Origin: a bacterium
GTDB lineage: Bacteria > SAR324 > NAC60-12
Direction: 5' to 3'
Length of the DNA stretch: 64,000 nt
NCBI GenBank assembly: GCA_965205865.1
Contig: CBDBHR010000030.1
Location: 1,191,866 to 1,255,865, forward strand
Shown here: one piece after another, positions 1 to 64,000 of the stretch
Layout of the letters: each line of letters starts with the position of its first letter
Numbering within the stretch: position 1 is the first letter of the stretch
Made by a program: the position numbers and the translations under genes
Notes under the pieces: generated by a model
Database searches by the model: none
Told to the model about the DNA's origin: nothing
The model's input: only the letters and a program-made list of their open reading frames with translations

Positions 1-770
1 TTTTTCGCTTCGTTTTACTGTCCTTTTTACCTGTCTCAAAAGCAATCATCTTAGAGAGCTTATTCATCTCCTTGATGAGGAAATCAAAATTTCTTTCACT
101 GATCTCAGCGATTCCAAATGTATCAAGGGAACGCCCTCGATGGTAGCTTCGCTCCACGAGACGAGTCAATATCGACGAATCAGTAGGCCAAGCTGTATTT
201 CCTTTTACAGAGGTGCTATCCAGTTTTAAAATATCAAAATCGTCCAACTCTTCATCGAGAACCATTCGAATTTGAGCATCGAAAATAAACTGTCTGCTCT
301 CGTTGCTGACAGCATTGACATTATCAAGGATTGTACTCGCTCCCGGCATTTTCAATCCACGGTTGAGCAGAAGCAGATGCAGTGTGATTGACTCTGAAAG
401 AAATATTTGGGCCGTTTGGGATTTGATACTTCCTAAATATCCCCGAATCATCATAAAAAGGTAGACTAAAAAAGCCGACATCCGAGGACACCCTATTTCC
501 AGCCTCAGTTCTTCCGGCTTCAATTCCTCATCTTCTACGGGAAGATGAGGAAGCCATGGATTCCGGGCTTCCTGCCATCGTTTATCCTCTAAACGCTCTT
601 TCTTTTTATTTCTTGCGTATTTCTCCAAATCCTGTTCAATTTTGTCCAATATCTCCGGCTCTCGCTCAGACAATTGATCAAGTTCTGATAAGAAATTTTC
701 AAATTCTGTATCAGGAGCGCTTAAAAAAAGATGTTTTTCTGCTCGAATGAATGGTTTCATTTTGGGTGCC
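1..770 (-). CDS. DDE-type transposase, 5' portion (runs off left edge of window); IS4/IS1380-like, family uncertain
   Basis: My own reverse-strand translation from the ATG at 770 gives an uninterrupted >256 aa frame to position 1 (MAPKMKPFIRAEKHLFL...KLDSTSVKGNTAWPTDSSILTRLVERS...). It is absent from the supplied ORF track, presumably because it has no stop inside the window. The DSTxV...WPTDSxL motif is typical of the first catalytic-D region of DDE transposases. Confidence 0.45.
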
Positions 771-913
771 ATAATTCTTAATATTGAAGTTATTCACAGT
801 TATTTCAATGAATTATGGCACTTTTTAACCTCAAGTTTAAAGATATAATTCTAAAAAATACCTTTTCGGCTAGGATCTAGCTAATAACACAACAGCGAAA
901 GCCTGACGCCATC

Positions 914-2097
914 CTAGTGTATTGCCTGTTTAATACATTGTATTATTGGTCATTTGGTAGACAGGTTTGAGTTTGTTGATAATTTCTTCGGCAGTTTTAG
1001 TCCAGACATAGGGTTTTGGGTTGCGATTGTGTGTCTCGATGTAACTATGGATGGCTTCGGTCAACTCGAGCACGCTTTTGAAGGCGCCTCGTCGAATCCG
1101 TTCTGCAGTGATCTTGCCAAAAAAGCGTTCCACCATGTTCAGCCATGAGGAGGAAGTAGGAATGAAATGCGGGTGAAATCGCGGGTGTTTTTTGAGCCAT
1201 TCTTTCACCTTAAGATGTTTGTGGGTGGCGTAATTGTCCAGGATCAAGTGTACCTGCAGTTGCTTCGAGGTAGTCTTGTCAATAAGACGCAGGAAGCGCA
1301 GATACTCTTGGTGTCGGTGCCGTTTTTCACAGCGAGCGAGCACTTCCCCTGTCTGCGTATTCAAAGCAGTAAACAGACAGCAGGTGCCATGACGGATATA
1401 ATCATGAGTTCTGGTGCCATTGCGCCCTGGTTTCAGTGGCAGACCTGGCTGGGTGCGATCGAGTGCCTGGATTTGTGATTTCTCATCGACGCTCAAGACC
1501 AGCGCTTTCTCAGGAGGATTCATGTACAAACCGATGACATCTTTCAGTTTCGCAGTGAAATGCTTATCATGCGACAACTTAAATGTTTTTTCCAGATGAG
1601 GCTTGAGGCGATGGGCCTTCCATACTTTACCGACGGTTGTCTTGCCTACGCCAACTGCCTTGGCCATCGATCGCGTGCTCCAATGGGTACGGTCCTCAGG
1701 CTTCTCTTCAATGGTTTTCTTCACAATCTCCTCGATTTTATCCGCTCCATAAATGCGTGTCCTGCCAGGCCGCGGATCATCATTGAGACCTGTTATTCCT
1801 TTTTCAACAAAGCGCCGTCGCCACTTTCCAACGGCATTACCGCTGGTTCCAAGCGTTTTGGCAATTTCTTGATTCTTAAGGCCATCAGCAGCCAACAGGA
1901 TGATGCGCGCACGACGAGTGTCTCGCATCGCTCCGGTATGACGGCGTGCGGTTTTGCCCAATTCATCCCGTTCTTCCCGGGTCAGTTTTATACTTGGTGC
2001 TTTTCTCATGCTGTCTCCATATATGCAAAAAAAAGGACAGCTCGTAGTATAGCAAACCAAGGATTTTTTTACACATTAATAAAAGAGCGACACACTA
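914..2097 (-). mobile_element. IS630-family insertion sequence, full length, TA-flanked
   Basis: Single transposase ORF with HTH + DDE. Ends are ctagtgtattgcctgtttaatac... / ...gagcgacacactag (imperfect TIR, terminal CTAGTGT/ACACTAG). Both ends are shared with a second, deleted copy at 17197-17658. TA at both junctions, as expected for IS630/Tc1. Confidence 0.8.
930..2009 (-). CDS. IS630-family transposase (HTH + DDE)
   Basis: MRKAPSIKLTREERDELGK...LLAADGLKNQEIAKTLG (HTH) ... LVLSVDEKSQIQAL ... HLILDNYATHKH ... WLNMVERFFG. This is the classic IS630/Tc1 transposase architecture. Start taken at MRK rather than the upstream extension. Confidence 0.85.
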   Translation of the reverse strand: MRKAPSIKLTREERDELGKTARRHTGAMRDTRRARIILLAADGLKNQEIAKTLGTSGNAVGKWRRRFVEKGITGLNDDPRPGRTRIYGADKIEEIVKKTIEEKPEDRTHWSTRSMAKAVGVGKTTVGKVWKAHRLKPHLEKTFKLSHDKHFTAKLKDVIGLYMNPPEKALVLSVDEKSQIQALDRTQPGLPLKPGRNGTRTHDYIRHGTCCLFTALNTQTGEVLARCEKRHRHQEYLRFLRLIDKTTSKQLQVHLILDNYATHKHLKVKEWLKKHPRFHPHFIPTSSSWLNMVERFFGKITAERIRRGAFKSVLELTEAIHSYIETHNRNPKPYVWTKTAEEIINKLKPVYQMTNNTMY

Positions 2098-2122
2098 GCA
2101 TAGGGTGCTGCTCACCTTGAGG

Positions 2123-3261
2123 TTATCGCCAGGTTTCAAAGGGGTCACCTTTTTCTTCCAGGGGAAACGGGACCCGAGCTCCCTTAATGTGAGACACACG
2201 GGCCGCTATGGCCATTTCGGTGCCGATGCGGGCGGCGGGACCCAGACAAAGTTCATATTCCGGGGTTTTTCCATCAATCATGTCTATCATGGCACGGGCC
2301 ATGCGGTGATGGGCATTGAGCCATTTTTCCGGGCCAGAGAGGGTATTGTCTACCAGCACCTCCCAGAGATCATCTCCGGGAAGGGTCGGGTGAGGATGAG
2401 GGTGGTAATAGATGTCCGGTCCATCCCAGATCGCGCCAGGGAGAAAGAGAGTACCTTCGGTGCCATGGATTTCGATACCATACAGGGAGGCTCTTCCCCG
2501 CTCCTGACCTTGGTTGGAACCCAGGATGGAGACAAATTCGACAATGAACCCATCAAATTGGTAGTGTGCCAAAAGTCCATTTCCTGCAGTCCTTTTTACT
2601 CCAAAGGCCCCGGTGGTGAGGTCTGCGGGAGTTGCCGGCCGGCCATCCAGGGTGATGAGTGACTGGCACCAGAGGGGGGTTCCAAAAATTTGACAGATGA
2701 AATCGTAGTGATGTGGAAAGAGATCGAACATCCACTGGTCCCCGCTAAACACATTCCAATCTCCATATTCAGGAGCCCAAGCCGGACAGGGGCCGTGAAT
2801 CCGAGCCCATTGCGGGATTCCAATTTTTCCCTTCCGGATCAGCGGAATTGCCTTTTTTTGAATCTCCGGATGCCCCCGCCAGGGAAGTGCTGTCACCAGC
2901 AGAACGCCTGCGTTCTCACACGCCTCCATCATTGCATCCACAGCTCCCACGGTGGCGGCGAGTGGTTTTTCGACATAAACATGGGCGCCATGTTCGGCTG
3001 CCGCCAACACCATGGGCAGATGAATGTTCAATTCATGGGAGCGATCACCACAACGTCCGGTTTTTCGGTCTTCAACATTTCATGATAATCGGCATAGCCT
3101 GTGGCGGCTCCCGTGAGTTCCATATATTTTTGGCGCCCCGCTTCATCCGGGTCGGCCAAAGCAACGATCTCGGCGCCTGCCACGCTCACAAAGGCCTGGT
3201 CGAAATGATGCCCATAGCCTCCATTGCCTGTTTCACCAATAATTGCTACTCGTTTGCTCAT
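2123..3261 (-). pseudogene. Gfo/Idh/MocA-family oxidoreductase, split by a -1 frameshift in a C/G homopolymer (about 3027-3030)
   Basis: The N-terminal piece (3028..3261) and C-terminal piece (2123..3031) together align end-to-end with the intact paralog at 8678-9814. At the junction CCCATGAATTGAAC reads PMN* where the paralog has PHELN; one extra C restores the frame. Confidence 0.7.
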
Positions 3262-3414
3262 GTGTCTTCTCCAGTTGAGTTTGTAAGGATTGTTTAGTCA
3301 GGAATGGGGGTGAGCAGCCAGTCCGGTTTTACTAGATACTGGTTCCATGTCCCGGAGCGGTCTTCTGAGCCAAGGGTGCCATCCTTGATAAAATCAATGT
3401 TTTTTCTATTTCTA

Positions 3415-4353
3415 TCACCTCGCTTTCAGGGTGGTTTTTTTCACCGAGCCGTAGCCCCCGCTCTTGCCACGCAGACGTGGATCGAGCAGGTCCCTCAGGG
3501 CGTCCCCAAAGACATTGGCGCTATACACCACCGCGGTCAGGCAAAGACCGGGAAACCAGGCCAGTCTCGGGTGTCCTTCCATGAACATGCGGCCTTCCCA
3601 ACTGAGCATCCGTCCCCAGGAGGGGGTTTGGGGTGGCAATCCAAAGCCGAGGAAGCTCAATGCCGCTTCTCCCAAGATCATACCTCCGATGCTGGTGGTG
3701 AAGATGATGAGGATGGGGGCGGTCACATTGGGCAGAATATAGCGCAGCAGCGTTCTCCCGGTGGAGCAACCGGCGGCCTTGGCGGATTCGACATAGGGTA
3801 TCGCTTTGACCGCAATGACTGCGCTGCGCACCACCCGTGACTGGGTGATGCCGACATAGAGACCCATCAGCAGGATGATCTCCACCAACCCCCTGCCAAA
3901 AATCGAGACAAAGGTGACCAAATACAACAATCCCGGAAAGGCATACCAGGCGTCGACAAAGCGCTGGATCACCATGTCGGCTTTGCCGCCAAAATATCCG
4001 GAAAGGCCTCCAACCAGGGAGGCAATCACCACAGCGACCAGACTGCCGCCAAGGCCTACACTGAGTGAGATGCGGGCTCCGTAGATCAGACGGCTGTAGA
4101 AATCCCGGCCATAGCTGTCAGTGCCCAACAGATGTTCCACCGAGGGCCCTTTCAGTCGTTTGACCAACCGCTGTCTGTTGACATCGTGTGTGGCCAACAC
4201 TGGGGCAAACAAGGCCACGATGACCATGAAAAGCAAAATCGTCAGACCGATCGTCCCCAAGAGTTTCTCCCGGAACAGCCGTCTGAAAAAATCCACAACC
4301 ACCGACCGGGATTTGTGTTCAAAAGTGGCTTCAGAAGGGTTGAAATCGGTCAT
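3415..4353 (-). CDS. ABC transporter permease, DppC/OppC-like (cluster 1)
   Basis: Multi-TM protein; conserved LLGTDSYGRD, SLSVGL and GDALRDLLDPRLR permease motifs. Confidence 0.85.
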   Translation of the reverse strand: MTDFNPSEATFEHKSRSVVVDFFRRLFREKLLGTIGLTILLFMVIVALFAPVLATHDVNRQRLVKRLKGPSVEHLLGTDSYGRDFYSRLIYGARISLSVGLGGSLVAVVIASLVGGLSGYFGGKADMVIQRFVDAWYAFPGLLYLVTFVSIFGRGLVEIILLMGLYVGITQSRVVRSAVIAVKAIPYVESAKAAGCSTGRTLLRYILPNVTAPILIIFTTSIGGMILGEAALSFLGFGLPPQTPSWGRMLSWEGRMFMEGHPRLAWFPGLCLTAVVYSANVFGDALRDLLDPRLRGKSGGYGSVKKTTLKAR

Positions 4354-4433
4354 GTTTTGCCTTCTATTGTGTTTTCATCTATCAGCGGTCAGCGATCAGT
4401 CCCCTGAAAGCTGAAAGCTGGTAACTGATACAG

Positions 4434-5384
4434 CTACCTGTAATGTATTCGTGGATCGAGCCAGGCGTATGCGATGTCCACCAGAAAATTCACCAGCACC
4501 AGGAAGGTGCCGACTATCATGTTGATGCCGGACACCGCGGGATAATCCCGTGAAAAGATGGAGTCGATCATCAACGTGCCCAGCCCAGGAAGGGCGAAAA
4601 CGGTCTCGATGATCACCGCCCCTCCTACCATCCAGGGTATTTGGGTGCCCACGACGGTGATGACCGGGATTAAGGCGTTTTTGAGGGCATGGCGCACGAC
4701 CACCACCCGCTCCCGCAAACCTTTGGCCCAGGCGGTGCGGATGTAGTCCTGCCGGAGCACCTCCAGCATCATGGTGCGCATCATCCGCATCGTCATGCCG
4801 CTGATCAGCAACCCCAACACCGTGCCGGGTACCAGGATCATCACCAGATGCCCCAGCGGATCCTCGGACCAGCGGATCATGGTCACCGAGGGAGCCCAGC
4901 CAAACCACAGGACAGGGTAGATCATCACGAGGATGGCGATAAAGAACTCGGGTGTGGAAATGAAAAGGATGGAGATGCTGCGGGTAATATAATCGCCGGC
5001 GGTGTCCTGCCGCAAGGCGGAATAGATTCCGATGGGCAACCCAAAGAGGAGGGAAACCAGCAAGGCGACAAAACCGAGTTCCAGGGTCGGGATGCTGCGC
5101 GGGAAGATTTTTTCAGTCACCGGCCTCTGGTTATCCAGGGAGCGCCCAAAATCGGCATGAAGCAAAATGCCGCGTATCCAGCGGATATATTGTACATGGA
5201 TCGGCACATCCACCCCCAGCTGACGCGCAATCTGCTCCCGATCAAACCCCGCGGTGCGATACTTGCTCAACATGATGGAAACGATATCCCCTGGGAGAAA
5301 ACGCACGGCAATAAAGACGATGGTGCTGAAAAAGAAGAGGGTGGGGATGAGGAGCAGCAATCGCCTGATGATATATCCACGCAT
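4434..5384 (-). CDS. ABC transporter permease, DppB/OppB-like (cluster 1)
   Basis: MRGYIIRRLLLLIPTLF... and ...MRMMRTMMLEVLRQDYIRTAWAKGL are characteristic DppB/OppB motifs. Confidence 0.85.
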   Translation of the reverse strand: MRGYIIRRLLLLIPTLFFFSTIVFIAVRFLPGDIVSIMLSKYRTAGFDREQIARQLGVDVPIHVQYIRWIRGILLHADFGRSLDNQRPVTEKIFPRSIPTLELGFVALLVSLLFGLPIGIYSALRQDTAGDYITRSISILFISTPEFFIAILVMIYPVLWFGWAPSVTMIRWSEDPLGHLVMILVPGTVLGLLISGMTMRMMRTMMLEVLRQDYIRTAWAKGLRERVVVVRHALKNALIPVITVVGTQIPWMVGGAVIIETVFALPGLGTLMIDSIFSRDYPAVSGINMIVGTFLVLVNFLVDIAYAWLDPRIHYR

Positions 5385-5523
5385 TGGGTTCCTCTTACTT
5401 GAAATGGGCGTAGGCGCCTACGTTGAGATTAAGCCGCGACATCTTTTCTTTCCGCTTTAAAAATTCCCACGCTCCATCCGCATACGGGTAGAGCGTGGGA
5501 ACGAGGTCAAATGAAACAAAGAG

Positions 5524-7254
5524 CTAGAAGCCCATTTCCTTTTTGAGGTCTTGATCAATCCAGATGCGGGCATACACGGGGCCTTCTCGCATCAATCCCA
5601 GGAGGATTTCACCATCAAAACCGCCAATGTAAGGATGCCAGACTTGAAAATTCGCATGGGGCAGCAGCGACACTTGATAATGCTGTTCGGTCCAACGCCG
5701 GGTGACCGCCTTCATGGCTTTGACAAAGTCCTCATGAGTCTTGGCGTTGATTGCGGCGTCCATCAAAATTTCCATGGTGGGATCTTTCAATAAGTTATAG
5801 ATGCAACAGGAGGTGGTTCTGGGATCGAATTGCAGCGTTGCCCACAAGAGCGGGTCAATATTCACTGCGGCCCAACCGTAGTGGAGTTCATAACCTGCAC
5901 GGGTTTCGGAGATCATCGTCCAAAAATCCCCCCACTCCATCTCGATGATCTCGGCCTCAATGCCAATCTCGCGAAGATAGCCCGTAGCGATCTGGACGAT
6001 GTTCCAATCCTGTTCCTGCCGCGCGGCATGGATGGTGGTCTTGAATCCGTTGGGGTAGCCCGCATCGGCCAGGAGCCGCTTGGCTCCTTCCGGGTTGTAC
6101 TCATAAGCTTCCCGGATATGCTTCGGCATCTCACTCAAGGGAGTAAAAAATTCCGCAGCTGATTCTCCCAGGGCCGGATAGATGATAGGAGGCACATGCC
6201 CCTGGTAATATTCCGAGGACATCTCCTCGTAATTCATGGCCATCTGCATCGCTTTACGGACCCTTTGGTCGGCCCAGGGATGGTTCGGATCGTCAAACAA
6301 ATACCCGATTGCCCAGGATTCCAAAACCCAGCTCTTCACCTGAATGTCCGGGTGGGTCTTTTTGAGCAGATTAAATTCCTCAATGTTGAGCGCAGCGATG
6401 TTGCCTTTGCCAATATGGTCGACCTGACCGGTGCGAATCGCAGCCATGCGGGTGGCTGTCTCTTTGATGATCAGCCAGCGGACTTGATCCAAAAAGGGCA
6501 GCTTGTACTGTGGATCCAATTCATAGCTTCCCCAGTAGTCCGGATTTTTCTCCCAGGTGACCGAACTGCCTTCTTGATAATCTTTGAGCATCCAGGCCCC
6601 TGTGCCGACTTGTTCTTTCCAATCGGTCAAGTCACCATGTTCTTTCGGGAAGATTTTGTCCGCATTAGACTGCGTGAGAAAAGTATTTTCGAGATGGATG
6701 CTGGGCTTATGCTTGATGACCACCGTATACTCATCTCTGGCCTCAACAGATTTGATACCATAGGGATCCCACGTTTGTCCTCCCTTGGAAGCTTCCGTAA
6801 AACCCGACCCTAGCCCCAGGAGCCGGTGAAAGGAGTAGACGACGTCCTTCGCCGTCATTTCTCTTCCATTGGTCGGGGGTCTGTTATGAAAGTGAATCCC
6901 TTTGCGCAGGTAAAACACCATGGTTTCAGGATCTTCTATTTCATAACGTTCGGCCACCCAAGTGGTACCGCACGCCTTGACCGAATAGTCTATCGTCCAG
7001 GGACACTGATCGCGGGGTTTGCTCCAGTCGCCAAAACCGAGTTGCTCATAGACATAGCTGGGTTGCGGGTTTAAATCAATGTGCGGATCCCAACTGGTGA
7101 TGGTATGGCCCACCGTGGTGAACGTCCCTCCATATTGAGGAGTCTTTGTGGCCATCTTCTGGCCCAAAGTGAAAGTGGGGAAGATCAACAGGATCACCCC
7201 CAATGCAATGAAACCATAAATTCGTTTGAACATGAAATTTTTCAGTACAGACAT
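5524..7254 (-). CDS. ABC transporter substrate-binding protein, family 5 (peptide/nickel/opine type), cluster 1
   Basis: Signal peptide, 576 aa. Shares the QYGGTF, KAMQMA and C-terminal WIDQDLKKEMGF signature with the two other SBP paralogs in the window. Confidence 0.85.
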   Translation of the reverse strand: MSVLKNFMFKRIYGFIALGVILLIFPTFTLGQKMATKTPQYGGTFTTVGHTITSWDPHIDLNPQPSYVYEQLGFGDWSKPRDQCPWTIDYSVKACGTTWVAERYEIEDPETMVFYLRKGIHFHNRPPTNGREMTAKDVVYSFHRLLGLGSGFTEASKGGQTWDPYGIKSVEARDEYTVVIKHKPSIHLENTFLTQSNADKIFPKEHGDLTDWKEQVGTGAWMLKDYQEGSSVTWEKNPDYWGSYELDPQYKLPFLDQVRWLIIKETATRMAAIRTGQVDHIGKGNIAALNIEEFNLLKKTHPDIQVKSWVLESWAIGYLFDDPNHPWADQRVRKAMQMAMNYEEMSSEYYQGHVPPIIYPALGESAAEFFTPLSEMPKHIREAYEYNPEGAKRLLADAGYPNGFKTTIHAARQEQDWNIVQIATGYLREIGIEAEIIEMEWGDFWTMISETRAGYELHYGWAAVNIDPLLWATLQFDPRTTSCCIYNLLKDPTMEILMDAAINAKTHEDFVKAMKAVTRRWTEQHYQVSLLPHANFQVWHPYIGGFDGEILLGLMREGPVYARIWIDQDLKKEMGF

Positions 7255-7306
7255 AGCTTACTCCTTAATGTAATAAATTATTAGATACTCCTCGTCCTTC
7301 AGCAAT

Positions 7307-7505
7307 GAAGAATTCGGCAAAATCAAGAATTAAAAATTCCCAAAAACCTTCCCCTTTTCTCTGGGGAACGGAGATAAATTACCTCAACTAAAAGGTGGGC
7401 TTCAAGAAAAAAAGAAGAATTCGGCAAAATCAAGAATTAAAAATTCCCAAAAACCTTCCCCCTTTTCTCTGGGGAACGGGGATAAAGTACCCCAACTAAA
7501 GAGAG
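7307..7505. repeat. Tandem direct repeat, ~107-bp unit x2, in the divergent intergenic region
   Basis: gaagaattcggcaaaatcaagaattaaaaattcccaaaaaccttcccc(c)ttttctctggggaacgg.gataaa.tacc.caactaaa occurs at 7307-7395 and again at 7414-7502. Confidence 0.8.
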
Positions 7506-7678
7506 ATGTCAAAAAAAAAAAGAGGGAATTGGGATTGACTATTTTCTTTGATGATTTTATAAAAAAAATTGAATGGGACACCGCCCATCCCCCTTGAAGG
7601 AGTTGGGGGCCGTCTCACTCAAAGATTTCAACATATTCTAGTAAAAGTCAGCAGATACAACCATACAAGGAGAAAACA

Positions 7679-8530
7679 ATGACAGAAAACACAGGGAGAC
7701 TGGCCGGAAAAGTCGCAATTGTCACAGGTGGTAATAGTGGCATGGGGGCTGGTACCGTAGAATTATTTGTGAAAGAAGGCGCCCGTGTGGCAATTGCGGC
7801 CCGGGGAGAGGAAGCCGGACTATCCCTGGCGCATCGGCTTGGGGATAATGCGATATTTCATCGCACCGATGTCTCTGATGAAACGAGTGTGAAATCGCTG
7901 GTCGAAGTAACCATGGCCAAGTGGGGAAGGGTGGATGCGCTGTTCAACAATGCTGGGATTGGGCAGAAACACGTCCCGGTGGAAGAATTCACGATGGAGG
8001 ATTTCGAGACGCTCTTTAAAATCAATCTAGCCTCTTGTTACCTCGGCATCAAATACGCTGCACCAATTATGAAACAGCAAGGCAGGGGCAGCATTATCAA
8101 CAACGGCAGCACCGCCGGGGTTACCACCGATGGTTCGGGCCCCCTCTATAGCGGTACCAAAGCCGCAGTGATCCATATGACAAAGGTCTGGGCGGTCGAA
8201 TTAGCCGAACATGGTATCCGGGTCAATTGCATTTCTCCGGGGGCGGTCGTCACCCCGATCTTTTGGGGCGGGCATCATACTCAATCTGATGAAGAAAACG
8301 CCACTCGGGCGCAACGGCTTACCAAATTTTTTGATGAGAATGTAGGGCTCAAACGAGCAGGCACCCCGGAAGACATTGCCTACGCCGCCTTGTATTTAGC
8401 CAGTGATGAGAGCCTTCACACCACAGGTCTCAATTTGCGTGTGGATTCCGGATTGACGTGCCACAATCGCCCCTGGCAAGACCTTATGGAACGTAGGCGA
8501 AGGATTGCTCAACAAATCGAAGAGGAGTAA
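7679..8530 (+). CDS. SDR-family short-chain dehydrogenase/reductase
   Basis: TGGNSGMG Rossmann motif, NNAG, and the YSGTK catalytic Y-x3-K. Confidence 0.85.
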   Translation: MTENTGRLAGKVAIVTGGNSGMGAGTVELFVKEGARVAIAARGEEAGLSLAHRLGDNAIFHRTDVSDETSVKSLVEVTMAKWGRVDALFNNAGIGQKHVPVEEFTMEDFETLFKINLASCYLGIKYAAPIMKQQGRGSIINNGSTAGVTTDGSGPLYSGTKAAVIHMTKVWAVELAEHGIRVNCISPGAVVTPIFWGGHHTQSDEENATRAQRLTKFFDENVGLKRAGTPEDIAYAALYLASDESLHTTGLNLRVDSGLTCHNRPWQDLMERRRRIAQQIEEE

Positions 8531-8677
8531 TCAGAGAAAATCTAAATGTCCCTCTTTAGCAAACTTGACAATGGACACATCTCATATTCTCTTGAATTGA
8601 CAGAGATCTTTCTTCTTTGTCAAACGGGGGAGTATTTCCTTCAGACAACTTAAAAAATCATTAAAAAAGGAGAATAA

Positions 8678-9814
8678 ATGACTAAGCGTATTGCTATTAT
8701 CGGAGATACCCACAATGGAGGCTATGGTCATAATAATGATCTGGCCTTTGTCGGCGTGGAGGGCTCGGAAATCGTCGCCTTGGCCGATCCGGATGAGTCG
8801 GGGCGAAAAAAATACATGGAACGTACAGGAGCAGCTAAAGGATATGCCGATTACGCGGAGATGTTGAAGATCGAGAAACCGGATATTGCGGTGATCACAC
8901 CGCATGAATTGAACAACCACCTGCCGATGGTATTGGCTGCTACGGAGAATGGGGCCCATTCCTATGTGGAAAAACCTCTCGCTGCCACCGTAGATGCGGT
9001 GGATGAGATGATCGAGGCGTGTGAAAAAGCCGGGGTTTTGCTGGTGACCGCTCTTCCCTGGCGGGGACATCCGGAGATTCAAAAAAAGGCCATTCCGCTA
9101 ATCAAGGAAGGAAAAATCGGAGACCCACAATGGGCACGGATTCACGGCAACTGTCCAAGCTGGGCTCCTGAGTATGGACATTGGGATGCGTATGGCGGGG
9201 ATCAGTGGATGATCGATCTCTATCCCCATCACTTCAATTTCATCTGTCAAATTTTTGGCAAACCCCTCTGGTGTCAGTCATTCCTCACCCAGGGGGGCCG
9301 GCCGGCCACTCCCACTGACCTCACTACGGGTGCATTTGGAGTCAAAAAAACTGCGGGAGATGGGATTTTAGCCCACTACCAATTTGAAAGCGCCATTGTT
9401 GAATTTATCGCTATCCTGGGCAGCAACCGTGGTCTGGAGCGAGGAAATTCTACCCTGTATGGTGTCGAAATCCACGGCACCGAAGGCACCTTCTTTCTTC
9501 CAGGCGCGATTGTTGATGGCCCCGATGTATTTTATCATCCCCATCCCCACCCCACTCTGCCTGGTGATGATCTCTGGGAAGTGTTGGTGAACAATTCCAT
9601 GTCGGGTACGGAAAAATGGATCAATTCCCATCACAACATGGCCCGTGCGATGATTGACCTGATTGATGGAAAAACCCCAGAATACGAACTCTGTTTTGGG
9701 CCTTCCGCCCGCGTTGACACCGAAATGGCCATGGCCGCCCGTTTGTTTCACATCAAAGGCGCCCGAATACACTTTCCCCTGAAGGAAACTGGTGATCCTT
9801 TTGATAGTTGGTAA
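8678..9814 (+). CDS. Gfo/Idh/MocA-family oxidoreductase (intact paralog of the frameshifted copy at 2123-3261)
   Basis: N-terminal Rossmann fold IAIIGDTHNGGYGH, the EKPLA motif, and a C-terminal alpha/beta domain. Roughly 80% identical to the split copy. Confidence 0.85.
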   Translation: MTKRIAIIGDTHNGGYGHNNDLAFVGVEGSEIVALADPDESGRKKYMERTGAAKGYADYAEMLKIEKPDIAVITPHELNNHLPMVLAATENGAHSYVEKPLAATVDAVDEMIEACEKAGVLLVTALPWRGHPEIQKKAIPLIKEGKIGDPQWARIHGNCPSWAPEYGHWDAYGGDQWMIDLYPHHFNFICQIFGKPLWCQSFLTQGGRPATPTDLTTGAFGVKKTAGDGILAHYQFESAIVEFIAILGSNRGLERGNSTLYGVEIHGTEGTFFLPGAIVDGPDVFYHPHPHPTLPGDDLWEVLVNNSMSGTEKWINSHHNMARAMIDLIDGKTPEYELCFGPSARVDTEMAMAARLFHIKGARIHFPLKETGDPFDSW

Positions 9815-9819
9815 CAGAT

Positions 9820-9842
9820 AAGGGGTTAAGTCTTGACCCCTT
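9820..9842 (+). terminator. Possible stem-loop terminator after the Gfo/Idh/MocA gene
   Basis: aaggggttaagtcttgacccctt forms a 6-bp GC-rich stem immediately after the TAA stop. There is no clear U-tract, so this is weak. Confidence 0.3.
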
Positions 9843-9983
9843 CAGACCCCGTCATGATATGAAAAAAAGTGGTCTTTCTGGAAAAAGAGAATTTTACCCT
9901 GAAAGCCACTGATTCATCCTGTGCTTAATTCCAGGCGTCAATTTTTTGGATAAACAAATAATGAACCATTAAAAGGAATATAT

Positions 9984-10934
9984 ATGAAAATCGTGATTGA
10001 TATAGCGTTGGAAGCAGATCTTCGTGAACTGATTCAAGAAGCCGCCGCTGACAATGACGTTCTCTTTTTAAAGGATAAGAAGGAACTGATCCCGGAAAGC
10101 AAAGCAGTAGAAATTTATTATGGATTCTGTCACGAAGAAATCTTTCCACATCTTGTCGACTTGAAGTGGATTCAGTCCCACGGCGCAGGCGTGGAGCAAC
10201 AACTGTTTCCGGCATTGCGGGAGAGCCATGTCGTCATCACCAATGCGGCTGGTATGTACGGGACCCAGGTTGCGGATCAGGGATTTGCGCTTTTACTCGC
10301 TTTGACACGTAAACTTCACTATTCCACCCGATTCCAGGACAAACGCCAATGGCAGTTGAACCTCCTCAGCAAATCGGTGATCGAAATCGGCGGGATGACC
10401 ATCGGCATTATAGGCATGGGGGGTATCGGACGGCACATGGCCAGGCGAGCCAGGGGCTTCGAAATGATTGTCATCGCCGTAGACCCTTACCTTAGAGAGA
10501 AGCCGGAACATTGCGATGAATTAGTTGGAATGGATCAATTGCCTGAAATCATCAGTCGAGTTGACGTGATCATGATCGCCTGTCCGCTGACCGATGAAAC
10601 GCGTGGATTGATCAATGCGGAAATGTTGGCGTTGATGAAACCAACGGCCTATCTCATCAATGTCGCGCGCGGACCGATTCATGACGAGTCCGCCTTGATC
10701 GAAGTCCTCAATCAGCATAAAATCACGGGTGCGGGTTTGGATGTGACAGCCGTCGAACCGCTCCCGCAAGATAGTCCGTTGTGGGACATGGACAATGTCA
10801 TCATCAGCCCTCACGTGGGAGGATATTCCCAACACCGTCCTCGCCGCACCGTCGAGTTATTCTGCGAAAATTTGAACCGGTATCTGAAAGGGGACTCTTT
10901 AAAAAACGTCGTGAACAAAGAGTTGGGGTTTTAG
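9984..10934 (+). CDS. D-isomer-specific 2-hydroxyacid dehydrogenase family (NAD-binding)
   Basis: GIIGMGGIGRHMA matches GxGxxG; NVARGPIHDESAL...GAGLDV matches the catalytic region. Confidence 0.8.
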   Translation: MKIVIDIALEADLRELIQEAAADNDVLFLKDKKELIPESKAVEIYYGFCHEEIFPHLVDLKWIQSHGAGVEQQLFPALRESHVVITNAAGMYGTQVADQGFALLLALTRKLHYSTRFQDKRQWQLNLLSKSVIEIGGMTIGIIGMGGIGRHMARRARGFEMIVIAVDPYLREKPEHCDELVGMDQLPEIISRVDVIMIACPLTDETRGLINAEMLALMKPTAYLINVARGPIHDESALIEVLNQHKITGAGLDVTAVEPLPQDSPLWDMDNVIISPHVGGYSQHRPRRTVELFCENLNRYLKGDSLKNVVNKELGF

Positions 10935-11033
10935 AGGGGTGAAGGAGATATCCCGGGTGAAAGGGGTCCAAGTTCCCTCGGGCTGTTCAGGAGGAAGGTT
11001 GGGGGTCCAGCCCTGAGGAGATAAAAAATTTCC

Positions 11034-12503
11034 ATGATGCGAACAATCGCAATCCATAGAAAAGGTAGATTGGGAGTTCGGCCCCGAAGAAACAATCGGT
11101 TCGTAGGTTTTTTCGGAGTGGCTCTTGTACTGGCAGGGTGCGTTAATGTACAGCCTGAAGGTTCCCACAGGCCGCAGAGGGAGTGGGAAATGCCGCAAGT
11201 TCCCATCACGGTGGAGTCGAAACCTCTCAGGGTGGATACTCGTCCCTGCACCGGTTCATTTATTCCTCGTTATTTGTCTCATGACACCCTCGCAACTTCC
11301 GGCCTGTATGGCTATGTAAAAAGCATCACCCGTGGAATGTCCGGTCGCATTGGATTTTATCTGAGCAATGGGGCAGGTGTGGCATTGGCAGACCTGGACA
11401 ACGATGGTTTCATCGATATAGTCTTACCGGGGTTGCATGCGCCGACCAGCATTTACTGGAACCTGGGGGGGATGAAATTTCGATACGAGCAGCTGGACGC
11501 AAAATTCGCACGGGCGGTCAACGTGGTCGATGTGGATGGCGATGGTTTGCCAGACTTGGTATTCACTCATGTGGCAGGCCCGCCCTCGTTGTGGCGTGCT
11601 GGTGCCGGAGCATCAGGACCGGCATATACGCGTCTTTCAGATGATGAATTCCGCGGCGCCTTCAATCTCTATGCGATCGCTTGGGCGGATTTGGATGAGG
11701 ATGGAGATCTCGATATGGTAGGGGCTTCCTATGATTCGGAACTCAATCAACAAGGTCGCGGTTCAGGTGGGGTGTTCCTCTACATGAATGACGGTGGTGT
11801 TCTCACGCCTTTCCGTCTTTCCACCAATGCCACTGCCCTTGCTCTGATCCTCACTGATCTCAATGGGGATAGACGTCGCGACATCCTGGTAGGCAACGAC
11901 TTCCATCCGGCTGATGAAGTGCTTTTCAACACGCCCGAAGGCTGGATCAATGCGACTCCCTTCACCAGCACCACCACCAATACGATGAGCTTTGCGGAAG
12001 GAGACATCGATAACGATGGGATCCCGGAACTGCTGGCTACCGATATGAAGCCCTACCGTCAGGATGAAGCCATTGCGCATGCTTGGGCTCCGATGCTGGA
12101 AAACGAGCAAGGTTTGGAACCGGGGGACGGGGTGCAAATCGTGGCCAATGTTCTACAATCTCGTGAGCAGGGAGGCTTGGAATTTGTGGATCGTGCTGAA
12201 GAAGTCGGCGTGGACGCCACCGGTTGGAGTTGGTCGGCCCAATTTGGAGATCTGGACAACGATGGATTCCTCGACCTCTATGTCGTCAATGGCATGATTG
12301 CCATCCAACTTTTTGAGCATTTACCCGGTGACGAGTTGGTAGAAGAGAACCAAGCCCTGCGCAACGACGGAACCGGTCATTTCGTACCAGCTCTAGTTAA
12401 ATATCATTTAAAAAAGATTCCCGGAGAGGATCGATCGTTTTCAAGTCCTCCCACGATATTGTTCAATCGATCGGGAACCCTCTCGTTCATTAAAACAACT
12501 TAG
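11034..12503 (+). CDS. FG-GAP/VCBS-repeat lipoprotein (ASPIC/UnbV-like)
   Basis: LAGC lipobox. Six or more DxDGDGxxD-type repeats (DLDNDGFIDIV, VDVDGDGLPDLV, DLDEDGDLDMV, DIDNDGIPELL, DLDNDGFLDLYV). The last ~30 codons are supplied by a dispersed repeat element (from 12411). Confidence 0.7.
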   Translation: MMRTIAIHRKGRLGVRPRRNNRFVGFFGVALVLAGCVNVQPEGSHRPQREWEMPQVPITVESKPLRVDTRPCTGSFIPRYLSHDTLATSGLYGYVKSITRGMSGRIGFYLSNGAGVALADLDNDGFIDIVLPGLHAPTSIYWNLGGMKFRYEQLDAKFARAVNVVDVDGDGLPDLVFTHVAGPPSLWRAGAGASGPAYTRLSDDEFRGAFNLYAIAWADLDEDGDLDMVGASYDSELNQQGRGSGGVFLYMNDGGVLTPFRLSTNATALALILTDLNGDRRRDILVGNDFHPADEVLFNTPEGWINATPFTSTTTNTMSFAEGDIDNDGIPELLATDMKPYRQDEAIAHAWAPMLENEQGLEPGDGVQIVANVLQSREQGGLEFVDRAEEVGVDATGWSWSAQFGDLDNDGFLDLYVVNGMIAIQLFEHLPGDELVEENQALRNDGTGHFVPALVKYHLKKIPGEDRSFSSPPTILFNRSGTLSFIKTT

Positions 12504-12900
12504 CAAAGGCATCATTCTATTACACAAAAACCCAATGTCAACCCCCCAAGGCAAAATAAATGCGGGATTCGCAAAAAAAATAAAAAATCAATAAATCTGC
12601 TCAAATCCGGGGACAGTCAGAAGCCGTTCAGTTCAATAACGTTGAAAAAAGATTCCCGAGGAGTATCCATCACTTCACTTCCTCCCGCACTTATTTTGAA
12701 TCGAACGGGCGGGAACCCTCCCAAGATTTTGTTCAATCGATCAAGCGGGAACCCTTTTCTTCCCTAAAACAACAAGGCATGATTTTAGTACAACAACTAA
12801 CAACGCAGCTTCAAGCCCCCAAAAAAAAAATAAGCGGAGTCCGCGAAAAAAATAAAAAAACCATGAAGGGATCGATTGTTTTTTTAAGTTAGTTGGTCAA
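12411..12900. repeat. Dispersed repeat family, two tandem ~230-270-bp units; an inverted copy set lies at 28863-29110
   Basis: Shared blocks: aaaaagattcccgg..., ttgttcaatcgatc..gggaaccct, ctaaaacaac...atgattttagta, and caaaaaaaataaaaaa. Reverse-complement matches occur at 28863-29110. Confidence 0.7.
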
Positions 12901-13129
12901 GGTTTGGAAGACAACTATGAAGAGAGCGGGGGTACGTTGACCTGAGGAATGAACAGTTGCTTTCATTGGAATTGAAGAGGTGATTCGAGAGGGAGTCTAT
13001 GAGATTCAGATCAAGTTCTCAAATGGATTTCTCTTGAAGAGATTCAGAGATATCTTGAAAACAAAAAAAGACTGAAACGAACCATTTTGAAGTTTCCGGA
13101 GACACTCAGAAAGGATTGGAGCGAGAAAC

Positions 13130-14030
13130 TAGGTAAGCTCATAATTTTCCCTTCCGTTCAAAACTTATCCTTCGCAATAAGCTTACCGGCGAGAACTGTT
13201 CCCATGCGCCACGCAGATAAGGCTTCGAGTCCTCCGGCAATGACTTGCCAGGCTTCTACGCTCTTTGCACTTCGATGGCGCATGCTTCTCCGTTGATATC
13301 CCATTCGGCTCCACGTCGACCGGACATCAGGTGACCACTGGGAATAGCTTCCAGGTGATTGGCAAGAGTTTCCGTCTTGATAAACTGATCAAATCGCGTG
13401 ACTGCTGTTTGCACGAATTGTGAAGTTTGATAACGAACATGAATACGCGCCATCACGTCGAACGCCTGCTCTTTTCTCATATTCTGTACTTTATTGACGA
13501 ATTCCCGGGCAAATCCTTCCTGTTGCAAGTCAATTGTCAGTTCCGTATTCAGGGCAACGGTCACATTGTTTTCCGTCTGCGCCAGTAAGCCTTCTTTTTC
13601 ATGACGTTGCAAAAGCACGTCTTCGGGTGCTAAGATAATAGTTTCTCCATCCAACTCCAATGTCGTCCGTTTGCCATCCCGCAGCCGAAAAATAGCGGAG
13701 GAATCGAGCTCCACAATGGTTCGGGCGACTTGTTTCATGCGAACTCCGAGCTTCGGTCCGAGCACACTGTAATTGGCCTTGGCGCTGTAAGTCACTAAAT
13801 CTTCTTCATTATCAGCCACGACGACTTTCTTGATATTCAACTCTTCCGTGATCAATTCTTCCATGTCGTTCAAAATCGCTACGGCTTCCGGGTCACGGGT
13901 CACCAGAAAAATGCTGGCAAGGGGTTGTCGTATTTTCAATTGATGCTTGTTACGCAAGGCGCGTCCCATGCTGACTGCCGAGAGCACCAATTCCATTTTC
14001 TTTTCGATTGCAGGGTCCCGATATTGGGGT
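13130..14030 (-). pseudogene. ileS: Duplicated 3' fragment of ileS (last ~246 codons plus 3' UTR), detached from the gene
   Basis: Nucleotide sequence 13130-14023 is near-identical to 17660-18550. ORF 13256..13996 equals the C-terminus of the 1044-aa IleRS. Homology stops abruptly at about 14023. Confidence 0.85.
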
Positions 14031-14037
14031 CAGGCTG

Positions 14038-15642
14038 TGCGCCAGGAAAGCTGGCAAGAAATAGAGAGTGAAAGTCTCTTACTCGGTAAGGCAGTAACGA
14101 CCCGCCGAGTCCCCGAGTCATGAGTGGTTATTCGCAAGGATAGGCGCTAAGCGTTGACAGGGGAGAACATAGGCTCGGTATTGAGCTCCGAAATCATAGT
14201 CTCAGGCGCTGACCTTGTGGTCTGGTGGGGAAGGCAATATCAACCGAAGGCGTTAGCGTGAGTCTCGGCTGAGCCTGGCGGAGTCAAAGACCCGGTGCAT
14301 GTGTGGAAGTTTCTTGATCGGAACCTGGGAGATCCTGAAGACGACTGTCAACATTCTATTGGTAGTCGGATCGGGAAAATTAATAAATAACCCCGATATC
14401 TACGTCTTCAGGAAGTCGGACAAGTTCGTAGTAGCGTGAGCAGCCGACAAGGCTGTGGATTTTGGAGAGTGAAAGTCTCTCTGTCGTCAGTTTCCCATTC
14501 GGGCGACTAGCATATCCGGTGCGCTTAGCAGGTAACTGCTTTGCGTTCTGCCCGGAAGTAAAAGTCACCGTCTGCTTTGGACGAGAGTCCATAGTGGGAG
14601 CCAACAGGGTGGCGAGCAAACCTGGAGGCCTGAACATTAGTGAATGATTGCAGCTCCGAAAGAGACTTCCGTCGTGAATTGGCTTGACGGTGTGTTGCCC
14701 AACCGCCGACCCGCTCGCTACTCGGGGAAGGCCGAAGTTCCAAGGGAAGTAATGGGAACAGGCACCTTGGAGGGAGCCGGAGTATGGATCCAAGCATCCA
14801 GGGAAAGATCCACAGAGATAACGTCGGGAAGGGCCAACTTCCAGCAGGGACTCGCAATAACCTGCAAGGACCTACCGTATAGGGTAACACCGAAATCGGC
14901 AGGAGGATTTTGGTCTGGCGCATGAGTCCGTATGAGCGATGAAGACCGGGTAACGCTGGTCGAGGGGATGCTTGGACATCTCCCTTTTGGAGGTAACACC
15001 TCTAAAAGGCAAAGGGGCTCTCGGTAAATGGCGGGCATTTCATGAACCACTGCCGAACTTGTGTCGGTCAAGAGTGTCACCACAAAGAATGTCGAGCTGG
15101 AGATCAAATCACTCACTCCAGGGGTGAATGCAGGCGAGTGCTTAAGCTTCGGATTGGGTGGGAAGGGTTTCTGGGGAAACGCTGTTGCTGCCAACCGGAC
15201 TCGGGAAATCCGACCGTCCGGGATGAGAGGGGGGCTTGCGGAAACGTGATGCAGGGTCTGACGCCCTTTTGCCACGAAACCGGAAACGGGGGATACATTG
15301 GAAGTCGTTGACCTAAACATGCGCGCGCCGTATTTCTACCCGGCATGAAGCGGCGAACAATGAGATCATTTGCAGAGAGTAACAATGCAAAGGAAATCAA
15401 CGGAGCCTGTGGAGCAAAGGGACTTGGCTGAGAGGAATTCTGCTTGCCCTCCTGTGTTCGGAACTCAGAGGCCGTAAAATCAGAGAGCGGTTTAAGCAGG
15501 GTGCGCCAAACGGCAACGTTTGAGCGTCTGACTCGAAGCAGGAGCCGGATGCGTTAGCAGCGCACGTCCGGATCTGTACCGGAGGAATGACGAAAGGTGG
15601 CTGGAAACCACTATAAGTCAGTTCTTTACGGTGACTGCATAC
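14038..15642 (+). ncRNA. Group II intron RNA, apparently ORF-less (no intron-encoded RT/maturase); 3' boundary approximate
   Basis: Starts GUGCG at 14038, followed by the GCCAG-GAAA-CUGGC hairpin (DI). The D3-like block ...gggtaacgc...ggcaaagggg resembles Ll.LtrB-type IIA introns. Domain V candidate at 15542-15575: GAGCCGGAUGCG-loop-CGCACGUCCGGAUC with the AGC triad. The D6-like region follows. No ORF with RT motifs exists on either strand. Confidence 0.55.
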
Positions 15643-15826
15643 TTGTATTTAAATCGTGAAATGCCACTCAGACAAAGGACTGAGACTTTGTTCCTTTCTG
15701 AGACCTTCCTTGCTGAACAGACAACGCATTGCTTTTCAAACCTAGATGAGAGTCAATCTTCAGATAGATGAAAAACTCATGCACTTTAGACAATTTCTTA
15801 ATACAAATACCCCAGCCTGCCCCCAT

Positions 15827-16999
15827 TTATGTGTTCGTCCTTTTTTTCGCATAGGACTTGAGTTTAGATTGATATTCGCTGATTCGGTGGTCCTTTCCAG
15901 CAATAGATGGGCCATTGGCAATCATCCTCCTGGCCAACCGAAAGACGCGAAATGGCATACCGAGGTTTGGAATGACTTTGAGCTTGGAGACATTCATCTC
16001 ACAAGCCGTCAGGTAGCGCATATCACCTTGATGCATGTAACCGCAGAAATTCCGTTCCAAACAATCCGCCAGTTCGCGATTTATAAAGGAAACAAGGAAG
16101 ACAATACAATGAGTCACCCAAGAGGGCGGTACGCGGGGAACACCATCTGCTGCGTTGACGATACGGTATATTGGCGCGCGAATCTCTTCACCGAATTCCT
16201 CATTGCCCACACGCGGACTGCCATACGTGTAGCAGGCGGCTAGCGAATCACGTTCCAATTCCTCGCATGCGACAACTGCAAGAGCGCCACCCAGGGAATG
16301 ACCGGTAATATAGAGGGAAAAACCTTCCGGTAAATTATCGACTGCGGATTTGACTTGATCACTTACCTGATTGTACGCGGCTCGGAAACCGCTATGAATT
16401 TTAACGCCCGCTTCGCCCTTGTAAAATCGGGTATTCAAATCTGTCTTGACGTCATTCCAACTATTCGCTTCAGTACCGCGAAACGCGAGAACGGCGATTT
16501 TATCTTTTTCGCGTCCAGCAAGAAATGCCTGCGTATCGTTTATGTTGAAGGTACAAATAAGATTGAAACAGGCATCAGCAAGAGCGTCTTTTAGTTTCTG
16601 AAGACCGGGAGGCGTCTTAGCGTCGCCATCGAGTTTTTGGGCGATATAATTCTTCAGATTTTCTTCCAGTTCCGTAATTCGTCCGGCCGTTCCCTCTCCT
16701 CTATCTTTTTTCCATGCAATTTTTGCAAGCTTGGCTATTGCATCGAGTACTTCCTTGAACTGGTATTCGCCCTCGAATTGCAAATATGCAAGCGCACTCA
16801 TCTCGCTCATCATCCAAGCCGTGCGATCACTGTATGCAGCCCGGTTTGTCGGCAAGACTTTCAAATTTTCCGGTACATTAAAGTAATCACTCATTTTGTG
16901 CGCTATCGTATTACAGTGTTTATCGAAGGGATGTTTGCTTAGATTGCAAGCCCAGTCTCGAAATGGTCTCCCGATGTGGTTTTCCCGGACGTCAAGCAT
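15827..16999 (-). CDS. Class-3 (fungal-type) lipase family alpha/beta hydrolase
   Basis: GHSLGGALA nucleophile elbow, YTYGSPRVGN, and downstream D/H residues fit the Lipase_3 fold. Confidence 0.75.
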   Translation of the reverse strand: MLDVRENHIGRPFRDWACNLSKHPFDKHCNTIAHKMSDYFNVPENLKVLPTNRAAYSDRTAWMMSEMSALAYLQFEGEYQFKEVLDAIAKLAKIAWKKDRGEGTAGRITELEENLKNYIAQKLDGDAKTPPGLQKLKDALADACFNLICTFNINDTQAFLAGREKDKIAVLAFRGTEANSWNDVKTDLNTRFYKGEAGVKIHSGFRAAYNQVSDQVKSAVDNLPEGFSLYITGHSLGGALAVVACEELERDSLAACYTYGSPRVGNEEFGEEIRAPIYRIVNAADGVPRVPPSWVTHCIVFLVSFINRELADCLERNFCGYMHQGDMRYLTACEMNVSKLKVIPNLGMPFRVFRLARRMIANGPSIAGKDHRISEYQSKLKSYAKKRTNT

Positions 17000-17196
17000 C
17001 CCGCAAGAACATGGATTTTAAAAAAAAACATTTTCATGTTCCTCTTTTTATTCAGAATTGCTCAACTCGAGTAAGAGTTAAAGCAGGGATGACAGGCTCG
17101 GTAATTTTCGAGCAATATTCACTGCTGTTTTTCCCAGAGCTTTCACTTGTTTCACCAAGGCGGCCTGATTGAGATTTTGTTGCGTCGCTTCCTGCA

Positions 17197-17658
17197 CTAG
17201 TGTATTGCCTGTTTAATACATTTGTATTATTGGTCATTTGGTAGACAGGTTTGAGTTTGTTGATAATTTCTTCGGCAGTTTTAGTCCAAACATATGGTTT
17301 TGGGTTGCGATTGTGCGCTTCGATGTAACTATGGATGGCTTCGGTCAACTCGAGCACGCTTTTGAAGGCGCCTCGCCGTCGCCACTTTCCAACGGAATTG
17401 CCGCTGGTTCCAAGCGTTTTGGCAATCTCTTGATTCTTAAGGCCATCAGCAGCCAACAGGATGATGCGCGCACGAAGAGCGTCTCGCATCGCTCCGGTCT
17501 GACGGCGTGCGGTTTTGCTCAATTCATCCCGTTCTTCCCGGGTCAGTTTTATACTTGGCGCTTTCCTAATGCTGTCTCCATATATGCAAATAAAAAGACA
17601 GCTCTAGTATAGCAAACCAAGGAATTATTTACACATTAATAAAAGAGCGACACACTAG
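17197..17658 (-). mobile_element. Internally deleted IS630 derivative (MITE-like), ~462 bp
   Basis: Both termini are identical to the 914-2097 element, but about 725 bp of the interior (corresponding to ~1090-1815) is missing. The remnant ORF fuses the transposase N-terminal HTH to its C-terminal tail (17052..17522). Confidence 0.8.
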
Positions 17659-17781
17659 GTAAGCTCATAATTATCCCTTCCGTTCAATACTTATCCTTCG
17701 CAACAAGCTTACCTGCGAGAACTGTTCCCATGCGCCACGCAGATGAGGCTTCGAGTCCTCCGGCAATGACTTGCCAGGCTT

Positions 17782-20700
17782 CTACGCTCTTTGCACTTCG
17801 ATGGCGCATGCTTCTCCGTTGATATCCCATTCGGTTCCACGTCGACCGGACATCAGGTGACCACTGGGAATAGCTTCCAGGTGATTGGCAAGAGTTTCCG
17901 TCTTGATAAACTGATCAAATCGCGTGACTGCTGTTTGCACGGATTGTGAAGTTTGATAACGAACATGAATACGCGCCATCACGTCGAACGCCTGCTCTTT
18001 TCTCATATTCTGTACTTTATTGACGAATTCCCGGGCAAATCCTTCTTGTTGCAAGTCAATTGTCAGTTCCGTATTCAGGGCAACGGTCACATTGTTTTCC
18101 GTCTGCGCCAGTAAGCCTTCTTTTTCATGACGTTGCAAAAGCACGTCTTCGGGTGCTAAGATAATAGTTTCTCCATCCAACTCCAATGTCGTCCGTTTGC
18201 CATCCCGCAGCCGAAAAATAGCGGAGGAATCGAGCTCCGCAATGGTTCGGGCGACTTGTTTCATGCGAACTCCGAGCTTCGGTCCGAGCACCCTGTAATT
18301 GGCCTTGGCGCTGTAAGTCACTAAATCTTCTTCATTGTCAGCCACGACGACTTTCTTGATATTCAACTCTTCCGTGATCAATTCTTCCATGTCGTTCAAA
18401 ATCGCTACGGCTTCCGGGTCACGGGTCACCAGAAAAATGCTGGCAAGGGGTTGTCGTATTTTCAATTGATGCTTGTTACGCAAGGCGCGTCCCATGCTGA
18501 CTGCCGAGAGCACCAATTCCATTTTCTTTTCGATTGCAGGGTCCCGATAGCGTCTCCGGACTTGGGGAAAGTTCGCCAGGTGCACGCTCTCTTCATCTCG
18601 TTCGTTTCGCAGATTGCGGTAAATTCCTTCGGCAATAAAGGGCACAAAGGGTGCGATCACTTTGGAGAGCTCCACTAAGACCTGATAAAGTACCGCATAG
18701 GCTTCCTGCTTGTCTTTTCCCTGTCCCGCCTTCCAAAATCGGCGGCGGCTGCGTCTAATATACCAATTGGTCAACAAGTCGATGAAGCCCACGAAAGGAG
18801 CAACGGATTTATTCAAATCGTAGGCGTCCATGCTGGCTCTCACTGTTTCGATCAGTCCCTGCAATTTGGACAATATCCAGCGATCCAGGGGATTGGAGGG
18901 CATGCTCAGTATTTCCCCGGAGGGCTGCCAGCGGTCGATAGCGGCATAGGTGGTCAGAAAGGCCAGAGCATTCCAAAGGGGCAGCAAAATAGAACGGGTG
19001 GTGTCCACCAGTCCTTTTTCCGAAAACCTGAGATCGTCTCCGCGTACTGCCGGGGAATTGAGCATGTAGAGACGAATGGCATCCGCTCCATATTGGTCCA
19101 ACATGTTGATAGGATCCGGATAGTTTTTCAGTCGTTTGCTCATTTTTTTACCATCTTCAGCCAGGACGAGTCCGTTGACGATGACATTGTGAAAGGCCGG
19201 TTTGTTGTACAATGCCGTCCCGACGACGACCAGAGAATAGAACCAGCCTCTTGTTTGATCCAACCCCTCACAAATAAAATCCGCAGGGAAATTGGCGTCA
19301 AATCTTTCTTTGTTTTCAAAAGGGTAATGTTCCTGACCATAGGGCATAGAGCCGGATTCGAACCAACAATCGAGCACTTCGGGAATCCGCTTATATATTT
19401 TGTCATTTTGAACTATCACCAGATCGTCCACCAAGTGTTTGTGCAAATCTTCCACTTTTTGTCCGCTCGCTTCTTCCAGTTCTGCCACGCTACCGAAACA
19501 GAGACAATCTCCATCCTCACTCTTCCAAATCGGCAATGGGGTTCCCCAGAAACGATTTCGACTGATGGCCCAGTCTCTCGCATTTTCCAACCATTTGCCA
19601 AAACGTCCATCCCGGATGTGCCCCGGTACCCAATGAATGGTCTGATTATTTTGCACCATCTGGTCTTTGATTGCTTCCACCTTGACGAACCAGGTCGAGA
19701 TGGCTTTATAGATGAGGGGGGTGTCCGTTCGCCAGCAGAAGGGATAACTGTGTTCGATGGTTTCGTGTCTGAGAATTTTGTTCTTGTCTTTCAAATAGCG
19801 GATGATCGTTTTGTCGGCCGCCTTGATATTCAACCCTGCCAGGAATCCCATGTAGGATTGAAAATTTCCGTCATCGTCCACCGGGTCGAACAGGGGTAAA
19901 CCTTCCCGCAGGCCAATCCGCAAGTCATCTTCACCAAAGGCTGGCGCTTGGTGGACAATGCCGGTTCCACTTTCATCACTGATATAATCGTCGACCAGCA
20001 CCCGCCATACCCGGCTGCTGTCCACTCGTCCAATGGCAAAGTCAAACGGTGGATGATAAGTTTTGTTCCGCAAATCGCTGCCTTTCAAGGCGTCAAGCAC
20101 TTCATATTCACCGGCTTGCCAATAAGCAGGTATGCGGTTGGTTGCCAGGTAATAGTTTTCTCCACTGGCCTTTTCCCTGATTTTGACGTAATCTATTTCC
20201 GCTCCGACACAGCATGCCAGATTTGCGGGGATGGTCCAGGGAGTGGTGGTCCATCCTAAATAATAAGTGTTTTCCTCATCAGTCGCCTGGCATTTGAAAG
20301 TAATCGAAGGATCCTGCGTCTCCTGATAGTTGAGGTTGGCTTCGAAATTGGAAAGAGGAGTTGAAAGCCGCCAGGAATAAGGCACCACTTTTCTGCCTTC
20401 GTAGATGAGATTCTTCTGCCATAATTGTTTCATCACCCACCAAACAGATTCCATGTAGGAGCGATCCATGGTTTTGTAATCGTTGTCAAAATCTACCCAA
20501 CGGGCCATACGATCCACGGTTTCCCGCCATTCCCTGGTGTATCGTAATACGATTTTGCGACATGCTTCATTGTAATTCCCTATACCAAATTCGATGATAT
20601 CCGGACGCCCTTCTAATTGGAGCGCTTGTTCCACCTCAAACTCGACCGGCAGTCCGTGGCAATCCCAACCAAAACGCCGTTCCACTCGATGGCCTCGCAT

Positions 20701-20916
20701 GGTTTTGTAACGAGGAATGACGTCTTTGATGGTACCGGCAAGCAAATGACCATAGTGAGGCAATCCTGTCGCAAAAGGAGGTCCATCATAAAATACGAAT
20801 TCACGATCTTTGGGACGTTGTTCGATCGATTTTTCAAAGATTTGTTGATGCTTCCAAAACGCCAGAATCTCGCTTTCAAGATCGGGGAAATTTATTTTAT
20901 TGGAAATTTCTTTCAT
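17782..20916 (-). CDS. ileS: Isoleucine--tRNA ligase, type 2 (eukaryote-like)
   Basis: 1044 aa; HYGH (HIGH) and KMSKR (KMSKS) motifs; CP1 editing domain. Confidence 0.95.
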   Translation of the reverse strand: MKEISNKINFPDLESEILAFWKHQQIFEKSIEQRPKDREFVFYDGPPFATGLPHYGHLLAGTIKDVIPRYKTMRGHRVERRFGWDCHGLPVEFEVEQALQLEGRPDIIEFGIGNYNEACRKIVLRYTREWRETVDRMARWVDFDNDYKTMDRSYMESVWWVMKQLWQKNLIYEGRKVVPYSWRLSTPLSNFEANLNYQETQDPSITFKCQATDEENTYYLGWTTTPWTIPANLACCVGAEIDYVKIREKASGENYYLATNRIPAYWQAGEYEVLDALKGSDLRNKTYHPPFDFAIGRVDSSRVWRVLVDDYISDESGTGIVHQAPAFGEDDLRIGLREGLPLFDPVDDDGNFQSYMGFLAGLNIKAADKTIIRYLKDKNKILRHETIEHSYPFCWRTDTPLIYKAISTWFVKVEAIKDQMVQNNQTIHWVPGHIRDGRFGKWLENARDWAISRNRFWGTPLPIWKSEDGDCLCFGSVAELEEASGQKVEDLHKHLVDDLVIVQNDKIYKRIPEVLDCWFESGSMPYGQEHYPFENKERFDANFPADFICEGLDQTRGWFYSLVVVGTALYNKPAFHNVIVNGLVLAEDGKKMSKRLKNYPDPINMLDQYGADAIRLYMLNSPAVRGDDLRFSEKGLVDTTRSILLPLWNALAFLTTYAAIDRWQPSGEILSMPSNPLDRWILSKLQGLIETVRASMDAYDLNKSVAPFVGFIDLLTNWYIRRSRRRFWKAGQGKDKQEAYAVLYQVLVELSKVIAPFVPFIAEGIYRNLRNERDEESVHLANFPQVRRRYRDPAIEKKMELVLSAVSMGRALRNKHQLKIRQPLASIFLVTRDPEAVAILNDMEELITEELNIKKVVVADNEEDLVTYSAKANYRVLGPKLGVRMKQVARTIAELDSSAIFRLRDGKRTTLELDGETIILAPEDVLLQRHEKEGLLAQTENNVTVALNTELTIDLQQEGFAREFVNKVQNMRKEQAFDVMARIHVRYQTSQSVQTAVTRFDQFIKTETLANHLEAIPSGHLMSGRRGTEWDINGEACAIEVQRA

Positions 20917-21284
20917 TCGTACTCCTGATTTCGCTGCCGAATTTTGTCATTGCGTTTCAATCTCATGCGGATGAGAGCAAGGATCAATGATGGCTGAAGC
21001 CCTACAACATTCAAGCGCAATGTCCGCTGACCGTGCTTTACAGAGCTTCCGATCCCGGAGTGTAGCTTCCAACAATCGTTTGTCATTCTTGCCTGTTCAA
21101 CTATGATCACGTCGACCAGGAAGCTTGCATACGCAAATGAGAATAGGAAGCAAAAGATCGATCCGACGTCGATTTTGGATTTCTTTATTGTCTCGAGCAT
21201 GGCATCCATTCCAAAGATCCGAAAAGATGGCGTGACGAAAAAAAGCCTTTCTTTCAGATGACCACTGGATTTTGAAGAATACAT
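20913..21284 (-). CDS. Hypothetical small protein (possibly spurious), overlaps the ileS start by 4 bp
   Basis: ORF only; no recognisable motifs. Confidence 0.15.
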   Translation of the reverse strand: MYSSKSSGHLKERLFFVTPSFRIFGMDAMLETIKKSKIDVGSIFCFLFSFAYASFLVDVIIVEQARMTNDCWKLHSGIGSSVKHGQRTLRLNVVGLQPSLILALIRMRLKRNDKIRQRNQEYE

Positions 21285-21411
21285 GCGCTAAGATCAAGCA
21301 ATCACATTCAAAGTCAGGAAGAGAATTCCTCATTTTGATTTCTGACTGCCAGCATATCAGATTAGTCTTCCGCCAACCAAACCTTGACTTGGAAATTCAG
21401 AAAGGACTGTC

Positions 21412-23919
21412 ATGTCGCAAGAAGATCGATATTCCGAGGTAAACACCCCCATCCAAATTCCCATGCTGCCCATGAGAGACATTGTGGTTTTCCCCCGCAT
21501 GACCGCGCCTTTTTTCATCGGGAGAGCCCCCTCCATGGCTGCCTTGGAAAAAGCTCTGGCAACCGATCGCCGGGTTTTTGTAGTAGCGCAGCAGGATCCC
21601 ATGATTGAATCACCCTCTGCGAAAGATTTGTTCCGGATGGGGACCATAGGCCAGATCCTCCAGATCATGCGTCTACACAATGGCACCATCAAAGCCCTGT
21701 TCGAGGCCAAAACTCGCGGCATGCTGATTGAAGCCAGTCTGACAGGTTCTTTTTATTCGGCACTTGTCGAACCCCTCCCGGAAGCCGTGTTTCATACTCC
21801 GGAATTGGTTGCATTGAGCAAAAATGTCCGGCATGAGTTGAAACGCTATCTCAAAGAAGTCAAAAAGCACACTGAACGTATTGAAAAGCTGGCCCTGGAT
21901 AAGGAAGAACCCTGCCACCTGGCCGACCGCATTGCGCCGCTATTGAACATGGATCTGAAGAAAAAACAGGAACTCCTGGAAATTTCAGATGCTCAAAGAC
22001 GACTGGAAATCGTTTACGAGCGGATGCTGGAAGAAAATGAATTGAAAAAAGTGGAGCGCAAACTCAAAGAACGCGTCCAAGGGCAAATAGGCAGAACTCA
22101 AAAGGAATACTATCTCAACGAACAAATCAAAGCTATCCAAAAAGAGCTGGGACAAGGAGAAGACGGAAAAGCGGAAATTGAAGAATACACCAAAAAAGTC
22201 GCAGACACCCCGCTTTCCAAGGAAGCCGGAGAGGTGGCTGTAAAGGAAGTAAAAAAACTGAAAATGATGCAACCGATGTCGGCAGAGGCCAATGTGGTGA
22301 GGAATTATCTGGATTGGTTGCTGGGCATGCCCTGGGGTGAAAAAACCGAAGATCATTTTGAATTAGGAGATGCCGAGAAAGTTCTCGACGTCGAGCATTA
22401 TGGTTTGAGAAAAATAAAAGAGCGGATTATTGAATATTTAGCGGTTGCGCAGAAAGTAGGACAGATGAATGGTCCGATCATTTGTCTGGTGGGGCCTCCG
22501 GGTGTGGGGAAGACCTCTCTTGCCCGCTCAGTCGCCAAAGCGCTTGGCAGAAAATTCGTACGCATGAGTCTGGGAGGGGTGCGGGACGAAGCAGAAATCA
22601 GGGGGCACCGTCGTACTTACATTGGCGCTCTTCCCGGAAAAATCATTCAGTCGGTCCGTAAGGCGAAAAGCACCAACCCTCTGATGCTGCTCGACGAGTT
22701 GGACAAGATGACCTATGGAGTTATGGGCGACCCTGCTGCCGCCTTGTTGGAAGTGTTGGACCGGGAACAAAACCACTCTTTCATGGATCACTATCTGGAG
22801 ATTGAATTCGATTTATCCGATGTCCTTTTCTTTTGTACCGCCAACGTCGACCAAAATATCCCTCTCACTTTGAAAGATCGGATGGAAGTCATCACTTTAT
22901 CCGGATACACCGAATTGGAAAAAGAGCACATCGCCGCACGGCATTTGATTCCCAAACAGATTGAAGAAAACGGATTGAAAAAGGAGCAGATCAGGTTCCA
23001 GCGTAAAGGATTGACAGAAATCATCCAGCGCTACACGCGAGAAGCCGGGGTGCGGGATCTCGAACGCTCCATTTCCAAGGTCTGCCGCAAAGTAGCCCGC
23101 CAGATTGTACAAAAGCATGGGGCTAAAAACCCCTCCCCCGGCCCCTCCCTCAAGGGGAGGGGAGAACTGATCGATAAAACAATTGTGGTGACGGAGAAAC
23201 GAATTCACGATTATCTGGGAGTTCCATGTTATAAACACAAGGAAATCGCAGAGAAAAATGAAATTGGAACCGCGTGCGGACTGGCCTGGACATCGGTAGG
23301 TGGTAAATTGCTCACCAATGAAGTGTGCCTGATGAAGGGAAAAGGCAATCTGAAATTAACGGGGCAATTGGGCGAAGTGATGAAAGAATCCGCAAAGGCC
23401 GCTTTGAGCTATGTGCGCAGCAATGCGAATATGCTCGGAATTTATTCATCGGTCTTTCAAGAAACCGACATCCATATCCATGTTCCGGAAGGTTCCGTTC
23501 CCAAAGATGGTCCATCGGCTGGAATTACCATGACCACCTCCTTGATAAGCGCCTTCACCAGCATTCCTGTGAGAAAGGAGGTTGCCATGACCGGAGAAAT
23601 CACCTTACGGGGAAGAATTTTGCCCATTGGTGGACTGAAAGAGAAATTGTTGGCTGCCAAACGGGGAGGAGTTCAAACCGTCTTGATTCCTGATAAAAAT
23701 GAAAAAGACTTGGTAGAGATTCCGGTTGAGATCAAAAAAGAGTTGACGATTGTCCCTGTCACTTTTGCGGAGGATGCCTTGAAAGTGGCGTTGGAACGTC
23801 TACCAGTTGCCGTGGAAGATCCTCCGAAGGAAGAAGAAAACGCCCGTGAAACTGCAACCAACGTGATTGCGGAGGAATCTTTCACTGAGCATGAAGTCCC
23901 CAGTTTTCCTCACAATTAA
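21412..23919 (+). CDS. lon: ATP-dependent Lon protease (endopeptidase La)
   Basis: N-terminal Lon domain, Walker A GPPGVGKTS, and protease S-K dyad context PKDGPSAGIT...KEK. Contains a 15-aa insertion derived from the palindromic repeat at 23125-23168. Confidence 0.95.
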   Translation: MSQEDRYSEVNTPIQIPMLPMRDIVVFPRMTAPFFIGRAPSMAALEKALATDRRVFVVAQQDPMIESPSAKDLFRMGTIGQILQIMRLHNGTIKALFEAKTRGMLIEASLTGSFYSALVEPLPEAVFHTPELVALSKNVRHELKRYLKEVKKHTERIEKLALDKEEPCHLADRIAPLLNMDLKKKQELLEISDAQRRLEIVYERMLEENELKKVERKLKERVQGQIGRTQKEYYLNEQIKAIQKELGQGEDGKAEIEEYTKKVADTPLSKEAGEVAVKEVKKLKMMQPMSAEANVVRNYLDWLLGMPWGEKTEDHFELGDAEKVLDVEHYGLRKIKERIIEYLAVAQKVGQMNGPIICLVGPPGVGKTSLARSVAKALGRKFVRMSLGGVRDEAEIRGHRRTYIGALPGKIIQSVRKAKSTNPLMLLDELDKMTYGVMGDPAAALLEVLDREQNHSFMDHYLEIEFDLSDVLFFCTANVDQNIPLTLKDRMEVITLSGYTELEKEHIAARHLIPKQIEENGLKKEQIRFQRKGLTEIIQRYTREAGVRDLERSISKVCRKVARQIVQKHGAKNPSPGPSLKGRGELIDKTIVVTEKRIHDYLGVPCYKHKEIAEKNEIGTACGLAWTSVGGKLLTNEVCLMKGKGNLKLTGQLGEVMKESAKAALSYVRSNANMLGIYSSVFQETDIHIHVPEGSVPKDGPSAGITMTTSLISAFTSIPVRKEVAMTGEITLRGRILPIGGLKEKLLAAKRGGVQTVLIPDKNEKDLVEIPVEIKKELTIVPVTFAEDALKVALERLPVAVEDPPKEEENARETATNVIAEESFTEHEVPSFPHN
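23125..23168. repeat. 45-bp GC-rich palindromic repeat, copy 1 (inside the lon CDS, in frame)
   Basis: aaaaacccctcccccggcccctccctcaaggggaggggagaactg, with the cccctccctc/ggggagggg hairpin. Translates as NPSPGPSLKGRGEL within Lon. Confidence 0.75.
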
Positions 23920-23920
23920 G

Positions 23921-23966
23921 AAAAACCCCCTCCCCCGGCCCCTCCCTCAAGGGGAGGGGAGAACTG
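23921..23966. repeat. 45-bp GC-rich palindromic repeat, copy 2 (immediately after the lon stop)
   Basis: Near-identical to copy 1; may also act as the lon terminator hairpin. Confidence 0.75.
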
Positions 23967-23975
23967 GGGGATTGG

Positions 23976-25288
23976 TCAAAGTTCTTGTAGGGCCAGTTTA
24001 ACGGCATGCGCAGTTTTCTCCAAATCCGCTTCCGAGTGTACCGTGGATATAAAGAGGGATTCGAAAGCGGAGGGGGCGAGATAGATTCCTGCCGCCAACA
24101 TTTCTTTGAAAAACTTCTTAAATCCCGCTACGTCCGTTTGTAAGGCATCTTGATAATTGCGTACCGGGTTTGCGGCAAAGAAAAAACCAAACATCCCTCC
24201 CATGTGATGGGCTTGAAAAGGGAGGCCTGCTTTTTCGAACAGACTCGTCATTTCATTGACCAGCCACGAACATTTTTGGCTGAGATCCGCATAAACTCCT
24301 TCACATTTGAGCAATTGAAGGGTGGCAATGCCCGCTGCTACCGCAATGGGATTGCCCGACAAGGTGCCTGCCTGATAAACCGGGCCGACAGGGGCAACTT
24401 GCAACATGATATCCTGACGGCCGCCATACGCGCCCACAGGTAAACCTCCTCCAATCACTTTGCCAAAAGTGGTGAGATCCGGCTGAACGTTTAAAAGAGC
24501 TTGCGCCCCTCCGTAATCCACGCGGAAACCGCTCATCACTTCATCAAAATAAGCACCATCCCTTCCCGATTACACAAATTCCGCAATCCCTGCAAGAATC
24601 CATGTTCCGGTAAAATCATTCCCATGTTTCCCGCCACCGGCTCGACGATCACTGCCGCTATTTCCTGAGGATGAAGATCCAGCAGTTCGATCACCGAATC
24701 GAGATCATTGTAACGCGCCAACAGAGTCAACTCCACAAATGCTTGTGGCACTCCGGCAGAATCAGGTTTGCCCAAAGTGGTGGCACCCGAACCGGCTTGT
24801 ACGAGTAAGGGATCCACGCTGCCGTGATAACATCCTTCGAACTTTATGATCTTGTCTTTTCCGGTATAGCCACGCGCAGTCCGGATTGCCCCCATAGTGG
24901 CTTCACCGCCGGAGTTGACGAGCCTCAGAATCTCGATGCCCGGCACGGCTTCTTTGACCATCTCCGCTAAAACGACCTCGTTTTCAGTAGGGGCGCCGAA
25001 TGAGGTACCGGCATGCAGCGCTTTTTCCACTGCCTCCATCACCGCTTGATGACAATGACCTAAAATGAGGGGTCCCCAAGAGCCCACATAGTCGATGAAC
25101 TCGTTGCCATCAATATCATAAATTTTTGATCCTTTGCCTCGCTCAATGAAAAGGGGGTGTGTCTCCACGGATTTGAATGCGCGAACGGGACTGTTTACGC
25201 CTCCTGGAATCGATAGTTGCGCACGCTCGAAAAGTTGAAGAGATCGACTGAATTTCATGGCTATGTCCTTATCAAAGAGAGCCTGCAA
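23976..25288 (-). pseudogene. hemL: Glutamate-1-semialdehyde 2,1-aminomutase, interrupted by a -1 frameshift in a T/A run (about 24545-24549)
   Basis: The N-terminal piece (24536..25288) and C-terminal piece (23976..24539) together match HemL end-to-end. At the junction LILMK* and MSGFRV should read [12 protein letters not shown]; one extra T restores the frame. Possibly a sequencing artefact. Confidence 0.8.
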
Positions 25289-25310
25289 CGCGGGCTGCTG
25301 GTAATAACGC

Positions 25311-25356
25311 CACTCCCCCCTCCCCTAACCCCTCCCTCGTGGGGAGGGGGACTCCT
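25311..25356. repeat. 45-bp GC-rich palindromic repeat, copy 3 (divergent variant)
   Basis: cactcccccctcccctaacccctccctcgtggggagggggactcc, lying between the M16 peptidase and hemL genes. Confidence 0.65.
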
Positions 25357-25441
25357 TCCGAGCCATAGAAAAGCAAGAAAAGACCCTCGAGCAATGGATC
25401 GACTGATTGGGAAAGATTTGTCACAAAATGATAGCAGCAGA

Positions 25442-28400
25442 CTATGGATTTTGTTGCGAATCTTTAAATTGGTCAAAGGATTGGACTATGATTCCCGACC
25501 CTGGAATATCCGTGTGTGATTGACCCACCATGCGAATTGCCAAATAGGGATTTTCTTCAAGAGAGAGCGTGTTTTCCAAAATCTCCACCACTTCGTCCCG
25601 TGTCACTTCCTCAATGGCTTTGATATTTTCACTGACGTAATCAAAGTCTGCGTCTTTTTCAAAAGCTTGATAAAACAGGAAATTCGCTTCTTCGGAAATC
25701 GTGGCGTATTTCTCCAGTTGGGAATTGATCACGGATTGCCGGAAATTTTCAAATTCACCATCAGGCAACTGTTTAAACTCTTCAATGAATTTGGGAATAT
25801 AGGCTTCTACTCGTTCTTGCAGCAGACCTGGAGGATATTTACCGGATTGCACCATCAACATCCACCCCAGGGTTTTTTCCATCCATGATATATCGCCAAA
25901 AACGGTATATCCCAACTGTTGCTCGGTCCTCAATTCACTATATGCCCAGGAGCGCAAAGCGGTGGCAATGATCAGCATCGCTCCCCGCAGCCGGGGATTG
26001 CTTGCTCCTACCTGAACTTCAAAGAGCAAGGCGGAATTGTCGATTTTCACTTTTTTGGAAAAAATGAAATCTTTGCTATTGTTGATCCGCACAATTGTAT
26101 TCTCAAAAAGTTCCTCTCGGGGCAGAGGCTGTCCCTGCAAATTTCGCAACATTTCCTGAAGGGCTTGCCGGGCCTTTTCTTTTTCCAGATTTCCATAGAC
26201 CACTCCCTGGACGTAGAAAGAGCGATAGAGTGTTTTTGTATAAGCTATCAAATCATCCAAGGTGATGTTTTTAATTACTTCCTGATATTGGTCTATTGAA
26301 AATTTCTTTTCTTCCATGAGCAATGAACGCGCATAAAACGCTTGCTGATAGGCTTGATTGAACTGGAAATTCTGGTAGATACGCAGACGCCGCTCCTTCA
26401 AGGATTGAAACGTTGCTTCATCAATGGTGATCTCCTGCAGTTTGGTCAACAGGATTTTAGAAAGAGTGAAAATGCGATCTGAATAGCCACTGACATTGAC
26501 TGTGATTCCCTCTTTACCGGTTCTGATCCCAAATTCCAATCCGGCAATCCGCACCGCATAGCCAAATTCGTTCAATCCTTCATTGATGGCATTGGTATAC
26601 AATTGGGAGAGCACCGCTGATTTCGGAGAACTGTAAACCTGAGGCGTATGAATCAGCAATGTCAGTTCCGCTTTCGGGGTGTGAAAGCGTAAATCCTGCT
26701 GAAACCAGACTTCCCCTTGCTCATTGTCCAGGATTTTTTGAGGACGGGCCATGGCGTGTTTGAAGATCAACTTGCGAAATGGTTGAATCTCTTCCGCACG
26801 GCCCGGGAATAACTGCTCTTGAAATTCTTGCCAGGACGCCCAATATTTTCCCTGATGCGTCTCCAGCACATTGAGGATGGGCTGGGGAATTTGCTCTTGT
26901 TTCAATCCAACCAGGGACTGATAGGCGAGCATAAACTGAGTGATTGAAGAAACCAGATTCAGATTTTCCGGGATAAAAATATTCTTTTCCGGCAAATCCA
27001 TTTCTTCATGAGGCTGGACTTTCTGCAGCGTACGAATGAAATCCGGATTGTCTTCGGTATAAGAATAATTGGCTCCGAAATAAGGCTCGGTCTTGTCTGT
27101 TTTCAAGCCCTTGGCCATCAAAGTGACCAGCATGTTGTCCGCAGTGAGGCGAAACAGAATGCTGTCGAAATGGTGAGGTTCGTAGCGATCATAAAGAAAT
27201 GGCGCCGTTTCTACCAAGTCCATTGGAATGTAGTGGAGTAAGGAAGCAAAGCCGATGACCAGATCCGTGCCATCGGTTTTTTCCTCAAAACGATAATCGA
27301 TCACCGCCATCTGCTCGAGTTCCTCAAAAAGCTCTTCTTGAAAGCCCGTGCGTCTTAAAAGTCGGATGTATTGAAAAATCCGTTTGACGACCGTTTCATA
27401 TTGTTCCAATCCTTTCGGCGTCAGTTGCACTGTAACAGTAAATCGCCCATAGGCTTTTCCGGAAGAACCTCCTGCGGAAAGACCTGTGGCCAGACCTTCC
27501 TTTTTGAGCAAGGAGAGGAGGCTTCCTTTTCCTTCGTGACCAATGAGGTGTCCTAAGGCATAGCTGGGTTTGGTTTCATAGAGCCTTTGGATACTGGGCA
27601 GCGGAAAGATGAGTTTAAGGGAACGGGTATCTTTGAGCGGTTCAATCCGGACCACCCGAAACTGATCGCTTTTCTTCAAATAAGTTTGAGGGATCCTGAT
27701 TGGACTGACCGGCAGATTGCGAATCTGGCTGAAGTACGTCTCCACCCATTCATGCAGAGTGTCCAGATCCTGCTTTCCCAAAACAGCCAGTGTCATCGAG
27801 TTCGCAGAATAGTATTTGTCGTAAAATTCCAGCAAATCCTCTCTGGTGGTGTTTTGCAAGGTCGCCACGTTGCCAATACGAAAATTTTGTGCCGGGTGAT
27901 TGGGGGTAAATAAGGAAGCCTCCACTTGCGACACGCGCCAATGATCGCTGGGTCGCTTTTGGGTATATTCTGACTCCACCACTTCCAATTCACGCTTGAC
28001 ATATTCCGGATTGAATAGAGGGGCGATAAAAAACTGGGCAAAGCGATCGAGCGCTTCTTCCAAATGCTCCCCGGCCACTTGAAAATAATAGTTAGTCGTC
28101 TCGTTCGTTGTGAATGCGTTGCTGAATCCGTCATGACTGGTAAGAAAATCTTTGTCGTCGTCAACATCCGGGTATTTTTCAGTCCCTAAAAACAACATGT
28201 GTTCTAAAAAATGGGCTATTCCCTGATGCTCGGGGGGATCGCTCAAAGATCCGACTGCCACACTGAGCGACGCCGCTCCGTGATGCGCGGTGGGATCAGA
28301 AACTAAAATGACCTTCAAGGAATTGGGAAGGATAAATCGACGATATTGCCGCTGCTCATAACGTGGGTCCGTTCTGTCTGTTGCCCAGGTGTTTAAATGT

Positions 28401-28459
28401 TGAGAAGGAAAAAGAAAGAAAAACACAAAAAATATAAATAGATATCTCATGGTATTCAT
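25442..28459 (-). CDS. Secreted M16-family (pitrilysin/insulinase-like) zinc metallopeptidase
   Basis: Signal peptide, inverted zinc motif HFLEH, ~1000 aa two-half clamshell architecture. Confidence 0.85.
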   Translation of the reverse strand: MNTMRYLFIFFVFFFLFPSQHLNTWATDRTDPRYEQRQYRRFILPNSLKVILVSDPTAHHGAASLSVAVGSLSDPPEHQGIAHFLEHMLFLGTEKYPDVDDDKDFLTSHDGFSNAFTTNETTNYYFQVAGEHLEEALDRFAQFFIAPLFNPEYVKRELEVVESEYTQKRPSDHWRVSQVEASLFTPNHPAQNFRIGNVATLQNTTREDLLEFYDKYYSANSMTLAVLGKQDLDTLHEWVETYFSQIRNLPVSPIRIPQTYLKKSDQFRVVRIEPLKDTRSLKLIFPLPSIQRLYETKPSYALGHLIGHEGKGSLLSLLKKEGLATGLSAGGSSGKAYGRFTVTVQLTPKGLEQYETVVKRIFQYIRLLRRTGFQEELFEELEQMAVIDYRFEEKTDGTDLVIGFASLLHYIPMDLVETAPFLYDRYEPHHFDSILFRLTADNMLVTLMAKGLKTDKTEPYFGANYSYTEDNPDFIRTLQKVQPHEEMDLPEKNIFIPENLNLVSSITQFMLAYQSLVGLKQEQIPQPILNVLETHQGKYWASWQEFQEQLFPGRAEEIQPFRKLIFKHAMARPQKILDNEQGEVWFQQDLRFHTPKAELTLLIHTPQVYSSPKSAVLSQLYTNAINEGLNEFGYAVRIAGLEFGIRTGKEGITVNVSGYSDRIFTLSKILLTKLQEITIDEATFQSLKERRLRIYQNFQFNQAYQQAFYARSLLMEEKKFSIDQYQEVIKNITLDDLIAYTKTLYRSFYVQGVVYGNLEKEKARQALQEMLRNLQGQPLPREELFENTIVRINNSKDFIFSKKVKIDNSALLFEVQVGASNPRLRGAMLIIATALRSWAYSELRTEQQLGYTVFGDISWMEKTLGWMLMVQSGKYPPGLLQERVEAYIPKFIEEFKQLPDGEFENFRQSVINSQLEKYATISEEANFLFYQAFEKDADFDYVSENIKAIEEVTRDEVVEILENTLSLEENPYLAIRMVGQSHTDIPGSGIIVQSFDQFKDSQQNP

Positions 28460-28862
28460 TAGTTCGAGTTAATGCATGTTTCTATGAAATGCTCATTAGA
28501 GAATTTGAGGGTTACACTTTGAATAGTTTATTTTATTTATCTTTGTTTTTTTGTCAAGTTGCGTTCGAGGGAGTTTAATTGAAAAATAACTATTGCATTT
28601 CCCCTCATTCCTCTTATCTGAAAACCGTTGCTCCCTACCTTCCTGTTATTTCGCCGCTCAAAGGAATCTTTCAGACCTCTACCCTGAAAAACTTAAAAAA
28701 CCAATAACCTTCTTCATTGAGTTTATGTTTTTTTAATCTCTTAGGGTCTGATTCCCCGCAGTCTTGCTGCGATGAAAATGATTTACCAATAAATACGCCG
28801 CTGCTTGCCGCAGGGTAGTTCATTTTTTTCGCGAATCCTGTTTTTTTAGGCTATACGTTGTA

Positions 28863-29110
28863 TAGTAGTGCTAAAATCATGACTTGTTGTTTCAGGGAAG
28901 AAGAGGGTTCCCGCTCGATCGATTGAACAATGCCGTGGTAGGGCGTGAAAACGATGGATCCTCCCCGGGAATCTTTTTTCAACATTTTTGTATTTTAGGC
29001 TTGATCCTGAGGATCCTAAGTAGTAGTAGTGTTAAAATCATTTCTTGTTGTTTTGGGAAAGAGAGGGCGTGAAAACGAGTCATCCCCCCCGGGAATCTTT
29101 TTTCAACTTT
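28863..29110. repeat. Dispersed repeat family (same family as 12411-12900, opposite orientation), two tandem sub-units
   Basis: tagtagtgctaaaatcatgacttgttgtttcagggaagaagagggttcccgctcgatcgattgaacaa...gggaatcttttttcaac is repeated with variation. Confidence 0.7.
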
Positions 29111-29602
29111 TTGCTATTCTTATGAACTCGAGAGTGACGAATTCTTGTCAGTCAATGAAATTAAAATCACTGACTGATACACATTCTCATTTCCGCGAAA
29201 GCGCATTGGATCAACTTAAGAGTCCGTATATTATTTCAGTTACTTGGAGTCAAAAATAGAATTCCACACCCCTGGAAAGATGGGCCAGGGGAGCGGGAAT
29301 CCGTAGTGTTTTCATAGGCTAATGAAGACTGGATCCCGCATCAAGTGCGGGATGACACGAGAATTCGTAACTCAAGAGCAATGAGAGTAGGCGCGATGAG
29401 ACGTAGAATCAATAGCAGGCAGTTAACTTCTGACAAAAGAGGAATTATGAAAGATAAAATCAAAAAAAATATCAATCAACTTCTGAAAAAGGAGAAATTA
29501 TGCGACATCCAATAAATCAAATCCAATTCACTTCTAATAAAGAAGAAGCAATGGAACATCCAAGGAATCTTAACCCAAATCAAAGTGAAAGAGGAGGAAT
29601 CA

Positions 29603-31359
29603 TGGAAAAAAGTATAACCAGAAAAATCAATTCATTGTTGTTGACCCTCATCCTGATGGTGACCGTCCTGTGGGTCGGGTCGGTCGTTGCTGCTGAGAAA
29701 GAGATGGTCACCGACCCCACCACCGGTAAAATGGTGAGCGCACCGGAGTATGGCGGGACATTCAGCTGGGGCGATGCGCTCGAGCCTCCGCACTGTGACC
29801 CCTACCTGCATGGCCATGGGCCAAGGGTCATCGATGAAGTTGGAGAGAAGCTGGGCCTCGGGAACTGGGCAGTAGATCGGGCCGAACATAGCTTTTCAGA
29901 CCCGTGGATCCCTTCCCATTTCATGACAGGGGCGCTGGCGGAAAGCTGGGAGATGGCTGACCCACTGACCTATGTCTTCCACATTCGCCAGGGCATTCGC
30001 TGGCACGACAAGGCGCCGATGAATGGTCGGAAGTTCATTGCCCAGGATGTCGTCTATAACTTTCACCGTTATACAGGTACGGGCAGCGGCTTCAGCGAAC
30101 CGAGCGCCGGTGCCGGCAATCTCGCCTCAATACCATTCGAATCGATAACGGCCAGAGACGATGCGACGGTTGTCTTCAAACTGACGAAGCCAAAGGTAGA
30201 CCTGCCTGACGTTCTCCTGGTCGACTGGTATGCGTGGATATTACCCCCTGAGGTCATCGAGCAGCATGGCGACCTGACGGACTGCGACAACATGGTCGGC
30301 ACCGGGCCCTATATGCTGACCGAATGGGTCAAGGGCAGCTCCCTGACCTATTCCAAGAATCCTGACTACTGGGACTTCGACGAAAAATACCCGCAGAACC
30401 GCTTACCCTACATCGACCAGATAAATCGGTTGATCATGCCGGATAAGGCAACATCGCTGGCGGCGCTGCGCTCGGCCAAGCTCGATTACGTCGGTCAGCC
30501 TGGCATCAATCAGTTACAAGCGTCCCAGGTAGAGAGCCTCGAGCGCACCAACCCCGAAATCGTAGTATGGCCGTGGGCCTTTCGGTCGGAGACCTCCGCT
30601 GCATTCAACGTGCGCCACCCGTCGCCCTTTCAAGACATCCGGGTGCGTAAGGCCATGCAGATGGCCATTGATATCGAAACCATTAACAAGACCTACTTTG
30701 GGGGCTTTGGAATGACGACGCCCCAAGGGATTATAGGGGATGGTCTGAAGGGGTACTTCGTCCCATTCGAAGAGTGGCCCGAAGAGACCAAGAACGTCTT
30801 TACTTATGACCCGGAAGGGGCGATGCGGCTTCTGGCTGAAGCGGGCTATCCCAATGGCTTCAAGGCCGTCCATAACCCTTTGCCCTCATGGGGGCTGGGC
30901 TATCAAGAGATAGTCGTTGAATACTGGGCTGCGATTGGCGTTGACGTAGAGATCAAGACGCATGAAGGCACTCAGTTGACGGGATTAATAACTGACGGTT
31001 CGTATGAAGGCATGACCTTTATGGATCTCGGCAATGACACCTCGCCTCCCTTGCTGCTAAACCGGCTTCAAATCGGGGCGGTGTGGGGCCGCACCGGACA
31101 CCAGGACCCCGTGATGCAGTCCAAGGTTGAAGCCGCTATGGCCGCTCCCACCCTCGAGGAGCAGCAGCGGCTGACCGCGGAGGCAGATTTGTACATGATC
31201 GAGCAGCATTGGTACATATGGGGTCCCAAAGTTCCCCAATTCGACGCGATCCAGCCGTGGGTGATAGGTTTCAACGGTGAAATCTTTGTTGGCAACTCAC
31301 ATGCGCCGTTCTCCCGTCTGTGGATCGATAGTGCGCTGAAGAAAGAAATGGGGCATTAG
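29603..31359 (+). CDS. ABC transporter substrate-binding protein, family 5 (cluster 2)
   Basis: GAGGAGG Shine-Dalgarno 6 nt upstream of the MEKS start; signal peptide; EYGGTF, KAMQMA and WIDSALKKEMGH signature. ~60% GC versus ~45% for the backbone. Confidence 0.85.
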
Positions 31360-31464
31360 GAGCTGTGTTAAAACCTTGTTCCCCCTCTCCTGGTGGGAGG
31401 CAGAGAAGCAGTTTGGCCACAGGCGTGGCCAGTAAAAACTACTGAACGCGGGAGGGGGCATCAT

Positions 31465-32421
31465 ATGAAAGCCTATCTCATCCGGCGGGTATTGCTGGTA
31501 ATCCCCACCCTGTTTATCCTGAGCATCCTGGTCTTTCTCTCGGTGCGCTTCATCCCCGGCGACGTCGTAGATGCCATGTTGGGTCAGCTGCAGTCGACAA
31601 TAGGGAGGATAGACCGTGCAGCCGTTGAGCGTCGGCTGGGACTGGACGTGCCGGTCTGGGAGCAGTATGGACGCTGGATCGGCCAGATTCTCCGGCATGG
31701 CAGCCTGGGCAAATCCCTGTGGGGCGAATGGACGGTAGAGGAGAGGATACTAGCTAGCCTGCCGATCACCCTTGAGCTTGGCGTCCTGGCCATCGTAATC
31801 GGGCTTGTGATCGCGCTGCCCGTGGGTATCTACTCGGCGATGCGCCAGGATACGGTCGGCGATTACGCGGGGCGTTCCCTGGCCATCATCGGCCTGGCCA
31901 CGCCGAACTTCTGGCTGGCCATTATGGTGATACTCTACCCGGCCATCTGGTGGGGCTGGACGCCGCCGATGCAGTGGGTTCCTTTCACCAAAGACCCGCT
32001 GGGGAATCTCGGGATATTCCTCATTCCCAGCGCGATTCTGGGGACAGCCATGGCCGCCGCCACCATGCGCATGACGCGCACTATGATGCTGGAGGTGCTC
32101 CGGCAGGACTATATCCGCACCGCTTGGTCCAAGGGCCTCAGGGAGCGGGTCGTGATTATCCGGCACACCATCAAAAATGCCCTCATCCCGGTGGTAACTC
32201 TGATCGGCCTGCAGTTGCCGATCCTGGTAGGGGGCGCGGTGATCATGGAGAATATCTTCAACCTGCCGGGACTCGGTCGTCTCATGCTGGATGCCCTGCA
32301 ACACCGGGACTACCCGGTGGTCCAGGGAACCAACCTGTTTTTCGCGACCGGGGTGGTGCTGCTCAATCTTTTGATCGACCTGATATATCCCTATTTGGAC
32401 CCCAGAGTCAGATATGAATAG
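31465..32421 (+). CDS. ABC transporter permease, DppB-like (cluster 2)
   Basis: MKAYLIRRVLLVIPT...MRMTRTMMLEVLRQDYIRTAWSKGL; Shine-Dalgarno GGAGGGGG. Confidence 0.85.
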   Translation: MKAYLIRRVLLVIPTLFILSILVFLSVRFIPGDVVDAMLGQLQSTIGRIDRAAVERRLGLDVPVWEQYGRWIGQILRHGSLGKSLWGEWTVEERILASLPITLELGVLAIVIGLVIALPVGIYSAMRQDTVGDYAGRSLAIIGLATPNFWLAIMVILYPAIWWGWTPPMQWVPFTKDPLGNLGIFLIPSAILGTAMAAATMRMTRTMMLEVLRQDYIRTAWSKGLRERVVIIRHTIKNALIPVVTLIGLQLPILVGGAVIMENIFNLPGLGRLMLDALQHRDYPVVQGTNLFFATGVVLLNLLIDLIYPYLDPRVRYE

Positions 32422-32464
32422 TCGTTATGCTTCTGGTAAATATAGGTTTGAGATTCGTCTGTCA

Positions 32465-32885
32465 GAAGTAGTCCCTGAGGGACGAAAGGAAGTAGCCCAG
32501 CGATTCATCGCTGGGAACAAAAGATAGTCTCCTTCAAAGTCCCGGAGGGACGATACAACAATGAGGTTTCATGTCCCATTCCTACATCAGCAATCATCTT
32601 CATGGTGTCTTTTGCGCAAAAAACCGAGTTGAGATGATGACTCCTGAAATCAAAAAGCGCCTTTTTCCTTATTTGACATCATGAGCGTTATATTTGGGAG
32701 TAACTCGCTGGATCGAAGAAGTGTCGTCCCTCCGGGACTAGCTGAGGAGGAGGGGGGTTCCTTTCCCAGCGATGAATCGCTGGGCTATTCCCTTTCGTCC
32801 CTCTGGGACTAGCTGAGGAGGGGGTTCCTTTCCCAGCGATGAATCGCTGGGCTATTCCCTTTCGTCCCTCCAGGACTGCATTATA
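32465..32885. repeat. Cluster of short hairpin repeats inserted between the two permease genes of cluster 2
   Basis: Hairpin cccagcgattcatcgctggg at 32496, and its reverse complement twice (32766, 32833) inside a tandem ~70-bp unit. Multiple gtccctNNgggac palindromes. Confidence 0.7.
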
Positions 32886-32899
32886 GAAAAATCGAGAAC

Positions 32900-33868
32900 A
32901 TGAGCGACAGCATAGAGACGCCATCCCCGATCATTGAGTCCAAGCGACGGGGCCGGTTTGTGGATTTCTTCATCAGGCTGATCAGGGAAAAGCCCCTCGG
33001 GACGTTTGGCGGGATAGTCACCTTGATCTTTATTTTGTTGGCGATCTTTGCCGAGCTTCTGGCGCCTTATCCCTATCGGGAAATACACCTGGCCGACATA
33101 CTAAAAGGCCCAGCCGCCCAGTATCTGCTGGGGACCGACCATTTGGGGCGAGACCTGTTGAGCCGCCTTCTCTACGGGGCTCGTATTTCCTTGACCGTCG
33201 GTCTGGCCGCGACGGTGCTGAATGTGGTGGTCGCTGTCCTGATTGGCGGCACTTCCGGATTCCTGGGGGGGAAAGTGGACCTGGCGGTGCAGCGCTTTGT
33301 CGATGCCTGGATGGCCTTCCCGGGGCTGCTCTTGTTGTTAACCATCATGTCCATCGTGGGACAAGGCCTCCTCCAGATCATCGTGGTGTTGGGGATTACC
33401 GGAGGTGTCGGCGGCTCCCGAGTCATCCGAGGCGCCGTGGTGGGCATCAAAGAGAATGACTATTTCCTGGCAGCCAGGGCCGTAGGCACTCCCACGCGCC
33501 ATATCCTGACCCGCCATGTGCTGCCCAATATTATGGCGCCCCTCATCATCATCTTCTCGATCAACATTGGCGGCGTAATCATCGCCGAGGCGTCGCTGAG
33601 CTTCCTGGGATTCGGGCTGCCCCTCAAGGTTCCCAGCTGGGGAGGAATGCTCAGCCGGGAAGGGCGGGAATTCATGGAGCGGGCGCCCCGGCTGGCGCTC
33701 TGGCCGGGGCTGTGCCTGACGATTGTCGTCTACTCTCTCAACATGTTCGGAGACGCCATGCGAGACCTGCTGGATCCCCGGCTGCGAGGCGGACAGGGAA
33801 GTTACGGCGCCACGGGGAAACGCAAACGAGGTCTCTTGGCCCGACTGATCAACCCTTTCAACTGGTAA
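32900..33868 (+). CDS. ABC transporter permease, DppC-like (cluster 2)
   Basis: LLGTDHLGRD, SLTVGL, GDAMRDLLDPRLRG. Confidence 0.85.
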   Translation: MSDSIETPSPIIESKRRGRFVDFFIRLIREKPLGTFGGIVTLIFILLAIFAELLAPYPYREIHLADILKGPAAQYLLGTDHLGRDLLSRLLYGARISLTVGLAATVLNVVVAVLIGGTSGFLGGKVDLAVQRFVDAWMAFPGLLLLLTIMSIVGQGLLQIIVVLGITGGVGGSRVIRGAVVGIKENDYFLAARAVGTPTRHILTRHVLPNIMAPLIIIFSINIGGVIIAEASLSFLGFGLPLKVPSWGGMLSREGREFMERAPRLALWPGLCLTIVVYSLNMFGDAMRDLLDPRLRGGQGSYGATGKRKRGLLARLINPFNW

Positions 33869-33931
33869 GCGCGCAATATGAAATATACTCGCCTGAATCG
33901 AATGGTCTCTTAAGAGACCTCAATAGTAACC

Positions 33932-35386
33932 TTGAATATTAAAATGCGATCCCATATCTTGGTTCCTGTTCTCAACTCGAATCGATATCCTGCTTTGCCG
34001 GTCCTTCTTACAGATGCCATAGAAAATAAAATGAACTCTAATAAAGTCAGAGATTCGGTGGTTGCCCTTTTTACCTGCAAAGATCGTGTATTTGTCATCC
34101 AAAGGCAGTCTTATTTGACGGTTTTCCCCGGTTATCATTCATTTCCGGGAGGCAAAGTGGATCGGGAAGATTCGCATCAACCCTATGAGATTCGTTTTCT
34201 CCGTGACCACAAAGCCCAGATGATGCATGCCCTTTGTCGTGAAGTTGAAGAAGAATTGAATTTTGATTTGGCAGCCGCCATTTTAAGGGGTCAGGTCGAA
34301 CATTTTTCAAAATTCGGATATGCCATCACTCCTGTTTTCAATCCTGTTCGTTTCAATGCCCGATTTTATAGAATAGAACTGACCTCCCGGGTGGAATTCA
34401 ATGTGGACAGTAACGAAACGGCATGGGCGAGTTGGCTTTCTGCGCAGGATTTTATGAAGCAATACCAACAGGGACAGATTTTGGCTGCCGTTCCCACACT
34501 GCGCGTGATGGAGAGGTTGGCTGAAAATCCGAATGTCAATAATTTGGCAGAACTGCATTTGAGTTATGATCCGCAAAACGAAGTGCCTTGTATGCAGCCC
34601 GTCTATCAAGTAGTGCAGCTGCCGGTTCCATCGAATACTCTTCCTCCTGCGGAAAGCACGAATGCCTTCATTCTGGGCGATGATCATTGCGAGCGTTATC
34701 TGGTAGATCCTTCGCCGGCATCTCCGGAGGTGTTGGCACGTTTGCATCATGTGGTCCGTTCCTTCCGAATAACGGGTGTTTTTTTAACGCACCATCACCC
34801 GGATCATCATCAATTCTGCAACAAACTGGCCCGTGACTTTCAAGTTCCAATAAAAATGAGCCGGGATTCCTATGAACGGATTTGTAAGAAATTCGGCCAT
34901 GAATATTTTGACAAGCTTGAAATCCAGTTTGCTCAGGAAGGGGACATTCTCACTCAATGGCTGGGTAAAGATATCCAAATTTTTGAGATTCCAGGGCATG
35001 ATGAAGGGCAATTGGGGTTGGCGCCAACGACGATGGACTGGTTTCTGGTAGGAGATTTGATGCAGGGCGTCGGAACTGTCGTGATTGCAGCGCCGGAAGG
35101 AAATATGAAAAAATATTTTGCGTCCCTGGAGAAGGTCATCTCGTTGGACCCCAAGATCATCATTCCTTCTCATGGCATACCTCTGAGAACCACGTTGTAC
35201 CTCAAAAGAGCCCTGGAACATCGGCAGATGAGAGAGCGACAGATTCTACAACTTTACAAGGAGGGAAAATCAAAAGAGGAAATGTTGTCGACACTCTATC
35301 AGGATATCGACCCTCGATTACTGCAGGCAGCCTTGCGCAATATCGAATCCCATCTGGCAAAGCTGCAAACAGACCATTTGATTTGA
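33932..35386 (+). CDS. Fusion protein: N-terminal NUDIX hydrolase domain + C-terminal MBL-fold metallo-hydrolase domain
   Basis: Nudix box GGKVDREDSHQPYEIRFLRDHKAQMMHALCREVEEELN. MBL motif LTHHHPDHH plus downstream H/D ligands. The true start may be the internal MNSNK. Confidence 0.65.
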   Translation: MNIKMRSHILVPVLNSNRYPALPVLLTDAIENKMNSNKVRDSVVALFTCKDRVFVIQRQSYLTVFPGYHSFPGGKVDREDSHQPYEIRFLRDHKAQMMHALCREVEEELNFDLAAAILRGQVEHFSKFGYAITPVFNPVRFNARFYRIELTSRVEFNVDSNETAWASWLSAQDFMKQYQQGQILAAVPTLRVMERLAENPNVNNLAELHLSYDPQNEVPCMQPVYQVVQLPVPSNTLPPAESTNAFILGDDHCERYLVDPSPASPEVLARLHHVVRSFRITGVFLTHHHPDHHQFCNKLARDFQVPIKMSRDSYERICKKFGHEYFDKLEIQFAQEGDILTQWLGKDIQIFEIPGHDEGQLGLAPTTMDWFLVGDLMQGVGTVVIAAPEGNMKKYFASLEKVISLDPKIIIPSHGIPLRTTLYLKRALEHRQMRERQILQLYKEGKSKEEMLSTLYQDIDPRLLQAALRNIESHLAKLQTDHLI

Positions 35387-35491
35387 TATCTGAATCTTCA
35401 AGACCCTGATTTGATTATAGTGCCAGATGACACCAGATGAAAAATCAGAAACTTCCGGAGCATTGAATACGAAGGTTACGATAAGGACCGA

Positions 35492-35875
35492 TTATGCCCG
35501 GAGTTGTTTTGTTAGAATCGTATTTTCCCTTTTCAAAACTCTGAATTGTTCATCGAGTGCTGCAATGACGCTATTTTTCATGTGCAGCAATTCCAGGAGG
35601 GTTTCATCACACTCTCCGACGCGCACCAAGGACGTGCTCACCACCATCTCTTCTCTTCCAGTCTCATACCAAGTCGGATTGAGCCCATATTTAATCTGCA
35701 TGAGCATGACGGTTTGTTGGGACGGGTTGCTTTCCCCCCGTTTGATCTTGTAGAGCGCCTGCACTGAAATACCGATATTGTCCGTAACCTTTGTGAGTGA
35801 ATATCCTTTATCTGATTTTAAATAATCAAGAAATTCAGAAAAGCGCTTCCTTTGCGCATTGGATCGAACCGTCAT
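35492..35875 (-). CDS. XRE-type HTH regulator with coiled-coil tail (paralog 1)
   Basis: LTKVTDNIGISVQALYKIKRGESNPSQQTVMLM fits a helix-turn-helix; about 60% identical to the N-terminus of the neighbouring ORF. Confidence 0.6.
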   Translation of the reverse strand: MTVRSNAQRKRFSEFLDYLKSDKGYSLTKVTDNIGISVQALYKIKRGESNPSQQTVMLMQIKYGLNPTWYETGREEMVVSTSLVRVGECDETLLELLHMKNSVIAALDEQFRVLKRENTILTKQLRA

Positions 35876-35941
35876 TTTCTTATTTTTTAAAAGAGGTATG
35901 GATTTTATTCAAAAAGATGCTTGCAAAAATTTACCCTTGTT

Positions 35942-36619
35942 TCAGGAAGTTTTTCTATTTCGCGCGATCTTTTTTTCGAGTTCCTGCAGAAAATATTGGC
36001 GCAATCGCTCATCGACTTTTTTTGGAACCAGTTTTGTACCCCCGGCGATTATAGCGCTCAATGTTTTTTCCGGATTTTCTTCCGACACTATTTTTCCCTT
36101 GATCAGTAGCTTTTGGTCCATGGATAGTCCTGTTAACAATTTTTTTAATGCCAGTCCCGTCAGTCTTTCTTGGAGCAATTGTTTGTATTCATTGTATTTG
36201 GCCCGATTCAACTGGTTCACATTAACCGGCGCCTTTTGCCCAATTTTCTTTTGCATGATCGCATTTTTCTTTTTCAAGGACTCGTTTTGATGAGTTAACT
36301 CTTCAATCACATGATTCTTCATGCGGATCAATTCCATCAAAATCTCGTCCGAACGTTCAAGGAGACCCGAACCTTCCCTGACCTCCATCGTGCCTTGTCC
36401 GGTCTCGTACCAATTGGTATTCAATCCGTATTTGATCTTGAGTAACATAACGGTTTGTTTGGAAGGATTGATTTCTCCTCGTTTGATTTTGTAGAGTCCC
36501 TGTACCGAAATTCCGATGTTCTCAGCAACTTTAGAATAAGAAAATCCCTGATCTGATTTTAGATTCTCCAAAAATTCAGAGAACCTTCTTCTATGTAAGG
36601 CATCCCTATTAACACTCAT
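35942..36619 (-). CDS. XRE-type HTH regulator with extended coiled-coil C-terminus (paralog 2)
   Basis: The same HTH block (VAENIGISVQGLYKIKRGEINPSKQTVMLL) plus a ~120-aa K/E-rich tail. Confidence 0.6.
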   Translation of the reverse strand: MSVNRDALHRRRFSEFLENLKSDQGFSYSKVAENIGISVQGLYKIKRGEINPSKQTVMLLKIKYGLNTNWYETGQGTMEVREGSGLLERSDEILMELIRMKNHVIEELTHQNESLKKKNAIMQKKIGQKAPVNVNQLNRAKYNEYKQLLQERLTGLALKKLLTGLSMDQKLLIKGKIVSEENPEKTLSAIIAGGTKLVPKKVDERLRQYFLQELEKKIARNRKTS

Positions 36620-36749
36620 TGTTGAATTCTTTCATTTGAGATTAGCATTCCGGATCCACCCCCGAAATCGCGAATTGGGGCACTGTCCTTGTCATTACAA
36701 CAGACTTCCTTTGGAAAAGTTTTCTCCGGTTTTCAAGATATTATTAAAA

Positions 36750-36985
36750 TAACCTGAGTTCGACATAAATCTTCAATAATATGAGTATCCTAGCGTATAT
36801 GTCATCCTCGCGAAACTTGTCCCCGCGAAAGCGGGGAGCGGGGATCCGGATTTCAGTCTGGCTGCATACCTCCGGATTCCTTCCCTGCGTACGCAGGGAT
36901 CTCGCAGGAATGACAAGGTTTCTCTAAGATATGAAGATTCCATAACATATTGAATTTATTAAATTCTTATCTCGAACTCAGGTTA
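36750..36985. mobile_element. MITE copy A (~236 bp, Tc1/IS630-like, TA-flanked), inverted relative to copies B and C
   Basis: TIR TAACCTGAGTTCGACATAA ... TTATCTCGAACTCAGGTTA. Internal palindromes ccctgcgtacgcaggg and ccccgcgaaagcgggg. TA dinucleotide at both junctions. Confidence 0.8.
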
Positions 36986-37090
36986 AAATAGTCACCATAA
37001 AGCGTCGAATCGAACACTCCGGGAGCAAGTGAGCTGATGAAATTCAAATCATCCCGATTTATTTGCAGATTCTCCGAGTGGGAATGAAGG

Positions 37091-37702
37091 TTAAAGAATA
37101 TGCGAACTTTGTAGTAACGTAATACCGGCGGATTTCATTTCTTCCAGTGCGTTTTTCACGTCCCCTGAATTGAGATCGACTCCGCGCGTGCCGTCAGTGA
37201 TGAGATGAGTTTGATACCCCAAAGCCTGGGCATCCAATGCGGTGAATTTGACACAATAATCTGTCGCCAATCCCACCACATAAACCTCTGTCACACCTTT
37301 CTCTTTCAAATTCGAGTCCAGCCCGGTGGCGCTTTGGTGATCGTTGTCGAAAAATCCACTGTAGCTGTCGACGGTTTTTTTCATGCCTTTTTGGCATACG
37401 CAGGCAATTTTTGCCGTATTCAAACCTGCGATAAACGCTGCTCCTTCCGTGCCCTGCACACAATGCGCCGGCCACAGTATTTGTTCAATACCATGGAGCA
37501 TGATGATTTCCCCGGGTTCTTTGCCATGATGAACCGCAAAACTTTCATGGTCGGCAGGGTGCCAGTCCTGCGTTGCCACAACCAAGTCGAATGCGTTTTG
37601 CAATTGGTTGATCAAGGGAATGATTTGATCCCCTTGCGGAACTGGCAAGGCGCCACTCGGGGTAAAATCGTTTTGCAAGTCAACCAGGATCAATGCCCGC
37701 AT
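37091..37702 (-). CDS. pncA: Nicotinamidase/pyrazinamidase (isochorismatase family)
   Basis: LILVDLQNDF, the catalytic C in TDYCV, and K/D residues; 203 aa. Confidence 0.85.
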   Translation of the reverse strand: MRALILVDLQNDFTPSGALPVPQGDQIIPLINQLQNAFDLVVATQDWHPADHESFAVHHGKEPGEIIMLHGIEQILWPAHCVQGTEGAAFIAGLNTAKIACVCQKGMKKTVDSYSGFFDNDHQSATGLDSNLKEKGVTEVYVVGLATDYCVKFTALDAQALGYQTHLITDGTRGVDLNSGDVKNALEEMKSAGITLLQSSHIL

Positions 37703-37743
37703 AAGCCTTACCGTGCTGGAGGTTATTGGTAATAAACCTGAGT

Positions 37744-37984
37744 TCGAGATAAAAATTTAATAAATTCAATATGTTATGGAATCTTCATATCTTAGAGAAA
37801 CCTTTTCATTCCTGCGAGATCCCTGCGTACGCAGGGAAGGAATCCGGAGGTATGCAGCCAGACTGAAATCCGGATCCCAGCTCCCCGCTTTCGCGAGGAC
37901 AAGTTTCGCGGGGACAAGTTTCGCGAGGATGACATATACACTAGGATACTCATATTATTGAAGATTTATGTCGAACTCAGGTTA
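37744..37984. mobile_element. MITE copy B (~241 bp)
   Basis: Same element as 36750-36985 in the opposite orientation, with a short internal duplication (gacaagtttcgcg x2). Confidence 0.8.
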
Positions 37985-39448
37985 ACAATAGTTTTCCCGG
38001 ATCTGAAGAATCAGTTGAGTTTTCAAATCAAAAAGGGATTTTTCAATCCCCACCGGATATTGATGGGGATTGACGAATCGCGCGATACCGGGATGAAACT
38101 GGCACAATCCTTGCCGTACCTTCTTTCTGATTTGTTGAATGGAAGGCGTAGTATACACTTTTTTTCCTTTTTTGAAAATAGGAATCAACAAGTCTTCGGA
38201 TTGCATACCTGCAGGAATTTTTCGCTGCCGGGTCATGTCTAAGGGATCGACGATGGTGCATCCCTTGCTCAAGTCCGAATGGATGTCAAAAATCACATCT
38301 GCGCTATTTTCCTGCTCTGTGCGATAACGTCGAACCTGTTGAACGCCGGGTGTCGTCACTTTCACGGCTTGTTCAGAGATTTTGACGCGATGTTCCCAGG
38401 ACTGGCCGGGCTCTCGGGTTGCCGCAAGTTTATAGACACCGTCTAATGCCGGCTGGTCATAGGCAGTAGCCAATTTTGTACCGACACCCCACATGTCGAT
38501 TTTTGCATTTTGGTTTTTCAAACTGGCAATGATGAATTCGTCCAATTCATTGCTGACGACAATTTTTGTATCGGAAAACCCATTTTCGTCCAGCATCTTT
38601 CGCGCTTCAATGCTCAGGTACGCCAAATCCCCCGAATCCAGTCGGATTCCCAACAATGGATAGCCCTGAGCTTTCAGCCAACGTCCGGTTGCAATGGCAT
38701 TTTTCACGCCTTGCAGAGAAGAATAGGTATCGACGATGAGTACGCAGTTATTGGGTGAGGATTCAGCATAAGTCTGAAAGGCTTCCGCCTCTCCCGCAAA
38801 GCTCATCACCCAACTATGGGCGATGGTTCCGACAACCGGAATGCCGAAATTTTTCCCTGCCAATACGTTTGAAGTCCCCGCGCACCCTCCGATAAAAGAT
38901 GCCCGGCTGACCGTTAAACCACCGTCCACTCCTTGCGCGCGTCGAAGCCCGAATTCCAGAACAGGATCGCCTTTTGCGGCCAGACAGACGCGCGCGGCTT
39001 TGGTGGCAATCAAAGTCTGAAAGTTGATGATATTGAGTAAAATGGTTTCCAGTATCTGGCACTGCGCAAGGGGCCCCTGCACCCGTATCAGGGGTTCATA
39101 GGGAAAGACCACCGTTCCTTCGGGAATTGCATCGACATCGCATTGGAAACGAAGGGTTTTCAGATAACGCAAAAAATCTCTATGAAAGAGGGCTTTCTCA
39201 TCAATGCCTTGCAAAGAAGCCAGGTAGTCGAGTTCTTCCTGTTCAAAGCAGAAATTGTCCAGTAATTCGATGACGTTTTCTAAACCGCAGACGATGCCGA
39301 ATCCTCCTTTAAAAGGAAGGGTTCTGAAAAATAAATGAAATACGCTTTCTTTGGAAGCAATGCCGCTTTTCCAGTACCCGTAAGCCATGGTGAGTTGATA
39401 GAGATCTGTCAAAAGAATAGAATAACGTGAAATTCCTGGAGCTGTCAT
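37982..39448 (-). CDS. pncB: Nicotinate phosphoribosyltransferase
   Basis: 488 aa; LTDLYQLTMAYGYW N-terminal signature of NAPRTase. Confidence 0.9.
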   Translation of the reverse strand: MTAPGISRYSILLTDLYQLTMAYGYWKSGIASKESVFHLFFRTLPFKGGFGIVCGLENVIELLDNFCFEQEELDYLASLQGIDEKALFHRDFLRYLKTLRFQCDVDAIPEGTVVFPYEPLIRVQGPLAQCQILETILLNIINFQTLIATKAARVCLAAKGDPVLEFGLRRAQGVDGGLTVSRASFIGGCAGTSNVLAGKNFGIPVVGTIAHSWVMSFAGEAEAFQTYAESSPNNCVLIVDTYSSLQGVKNAIATGRWLKAQGYPLLGIRLDSGDLAYLSIEARKMLDENGFSDTKIVVSNELDEFIIASLKNQNAKIDMWGVGTKLATAYDQPALDGVYKLAATREPGQSWEHRVKISEQAVKVTTPGVQQVRRYRTEQENSADVIFDIHSDLSKGCTIVDPLDMTRQRKIPAGMQSEDLLIPIFKKGKKVYTTPSIQQIRKKVRQGLCQFHPGIARFVNPHQYPVGIEKSLFDLKTQLILQIRENYC

Positions 39449-39521
39449 TAGTATTTTTCCGAGTCGAATGGGTGCAGTGGGATCAAATCTATTCAGTCAA
39501 AAAAAGAGGCGAACATCTTGG

Positions 39522-40976
39522 CTATTCTTTCCAAAAAGAAGGATAAAACAGGACAATCACCGCAAACATTTCCAATCGCCCTGCCAGCATATTGAAAGAG
39601 AGGAACCATTTTCCAATGACGGAAAAATCATTAAATTGATGGCCAGGTCCCACTTCTCCGAATCCCACGCCGACATTCATGATTGTGGCGATAACGGCAC
39701 ACATCGAACTGAAGTACTCCATCTCTTCCGTCAGTGCCAGCAAACCGCCTCCCAGCAAGATCCAAAGGATATTGACAATGAAAAAACTGAGGACCAATTC
39801 CACGGCTTTCACATCGAGCGAACGTCGGTCGATGCGGATGGGTCTCACTTCCAGGGGCTGCATCATTTTTCTAATCGTGGCATGCAAATATTTCAAGATA
39901 ATAACGTAATGTATAATTTTGATCCCGCTGGTGGTCGATCCTGCCGACGCGCCAATGAACAATGTAATGAAAAGAAACATTTGAGCCGGGTGAGGCCATA
40001 ATTCATAATCGACCGTCGTGAATCCGGTGGTTGTGAGCAGAGAGACGACTTGAAATGTTCCATGGCGGAGAGCGTCTGTCGGGGAATACGCATTTTCCCG
40101 CCATAATACCAGGGAAACGATGCTACAAATAAACAAGGTGATGCCAATGTACCAGCGAATTTCCGTGTTGATTTTCACAGATTCCCAGTTTCTTTTCAAG
40201 AGTTGATAGTGGAAAATAAAACTCATTCCTCCTAAAAACATAAAAAGGATCGTCACCCAGTCGACATAAGCATTGTTGTAATGCCCTATACTGGTGTTTT
40301 GGAGAGAGTAACCGGCAGTAGCCACCGTTCCGAAAGCATGGCAGAAAGCGTCAAACAAGGGTATACCTCCTCCCCGGAGCATGACACCATTCAAAAAAAC
40401 AATTCCCAGATAGATCAGGCAAAGCCGAATTGCCATTCCTTTCATCCGCAGAGGGAATTTTTTCGGAGTGACGACTTGCCCCGGATCTGCTTCTGATGAA
40501 TAGAATGCCATCCCCCCTGATGACATGACAGGCAGGATAAAAATGGCGATCAGGAGAATAACCATCCCTCCCAGAAAATGGGTAAAGCTTCGCCAGAAAA
40601 GCAGCCCGTGCGGAAGGGATTCAATATCCGTTAAAATGGTAGCCCCGGTTGTCGTGAAACCGGACATCATTTCAAAAAAGGCATCGGTAAACGAAGGGAT
40701 CGCGCCATGAATCATAAAAGGCAACGTTGAAACGAAACAGATCAGGATCCATCCCACCGAAACAACGACGAAACCGTCCTTCACGCTCAATCTGGAATGC
40801 CTGCGAAAAAATTGCCAAAACAGCAATCCGACGATGATGGCAATGGCTGCGGTGAGGAATAACGCGGAAGCGTCTCCGTCGCCATAAATAAGGGCCACCA
40901 GAAAAGGAAACACCATCATGCAACCCGTCACGACGGTCAAGATCCCCAAAACATACAAAATAGCAAAAAAATTCAT
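39522..40976 (-). CDS. trkH: TrkH/KtrB-family K+ uptake membrane subunit
   Basis: 484 aa polytopic protein with repeated selectivity-filter-like motifs TTGFT/TTGAT and GASAGSTTSGIKI. Confidence 0.85.
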   Translation of the reverse strand: MNFFAILYVLGILTVVTGCMMVFPFLVALIYGDGDASALFLTAAIAIIVGLLFWQFFRRHSRLSVKDGFVVVSVGWILICFVSTLPFMIHGAIPSFTDAFFEMMSGFTTTGATILTDIESLPHGLLFWRSFTHFLGGMVILLIAIFILPVMSSGGMAFYSSEADPGQVVTPKKFPLRMKGMAIRLCLIYLGIVFLNGVMLRGGGIPLFDAFCHAFGTVATAGYSLQNTSIGHYNNAYVDWVTILFMFLGGMSFIFHYQLLKRNWESVKINTEIRWYIGITLFICSIVSLVLWRENAYSPTDALRHGTFQVVSLLTTTGFTTVDYELWPHPAQMFLFITLFIGASAGSTTSGIKIIHYVIILKYLHATIRKMMQPLEVRPIRIDRRSLDVKAVELVLSFFIVNILWILLGGGLLALTEEMEYFSSMCAVIATIMNVGVGFGEVGPGHQFNDFSVIGKWFLSFNMLAGRLEMFAVIVLFYPSFWKE

Positions 40977-41254
40977 CCAACCCCTTCTCCAAAAACAATG
41001 AGGACAGGGTCCACTGACCTGAAAAATGCCACTTCTTGATCTCTCATAGCAGAAAAACCCGCATGAGGCACTTGAATTTTATTGGAATCACAATCATTCT
41101 TTTCCCATGATTTTTTTGTCATCCTTCAAAAAAGGGAGTAGCGCAGTTTGCGGGATTGCATCAGCATTTGTGTCAATTCGCGAGACGATATGTTACATTG
41201 AACACGTTCTTTTCAAATTGCTATCATACCTGTTATTTTTTTGGGAAAGGCAGA

Positions 41255-41899
41255 ATGGGACAGGAAAAAACTGCATTGATTGTTTGCAATGGAGTACCTC
41301 CCACAAAAGAATTGATACGGCAATTGTGGCAAAAGGTTGATTTAAAAATCTGTGCTGATGGGGGAGCGAATCATGTGATTTCGCAGGGATTCCAGCCAGA
41401 CGTCGTGGTGGGAGATATGGACTCGATTCTTCCTGAAATCCGGCAGCAGCTTGCTCCTGAACGACTGATTCAAATTGCGGATCAAATTACCAATGACGGA
41501 GATAAGGCCCTGCGTTATTGTTTGATGCGTCAAATTCAAAAAGTGTACGTCTTAGGAGCAGCTGGAAGTCGCAGTGACCATTTTTTGGCCAATATCGAAT
41601 TACTCTATAAATATGGTTCTCATCTGAAAATTATTTTATGGACCGGATGCGAACAAATCGAAGTGATTGATGGGGAATGGCAGGGAATTTTTCCTCCGGG
41701 CACGACATTGTCGTTGCATCCTTTGTTTGGTGCGGTTCATGGGATAACCACGAGCGGGTTGGCTTGGCCTTTGAAGAAGCAAACATTACAAATGGGAAAA
41801 GATCCCATGGGAGTTTCAAATAAAACTACAAAACCCACCGTCCATATTTCCATGGAGGAGGGGAAACTATTGTTGATCACCCAGAATTTCTGCTGTTGA
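41255..41899 (+). CDS. Thiamine pyrophosphokinase
   Basis: ALIVCNG...ADGGANH...VGDMDSI...LGAAGSRSDHFLANI; Shine-Dalgarno GGGAAAGG upstream of MGQEK. Confidence 0.8.
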   Translation: MGQEKTALIVCNGVPPTKELIRQLWQKVDLKICADGGANHVISQGFQPDVVVGDMDSILPEIRQQLAPERLIQIADQITNDGDKALRYCLMRQIQKVYVLGAAGSRSDHFLANIELLYKYGSHLKIILWTGCEQIEVIDGEWQGIFPPGTTLSLHPLFGAVHGITTSGLAWPLKKQTLQMGKDPMGVSNKTTKPTVHISMEEGKLLLITQNFCC

Positions 41900-42025
41900 T
41901 TACCCCTGCCATTTATGATGTTTCGTGATCCAAATCTTTATACCAATATGACTCTTGGCGTGACTTCATTTCCTCTTTTTCAATAAATTTTTTCACTGAC
42001 CTTGGTAGGAAAAAAGAAAATTTAC

Positions 42026-42053
42026 TTGACAGAAATATTTCCAATACTATAAT
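42026..42053 (+). promoter_or_regulatory. Sigma70-type promoter of the hrcA operon
   Basis: TTGACA (42026-42031), 16-bp spacer, TATAAT (42048-42053). Confidence 0.75.
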
Positions 42054-42079
42054 TAGCACTCATAGCAAGCGAGTGCTAA
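42053..42079 (+). promoter_or_regulatory. CIRCE operator (HrcA binding site)
   Basis: Perfect TTAGCACTC-N9-GAGTGCTAA inverted repeat immediately downstream of the -10 box. Confidence 0.9.
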
Positions 42080-42144
42080 TACTAATCAGACACCAGATGA
42101 AGATTATCAGAAGTGGTCGTAAGGTTCATGTGGGAGACGGATCT

Positions 42145-43221
42145 ATGAAGAAAGAAGGACAGATTTTGGAGAAAAATTTGCCAGAAATTGATGATCGCAC
42201 CCAAAGGGTATTAACAGGGATCATTGACAACTATATACAGACCACCGAACCCGTGGGTTCACGCACGCTATCAAAGACGTTGGATGTTGAACTTTCACCG
42301 GCAACCATTCGTAACATCATGGTCGATTTATCGGAAATGGGTTATTTGAAGCAAACCCACACGTCTGCAGGAAGGATTCCAACGGACAAGGCATATCGCT
42401 TTTATGTGGATTCTCTTGCAGTGGCCAATGATTTACCGAAGAGTATTCAGACGACGCTCAATGAAGTTTCTCATCTCAGTGGACCTCAAGTGGAGCAACT
42501 CTTGGTCAACACCACTCGAGTATTGGCAAATTTGACGGAATTCATATGCGTGGTTTCCGCTCCAAAAGCGGAAGCAAGTCTTCTCCAGCGTATCGAATTC
42601 ATCAAGGTCAACTCACGTGAAATTTTGGTGATCCTTATTACCAAATCGGGGTTGGTGCGTAACAAAATTATTGAATCAAGCGAAGGGTTGTCTCAAAATT
42701 TTCTCAATTCAGTGGCGCAATTCCTCAATGAACAATTTCAAAACTCATCACTTCTGGAAATTCGTAATAAGATCCTGGAAAGTATGTTGGAAGATAAGGA
42801 ACGCTACGACACCTTGCTGGCACAGGCGGTGCGTTTGGGGAAAAAGGCATTTGAACTCGACACGCCACCGGAATTGTACGTGGAGGGACAGATTGGTTTA
42901 ATGTTGAGTACGAAATTCAAGAAGCAAGAGACCATCAAGTCCTTGTTAGAAGCATTCGAGGAAAAGAGTACCATCATGGCAATTGTCGACAACACCCTGG
43001 CGGCGGACCGGATTCAAATTTTTATAGGGGTAGAAAACAAATACCAGGGATTGCAGGAATGTTCCATGATCACTGCGGCGTATGGTTTAAAAAACAATGT
43101 TCTTGGAATGGTGGGGGTGGTTGGACCGACTTGCATGGATTATCAGCGCATCATACCTGTGGTCGATTATACCGCAAAAATCCTGACGGCATCCCTTTCG
43201 GAACACGCCCAAATTGAATAG
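42145..43221 (+). CDS. hrcA: Heat-inducible transcription repressor HrcA
   Basis: RTQRVLTGIIDNYIQTTEPVGSRTLSK (winged helix) plus C-terminal HrcA domain. Start chosen downstream of CIRCE with a GGAG Shine-Dalgarno. Confidence 0.9.
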   Translation: MKKEGQILEKNLPEIDDRTQRVLTGIIDNYIQTTEPVGSRTLSKTLDVELSPATIRNIMVDLSEMGYLKQTHTSAGRIPTDKAYRFYVDSLAVANDLPKSIQTTLNEVSHLSGPQVEQLLVNTTRVLANLTEFICVVSAPKAEASLLQRIEFIKVNSREILVILITKSGLVRNKIIESSEGLSQNFLNSVAQFLNEQFQNSSLLEIRNKILESMLEDKERYDTLLAQAVRLGKKAFELDTPPELYVEGQIGLMLSTKFKKQETIKSLLEAFEEKSTIMAIVDNTLAADRIQIFIGVENKYQGLQECSMITAAYGLKNNVLGMVGVVGPTCMDYQRIIPVVDYTAKILTASLSEHAQIE

Positions 43222-43265
43222 CAAGCAATTGGCAAAAAGAGGTCTTTCAACTTTGTATAAAAATC

Positions 43266-44000
43266 ATGAGAGTAAATAATCCTAAAGAGGTGAAAGAAGA
43301 AAACTATAATATGTCAGAAGAATCAGAAGATAAAATTTCCTCGTCTGAAAATCCACATGAAAAGGAAATCGCAAACGAAACAAACAACGGACTTGAATCC
43401 CGGAAAAACCAAACACCGGATTTACAAGAAGATTCGGTTGCAAATGGAGTAACAGAAGGGCAGCCAGAGACTTCCGAAACAAGAGAGGTCGAATCAACAG
43501 AGAGTGAGGATACGCCTCCGGAAGTCAAGCCGGAGGAGCAACTGGAACAAGCGCAACAACAAGTCGAAGCATTACAAGATCGTTTGCTACGCATGAACGC
43601 CGAATTTGAGAATTACAAGAGACGCATAGCCAAGGAGAACGCAGAAAGATTCAAATTTTATCACATGGGTTTGGTGAAAGAATTGCTGCCTGCGTTGGAC
43701 AGTTTGGAGAGGGCCATCGAGCATGGTCAAAAAGAAAATACGACAACTCAAGCAATGCTGGAAGGAATTCAGATGGTTTATAAGCTCAATCAAGAAGCAC
43801 TCGAGAAATTTTCAGTGTCTAAAATTGAAGCAATTGGAGAGCCATTTGACCCTGCTGTTCATCAAGCGGTAGGGACGGTTGAATCAAACACGGTTCCGGA
43901 AAATCATGTGGTCGATCAATTCCAGATCGGTTATCTGCTACATAAGCGGGTGATTCGACCGGCTATGGTTCGTGTGTGTCAAAAAAACAACAATGAATGA
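43266..44000 (+). CDS. grpE: Nucleotide exchange factor GrpE (start could be the internal ATG at 43311)
   Basis: LQDRLLRMNAEFENYKRRIAKE, and LLPALDSLERA. Confidence 0.9.
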   Translation: MRVNNPKEVKEENYNMSEESEDKISSSENPHEKEIANETNNGLESRKNQTPDLQEDSVANGVTEGQPETSETREVESTESEDTPPEVKPEEQLEQAQQQVEALQDRLLRMNAEFENYKRRIAKENAERFKFYHMGLVKELLPALDSLERAIEHGQKENTTTQAMLEGIQMVYKLNQEALEKFSVSKIEAIGEPFDPAVHQAVGTVESNTVPENHVVDQFQIGYLLHKRVIRPAMVRVCQKNNNE

Positions 44001-44039
44001 GGCGTAGAACGCGACGCCGAATGAAACAAGGAGCGATTT

Positions 44040-45965
44040 ATGGGAAAAGTTATTGGAATTGATTTAGGAACAACAAACTCTTGTGTGGCTGTTATGGAAG
44101 GGGGAGATCCCAAAGTCATTCAGAACGCGGAAGGGACGCGGACTACGCCTTCCATGATTGCATTCAATGATGCGGGAGAGCGTCTCAGTGGTCAAATCGC
44201 AAAACGACAAGCAGTCACCAATCCCAGCCGCACTATTTTTTCCATCAAGCGATTGATGGGACAAAAATTGGTGGCGGAAGAAGTGAAACGCCTGGAAGCT
44301 GTAGCCCCTTACAAAGTGATGGCAGGACCTTCCAATCTCGCCTATGTGGAAATCGACGGGAAAAAATACTCTCCTCCTGAAATTTCCGGATTCGTTTTGC
44401 AAAAAATGAAACAGACGGCGGAAGATTATCTGGGTGAAGAAGTGACCGATGCCGTCATCACAGTGCCTGCTTATTTCAATGACAGTCAGCGACAAGCCAC
44501 AAAAGATGCGGGTAAAATTGCGGGTTTGAATGTTTTACGGATCATCAATGAACCAACCGCCGCCTCGCTGGCTTATGGCCTGGATAAGAAAAGCGACGAG
44601 AAAATCGCCGTTTTTGATTTAGGAGGGGGAACTTTTGATATTTCCATTCTCGAGATTGGGGATGGTGTCTTTGAAGTGAAGGCAACCAATGGAGACACGT
44701 TTTTAGGGGGGGATGATTTTGACAATCGCTTGATCAATTTTCTGGCAGATGAATTCAAAAAAGAACAGGCGATCGATCTCAGACAAGACAAGATGGCACT
44801 TCAACGATTGAAAGAAGCGGCTGAAAAAGCCAAACATGAGCTCTCTTCGAGTATGCAAACCGATGTCAATCTCCCTTTCATTACAGCAGATGCTTCAGGC
44901 CCCAAGCATATGAATCTCAAAATTTCCCGTGCTAAATTCGAACAGCTTGTCGAGGAGTTGACCCAACGCTGTTTAGAGCCTTGTAAACGGGCATTGCGGG
45001 ATGCGAAATGCACGGCCAGCGACATCGATGAAGTGATTCTGGTAGGAGGAATGATTCGCATGCCCCGTATACAGGCTCTGGTCAAAGACTTTTTTGGCAA
45101 GGAACCTCATAAAGGTGTCAATCCGGATGAGGTGGTTGCAATTGGCGCCGCAATTCAAGGGGGCGTGCTCAGAGGAGACGTAAAGGATGTCTTATTGCTG
45201 GACGTGACGCCGCTTTCCCTCGGAATCGAAACCCTGGGAGGGGTGATGACTAAATTGATTGAACGCAACACGACCATTCCTACCCGTAAGAGCCAGACCT
45301 TTTCCACTGCCGCCGACAATCAACCTGCAGTGAGCATTCATGTCTTGCAGGGAGAGCGCGAAATGGTTGCTGGCAATAAAACCCTCGGACGATTTGAATT
45401 GGTTGGCATTCCTCCGGCACCTCGTGGAATTCCTCAGATCGAAGTCACCTTCGACATCGATGCGAACGGCATCGTGCATGTCAATGCCAAAGACTTGGGA
45501 ACTGGCAAAGAACAAAAGATCAAAATCACGACCTCCAGCGGACTTTCAGAAGAAGAAGTGGAAAGAATGGTCCGCGAAGCGGAGCAATATGCGGAGGATG
45601 ATAAAAAGCAACGTGAAAAAGTAGAAACAAAAAACGAAGCGGAAACATTGATCTACAGTACGGAAAAATCCCTCGGTGAAGTGGGAGACAAATTGCCCGA
45701 AACCGACAAAACCAATATCCGGGCTGCCATCGAACAATTGAAAAAAGATGTGGAAGGTGGGGATGTGGAAACCATAAAAGCCAGCATCGGCACCCTGACG
45801 GAAGCCTCTCATAAACTGGCGGAGTTCCTCTATGCCCAAGCAACTCGACAACAGGCGGCTGCAGGCGAGGAGACGACTTCGACTGAGAGTTCTACTGATT
45901 CTGAGAAGCCGGATGATGATGACAATGTGGTGGATGCCGAATTCGAAGAAATCAAGAAAGATTAA
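44040..45965 (+). CDS. dnaK: Molecular chaperone DnaK (Hsp70)
   Basis: [31 protein letters not shown]; 641 aa. Confidence 0.97.
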
Positions 45966-45988
45966 ACGGAATTTAAGAGAGAAGTCTT

Positions 45989-47113
45989 TTGGCAAAACGC
46001 GATTATTACGAGGTTCTTGGTGTTTCCAAATCCGCATCTGACGATGATCTAAAAAAAGCCTATCGTAAAGTTGCATTAAGATACCACCCCGACCGCAATC
46101 CTGGAGATAAGAAAGCGGAAGAAAAATTCAAGGAAGCGACTGAAGCATACGAAGTGCTCAGCAATGCTGAAAAGCGCACTCGTTATGATCGTTTCGGGCA
46201 TGCCGGTGTGGGTCAAGGTTCCGAAGGGATGGGAGATCCGTTTTCAAATTTTGGAAGCGGTGGGCTTGGAGACGTATTCGATGACATTTTCGGTCAATTT
46301 TTTGGCGGATCGTCTCGTAACAGCGGATCAAGGAGAGCTCAGCGAGGTGCGGACCTGCAATATAATCTGGAAGTTACTTTTGAGCAGGCCGCTTTTGGAC
46401 ATAGCGCTGAACTCGATATTCCCCGTTTGGAAACCTGCGGACAGTGTGGTGGTCTCGGAGCCCGTTCTTCGAAGGATATCGAAATATGCGGTGTCTGCCA
46501 GGGAACCGGACAGCAAAGTGTGCAGCAGGGTTTCTTCAGTGTTGCCACCGCCTGTAATCGTTGTCATGGAGAAGGAAAAATCATCCGCAGACCCTGCCCC
46601 GCCTGTCAAGGGAGCACTCGTATCACAAAGACTAAAACACTGCGTGTCAATATTCCTGCAGGGGTGGACAATGGATCCCGTATCAAAATAACCGGTGAGG
46701 GTGAACAAGGTCCGCATGGTGGACCTGCCGGTGATCTCCATGTCGTGCTTCAAGTCAGGCAACATCCCATTTTTGAACGTGTGGAAAGTGATCTGTATTG
46801 CGAAGTGCCGATCAGTGTCAGCAAAGCGGCACTGGGAACGGAAATTGAAGTACCAACCTTGGAAGGAGCTGCACGACTCAAAATCCCCCCTGGTTCACAA
46901 ACTCACAGAGTATTTCGCCTCCGCAACAAGGGCATTGTCCATCTGAGAACTAACAGAAGGGGAGATTTGCATGTCAGAATCGTCGTTGAAACCCCCACAA
47001 ACCTGACATCCAAGCAACAGGAATTATTGGAAGATTTCGAAAAAATTTCCAATGAACGAAGCCATCCCTTACATACGAAATTCGTAGACAAAATCAAAGA
47101 ACTGTTTTCCTGA
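45989..47113 (+). CDS. dnaJ: Molecular chaperone DnaJ (TTG start)
   Basis: J domain [18 protein letters not shown] region, and four CxxCxGxG zinc-finger repeats. Confidence 0.95.
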
Positions 47114-47223
47114 TTCTTGCTATAAACCCGGTATTTCTCCACTTCGTAAGGACTAGGCATTCAGATTTCTTAGTTGCTCACAAGGTATTCAGCCGGCAAA
47201 GCAATTGCCATGAAAGTCCATTT

Positions 47224-48384
47224 ATGAATCATTCTGACAATGTCCATCGACTGCAACTGAAAGACAAGGAAGTGCTTCTCATTGGGACAGCCCACATTTC
47301 TCGAGAAAGTACCAACGAAGTGATGCAGGTGATTGAACACGAACAGCCCAAGACGGTTTGTGTCGAACTGTGCAAGTCTCGATATGAAGCTCTTTCCCGC
47401 AAAGACCACTGGAAAAGCATGGACATATTCAAAGTTATCCGGGAGAAAAAAACTTTTTTACTCCTGGCCAATATCATCCTGGCTTCTTTTCAAAAAAGGC
47501 TGGGGAACAAATTGGGCATTCAACCCGGCCGGGAAATGATCGTAGCCATTGATTCGGCAAAAGCCATTCAGGCAAACATTGTGCTGGCAGATCGAGACGT
47601 ACAAACCACCTTTCTGAAAACCTGGCGCATGCTTCCTTTTCGGGAAAAAGTGAAAGTGCTCATGCAGATGATGATGAGTGTTTTTGTCTCGGAGGAAATC
47701 AGCCGAGACGATATCGAAAAAATGAAGACCCAGGATGTGTTGACAGAAACCATGGAGATCTTCTCCCGTCAATCACCAATGATGAAAAAGGTTCTCATTG
47801 ACGAACGAGATCAATATCTTGCAGAAAAAATCAGGACGGCGCCCGGGGAAAAAATCGTCGCGGTGGTGGGCGCAGGACATGTACCTGGAATAAAAAAAGA
47901 AATAAACCACTCGCACGACTTACCTGTCTTGGAACAGGTACCATCTCCTGCGCGGTGGGGAAATTGGTTGAAATGGGGTATTCCTGCCTTGATCATCTCC
48001 TTGATTGCTTATGGTTTTTTTCTCGCCGATTGGAATGTTGGCATTGAAATGGTAAAACGCTGGTTTTTGATCAATGGGATTTTGTCGGCTCTCGGAGTAG
48101 TACTGGCGGCAGGTCATCCTTTGACCATCCTTTCTGCTTTCATTGCCGCCCCTTTCACGTCTCTGAATCCTACCATCGCAGCAGGTTGGGTTGCCGGGTT
48201 GGTCGAAGCGTTTGTGCGTAAACCACAGGTTCGGGATTTTGAAAACCTCATGGAGGACATCACCCATATCTCCGGATTCTGGAGAAACAAAGTCACCCGT
48301 ATTCTTCTGATTGTTGTTTTTGCGAATGTCGGCAGTATGGTGGGGACATTCATTGGCGGTGGGGCCATCATCGAACTATTGTAA
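47224..48384 (+). CDS. TraB/GumN-family protein with C-terminal TM segments
   Basis: LIGTAHIS...TVCVELC...VVGAGHV motifs of the TraB family. Confidence 0.75.
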   Translation: MNHSDNVHRLQLKDKEVLLIGTAHISRESTNEVMQVIEHEQPKTVCVELCKSRYEALSRKDHWKSMDIFKVIREKKTFLLLANIILASFQKRLGNKLGIQPGREMIVAIDSAKAIQANIVLADRDVQTTFLKTWRMLPFREKVKVLMQMMMSVFVSEEISRDDIEKMKTQDVLTETMEIFSRQSPMMKKVLIDERDQYLAEKIRTAPGEKIVAVVGAGHVPGIKKEINHSHDLPVLEQVPSPARWGNWLKWGIPALIISLIAYGFFLADWNVGIEMVKRWFLINGILSALGVVLAAGHPLTILSAFIAAPFTSLNPTIAAGWVAGLVEAFVRKPQVRDFENLMEDITHISGFWRNKVTRILLIVVFANVGSMVGTFIGGGAIIELL

Positions 48385-48595
48385 CCTGAGTTCGAGATAA
48401 GAATTTAATAAATTCAATATGTTATGGAATTTTCATATCTTAGAGAAACCTTGTCATTCCTGCGAGATCCCTGCGTACGCAGGGAAGGAATCCAGAGGTA
48501 TGCGGCCAGACTGAAATCTGGATCCCCGCTTTCGCGAGGATGACATATACACTAGGATACTCATATTATTGAAGATTTATGTCGAACTCAGGTTA
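48383..48595. mobile_element. MITE copy C (~213 bp)
   Basis: TAACCTGAGTTCGAGATAA...TTATGTCGAACTCAGGTTA with TA on each side. Same internal palindromes as copies A and B. Confidence 0.8.
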
Positions 48596-48620
48596 TTGTG
48601 AGAATCTCGGGAGAACACGG

Positions 48621-49238
48621 ATGTTGCGGTTTTTTTTCGATGTCGATGGAGTTTTACTCAATTTTGAAAAGAGTTATGTCCGTGTCTTGAAGGACTATTT
48701 TAAATTGGACGTTCCTGATGATTTCGAGATGGCAGACTGGTTTTTCAAGGATGTGCTGGATGAGAATCAACTCAAAGAAAGCTGGGAATATTTTATCGGC
48801 AGCGACCATTTTAGCCGACTCTCTCCGCTAATCAACCCGGAACGGTTCAATCGTGTCTTTGGGGCCTACCCAGTGCATTTCATCACAAATATCCCTCGAC
48901 AGTATTTAGAAAAGCGAAAACAAAACCTGAAAGATGCTGGATTTCGCTGGCATTCCCTGCATTGTGGCGGAATGGTATCCTTTGATTACAATCCTCCGGT
49001 GACCAAGGCAGAAATTATCCGTCAGCTGGCGCGGGATGAGGAGATATTGGTATTCGTGGATGATCATCCGGACAATTGTATGAACGTTCATGAGCATTTT
49101 TCTCAAGCAAAAGTCTGGCTTATTTCTCGTCCTTTCAATCAACATTTCACTCATTCCGTGATTCGCCGCGCCGATCATTGGGATACCCTCATTGCCTTTT
49201 CAAAAGACTTGATCAACGCCGTAGTGAATCACCGCTGA
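48621..49238 (+). CDS. HAD-superfamily hydrolase, 5'(3')-deoxyribonucleotidase-like
   Basis: FFDVDGVL (HAD motif I, DxDGV) at the proposed start; ~205 aa. Confidence 0.5.
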   Translation: MLRFFFDVDGVLLNFEKSYVRVLKDYFKLDVPDDFEMADWFFKDVLDENQLKESWEYFIGSDHFSRLSPLINPERFNRVFGAYPVHFITNIPRQYLEKRKQNLKDAGFRWHSLHCGGMVSFDYNPPVTKAEIIRQLARDEEILVFVDDHPDNCMNVHEHFSQAKVWLISRPFNQHFTHSVIRRADHWDTLIAFSKDLINAVVNHR

Positions 49239-49526
49239 GCCTCTCTGCACTGCCCTCTTGAAGCCAGAACCCAGGACCCACATGGCGTGGCCTGCGCCTG
49301 GATTCCCGCTCAAGCCAGGAATGACAAAAATTGAAAATCACAGACTGCTGTCTAAACTAATCCGGAGAATAAAGGGGAAGTCCCGGCACTTGTTCTTGGG
49401 GAGAGATGGCAACGTCAGCATGAAGTGATTTATTTGGAAGTCTGAATATCTGCGGGGAATTCAAGCATAGTCAGAACTGGACGCAAAGTGAAAAAAAATC
49501 TGCCGCTTTTTTTAAACCGGAAGGAC

Positions 49527-51068
49527 TCAAAAAGAATAAAAAATCCGAGCCACTAGATGAGTGATGGGTTCATTCCTTTCCAGAGGGGTATGATTGTCAT
49601 TGTAATTGAATGCTTCTCCTGCCATGAAAAAGTTGATTTCCAGCTCCGTATGCAAGTGCTTGTCCCATTTCCAAAAAAGCGTGTTATCCCACTCCAGGCC
49701 GATATTACTCACTTGCTTTCCAATCGCATTCAGGGTTGGCTTGCTACGAGCGAGCTGGAACAATCCCCCTCGATACATGAAGGAATATTCCTCCAATGTC
49801 AATTGGTACCATCCTCCAAACATGTTGGTATTGCTGACCGAATGCCCCAAACCGGTTCCGCTTGTCAACCCCAATCCCCCACCATTGAAGTAAAAATTGG
49901 TTCCTTGATAAGTGCCTGGAACGATTTCATGGTAGCCATTCAAAGTTCGTAAGAAGTTGGCGCCGCTGTTATCAGGATCATTTATTTCCTCGTCACCAGA
50001 CGCTATCAAACCTCGAAAACCAATTTGATGGTTATCAAGCTGATAACTCAGTTCCAATTCGCTGGCCACACCCGCTATCGATTGTTTGCTCCGTTCTGAG
50101 CTATCTTTTAAATGGTAACGGCGTTTTCCCTGATTGCCGGTTAGATCGAATCTCAAATTAAGTGGATATAATTCCCAGTTCACCAAAATTCCAAAATATT
50201 CTTGCTCTCTTGCATCATAGTACCAACCCTTTTCCCCTGTTGTTGCTTGCATTGTTGTCGTCTCGCGAAAGACGGGACCGTTGCCTCTGCCCAGAGGAAC
50301 ATCACGCTCCGTATAAAGGATACGGAATATTTCTATATCCAATAAGCGCGATGTGGCGCCATCCTCATTTTGTTCATGAAAGACGGGATAATTCAGGGAA
50401 CCATAGTACAGCCATTCGGCTGAATGCCGGCCAATTTTGGCTGCTCCTAACTGGTAACACCAAGTTCCTATTGTACAATCTTGAGAAATACCTGTGAGGA
50501 TTCCCGAAAAAACTTTGCCTCGACGGTCTCCAATATTGAATGCGTGTTTCCCTGCTCTCAGAATATTCCGTGGATTGGAGTTGTATTCCAAAAATGCCTG
50601 CCGTGCCTGAACCTGGGCCGATTGAGAATCCGGTACCTTTCTCAAGGAATTTTCTTCTCTCAAATTTGCTTCCTGCCAAGGTCCTTGCCGGATTTCCAAT
50701 TCGGCATTGATAGAAAGATTGCGATGGAAGATGGAATGCAATCCGATTCTCAGTTCGTGTTCGAAAGACAAGTCCTTGGGGTTGATTTCGTTTTCTCCAT
50801 AGGGAGGAAAGGTACTGCTGTCCATATGCCTGACATGCAAGCGATAATCTGCCGAAATTTTCAAACCTGCAGAAAACATCAGGGTATCCTCCCTTTCTTC
50901 TACGTCTTCCGCACTCATAGGGGTAAAATTTGATTGAGCGAACGCATTGCCTGCAATCCATGCAATTGCGATCCAACTGACAAGGAAGATTTGCAAGAAA
51001 AAGTATACGGACCGCTCGTAGCTCAGGGGAACCAGCCGTCTACCAATTTTCGGAAAAAAATGTTTCAT
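49527..51068 (-). CDS. Putative outer-membrane beta-barrel protein
   Basis: Signal peptide ending AFA-Q, alternating amphipathic strands, and a C-terminal ...RIFYSF with terminal aromatic residue. Confidence 0.45.
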   Translation of the reverse strand: MKHFFPKIGRRLVPLSYERSVYFFLQIFLVSWIAIAWIAGNAFAQSNFTPMSAEDVEEREDTLMFSAGLKISADYRLHVRHMDSSTFPPYGENEINPKDLSFEHELRIGLHSIFHRNLSINAELEIRQGPWQEANLREENSLRKVPDSQSAQVQARQAFLEYNSNPRNILRAGKHAFNIGDRRGKVFSGILTGISQDCTIGTWCYQLGAAKIGRHSAEWLYYGSLNYPVFHEQNEDGATSRLLDIEIFRILYTERDVPLGRGNGPVFRETTTMQATTGEKGWYYDAREQEYFGILVNWELYPLNLRFDLTGNQGKRRYHLKDSSERSKQSIAGVASELELSYQLDNHQIGFRGLIASGDEEINDPDNSGANFLRTLNGYHEIVPGTYQGTNFYFNGGGLGLTSGTGLGHSVSNTNMFGGWYQLTLEEYSFMYRGGLFQLARSKPTLNAIGKQVSNIGLEWDNTLFWKWDKHLHTELEINFFMAGEAFNYNDNHTPLERNEPITHLVARIFYSF

Positions 51069-51308
51069 AAGGATTCGTCCGGAGTGGTTGCGCAAGAGGA
51101 TAAATAGATTACTTTCGCTGTGATTTATAAAGAAAAAATTTTGCTTTCACAAGTGTTTTTTAGAACTCTCTGAAAAAAACTGGCTTTTCCAGGGTGCCTT
51201 GATTACAAATATTGATCCGGCACTTTATAAATAGCTCGGACCACAGCAAAAGAGCCCATCTTTGGTAGGCTGATTCGTCGCATTGGCGTACTTCATTGAG
51301 GAATTCTT

Positions 51309-53066
51309 ATGACAGCGACCCAACTTTCCAAACAGAAAATCTGGAGTTTTCTTCCCTCTCCGGAACCCGATCTCTTACGGAAAGTGAGTGGAGAATTCCG
51401 CTTGTCTAAATTGGTCAGCAGCATTTTAGTCAGGCGGGGTTATTCGACGTCGGAGTCCATATACGCTTTTTTGCATCCTCAGCTTTCAAACTTGCGCAAT
51501 CCTTACTTGATGCGAGATATGCGAAAAGGCGTGGATTTATTGAAATGGGCAATTTTTGCGCAAAAACGCATTGTTATTCTGGGCGACTATGATGTTGATG
51601 GGATCACGGCGACCGCCATGTTGATGTTGTTTCTGAAATCTTGTGGATGCCGGAACATCGACTATTTCATTCCCAATCGCTTTGATCATGGATATGGTTT
51701 GACCCAAGCCAGCGCAGATGTTTTGCTGGAAATGCAACCGGATCTTGTAGTCACCGTAGATAATGGCATCACTGCCCTCCGCGAAATTCAAACCCTGCAA
51801 CAACGTGGTATCCGAACTTTGATAACCGATCATCATCTTGCGGATTCCAGCGGAACGGCGCTCTTTAGCGGACATCCCCCTCAAATCCCCGATGGAGTGG
51901 TAATCAACCCCAACCGACCGGATTGTGACTATCCTTTCAAGGGAATTTCAGGTTGCGGGGTTGCCTTGAAGCTTTTGACGGCATTGAGAAAGGATTTGCG
52001 AGATGCCAACTTTTGGACTCTTGAAAAACCACAACCCAATCTGAAAGCATACCTCGACTTGGCCGCTCTCGGCACCGTCGCCGACGTTGTTCCTTTAGTG
52101 GATGAAAATCGCATTTTGGCGCATTGTGGTATCCAGTGCATGAATGCGCAACCTCGCGTTGGCATTCAAGCGCTCTCTCGCTTGAAAAACATCAGGAGCG
52201 TCGATACTCAGACTCTCGCTTTCCAATTTGGTCCACTTTTAAATGCGGCAGGACGAATGTACAATGCCGCCATCGGAGTGAAATTGCTCTTGAGTGATGA
52301 TTTTAACGAAGCAGAGAAAATTGCAAGACAACTGGATCAAGCCAATCAGGAACGCCGTGAAACCGAAGCCCGAATGTTGGAAATTGCCACGGAACAAGCA
52401 CGAGTCCTCCAACATCAGCACGGTCTGGTGCTGCAATCATCTCAATTTCACGAAGGCATCAGTGGCATTGTGGCAGCAAGGATGGTTGAACAATTTTATA
52501 AACCAACGATTGTCTGCGCAAAAAATGGAAATTATTACAAATGCTCCGCGCGGTCCATTCCGGAACTCCATATCAAAAACGTTTTGAATCAGTGCGCTGA
52601 ACAACTAGAGAAATTTGGAGGTCATGCCGGAGCGGCTGGTTGTACCGTTCATGAGGAACAGTTTGAAACCTTTATTGAGAAATACGAATCGACTTGCAAA
52701 AAATTCCTGACGGTCGACGGACAGATTCAGATTCCGCAGCCTCGGCTGATGCTCGAAGGAGAACTGACTCTTGATGCCATTGATTGGCATCTGATTGATC
52801 AATTGGAATTGCTGCAACCTTTTGGCGCCGCCAATCCAACTCCTCTTTTTTCTATCCCAACCCCTCGGCAAGCGTTCCATACGTTGAAAGAAAAGCACCT
52901 CAAATGGGGCACGCGAGGAAAAGATATCATCGGGTGGAATTTAGCCGGACCTTTTTTAAACGCGCAGGCAATGAATCGAGTCCCTCAAAAACTTGCAGTC
53001 CTTCTTGGAGTCAATGTATTCCAAGGTCGGCGATCCATTCAACTGGTGATTCAAGATTATCAGTGA
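51309..53066 (+). CDS. recJ: Single-stranded-DNA-specific exonuclease RecJ
   Basis: DHH motifs (ILGDYDVDGITA, ITDHH) and DHHA1 (GGHAGAAG). Confidence 0.9.
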   Translation: MTATQLSKQKIWSFLPSPEPDLLRKVSGEFRLSKLVSSILVRRGYSTSESIYAFLHPQLSNLRNPYLMRDMRKGVDLLKWAIFAQKRIVILGDYDVDGITATAMLMLFLKSCGCRNIDYFIPNRFDHGYGLTQASADVLLEMQPDLVVTVDNGITALREIQTLQQRGIRTLITDHHLADSSGTALFSGHPPQIPDGVVINPNRPDCDYPFKGISGCGVALKLLTALRKDLRDANFWTLEKPQPNLKAYLDLAALGTVADVVPLVDENRILAHCGIQCMNAQPRVGIQALSRLKNIRSVDTQTLAFQFGPLLNAAGRMYNAAIGVKLLLSDDFNEAEKIARQLDQANQERRETEARMLEIATEQARVLQHQHGLVLQSSQFHEGISGIVAARMVEQFYKPTIVCAKNGNYYKCSARSIPELHIKNVLNQCAEQLEKFGGHAGAAGCTVHEEQFETFIEKYESTCKKFLTVDGQIQIPQPRLMLEGELTLDAIDWHLIDQLELLQPFGAANPTPLFSIPTPRQAFHTLKEKHLKWGTRGKDIIGWNLAGPFLNAQAMNRVPQKLAVLLGVNVFQGRRSIQLVIQDYQ

Positions 53067-53092
53067 AGAAGAAAAATGATTTTATTGCAGTC

Positions 53093-54133
53093 TCATTGTG
53101 ACGAAGACTCCATGGTCCGCTGAGAGATTTTTGCCAGCACGAGCACAAGAACAATCCCCACAATCATCAAAATCACCGCCAAGAGTAATTGGATATCAAA
53201 TTGTGCAGGCAAAATGTTTTGTTCTTCTAAAATATGGATTTCTCCATGAATGACTTTGCTTTCCAATATTTCCTTCCAGGGCCAGATTTTCCGCATGGCT
53301 CCAACCATAACCCCTGTCAACAACGCCATGGTGGCACTGCGATAATGACTCAAAAGGGATTTTAAAATTCGGGAAAACCCCACAATGCCAATCACACAAC
53401 CCAAGGCGAAGAGGAAAATCACCAGCATGTTGTCGAGATTGAAGGGGTTTTTGACGGCTCCCGTAACAAATTCATACTTTCCCAGAATCAATAAAAGGAA
53501 GGATCCACTCAAACCAGGCAAGACCATTGCGCAAATAACTATGATGCCACTGAAAACCAGAAACCACCAAGTTTCAGGAGTGGTGAGGGGAATCACGCCG
53601 ACGATGAAATAGGCGCTCAGTCCTCCTCCCCCGGCAAAAAGAATGGTGGTACCTTGCCAGGAATCGATTTCCTTACCGACTATGAAAATGGATGCGAGGA
53701 TCAATCCGAAGAACAAAGACCAGGTCAAAACCGCGTGGGTTGTGATCAAATAATGCATCAGCCTTGCAGTACTGACGATTGCGACACCAATTCCAAACAA
53801 AAGAGGCAGTAGGAAACGCAAATGAATTTCGGCCAAAGCGCTCTTCCATTCAAATCGAAGGAGACTCCTGACAAAGACCGGATTGATGGAAACAATTGCC
53901 CCTAACCATTGGGAATAAATTCCACTAATGAAAGCAATAGTGCCTCCGGAAACACCTGGAACGATATCCGCAGTTCCCATGCAAAATCCTTTCAGCATCA
54001 GTAGCTGAAAATCCTTCCGAGTACGGGGTCCCGGACTGAAAAGCCATGCTGCTTTCCAGCTGCTCGGTTGGGAACCGCTGCTTATTGAAGTTTTATTCGC
54101 GTTTGGTAAATCAGATGGAGTGGGTACTTCCAT
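53093..54133 (-). CDS. DUF368-family integral membrane protein (N-terminal ~45 aa of the ORF may not be translated)
   Basis: ADIVPGVSGGTIAF motif and 8+ TM helices. Confidence 0.65.
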   Translation of the reverse strand: MEVPTPSDLPNANKTSISSGSQPSSWKAAWLFSPGPRTRKDFQLLMLKGFCMGTADIVPGVSGGTIAFISGIYSQWLGAIVSINPVFVRSLLRFEWKSALAEIHLRFLLPLLFGIGVAIVSTARLMHYLITTHAVLTWSLFFGLILASIFIVGKEIDSWQGTTILFAGGGGLSAYFIVGVIPLTTPETWWFLVFSGIIVICAMVLPGLSGSFLLLILGKYEFVTGAVKNPFNLDNMLVIFLFALGCVIGIVGFSRILKSLLSHYRSATMALLTGVMVGAMRKIWPWKEILESKVIHGEIHILEEQNILPAQFDIQLLLAVILMIVGIVLVLVLAKISQRTMESSSQ

Positions 54134-54205
54134 AGCAAAATAGGAGAGGGCGCTTTTTCAGTCATCAAGGAGGAAAGTGATTTATATTGAATGCCAGGAA
54201 ATAGA

Positions 54206-54649
54206 TCAAACTAAAAAGCTGTCGTCACTCTCCTTTACAAAAAAATGATCGACATAGGCTTCATATATTCTCTGATTAAAATTTTTATAAAATGTTTTAT
54301 CATCAAACTGTTCCAGACATATCGTACAATATTGCCTCAATTTTAAAACCGACCCTGCCTCGTTCCTGACAAACTGATTGACAAATACTTGCACCTCCCA
54401 CGAAAACGTTTGCAGCGACATTTCAAAAAGGAAGCAATCTTCGGCATGTTCAATCAACAATTCCGTCGCAACGTGATCAATCAGTGCGAAAAAATCCCTT
54501 CCCAGCACATTCAAAGATGTGATTTCTTGACGAGTGAGTTTTTCTGCTAAATTCTGATAGAATGTCCGGTAGTGGAAATCCTTGGTTTGTAGTTGTTGGA
54601 CTAAAACGTCTTTTTGCATAATTCGTTGATTGAGTTGTCTTTTTTCCAC
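54206..54649 (-). CDS. Hypothetical protein
   Basis: 147-aa ORF in a compositionally normal region; no motif recognised. Confidence 0.35.
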   Translation of the reverse strand: MEKRQLNQRIMQKDVLVQQLQTKDFHYRTFYQNLAEKLTRQEITSLNVLGRDFFALIDHVATELLIEHAEDCFLFEMSLQTFSWEVQVFVNQFVRNEAGSVLKLRQYCTICLEQFDDKTFYKNFNQRIYEAYVDHFFVKESDDSFLV

Positions 54650-54684
54650 ATTTCAATAAAATATCAGCAAAATATGCAAGAATC

Positions 54685-56112
54685 ATGACAAATGCGGAAG
54701 ACAACATTCTGATGACAACCATTGCTGATGAGATATTGAGAGAAGCGCTGCGTCGCAAAGGCATTGGACCGAAAGGAAGTAAAAAGCTACCCGCTTCGAT
54801 GTTGCAACAAGTCCTCCCTATGCTTTCGGAAGCAGAAACCAACCGAACCACCGCGGCTGCTTTCTGGACAGCCTGTTTGTTGTTGGATAATTCTGATGAA
54901 GAAGAACAATACATCGCTCCCGTCAAACAACAACCAGGTCGATTTCTTTTACCGGAATTGCAGGCATTGACTACCCTAACAACGGATCGGAAATTTTCCG
55001 CCGAATTTTTAGCGATCATTCGTAAGTTGATTGAAAGGCGCGATCTGTCCGTTGCGGAAGCGCAAAATGCCATGGAATATTTTTGGAAAGATAGTGTTCC
55101 GGAATGGATGAAAGGGGCTTTCCTGCAAGCAGAGAGGATCAAACGGGAAAGTTTCGAGGAAAATATTGTATTTTTTGATTCCCTTTGGGTCCAAGGACAA
55201 CGCATCGAAGTGGATCTGCCCACTTTAGTGGATTTATGTGATAGTTATGATGGCACCAATCGCAGTTACCATTTGACCCCTTTTGTCGCGGCGCTGCTTG
55301 GCGCATCAGGGGTTCCCACCGTATTGCATGGCATTGAATCACTGGGTCCCAAATACGGCATCACTACGGCCCAAATTCTTCGCCAGGCCGGTAAATCCAC
55401 AACGCACTCTTTGCGGCAAGCCAAAGAAAACCTGCTCAATCCGGATATTCATTGGTGTTACGTTGATCAATCCGTCTCCTTTCCGCAATTGTTTGCCATG
55501 CGCCGATTGCGTCATGATATGGTCAAACGTCCTTTTTTGGCGACTTTTGATAAATTGCTGCAACCCATTCACAATCGAAGGGGCAACATTGTCATTACCG
55601 GCTATGTCCATGCCCATTACCGAAGCGAGATCATCAAACTCCTGAGCCTGCGCAATCAGAACCACATGGCTTTCAACTTAAGGACCATTGAAGGGTCCAC
55701 AAACTGCTGGGGGAAAAAACCCACTCCTTATATTGGTTTCCATCGAGGGGCCAACAATCTGAATTTGGGAGGAATGCAACTCCCCTGTTCAATGAATCCG
55801 GAACTTCCGGTTGCAGAGTTCCTCACTACAGAGGGGAATCATCTCGTAGAAGGAGAACTGTTGCCTGAAGATTTTGGCATTCACCGTGAGGATCATCGCT
55901 TGATCAAAGGGATTACGGCTTTGCAAACGGCTCGAGGCGGGCTCTCGGCTTTGCAAGGGGAACGCGGATTGATCCACGATTTACTGATCTATCAAGCCGC
56001 CGCATTTCTGTGGCTCAGTCGCGTGGCGCCCGGTAAAAGAGAGGCTGCTGAACAAGCTCGAGAGACTCTTCAATCAAAAAAAGCCTGGAGGCATTGGCAA
56101 AAACAAATCTGA
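54685..56112 (+). CDS. TrpD-like protein (glycosyl transferase family 3 / anthranilate phosphoribosyltransferase-like), divergent
   Basis: N-terminal helical Glycos_trans_3N-like segment, and CDSYDGTNRSYHLTPFVAALLGASGVPTVLHG resembling the TrpD GTGGD...KHGNR core. Confidence 0.55.
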   Translation: MTNAEDNILMTTIADEILREALRRKGIGPKGSKKLPASMLQQVLPMLSEAETNRTTAAAFWTACLLLDNSDEEEQYIAPVKQQPGRFLLPELQALTTLTTDRKFSAEFLAIIRKLIERRDLSVAEAQNAMEYFWKDSVPEWMKGAFLQAERIKRESFEENIVFFDSLWVQGQRIEVDLPTLVDLCDSYDGTNRSYHLTPFVAALLGASGVPTVLHGIESLGPKYGITTAQILRQAGKSTTHSLRQAKENLLNPDIHWCYVDQSVSFPQLFAMRRLRHDMVKRPFLATFDKLLQPIHNRRGNIVITGYVHAHYRSEIIKLLSLRNQNHMAFNLRTIEGSTNCWGKKPTPYIGFHRGANNLNLGGMQLPCSMNPELPVAEFLTTEGNHLVEGELLPEDFGIHREDHRLIKGITALQTARGGLSALQGERGLIHDLLIYQAAAFLWLSRVAPGKREAAEQARETLQSKKAWRHWQKQI

Positions 56113-56188
56113 ATTTCACCTCTGTTTTATTTTTTTTACCACCTGACCGCTAGAAAATTCTCTGGTCTGAATAAAAGAAAAATATATT

Positions 56189-57436
56189 ATGTCTACTGCT
56201 CAAAAAGAATTATACGAACTCGGAGAAATGCCGGAACCGGGAATGGTTCCACAGAAAATGCATGCCTTCCTGGTACGTCAGGATCGCTTTGGTGAACCTC
56301 GCAATGCCTGGAAAAGGGAAATCATCCCCACTCCCGAAATTGGCCCGAAAGACGTCCTGGTTTATGTGATGGCCAGCGGCATTAACTACAATAACGTTTG
56401 GGCTGCTTTGGGTTATCCGCTCGACGTGATTGCAGATCGTCAGAAAAAAGGGGAGTCCGAAGATTTCCATGCTGGCGGCAGCGACTGTTCCGGGATTGTC
56501 TGGAAAGTAGGGAATGCGGTGAAAGACTGGAAAGTGGGGGATGAAGTGGTCGTTCACAGTGGTTGGTGGAAACCGGACGATCCCTGGGTGCTTTCAGGAA
56601 AAGATCCGATGCTTGCTTCCAGTACTCGAATTTGGGGTTATCAGACCAACTATGGCAGTTATTGTCAATTTGCCCGGGCGCAATCCCATCAATTGCAACC
56701 GAGGCCCCGGCATCTCACCTGGGAAGCCTCGGGTTGCTATATGTTGTGCGCATCCACGGCATACCGCATGCTGATGGGATGGGAATCTCATATCGTCGAG
56801 AAGGACGACGTGGTTCTGGTCTGGGGAGCTGCCGGAGGACTCGGCAGTTTGGCATTACAAATCACCGCTGCTCACGGAGGGAAACCGGTTGCAGTGATTT
56901 CTGATGAAGACAAACGACAATACTGTTTGAACCATGGCGCTGTAGGAGTGATCAACCGCAAGGACTTTGACCATTGGGGTCCCATGCCTGACACGACGAC
57001 AGCGGAATATAATCCTTGGATTAAAGCGGCGCGTTCTTTCGGCAAAGCAATTTGGCAAATCCTGGGAGAGCGTAAAAATCCCCGCATTGTCTTTGAGCAT
57101 CCTGGAGAATCCACCTTACCCACTTCTGGCTTTGTATGTGACACGGGTGGTATGATTGTGATTTGCGCAGGAACCAGCGGATACAACATCACTATGGATT
57201 TACGTTACCATTGGATGATGCAGAAACGCTTCCAGGGCAGTCACCTTTCCAATGATGAGCAGGCTGCCGCCGTAAACCGGCTTATTGCTGATAAAAAAGT
57301 GGATCCCTGCTTATCCGAGACCTTGACTTTCGACCAAATTGGCTATGCCCATCAGATGATGCATGAAAACAAACACCCCTATGGCAATATGGCCTGCCTG
57401 GTCAACGCCACGGAGAAAGGGCAGGGCGCTTCTTGA
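56189..57436 (+). CDS. ccr: Crotonyl-CoA carboxylase/reductase family enoyl reductase (MDR superfamily)
   Basis: LYELGEMPEPGMVP...SGINYNNVWA...AGGSDCSGIV...VWGAAGGLGSLA: a CCR-family pattern. Confidence 0.75.
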   Translation: MSTAQKELYELGEMPEPGMVPQKMHAFLVRQDRFGEPRNAWKREIIPTPEIGPKDVLVYVMASGINYNNVWAALGYPLDVIADRQKKGESEDFHAGGSDCSGIVWKVGNAVKDWKVGDEVVVHSGWWKPDDPWVLSGKDPMLASSTRIWGYQTNYGSYCQFARAQSHQLQPRPRHLTWEASGCYMLCASTAYRMLMGWESHIVEKDDVVLVWGAAGGLGSLALQITAAHGGKPVAVISDEDKRQYCLNHGAVGVINRKDFDHWGPMPDTTTAEYNPWIKAARSFGKAIWQILGERKNPRIVFEHPGESTLPTSGFVCDTGGMIVICAGTSGYNITMDLRYHWMMQKRFQGSHLSNDEQAAAVNRLIADKKVDPCLSETLTFDQIGYAHQMMHENKHPYGNMACLVNATEKGQGAS

Positions 57437-57723
57437 TGATAAAAATCAATCACTGTAACGATTCGGGATTCTTCGGAGACTCCTTCGATTTGAGCACGCA
57501 TTTTGCGTCATGAAATAGAGAAAGGATTTTATGTTTTGGGTGGTATTCAGGATACAGATCTTATGGAGGATGGGAGAACAGATGCTCTTTCTGTTTGACC
57601 TAGTCCAGTTGTTTCTCCAGGTAGTAACTGATGTTACGTGCACGATTTTTGCAGTTATGCGTCTCATCGAGTTGTCATTCCTGGCGAAGACCAGGAATCC
57701 ACTTTGCTAGCGATCCAGGGTGA

Positions 57724-58008
57724 CTAAAACGTTTCATATAAATCTATCCATTGAGGATTATTTTTCTCAATGAGTTCGATTTTCCAAGCTCGTTTCCATT
57801 TCTTACGTTGTTTTTCTCTCCGGAGAGCAGCTGTTACCTCTGAAGTGGTCTCATGGTATATCAATTGATGTACTTGGTATTTACTGGTAAATCCTTCTAT
57901 GAGATTGTTTTTATGTTCATAAACTCTTCTAAGAAGATCATTGGTCACTCCAATATATAAAGTGCCAATTCTTTTACTTGCTAAGATATAAACGTAGTAG
58001 GTTTTCAT
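57724..58008 (-). CDS. GIY-YIG nuclease-domain small protein
   Basis: YYVYILASKRIGTLYIGVTNDLLRRVYEHK is a GIY-YIG motif; ~95 aa. Flanked by inverted copies of gtcattcctggcgaagaccaggaatcc (57676-57706 and 58018-58050). Confidence 0.75.
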   Translation of the reverse strand: MKTYYVYILASKRIGTLYIGVTNDLLRRVYEHKNNLIEGFTSKYQVHQLIYHETTSEVTAALRREKQRKKWKRAWKIELIEKNNPQWIDLYETF

Positions 58009-58329
58009 GATGGCGACTCCTGGATTCCTGGTCTTCGCCAGGAATGACACACTTGTGGGGAAGCGTATTCATGGAAACCGCTGAATGCAAAAAATATTCA
58101 TGTAACATGACGTCTCGACTTTGAACATTTTATCCAACTTTTGGGTTTAATAAAATCAATGTCTTACGAATCTGTATTGGAATTAATACAGGTCGTATCA
58201 TCAAAAATGGAAAACAGTAACCTGTATTAATTTTTTACAGAATTTCAACCAATTGATATTATTGAATAATGAAAATTAAAAGAATAAAGAATCCACCTTC
58301 TTAGAAGGTGGTTTTGATGGGCCCCTGGA

Positions 58330-58500
58330 AGGGGCGGCTCGTGATCGTACTCGTGAGCCGTGCTCGTGAACGAAACGGCATCCCAGAGAATCCAGGATTC
58401 CCTGCCGTCTCTTCTATTCGTAATCCCCATCTCAAGGGAATCGGGAACGTTTCTATCGAGCACGTGCACGAGCACGATTACGAACACGAGCACGTTTCTG
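58330..58500. repeat. Imperfect long inverted repeat (~40-bp arms around a ~70-bp spacer)
   Basis: ctcgtgatcgtactcgtgagccgtgctcgtgaacgaaacg ... cgtttctatcgagcacgtgcacgagcacgattacgaacacgag. Confidence 0.4.
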
Positions 58501-59055
58501 GCAGAGCCGATTATCTCTGACCACGCCCAAAGGACGTGGTTTCATCAGATAAAATAAATCGAATGTCCAAAGTCCAGGAGGGGGAATAAAGTTGTTGTTT
58601 TTTTCTGAGGGTTAAAGAATTTCTGCTGGTCTTTTGCTTTCTCTTGTGATAGTTCTCGAGAAATCGTCTTTGGCTGAAGGTTTTATTTCAATTTCGCTCA
58701 TATTTATTTAGCCGAAAGTCATGTAAAACATCATATCCTCACCAGAGGATTTTTAGAAACTGTCAACGGGGAATTGAAAAGTGCCAAAAATGTTGACTTC
58801 CGTATTTCTATATGAAAAAGTATTTTCGTTGATCATAAGAATACACTCATGAATGAATGAGTCGCCATATTTAAAAAAATCTTGATACGTTTGCAGAGCG
58901 ATTATAATATTTTATTCCAGGGACGGAAAAGCAATAATGAGATCCTTCGCTTTGCCGCTCGGCGTACCGTCAGGATGACATGAAAGTCTGAAATTAACCC
59001 GTTTCAAGTATAAAAAATCTTGATAATGAGGTGGATATGAGAGTAAACTCAAAAA

Positions 59056-59123
59056 CCAGTTCCCAGTTCCCAGTTCCCAGTTCCCAGTTCCCAGTTCCCA
59101 GTTCCCAGTTCCCAGTTCCCAGT
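59056..59123. repeat. Microsatellite (CCAGTTCC)x8.5
   Basis: Perfect 8-bp tandem repeat read directly from the sequence; degenerate gttccc copies continue to about 59230. Confidence 0.9.
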
Positions 59124-59365
59124 AATAAGTTCCGAGCACCAAGCTCCCAATCACAAGTTCTACCTCCTTATATTATCTCGACTTCAGGGAGAGATCCCTA
59201 AGATTCCTCGTTCCCAATTCCCCGTTCCGGGAACGGAACGGCAATGGGGAATTTGGAAAATCATCGACGCCTGAGTGCGTCGGTTTATGGTTCATTGCCC
59301 AATCCTGGAGCCAATGAATCGGTTTTTTGATCACTTGAAAATGAAGGAGACCCAATGTGTAGAGC

Positions 59366-59525
59366 AATCGTCGAGAACATGCTTTCTGGAACGAAAGCAG
59401 GTTTTAAAGCAACCCGCAATCTTGTTTTTAATCAAAAAGCAAAAAGGAGCACCATGAACCGTCAAAAAAGTAGAGAAATCGTCGAGAACGTGCTTTCGGG
59501 AATCAAAGCAGGTTTTAAATCAATC
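59366..59525 (+). repeat. Duplicated ~47-bp hairpin-containing segment in the leader of SBP-3
   Basis: aatcgtcgagaacatgctttctggaacgaaagcaggttttaaagcaa and aatcgtcgagaacgtgctttcgggaatcaaagcaggttttaaatcaa, 111 bp apart; each carries a tgctttc/gaaagca stem. Confidence 0.6.
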
Positions 59526-59558
59526 CTTAATTATGAACATCCATTCGAAAGGAAAAAG

Positions 59559-61328
59559 ATGTTTAATCAAAGAAGCAGCTCAAAATTGAGCGCAACCCTG
59601 CTGGCTCTCATCCTGGGAGCAAGCGTCTTCATGGCTGGCCAGGTCTGGGCAGCCAAGTATGTGACGGACCCCACCAACGGCAAGATAGTGACCGCTCCGG
59701 AATACGGCGGGACATTCACCTATGCCATGAATAACGAACCTACCGCAGTTGACGTCTGGTTCCACCACGGGGCGGTACCTGTCATCAGTGGTGTTTTAGA
59801 GAAGCTAGGCACCGTGAACTGGGGAATAGATAGGGCCGAATATAACTTCGTGGGTCTGGTCCAGCCTGAATTTGCCACGACAGGGCAGCTGGCGGAAAGC
59901 TGGGAGATGCCCGACGACAGAACCATTGTCGTCAAAGTCCGCCAAGGCGTTCACTGGCATAATAAGGCACCGATGATCGGTCGGGAGCTGACTGCCAAGG
60001 ATATCGAATACAACTTTCACCGCTTGATGGGTCTGGGCAAGTTTGCCGAAGCCGGACCTACCAACATTACCCAGGTTCTCAGAACTGTGTCATTCGAATC
60101 GATAACGGCCACCGACAAATGGACGGTTGTTTTTAAGCTGAAGAAGCCACACCTCGGTGCGCTGATGGGTATCCTCGAGGACTGGATTGCTTATATGTAC
60201 CCCCCCGAGGTATTCGAGCAATACGGCGACGCTCAGGATTGGAGGAACCTGGTCGGTACCGGGCCCTTTATGCTGACTGACTGGGTCGAGGGCAGCTCTA
60301 TGACCTGGGACAAGAATCCTGACTACTGGGGCTACGACGAAAAATACTCGCAGAACCGGCTGCCCTATGTTGACCAGATAAGGGCCCTGACTATGCCCGA
60401 AGTGGCAACACAACGGGCGGGACTGCGCTCGGGTAAGCTTGATGGCTTGTATGGCGGGACTGCGATAAAGTCTGTCGACGCGGCAGAGAGCCTTGAGCGG
60501 GCCAACCCCGAAATCAAGCTGTGGAAGAGGGTCACTGCTTCGGTCTTTAGTACTGGTCTTAACATCAATAAGCCGCCCTTTAACGACATCAGGGTGCGCA
60601 AGGCAATGCAGATGGCACTGGACCTTGAGACAATTAACAGTGCCTTCTTTAAGGGTCATGGAGATACGACACCTCACGGGCAGGTAGGGGATGCTGTCCC
60701 CGGGTATTTCATCCCATTTGAAGAGTGGCCCGCCGAGCTCAAGAAAGTCTATGACTATAACCCGGAAGGGGCAGAAGCCTTGATTGATGCGGCTGGGTAT
60801 CCGCGCGGCGCCGACGGCATTAGATTCAAGACCAAGTTGATGCACAACGTGCACAAGGATTTGAACTATTACCAATTACTCGCTGCATACTGGAATAAGA
60901 TTGGCATTGACGTTGAGATTGATTTTCCGCCTATTGCTACCTGGGTGGCTAGAAGAACCTCTCGGGATTTCGAAATGATCGAACACGAAATGGCCTATGG
61001 GAGTCTGTCTGATCCTCTCAATCCTGTGAACCGCTTTACCAACGTTCCGTGGAACAGCGCCGCAGTGGAGGACCCGGTTTATGACGCCATGTTTGAAGCC
61101 GCCGGAGCCGCTACCACCATCGAGGAGCTGCAGAGGCTGGTTAAAGAGCTGGATATGTACGCGATAGAGAGGCACTGGACCGTATGGAGTCCTATGAATC
61201 CAAATTTTGACGCCTTCCAGCCGTGGATCAAAGGTTACGACGGTGAATTCACGTTGTCATACATTCATAGACATTTCGTCCTCGCCCGCCTCTGGATTGA
61301 CCAGGAACTGAAGGACAGGACCCAGTAA
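59559..61328 (+). CDS. ABC transporter substrate-binding protein, family 5 (cluster 3); start taken at MFNQ
   Basis: Signal peptide; EYGGTF, KAMQMA and WIDQELK signature; ~60% GC. Confidence 0.8.
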   Translation: MFNQRSSSKLSATLLALILGASVFMAGQVWAAKYVTDPTNGKIVTAPEYGGTFTYAMNNEPTAVDVWFHHGAVPVISGVLEKLGTVNWGIDRAEYNFVGLVQPEFATTGQLAESWEMPDDRTIVVKVRQGVHWHNKAPMIGRELTAKDIEYNFHRLMGLGKFAEAGPTNITQVLRTVSFESITATDKWTVVFKLKKPHLGALMGILEDWIAYMYPPEVFEQYGDAQDWRNLVGTGPFMLTDWVEGSSMTWDKNPDYWGYDEKYSQNRLPYVDQIRALTMPEVATQRAGLRSGKLDGLYGGTAIKSVDAAESLERANPEIKLWKRVTASVFSTGLNINKPPFNDIRVRKAMQMALDLETINSAFFKGHGDTTPHGQVGDAVPGYFIPFEEWPAELKKVYDYNPEGAEALIDAAGYPRGADGIRFKTKLMHNVHKDLNYYQLLAAYWNKIGIDVEIDFPPIATWVARRTSRDFEMIEHEMAYGSLSDPLNPVNRFTNVPWNSAAVEDPVYDAMFEAAGAATTIEELQRLVKELDMYAIERHWTVWSPMNPNFDAFQPWIKGYDGEFTLSYIHRHFVLARLWIDQELKDRTQ

Positions 61329-61597
61329 CAGGCCGACTGGAAGTACTTATGGACCGGGCAGTACTGCCCGGTCCACTCTAGTACTGCTGTCAGAAAATGG
61401 TTTGACCTTCTGTTAAGGTAATAATGAGTCCTGTTTGTCATTCCGGGCGAAGACCCGGAATCCGGGGGACTTACCCTAGAACTCCCAGATCCCGGATCAA
61501 GTCCGGGATGACACAGAATGGGTCAATCACTTCGTAACGCCTGTACCAGGATACACCGCGTTTCCCTGCCAATTTCAAAAATGATGAGGTCCGTCCC

Positions 61598-62605
61598 ATG
61601 AGAGCCTATATCATCAGGCGCTTATTGCTGATAATCCCCACCTTGTTTATATTGACCATCCTGGTCTTTCTCTCGGTGCGCTTCATCCCGGGCGATGTCA
61701 TAGACGTAATGATGAGTAGGATGGAAATGTACTTTAACTGGGACGAACGTGACCGTGAAGTTCTTGAGCATAAGCTGGGATTAAACGTGCCTGTGCACGT
61801 GCAGTATGGACGCTGGATAGGAGTGTTGCCGACCCCTGACTGGGTTACCGGTGAGTCCCGCTACAACGGTCTCCTCCAGGGCACCCTTGGCCAGTCACTG
61901 CTTCGCGGCCAGGAGGCGGTAGAGGAGAAGATAATAGGTAGATTGCCAGTGACCATTGAGCTTGGAGTCATGGCAATCGTGATCGGGCTCGTGATAGCGC
62001 TGCCAGTCGGCATCTATTCGGCGATTCGGCAGGATACAGCCGCCGACTACGCGGGGCGCTCCATCGCCGTCATCGGCCTGGCAACGCCTAACTTCTGGCT
62101 GGGCATCATGGTCATGATCTTCCCGGCACTCTGGTGGGGCTGGTCGCCACCGATGGAGCTGGTTTCTTTCACGGAAGACCCGCTGGGGAATCTCGGGGTG
62201 TTCCTCATTCCCAGTCTGATTCTGGGGACGGCCATGGCTGCAGCCACAATGCGGATGACGCGCACCATGATGCTGGAGGTGCTCAGGCAAGACTATATCA
62301 GGACCGCCTGGTCAAAGGGACTCAAGGAGAAGGTCGTGGTGATCAGACACGCCCTCAAGAATGCCCTCATCCCGGTCGTGACCCTGATCGGCTTGCAGTT
62401 GCCGATCCTGGTCGGCGGCGCCGTGATCATGGAGAACATCTTCAACCTGCCGGGGCTCGGGCGTCTCTTGCTGAATGCCCTCAATGACAGAGACTACCCG
62501 ATGGTTTCCGGAATAAACCTGGTTTTCGCCACTGGCGTGGTGGGGATCAATCTATTTATCGACCTGTTCTATGCCTTCTTGGACCCAAGGGTGCGGTATG
62601 AGTGA
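61598..62605 (+). CDS. ABC transporter permease, DppB-like (cluster 3)
   Basis: MRAYIIRRLLLIIPT...MRMTRTMMLEVLRQDYIRTAWSKGL. Confidence 0.85.
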   Translation: MRAYIIRRLLLIIPTLFILTILVFLSVRFIPGDVIDVMMSRMEMYFNWDERDREVLEHKLGLNVPVHVQYGRWIGVLPTPDWVTGESRYNGLLQGTLGQSLLRGQEAVEEKIIGRLPVTIELGVMAIVIGLVIALPVGIYSAIRQDTAADYAGRSIAVIGLATPNFWLGIMVMIFPALWWGWSPPMELVSFTEDPLGNLGVFLIPSLILGTAMAAATMRMTRTMMLEVLRQDYIRTAWSKGLKEKVVVIRHALKNALIPVVTLIGLQLPILVGGAVIMENIFNLPGLGRLLLNALNDRDYPMVSGINLVFATGVVGINLFIDLFYAFLDPRVRYE

Positions 62606-63344
62606 ATCAAAGCGACGGGGCCGGCTGTCGGATTTCTTCATCAGGCTGCTCAAGGAGAAGCCGCTCGGTACTGTCGGTCTGGCCGCGACGGCGCTGAATG
62701 TGCTCATCGCAGTCCTGATCGGCGGCACTTCCGGATTCATTGGCGGGAAATTCGACCTGGTGGTGCAGCGCTTTGTCGATGCCTGGATGTTTCCCGGGAC
62801 TGCTGCTCTTGTTAACCATCATGTCCATCGTGGGGCGGGGTTTGCCACAGATCATCCTGGTCCTGGGGGTCACCGGAGGCATCGGCGGCTCCCGAGTCAT
62901 CCGAGGTGCCGTAGTGGGCATTAAAGAGAATGACTATTTTCTGGCAGCCCGGCCGTAGGCACTCCCACGCGCCATATCCTGATCCGGCATGTCCTGCCCA
63001 ATATCATGGCGCCCCTGATCATCATCTTCTCGATCAACATTGGCGGCGTTATCATTACCGAGGCATCGCTGAGCTTCCTCGGATACGGGCCGCCCGTCGA
63101 GTTACCCAGCTGGGGTGGCATGCTCAGCCGGGAAGGACGCACCTACATGGAGATGGCGCCCTGGCTGGCGCTCTTTCCCGGTCTTGCCCTGACGATTGTC
63201 GTCTACTCCCTCAACATGTTCGGCGATGCCATGCGGGACCTGCTCGATCCCCGGCTTCGGGGTGGTGAGGGTCGTTACGGCACCGCAAAAGGGAGACGCA
63301 AAAGAGGTCTCCTGGCCCGATTGATCAACCCTTTCAACTGGTAA
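62571..63344 (+). pseudogene. DppC-like permease (cluster 3), inactivated by an internal ~186-bp deletion, indels near 62790 and a premature stop at 62955
   Basis: Alignment to the cluster-2 paralog: KPLGT joins directly to VGLAATALNV (losing TM1 and the GTD motif); a frame change follows VDAWM; AARP* replaces AARAVGTPTRH. The remaining frame (63006..63344) still encodes the conserved C-terminus. Confidence 0.8.
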
Positions 63345-63581
63345 GCGCAAAAAATTAGAGGTGGCTGCATTTAAGGAGAAGCCTTGGAATCTCTGTAAAA
63401 ATCCCCCTAATTCTGTCAGCTCTCTCTTGTTACGACATCCAACAATGAGTTCTAGTTCTGTAATCACACTAATTCCTATCGAACTCTGAGCCTCAATTCG
63501 TTTCAAGTAATCAATGGCTTCCTGTACGTCTCTTCCAACATCAATGAGAATATCGGTATCAATCAAAATGATTTCTGCCAT
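63345..63581 (-). pseudogene. VapC-like PIN-domain toxin, 3'-truncated remnant
   Basis: MAEIILIDTDILIDV...ISVITELELIVG gives the first two PIN acidic positions. The frame then runs antisense into the permease pseudogene, so the distal catalytic residues are missing. AT-rich relative to its flanks. Confidence 0.5.
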
Positions 63582-63730
63582 TTCTGGCTCTCCACTCTTG
63601 TTTTCTTACCCTTTGAACCCATGAGGAACTATCTTCCATATCTTTTCTATCTCTCCACATCCCCACAAATGCATCTTTTCCCAAATCTGAATAGTCGCCT
63701 TTTGATTGGTTTTGATACCGTTGAGCTAAA
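63582..63730 (-). pseudogene. VapB-like antitoxin remnant (no in-frame start codon)
   Basis: ...DLGKDAFVGMWRDRKDMEDSSSWVQRVRKQEW resembles the C-terminal region of the small antitoxins paired with PIN toxins. Its stop overlaps the vapC ATG. Confidence 0.3.
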
Positions 63731-64000
63731 GAATTATGGTTAACAAGAGCAGCAGCCCCGGGAAGGCCATCCAGGCATCGACAAAGCGCTGCACCGCCAG
63801 GTCCCATTTCCCTCCCAGAAACCCCGAAATGCCACCGATGAGGAGCGCGACGATGACATTGAGCGCCGTGGCGGCCAGACCGACGGTTAAGGAAATGCGA
63901 GCCCCGACGATCAGGCGGCTCAACAAGTCACGCCCCGTATGGTCGGTCCCCAGCAGATACTGAGCGGAGGGACCAGTCAGCCGATCGGCCATGCGCATTT
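63726..64000 (-). CDS. DppC-like permease, 5' portion of a fourth copy (enters the window from the right; truncated at 63726)
   Basis: LLGTDHTGRD...VDAWMAFPGLLLLLTIIL*; homology to the other copies ends right after gttaaccat, at the junction with the AT-rich vapBC segment. Confidence 0.65.
   Translation of the reverse strand, partial: MRMADRLTGPSAQYLLGTDHTGRDLLSRLIVGARISLTVGLAATALNVIVALLIGGISGFLGGKWDLAVQRFVDAWMAFPGLLLLLTIIL

Follow-up and report, generated by a model that had tools for sequence, protein, structure and literature searches.

A hypervariable heptanucleotide array within a conserved promoter-leader cassette of SBP_bac_5 substrate-binding protein genes

The 64,000-nucleotide stretch of DNA analysed here (the window) carries a short tandem repeat in a 2.1-kb gap between genes. 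An ADH-like gene and a small GIY-YIG gene precede the gap, and it is followed by the gene for an SBP_bac_5 substrate-binding protein (SBP) and then by that for an ABC permease (Table 1). The SBP starts at ATG 59559, and its N-terminus, MFNQRSSSKLSATLLALILGASVFMAGQVWAA, is a signal peptide. From the end of the tract to this ATG there are 436 bp, in good agreement with the roughly 430 bp given by an earlier, model-made reading of the same DNA (the sequence-only reading). Exact-protein look-ups returned no record for the ADH-like protein, for the SBP in either a 589-aa or a 657-aa version, or for P0133.

Table 1. Genes, predicted promoters and leader elements around the heptanucleotide array (window coordinates)
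Feature	Position	Strand	Remarks
ADH-like gene	56189-57436		Upstream neighbour of the gap
Small GIY-YIG gene	57724-58050	minus	Follows the ADH-like gene
P1, sigma-70-like promoter	58882-58910	+	TTGATA-N17-TAATAT, with AAAAAATC before it; consensus scan, prediction only
P2, promoter-like element	59020-59049	+	TTGATA-N18-TAAACT; consensus scan, predicted
Putative upstream ORF	59037-59201	+	GAGGTGG-N2-ATG, MRVNSKT(SSQFPVP)n..., through the array; probably no gene
Perfect heptanucleotide array	59056-59123	+	Lag-7 matches; copy number polymorphic at three loci
Degenerate tail	59124-59162	+	About six decayed heptamers; family D1, 73-92% identity
Inverted-heptamer hairpin	59210-59258	+	-27.7 kcal/mol, z = -3.39, 0/200 shuffles as stable
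Second leader hairpin	59263-59284	+	CGACGCC...GCGTCG; -11.2 kcal/mol, z = -3.35; kept by all paralogs
Terminator-like hairpin + T6	59289-59328	+	-13.3 kcal/mol; just upstream of the AAGGAG box
Two leader-motif copies	59359-59420 and 59470-59531	+	111-nt spacing; hairpin UGCUUUC-N6-GAAAGCA
SBP_bac_5 substrate-binding protein gene	59559-61328	+	Pfam PF00496, E = 4e-66
ABC permease (BPD_transp_1)	61598-62605	+	Next gene of the operon; Pfam

The tract is a perfect 68-bp tandem repeat of the heptamer CCAGTTC, present in 9.71 copies on the plus strand and reading (GGGAACT)n on the minus strand. All 61 of 61 positions agree at a lag of 7, against only 25 of 60 at a lag of 8, and TRF reports period 7, 9.7 copies of CCAGTTC and 100% matches. 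The sequence-only reading had placed a perfect repeat at 59056-59123, and both the coordinates and the perfection stand; the octamer unit that it had assigned, (CCAGTTCC) x 8.5, is rejected by the lag comparison in favour of a 7-bp unit. Its point that the unit is not a multiple of 3 survives the correction, since 7, like 8, is none either. In the 64-kb window no other perfect repeat with a unit of 5 bp or longer reaches three copies, which rules out a chance origin of the tract. The degenerate gttccc copies that the same reading had seen after the tract are likewise there, as decayed heptamers in the register AGTTCCC (AGTAATA AGTTCCG AGCACCA AGCTCCC AATCACA AGTTCTA) that end at about 59162. 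Array and tail make up a 145-nt stretch that is C-rich and G-poor (52 C, 21 G).

Two promoter-like elements are predicted upstream of the array. A 14-nt sequence, AAAAAATCTTGATA, is repeated exactly at 58874 and 59012, and an element similar to the P1 region is also found at a paralogous locus (L173). P2 ends 6 nt ahead of the array and is the 5' edge of the conserved cassette described below; in paralogs it is kept as TTGAAA/TTGATA/TTGACA-N18-TAAACT/TAGACT. From the place of this promoter-like element and from the cassette boundary at -35, the array is predicted to start at about +1 of a transcript from P2 and to lie within a leader of ~500 nt. We considered the small ORF that begins at ATG 59037 as a conserved protein and rejected it: across 11 alleles its end falls at four places and in every reading frame. 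Its SD-like box and ATG are conserved, yet no more than the rest of the cassette.

Downstream of the tail lies a hairpin of inverted heptamers, whose left arm is GTTCCCA ATTCCCC GTTCC (59210-59228) and whose right arm is the G-rich GGGAACGGAACGGCAATGGGGAATTTGGAA (59229-59258). A second, smaller hairpin follows it, and then a terminator-like hairpin with a T-run, which is only marginally more stable than its shuffled versions (z = -1.9, 9 of 200 as stable) and is kept in 11 of 11 cassette copies. Gene callers start the SBP ORF at ATG 59355, mis-reading the leader motif beyond the AAGGAG box as an N-terminal extension. Variable columns fall 13/13/13 by codon position in this "extension", compared with 6/3/13 at the start of the mature domain, and the lack of a third-position excess identifies it as a conserved nucleotide element and not a protein; the 657-aa SBP with an N-terminal extension was therefore rejected in favour of a non-coding leader motif. 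That the motif units, 111 and 99 nt long, are both multiples of three remains odd. An Rfam search of 57400-59650 gave no relevant match at E <= 5, and three further leaders (L118, L120 and L123) had no family match either. Copies of the Acido-Lenti-1 RNA gave the one hint at the taxon.

Promoter, 5' leader and signal peptide form a cassette of ~640 bp that is 82-95% conserved among SBP_bac_5 paralogs, while the mature SBP domains of the same paralogs are only 52-71% identical. Homologs in this identity range accordingly match the first 68 "residues" of the window SBP better than its mature domain. Paralogs with 71% (L172) and 52% (L173, L174 and L175) amino acid identity have the upstream module in common with the window, with its components in order: an A-tract, TTGA(T/A/C)A-N18-TA(A/G)ACT, the array 6-7 nt later, the degenerate tail, the inverted-heptamer hairpin, the second hairpin, the terminator-like hairpin with its T-run, the AAGGAG box, the two motifs at 111-nt spacing (UGCUUUC-N6-GAAAGCA) and the signal peptide. 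In a four-way alignment conservation starts abruptly at the A-tract and -35 element, with 0-17% identity upstream, stays at 82-95% up to the end of the signal peptide and falls off only once the mature domain is reached. Every component and the array are present in the same order in all 11 cassette copies examined, which represent five distinct loci, and the array occupies the same position in each. The 64-kb window and the ENA loci compared contain a single array each, always as part of a cassette.

Of 134 SBP homolog sequences, 72 read through the leader motif, which indicates that the cassette family is large. The cassette and window sequences had no match among the named-genome loci compared. 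Scans of JGI metagenomes for the flank-plus-repeat pattern and for the core of the leader motif both came back empty, from which we take the lineage to be absent from that collection.

To reach other metagenome contigs with the locus we used the permease and SBP proteins; the permease protein of the window was found identical on three other contigs and served for finding alleles. Contigs with the gene order of the window have 14.71 (L116), 9.71 (the window itself), 8.71 (L117) and 6.71 (L003) copies of the unit, and outside the tract they are 98.7-99.8% identical over ~8.7 kb. The alleles with 6.71 and 14.71 copies both come from a single sample, ERZ25072854, and the degenerate tail of the former is short by exactly 14 bp, that is, by two units. 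In a second context, with a peptidase M20 gene upstream, arrays of 8.71 (L002) and 3.71 (L001) copies sit on contigs that are 99.1-99.7% identical from 58612 to 62631. A paralogous locus is represented by three alleles (L173, L174 and L175) with 24.86, 18.86 and an interrupted ~12 (4.43+7.86) copies. The L172 paralog has 9.86 copies, and in L123, with an SBP 95% identical, the variant unit CCAGCTC takes the place of CCAGTTC throughout an array of 4.57 copies.

Copy number thus ranges from 3.7 to 24.9 among otherwise near-identical strains, and the array gains or loses whole 7-bp units between near-identical genomes at no fewer than three loci. The earlier description of such tracts as slippage-prone is borne out by these whole-unit differences between alleles, and the comparison of repeat number among strains and metagenomic sequences that the same reading had called for finds it variable. 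Differences of six units (42 bp) recur in 3 of 15 allele pairs of the main group, which is unremarkable. The new result concerns its setting: a large SBP paralog family shares a conserved cassette of which this hypervariable tract is a constant part, and we hold with high confidence that it is a hypermutable part of the leader cassette.

The sequence-only reading had proposed a candidate contingency (phase-variable) locus. The hypermutability that defines Moxon-type SSR contingency loci, copy number that differs among close relatives, is present here. The classical ON/OFF geometry is not: instead of lying inside an ORF or between -35 and -10, the array follows a -10-like hexamer, 436 bp before the SBP. 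As it is in neither a conserved ORF nor a promoter spacer, a classical ON/OFF switch is excluded. The only ORF that crosses the array has neither a conserved frame nor a conserved product.

In Neisseria opa, with (CTCTT)n, and H. influenzae hgp, with (CCAA)n, the repeat is inside the coding sequence and turns translation ON or OFF by frameshift. Both resemble the present family in that exported binding-protein paralogs have a conserved 5' region, including the signal peptide, with a hypervariable SSR, and in that the tract of each paralog varies independently; they differ in having a coding repeat and an ON/OFF outcome, whereas here the leader is predicted to be untranslated and at most a graded effect is to be expected. 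Closer in placement is uspA2 of Moraxella catarrhalis, where the copy number of (AGAT)n in the 5'-UTR modulates the level of expression. There too the SSR is in a transcribed leader (transcription of the window leader being predicted only), but the unit is a tetranucleotide and the product is a pathogen surface protein encoded at a single locus.

The nearest parallel is the pair hmw1A and hmw2A of H. influenzae (PMC12721329, PMC8262952). In hmw the transcribed (ATCTTTC)n forms a hairpin by pairing to a G-rich region, this hairpin is cut by RNase III, and expression falls in inverse proportion to the number of repeats (PMC12721329). In common with our locus, hmw has a 7-nt tandem array between promoter (here predicted) and start codon, a complementary G-rich segment downstream, copy number that varies widely in nature and more than one paralogous locus. 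The effect in hmw is graded and not a frameshift; for the window array a graded effect is suggested by analogy. The two systems have no sequence homology, and transcription, pairing and processing of the window array are predicted or drawn from the analogy. The hmw product is moreover an adhesin, while here it is a nutrient-binding protein of an uncultured, apparently non-pathogenic bacterium, and hmw comprises two paralogs with natural tracts of at least 11 copies, compared with many paralogs and as few as 3.7 copies here. The shared leader architecture favours an effect at the level of the leader, and graded tuning through the 5' leader, as in hmw, is the most likely role that this analogy suggests for the array.

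How copy number might act can be approached by folding the predicted leader RNA. The sense-strand RNA of the array (68 nt) is fully unstructured (MFE 0), and the G-rich segment at 59229-59258, 106 nt downstream of the array, is complementary to the repeat unit. In the MFE structures of the natural alleles the array is the partner of the G-rich arm at 6.71-9.71 copies, and the local arm takes that place at 3.71. A synthetic series gives probabilities of pairing with the array of 0.09 at 3.71 copies, 0.47 at 4.71 and 0.74-0.83 at 5.71 and above. By MFE the two leader folds are no more than ~1.4 kcal/mol apart. The leader of L123, with its 4.57 copies of CCAGCTC, adopts the local hairpin. Co-transcriptional folding would favour that hairpin. 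RNAalifold found no covariation for the leader hairpins and is uninformative on this point, since the cassette copies are too similar to one another.

The route that we think most probable acts at the level of the RNA: the unstructured, C-rich array would compete with the local arm for the downstream G-rich inverted-heptamer segment. The pairing partner is predicted to change between 3.7 copies or fewer and 5.7 copies or more, and the change would reshape the leader upstream of the terminator-like hairpin, much as (ATCTTTC)n does in the 5'-UTR of hmw. Added unstructured, C-rich and G-poor RNA could double as a Rho entry site; all four array units found upstream of these SBP genes (CCAGTTC, CCAGCTC, GCTCACC and CCCGACTA) are C-rich and G-poor on the sense strand, which makes such a role plausible. 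The level at which the SBP operon is expressed would then follow copy number by degrees, heritably and reversibly, with the array as a rheostat rather than a frameshift ON/OFF switch. We consider the chances about evenly balanced that the microsatellite, as the first segment of the conserved cassette predicted to be transcribed, tunes the SBP operon by its copy number. That the array has any effect on expression at all we rate slightly short of an even chance, and the specific route by competing pairing, which comes from modelled folds, is rather doubtful.

Further arrays lie upstream of a related SBP gene in a different setting. In a GC-rich organism (locus GC 0.61; L118-L122) the body of the SBP gene is 93% identical in DNA to that of the window from nt 109 on, and the leader is unrelated. 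There too a short-unit array follows a sigma-70-like promoter, ~380-480 bp before the start; the arrays consist of GCTCACC in 14, 10+4, 4 and 4 copies and, in L120, of the octamer array (CCCGACTA)5. Although it represents only one or two independent events, this recurrence hints at selection or at a mutational context common to both leaders.

Heptamer arrays are common in bacteria, where heptamers are over-represented among SSRs, and their function is mostly unexplained (PMC4692102). The arrays of GGGAATC in Xanthomonas and of GGGGAYT/GGGACTG in Nostoc are intergenic, vary in length between close relatives and are frequently arranged as inverted pairs; where G-rich heptamers precede an ORF, they tend to be on the antisense strand, and (GGGAATC)3GGG and (GGGACTG)3GGG fold into G-quadruplexes (G4) in vitro (PMC4692102). 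The window array fits this class: on the minus strand it consists of near-perfect tandem heptamers (GGGAACT)n with a G3N4 unit, it is intergenic with its G-rich strand antisense to the SBP gene, and it has an inverted partner array at 59210-59258. The G3N4 unit, the intergenic position and the antisense G-rich strand recur in the heptamers of Xanthomonas, Nostoc and Anabaena and in the cyanobacterial STRR heptamers. Those of Xanthomonas and Nostoc also have a nearby inverted partner for a stem-loop, lengths and sequences that differ between close relatives, and compound arrays of drifting units. They differ in occurring at ~100-200 sites per genome, typically with ~4 units and at most 50 bp from an ORF end (PMC4692102), whereas the window array is 436 bp upstream, longer and tied to one leader cassette, and a G4 of GGGAACT is predicted only.

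The TAACTGA heptamers of Beggiatoaceae, Cyanobacteria and Bacteroidetes are also tandem heptamers in the 5' regions of many genes, share one unit between distant phyla without an evident mechanism of transfer and have a proposed post-transcriptional role, which would be a further point of analogy (PMC4679880). They lie a few nt from start codons, mostly in 2-6 copies and before unrelated genes (PMC4679880), while the window array stands at the far 5' end of a long leader, in up to ~25 copies and in one paralog family. We class the tract with the bacterial heptamer SSRs and, as a candidate, with the hmw-like leader SSRs, both of them known kinds.

We scanned species-representative genomes for the exact 28-mer (CCAGTTC)4 and found it at more than 112 loci. 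The matches listed include Acidobacteriota, Bacteroidota, Cyanobacteria, Proteobacteria, Chloroflexota, Planctomycetota, CPR and Streptomyces, and among them several genomes have two or three loci. The sequence-only reading had named two things that together would count against its proposal, a uniform repeat number in all reads and strains and sharing of the tract as a repeat elsewhere; of these only the second is seen, arrays of the same unit lying in these many unrelated genomes. The dispersed arrays are often blocks in compound period-7 arrays with a drifting unit (among the matches listed, for example, L040 and L036). They sit among decayed heptamers, with a period-7 autocorrelation of 0.44-0.48 in the flanks, and at more than 1 kb from the seed arrays the matches listed contain 22 further perfect heptamer arrays, while no other period between 4 and 15 exceeds four. 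Crude ORF calling places 70 of the 119 arrays in the matches listed between genes; most of those "in ORFs" come, again among the matches listed, from high-GC loci and are evenly split between the strands, which suggests that the ORFs are spurious. The strand asymmetry of the heptamer arrays (C-rich strand as sense) is a trend only (26 versus 15, p = 0.12).

A mobile element or MITE carrying the array was considered and rejected. All-against-all comparison of 240 flanks found no common unique sequence, only short matches to adjacent variant heptamers or matches within one MAG or between close relatives, which speaks against the involvement of any mobile element; the flanks of the window had no match in this comparison. 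As to whether CCAGTTC itself is special, in viral contigs, a different collection from that of the genome scan, it had 1 match; two scrambles of matched composition had 2 and 12, and TAACTGA had 32. It is period 7, and not the unit CCAGTTC, that appears to be the special feature, and the spread of CCAGTTC arrays across phyla is best read as independent origin.

These observations bear directly on the main, and strong, rival of leader tuning, namely that the array is a neutral slippage hot spot: a common, slippage-prone intergenic heptamer microsatellite that varies through polymerase slippage and is without effect on the SBP operon. We regard this as a tentative but quite real possibility. It would account for the many CCAGTTC arrays in unrelated genomes with nothing unique in common in their flanks, for the excess of perfect period-7 arrays among the matches listed, for the decayed heptamers around the dispersed arrays and for a frequency in viral contigs no higher than that of scrambles; an excess of heptamers is ascribed to polymerase geometry in the passage of PMC4692102 that cites Mrazek 2007. 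Alleles at our loci fall in every reading frame and over a wide range of lengths, with no sign of constraint, and the presence of the array in every cassette copy could mean no more than that the cassette spread recently and took the array along as a passenger. Against neutrality, position and for the most part unit are kept in all 11 cassettes at five loci whose coding regions have diverged to 52%, the array lies exactly at the predicted +1 and beside a complementary G-rich arm, and a variable array has arisen independently in another, unrelated leader of this SBP gene, although none of these points is decisive. An altogether more trivial source of the length differences, errors of the assembler, could be suspected from the low coverage labels (2x-7x) of several contigs. 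The differences, however, are exact multiples of 7 bp in perfect arrays within nearly invariant sequence (flanks at least 98.7% identical), the arrays (26-174 bp) are short in relation to long reads, and the pattern recurs at three loci and in nine samples, which makes assembly error very unlikely indeed, to the point of being hardly credible.

The remaining alternatives grant the array a function and place it elsewhere than in leader RNA pairing. A G4 of the template-strand (GGGAACT)n or an i-motif of the plus strand might impede or promote RNA polymerase or replication according to copy number: the repeat is a canonical G3N4, the minus strand has six overlapping G4 motifs that are the sole such cluster in the window, ViennaRNA with its G-quadruplex option favours a G4 for (GGGAACU)9, closely related heptamers fold into G4 in vitro, and the antisense preference of G-rich heptamers upstream of ORFs (PMC4692102) is matched here. 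We nevertheless find such a DNA structure improbable, as (CCAGCTC)n and (GCTCACC)n at the equivalent position have no G3 runs on either strand, so that with two of the four units lacking them G4 potential is not a shared property, and as the Xanthomonas repeats lie within 50 bp of ORFs and not at 436 bp. Three-state attenuation by a leader peptide, in which the ORF from ATG 59037 runs through the array and copy number modulo 3 sets the stop, would make use of an SD-like box (GAGGTGG) and an ATG conserved in all four paralog groups and of stops that, depending on the allele, lie right after the array (TAATAA), at +75-79, at +148 in the second hairpin or at +177 in the terminator-like stem. Yet this ATG is upstream of the predicted P2 start, so only P1 transcripts would include it; the box is no better conserved than the cassette is on average, every frame closes before the terminator ends, and all three frames are open by chance, the unit having no stop codon in any frame, with no conservation at the protein level. 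Such a frame switch is quite improbable. The classical contingency switch, in which the repeat alters -35/-10 spacing or the SBP reading frame, has in its favour a unit that is not a multiple of 3 and a copy number that varies; with no promoter-like pair bracketing the array, which follows the -10-like hexamer far ahead of the SBP start, and with stop codons in every frame between array and SBP ORF, its probability is close to nil.

For the lineage itself, leader tuning by copy number could extend to bet-hedging across the whole family, with dozens of paralogous peptide-type SBP operons each having a cassette with its own independently hypermutable tract, through whose copy number the folding of the leader, the length of a Rho entry site upstream of an attenuator, or both would be determined. 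We regard this as speculative and rather unlikely; if it is true, the population would continuously yield cells with different combinations of transporter expression. To our knowledge, an SSR-tuned attenuator has no earlier description. The cassette also lends itself to the study of concerted evolution in regulatory DNA, its promoter, leader and signal peptide having stayed more alike than the proteins under their control, and even a neutral tract is a ready strain-resolving VNTR marker for the lineage.

Nearly all known SSR contingency loci belong to host-adapted pathogens, and most of them concern surface antigens. Here, metagenomes of an uncultured lineage give direct evidence of a leader-cassette tract that ranges between 3.7 and 24.9 copies in near-identical genomes, and does so at several paralogous loci for nutrient uptake. 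Should copy number influence expression, this would give a concrete function to one abundant and unexplained bacterial heptamer repeat, it would mean stochastic and heritable tuning of substrate-uptake repertoires, and it would extend the contingency logic to environmental or symbiotic bacteria and to metabolism.

Gene callers extend the N-terminus of the SBP_bac_5 substrate-binding protein (SBP) by 68 amino acids, a reading we rejected in favour of a conserved nucleotide motif present in two copies. Codon-position bias is absent from this region (13/13/13), and the motif is better conserved than the mature SBP, the homologs of which are 52–71% identical. Each of the two copies is preceded by AAGGAG-N4/5-ATG. 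The motif was found in 72 of the 134 SBP homologs compared, in one to three copies each, and a comparison of the region with Rfam gave no match; the motif may represent a leader RNA element that has not been described before. An odd point is that the unit lengths of 111 and 99 nt are both multiples of three.

Coordinates of features in the window and in the compared loci
Feature	Location	Strand	Details
GIY-YIG ORF	window 57724-58050	minus	small; Pfam E = 1.6e-13
Inverted repeat flanking GIY-YIG ORF	window 57673-57701 and 58021-58049		29 bp, perfect
GIY-YIG ORF with inverted repeats	window 57673-58049		
469-bp segment	window 58107-58575		
Imperfect inverted arrays in 469-bp segment	window 58337-58375 vs 58455-58494		hexamer-like units CGTGCT/CGAGCA
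~250-bp segment	window 58612-58857		
Second copy of ~250-bp segment	L001 1189-1436		89.6% identical
~640-bp module	window ~59010-59660		
Called SBP N-terminal extension	window 59355-59558		
Leader motif copies	window 59359-59420 and 59470-59531		spacing 111 nt; hairpin UGCUUUC-N6-GAAAGCA
SBP gene body compared with L118-L122	window 59667-61328		
107-bp unit, intergenic	window 7307-7520		two tandem copies, 89% identity
Acido-Lenti-1 RNA motif and group II intron domain (listed jointly)	window 32470-32877 and 14071-14293		intron domain RF02005, 168 bits
Compound period-7 arrays	L036 6150-6741; L040 6255-7179		
~100-bp tandem units	L120 2150-2560		upstream of SBP gene
29-aa ORF calls	L118 5984-6237		82-bp spacing

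Upstream of the cassette, the GIY-YIG ORF and its inverted repeats resemble a compact element of a mobile or selfish kind, and the arrangement is kept in L116 and L117, two contigs that share the window's gene context. The 469-bp segment that follows is found in the window only: unrelated sequence of 130 bp takes its place in the alleles L116, L117 and L003, and neither the window nor the fetched loci hold a further copy. The ~250-bp segment has its second copy on another contig, directly 5' of a different ABC permease gene; it may be another reused promoter module. Elsewhere in the window the Acido-Lenti-1 RNA motif occurs three times, twice within a 67-bp tandem repeat; this motif and the group II intron domain give the only hints of taxonomy. 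The window also holds the 107-bp repeat.

In the Xanthomonadales genomes Coralloluteibacterium and Vulcaniibacterium, the compound period-7 arrays are hundreds of bp long, with a unit that switches from block to block; one block comprises 48 copies of CGCCCTA.

Loci of a GC-rich organism (L118-L122; locus GC 0.61, gene GC 0.54) carry an SBP gene body that from nt 109 onward is 93% identical to the window's at the DNA level, while its signal peptide and leader are unrelated. This pattern indicates that the gene body was recently transferred horizontally or recombined, with a junction where the signal peptide meets the mature domain. In L120 about four ~100-bp units stand in tandem, and every one of them contains a promoter-like pair, TTGACA...TATACT; the octamer array (CCCGACTA)5 comes after these units. 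Between both permease genes of L118, and likewise of L119 and L121, three successive 29-aa ORFs are called; their regular spacing points to an 82-bp tandem repeat in this gene junction.

Promoter, leader and signal peptide together form the ~640-bp module, which is 82–95% conserved among SBP paralogs (the window, L123, L172 and L173-L175), whereas the mature domains of the same paralogs are just 52–71% identical. The 5' boundary of the module is sharp and lies at the -35. This difference in conservation, along with the sharp boundary, points to a regulatory and export cassette that would have undergone concerted evolution or recombinational spread.

Follow-up and report, generated by a model that had tools for sequence, protein, structure and literature searches.

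A relic locus of permease and toxin–antitoxin remnants, probably shaped by deletions and by exchange between near-duplicate transporter genes, in an uncultured bacterium

At the right end of the window (the whole 64,000-nt stretch of DNA analysed), the last of three dpp clusters ends in a degraded dppC/oppC-type permease gene, copy 3. It is followed by an AT-rich segment with the remnants of a toxin–antitoxin pair and by the 5′ part of another dppC paralog, copy 4, which faces copy 3 from the opposite strand (Table 1). Upstream of copy 3, the binding-protein gene (59355–61328) and dppB (61598–62605) are both intact, so that some of cluster 3 may still be functional; the protein encoded by this dppB is identical in three other contigs. 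No ATPase gene lies near any of the three clusters within the window, and an Rfam search of 56000–64000 returned no RNA family.

Table 1 Features of the region in window coordinates (L numbers denote other contigs)
Feature	Position	Strand	Evidence or remark
dppC/oppC-type permease pseudogene, cluster 3 (copy 3)	62598..63344	+	alignment with intact paralogs
Junction of 192-bp (64-codon, in-frame) internal deletion	62670..62671	+	paralog alignment; same in L003 and L082
2-nt deletion, −2 frameshift	62789..62790	+	GGATG^TTTCCC versus GGATGGCCTTCCC in all intact paralogs; also in L003
Premature TAA in the shifted frame	62922..62924	+	present because the 2-nt deletion at 62789/62790 shifted the frame
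1-nt deletion (GCCC^GGCC)	62950..62951	+	original frame regained; in L003 and the gap-free short-read contig L092
Patch of window/haplotype A differences (79 nt)	63122..63200	+	13 of 20 differences
Native dppC 3′ flank GCGCAAAAA	63345..63353	+	common to paralogs without toxin–antitoxin genes
5′ part of vapC (PIN) toxin gene, about codons 1–76 of ~129	63354..63581	-	Pfam PF01850, NCBIfam VapC
3′ part of DUF2281-type antitoxin gene	63562..63735	-	tblastn to intact L003 allele, alignment, Pfam on intact alleles
Non-homologous junction of antitoxin and dppC copy 4	63733..63736	.	about 1 nt of microhomology; also in L092 and L093
5′ part of dppC paralog (copy 4), cut by window end	63733..64000	-	DNA identity, profiles, L092

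The lesions of copy 3 were called by alignment with intact paralogs, namely the cluster-2 dppC of the window (32900–33868; DNA identity of about 86%) and the dppC genes of contigs L081 and L001. The gene begins at an ATG that overlaps the stop codon of dppB; position 62571, from which a previous sequence-only reading had counted the region, is only a spurious ORF start within dppB. The internal deletion, frameshifts and premature stop described in that reading are all present, but the deletion measures 192 bp by paralog alignment, not 186 bp. Bordered by an ‘AC’ microhomology, it is a non-homologous join that takes out TM1 and the periplasmic loop (the OppC_N region). An extra +1 insertion at 62799 was considered and rejected as normal variation once several paralogs were aligned. 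A DppC/OppC permease has a continuous ORF of ~300–325 aa with OppC_N and a full BPD_transp_1 domain; copy 3 matches the NCBIfam and Pfam profiles only as three fragments in different frames, its single-frame BPD_transp_1 match is limited to positions 91–183 and the OppC_N region is lost.

The segment that follows has a GC content of 39.9% (63345–63732), as against 59.6% and 61.2% for the permease DNA on either side. Its toxin remnant matches the Pfam PIN profile at 24.2 bits (cut-off, 23.6) over profile positions 1–62 of 120 and the NCBIfam VapC model (NF047959) at 27.1 bits (cut-off, 80) over positions 1–69 of 125. In a phmmer-type search, it matched PIN proteins of 126–136 aa at 47–65% identity; the closest intact VapC is only 61–62% identical, and the only close relatives (87–94% identity), encoded by ORFs of 74, 101 and 159 aa, are all truncated too. 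A complete PIN nuclease domain spans about 130 aa and carries all of the conserved acidic active-site residues. The remnant falls short of a complete domain: about 76 PIN-derived residues are left, D8 and E42 are retained, and the ~53 residues at the C terminus, among them the other conserved acidic positions, are gone. The segment ‘...LIPD.LIAATA...KN..D..F’ of four full-length proteins (P0003, P0006, P0009 and P0023) is missing, with antisense dppC in its place; the frame continues through this DNA to 63102, giving a 159-aa ORF without meaning. PIN-derived sequence begins somewhere in 63350–63356, beyond the native 3′ flank of dppC, and the truncation is a non-homologous join.

Beside it lies the tail of the cognate antitoxin gene, which is intact in sister haplotypes. 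The tail keeps the final 50 of the gene's 73 native codons (annotated length, 79 aa), to which a read-through adds 8 more; codons 1–23 have gone, along with the start codon and the promoter side. The tail is 96.6% identical to residues 24–81 of the 81-residue antitoxin frame of L003, where the gene is intact and of the DUF2281 type. The ancestral stop codon (63583–63585) has mutated from TGA to AGA, extending the frame to 63559. The 58-aa tail itself has no match to DUF2281 (PF10047) in Pfam, whereas the intact 79/87-aa alleles P0124 and P0121 score 30.6–30.8 bits (cut-off, 26.5) over residues 9–59. The tail thus derives from a DUF2281 member without being a member itself. A Sigma70_r2 Pfam match of the tail (18 bits, below cut-off) is spurious. 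The truncated PIN toxin and the antitoxin tail suggested by the sequence-only reading are thereby both borne out, the former as the N-terminal half only.

Copy 4, present as that reading had it, convergent and cut at the same point, aligns at 81–86% DNA identity with the 5′ portions of dppC paralogs and ends after GTTAACCAT; together, copies 3 and 4 are 80–86% identical to intact paralogs in cluster 2 of the window and in related contigs. The short-read contig L092 supplies 337 nt of DNA to the right of the window end. In this contig, the copy-4 ORF begins 181 nt past the window end and encodes 151 aa, consisting of 149 dppC codons followed by I-L-stop read from antitoxin DNA. Instead of a full permease, it shows OppC_N and only positions 2–40 of 184 of BPD_transp_1. 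No near-identical intact copy of this gene was found, the best matches reaching 86–90% DNA identity, and a minus-strand dppC remnant in L003 (9250–10214) was rejected as its origin, being only 78% identical. When GTDB genomes were scanned with the copy-4 fragment, all matches were paralogs with at most 84% amino-acid identity, and the species is therefore unrepresented in GTDB by this gene. Exact-pattern scans of the JGI metagenome collection with the window's copy-4 junction and with a conserved antitoxin 29-mer returned nothing, and exact look-up of the 159-aa PIN ORF, the 82-aa junction ORF and the 657-aa binding protein found no record.

When related contigs are compared, the locus is seen to exist in at least five structural forms. 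What these share is a toxin–antitoxin island of ~0.66 kb (a 194-nt spacer, the DUF2281 antitoxin gene and the 5′ part of vapC), found beside different dppC paralogs, insertion sequences or further deletions. In L003, an IS630 element with a TA target duplication and an IS256-type insertion are present; L001 and L002 carry a larger deletion. The related metagenome-assembled genomes hold dozens of dppC paralogs each, and a haplotype whose ChaC-side flank is ~98% identical has the same island, with the same junction between PIN and the dppC stop, attached to another dppC paralog. Over 62598–63736, the differences between the window and haplotype A are concentrated in the 79-nt patch of Table 1, which is probably a short gene-conversion tract from another paralog; a donor was not found, the best match being 91–92% identical. 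Taken over the entire locus, exchange between paralogs thus has partial support. The ‘gttaaccat’ junction at the end of copy 4 is different: the homology of the window to haplotypes A, B and C stops there, and the join is an illegitimate one, from a deletion or rearrangement, not a paralog–paralog crossover. Recombination between paralogs around the toxin–antitoxin module, as first proposed from the sequence, accordingly holds for the paralog swap and the conversion patch and fails for this junction, with its roughly 1 nt of microhomology to the antitoxin gene.

Several other explanations bear on these remnants. The island may have been retained because an orphan DUF2281 antitoxin benefits the cell, for instance by conferring anti-addiction immunity or by acting as a regulator, with the window representing an allele that lost it. 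An intact antitoxin ORF (79 or 87 aa) is present in 13 of the 13 other loci with the island, while the PIN remnant of haplotype B gained additional indels, and orphan DUF2281 proteins have been reported in marine genomes (PMC12654330). The antitoxin alleles, however, differ by three substitutions that are all non-synonymous, a sample too small for a selection test, and both the IS630 insertion in L003, which lies 4 nt before the antitoxin start codon, and the truncation in the window indicate that loss is tolerated. We consider this explanation unlikely. The same low likelihood attaches to the broader idea that the island has been kept at 95–100% identity for a reason, be it a selected orphan antitoxin, for example one giving immunity against vapBC-bearing elements, or a recombination hotspot.

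Slightly less probable again is that dppC copies 3 and 4, which lie inverted on either side of the toxin–antitoxin module, underwent homologous recombination or an inversion with each other and thereby produced the copy-4 junction. The two copies form a 155-bp inverted repeat (62670–62822 and 63733–63887), whose inner end falls where copy 4 is cut off, and paralog exchange clearly happens at the locus. Yet the junction partner is codon 24 of the antitoxin gene and not dppC, and a crossover within the repeat would yield hybrid dppC genes and could only relocate an existing dppC/antitoxin join, not make a new one. The arms are 84% identical, no higher than any paralog pair, and copy 4 is no nearer to copy 3 than to the other paralogs (81–86%); the same 84% identity led us to reject an origin of copy 4 by fold-back or inverted duplication.

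That the island is a recently spread mobile cassette inserting beside dppC genes, rather than a vertical relic, is very improbable. The island is 95–100% identical in at least four structural haplotypes, while the neighbouring dppC genes are 70–100% identical per 50 nt and about 85% overall, and one identical antitoxin protein occurs in contigs from six samples. Against this, the island lacks a transposase, terminal repeats and target duplications, its toxin half is dead, with further indels in some alleles, and its boundary with the dppC stop lies at the same nucleotide in the window and in haplotypes A and B, which argues for one event. The ChaC/HSP33 flanks of haplotypes A and B are about 98% identical, such that the island is about as identical as ordinary orthologous DNA and the dppC genes are the outliers.

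An assembly chimera or sequencing error, with homopolymer frameshifts and copy 4 as a mis-join or fold-back in a low-coverage long-read assembly, would fit the low coverage suggested by the names of related contigs (2x to 22x), the position of the −1 frameshift in a short C/G run and that of the junction at the inner end of the inverted repeat, but it merits almost no credence given that identical dppC lesions occur in four other metagenome contigs (L003, L082, L083 and L091) from three other samples, that the PIN/dppC and antitoxin/dppC-4 junctions are both reproduced, gap-free, in SPAdes short-read contigs from two further samples (L092, 1 mismatch in 1,120 nt; L093, 0 mismatches in 367 nt) and that repeat arms of 84% identity are not the fold-back of one molecule. 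The lesions and junctions are not an artefact of assembly or sequencing: the four metagenome contigs share the lesions, and the two independent short-read contigs carry the junctions at 99.9–100% identity.

We consider it highly likely that this is a relic locus shaped by deletions and by exchange between near-duplicate transporter genes in an uncultured bacterium. From the observed anatomy, lesions, recurrence in independent assemblies and haplotype differences, we infer an order of events in which a vapC–DUF2281 toxin–antitoxin pair would first have stood convergent to a dppC gene. A deletion then would have taken the 3′ half of vapC, thereby killing the toxin, and joined the remainder to DNA about 6–12 nt downstream of the dppC stop codon. 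The lineage leading to the window and haplotype A would subsequently have seen the 192-bp deletion and the two frameshifts arise in the adjoining dppC, and the antitoxin stop codon mutate as well. Last, in the haplotype of the window alone, an illegitimate join would have put the 5′ 447 nt of another dppC paralog in place of antitoxin codons 1–23 and the DNA upstream; a deletion is proposed for this step, but the join may also stem from inversion or translocation. In parallel, dppC paralogs would have exchanged sequence by homologous recombination, giving the island a different permease cluster as its neighbour and leaving the 79-nt patch behind, and insertion sequences would have entered sister haplotypes.

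The closest known counterpart of the island is the type II pair of VapC (PF01850) and DUF2281 (PF10047/COG5559), known from Synechocystis (sll0205/ssl0385 and sll1092/ssl2138; PMC4963859) and validated for one marine pair from another organism (PMC12654330). The order here is the same, antitoxin then toxin, with the N-terminal PIN motif (D8 and E42) in place and sister-haplotype antitoxins above the DUF2281 Pfam cut-off. In haplotype B, the stop codon of the antitoxin and the start of the toxin lie 1 nt from each other; in the window, where TGA has become AGA, the two genes overlap. Unlike a working pair, the window has a toxin without its ~53 C-terminal residues and an antitoxin without its first 23 residues and start codon. 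Compared with the DppC/OppC permeases (PF12911 and PF00528) of peptide/nickel ABC importers, copy 3 stands in the usual order after the binding-protein gene and dppB but has no OppC_N and is read in three frames, and copy 4 ends after BPD_transp_1 position 40 of 184. Pseudogene- and IS-rich ‘junkyard’ loci and paralog-driven rearrangements are known from host-associated or paralog-rich bacterial genomes. The present locus resembles them in its several structural haplotypes between conserved flanks, IS entry, gene conversion and visible deletions with 1–3 nt of microhomology; its sole particular feature is a dead toxin–antitoxin island that stays constant between changing permease genes.

We judge the region 62598–64000 to be a real but non-functional relic, a product of ordinary genome decay and not a new system; read from its sequence, it could yield no working permease, toxin or antitoxin. 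In annotation, the dppC pieces of 117, 72 and 112 aa and the 159-aa ‘PIN’, 82-aa antitoxin-tail and 151-aa dppC-4 ORFs should be flagged as pseudogenes or relics and not counted as transporters or as defence or toxin–antitoxin genes. Outside annotation, the significance is small. Were the island selected or a hotspot after all, the window would be an allele just after loss of the system, and a hotspot would imply a shuffling of dpp/opp paralog cassettes through which a host-associated bacterium varies its uptake repertoire. As it stands, the locus exemplifies a toxin dying ahead of its antitoxin, and its haplotypes, taken together, are a neat case in nature of a locus being remodelled, within a single population, by large paralog families, insertion sequences and illegitimate deletions.

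In the third of the window's dpp/opp-type permease clusters, the dppC gene (copy 3) starts at an ATG (62598) overlapping the dppB stop and is followed by an AT-rich toxin–antitoxin relic, the island, and by the 5′ part of a further dppC paralog (copy 4) on the minus strand. BLASTN of 62501–64000 against the whole window aligns this region with cluster-2 dppC at 62603–62671 (32935–33003; 84% identity), 62670–63348 (33194–33872; 85.8%) and, in opposite orientation, 63733–64000 (33348–33081; 82.8%). The two copies also match each other (62670–62822 with 63887–63733; 83.9%), and cluster 1 supplies a fourth, more distant dppC (3415–4353, minus strand; 65%). Cluster-1 and cluster-2 dppC are full OppC_N plus BPD_transp_1 permeases; Pfam detected no ATPase gene adjoining any permease cluster within the window.

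Lesions in copy 3 were called by alignment with three intact paralogs and direct reading of the sequence. The deletion, put at 186 bp by an earlier sequence-only reading, measures 192 bp and takes out transmembrane helix 1 with the loop after it; the frameshifts and premature stop of that reading were recovered. As a result of these lesions, NCBIfam and Pfam match copy 3 only as three pieces, and the gene cannot encode a permease.

Features of cluster 3 and lesions of its dppC gene (copy 3)
Feature	Position	Detail	Basis
Binding-protein gene, SBP_bac_5	59355–61328	Intact	ORF listing and profile searches
dppB-3, dppB-type permease gene	61598–62605	Intact	ORF listing and profile searches
In-frame deletion in copy 3	Junction 62670/62671	64 codons (192 bp), 'AC' microhomology	Paralog alignment
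2-base loss in copy 3	Between 62789 and 62790		Paralog alignment
TAA closing the shifted frame of copy 3	62922–62924		Paralog alignment and direct reading
1-base loss in copy 3	Between 62950 and 62951	Original frame regained	Paralog alignment

Cluster 2 has a dppB–dppC spacer of ~480–520 nt (32422–32899), where cluster 3 and the related metagenome contig L001 show a stop/start overlap; because part of it (32695–32810) recurs in another such contig (L085, 6610–6722; 90% identity), the spacer probably represents one more inserted repeat. At 59056–59123, ~230 nt 5′ of the binding-protein ORF of cluster 3, a heptanucleotide is repeated perfectly in tandem, (CCAGTTC) × 9.7, a tract that is possibly slippage-prone. 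A 62-nt direct repeat (59359–59420 and 59470–59531, the second unit 111 nt downstream; 85% identity) sits inside the 5′ end of that long ORF, for which the real start probably lies further downstream, close to the signal peptide.

GC content falls to 39.9% in 63345–63732, against 59.6% and 61.2% in the two flanks. As the sequence-only reading proposed, this segment holds a truncated PIN toxin and an antitoxin tail. The product of 63581–63354 (minus strand; MAEIILIDTDILIDVG...NAATSN) scores 24.2 bits against Pfam PIN (cut-off 23.6), aligning with positions 1–62 of the 120 in that profile, and matches NCBIfam VapC over positions 1–69 of 125. Its database relatives are mostly PIN proteins of 126–136 aa (47–65% identity), its close relatives being truncated haplotype forms only; compared with four full-length homologues, it lacks the C-terminal ~53 residues, including the remaining conserved acidic residues. 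The frame stays open on the antisense strand of dppC as far as 63102, which makes an ORF of 159 aa. Upstream of it, 63735–63562 (minus strand) corresponds to residues 24–81 of an 81-residue frame, which the related contig L003 has intact. The native antitoxin gene spans 73 residues from ATG to original stop, with eight more in the read-through allele, and intact alleles (79 or 87 aa as annotated) exceed the Pfam cut-off for DUF2281. The toxin–antitoxin pairs listed for Synechocystis include PIN/DUF2281 combinations (PMC4963859), and a marine VapC/DUF2281 pair was shown to work as a toxin–antitoxin module (PMC12654330).

An exact search with the DppB-3 protein found it in three contigs from other samples. 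Contig L003 is 98.6% identical to the window over 58576–63736 and carries all the dppC lesions, as do L082, L083 and L091; all four part from the window exactly at 63733–63736, continuing into the remainder of the antitoxin gene. The junction specific to the window turned up via the truncated copy-4 protein (P0129 and P0211; 151 aa, ending ...LLLLTIIL), for which two further samples each gave a SPAdes short-read contig. One of these, L092 (1457 bp), aligns with 62881–64000 with one mismatch and no gaps and takes in the −1 frameshift as well as both junctions, PIN/dppC and antitoxin/dppC-4; the other, L093 (618 bp), matches 63634–64000 perfectly. Assembly chimera and sequencing error are therefore ruled out, and the inward-facing, truncated fourth permease copy described earlier is borne out.

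L092 adds 337 nt past the window end and places the start codon of copy 4 181 nt beyond it; no dppB abuts copy 4 there, the 156 nt 5′ of the start codon being non-coding. Copy 4, taken with its upstream spacer, is closest to the L085 dppC (3884–4852; 89.6%). Among GTDB genomes the copy-4 fragment has 311 relatives, none above 84% amino-acid identity. Many of them belong to a small set of MAGs whose titles read Dehalococcoidia, Spirochaetia or 'bacterium', each with many dppC paralogs. Some of these MAG series are presumably sponge-derived. The window's lineage was met in ENA assemblies only.

Five arrangements of the locus were found among related contigs. Type W (window, L092, L093) joins the dppC pseudogene, PIN remnant and antitoxin tail to dppC-4. 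Type A (L082, L083, L091) has the window's pseudogene and PIN remnant, an intact antitoxin, and after it another dppC remnant, adh_short and HpcH through to ChaC; a variant (L003) adds an IS256-type insertion of ~1.38 kb and, 4 nt upstream of the antitoxin ATG, an IS630-family element that has duplicated a TA target and ends in inverted repeats (TAGTAAAAT.../...ATTTTTACTA). Type B (L080/L089, L081/L086, L084, L088, L090) shares the ChaC/HSP33/CNNM flank of type A (~98%), the island (95–100% identity to the window's per 100 nt, with extra indels in the PIN remnant) and an identical PIN/dppC-stop junction. Its convergent dppC is intact or otherwise broken and no nearer to the window's than other paralogs (70–100% per 50 nt, ~85% overall), and a 3′-truncated dppB lies upstream of the antitoxin. 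Type C (L085, L087) retains only the antitoxin and ~25 PIN codons in another setting, beside a second, intact PIN toxin–antitoxin pair, with the L085 dppC upstream of the antitoxin on the same strand. Type D (L001, L002) has an intact dppB-3, dppC-3 reduced to 34 + 145 nt, and no island. Separately, 58107–58575 (469 nt), which has no homologue among the loci compared, is swapped for an unrelated ~130-nt segment in L003, L082 and L083, which on either side are 98.7–99.6% identical to the window.

The sequence-only reading invoked recombination between permease paralogs around the toxin–antitoxin module. For the window's three structural joins this does not hold: all are non-homologous, the product of illegitimate deletion or rearrangement and not of paralog crossovers. 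The 192-bp deletion shows 'AC' microhomology; the PIN/dppC-flank join falls within 63350–63356, directly after the native dppC 3′ flank GCGCAAAAA common to paralogs; and the antitoxin/dppC-4 join overlaps by ~1 nt (dppC, ...GTTAACCAT/CATGTCC; antitoxin, ...TTTCATT/AATTC; window, ...GTTAACCAT/AATTC). Across haplotypes, however, homologous exchange between dppC paralogs is evident. Types A and B have common flanks and island with different dppC genes, and their identity climbs toward the dppC 3′ end (86% over 63222–63321, 94% over 63322–63371, 96–100% in the island), which suggests a crossover within that conserved end. Between the window and L082 over 62598–63736, 13 of 20 differences fall inside 63122–63200, a pattern resembling a short conversion tract. 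In the most economical order, vapC would have been truncated against a convergent dppC (common to W, A and B), followed by dppC-3 decay and loss of the antitoxin stop codon (W and A), and then by the join to dppC-4 (W only), which a ~5–6-kb deletion from a type-C-like arrangement could have produced.

A 29-nt palindromic element (TGTCATTCCTGGCGAAGACCAGGAATCCA; three matches in the window against none expected) forms a perfect inverted pair (57673–57701 and 58021–58049) exactly bracketing a small GIY-YIG nuclease gene (57724–58050, minus strand), and recurs between the binding-protein gene and dppB-3 (61435–61463) and upstream of dppC-4 (L092, about 1–60); a REP-like sequence is one possibility, the termini of a small mobile GIY-YIG cassette another. 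A ~240-nt dispersed repeat (36750–36985, 37735–37994 and 48375–48621), which recurs many times, whole or in part, in related contigs (74–100% identity; for example, L085 8260–8495; L082 3201–3349 and 9185–9268), resembles a family of MITE-like or intergenic repeats. Next to cluster 1 is a transposase gene of the IS630 family (DDE_3 and HTH domains; 930–2060, minus strand). Because related strains have IS630-, IS256-, IS66-, IS1595- and IS21-type elements within the homologous locus (for example, L003 5605–6643 and 7152–8534), insertion sequences are active in the population. Other toxin–antitoxin pairs, including Gp49/HigB-like with dnstrm_HI1420 and Gp49 with an HTH protein, lie among dpp clusters (L081 12843–13473, L090 13101–13731, L001 4658–5269), as does the pair formed in L085 by an intact PIN (152 aa) and its 71-aa partner; in this lineage such modules seem to turn up repeatedly between permease cassettes.

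Because copy 3, copy 4 (the N-terminal 149 residues only), the PIN fragment (without half of the fold and part of the active site) and the antitoxin fragment (without its start and first 23 residues) are all incomplete, we regard 62598–64000 as non-functional. The intact dppB-3 and binding-protein genes might still operate together with a DppC from another paralog. The sequence-only observation is confirmed and its interpretation partly supported. A less probable reading is that selection maintains the DUF2281 antitoxin as an orphan, or the whole island, as the fixed point of a recombination hotspot. The feature is of a known kind, the remains of a type II toxin–antitoxin pair set among ABC-permease pseudogenes, at a locus where paralogs and insertion sequences abound.
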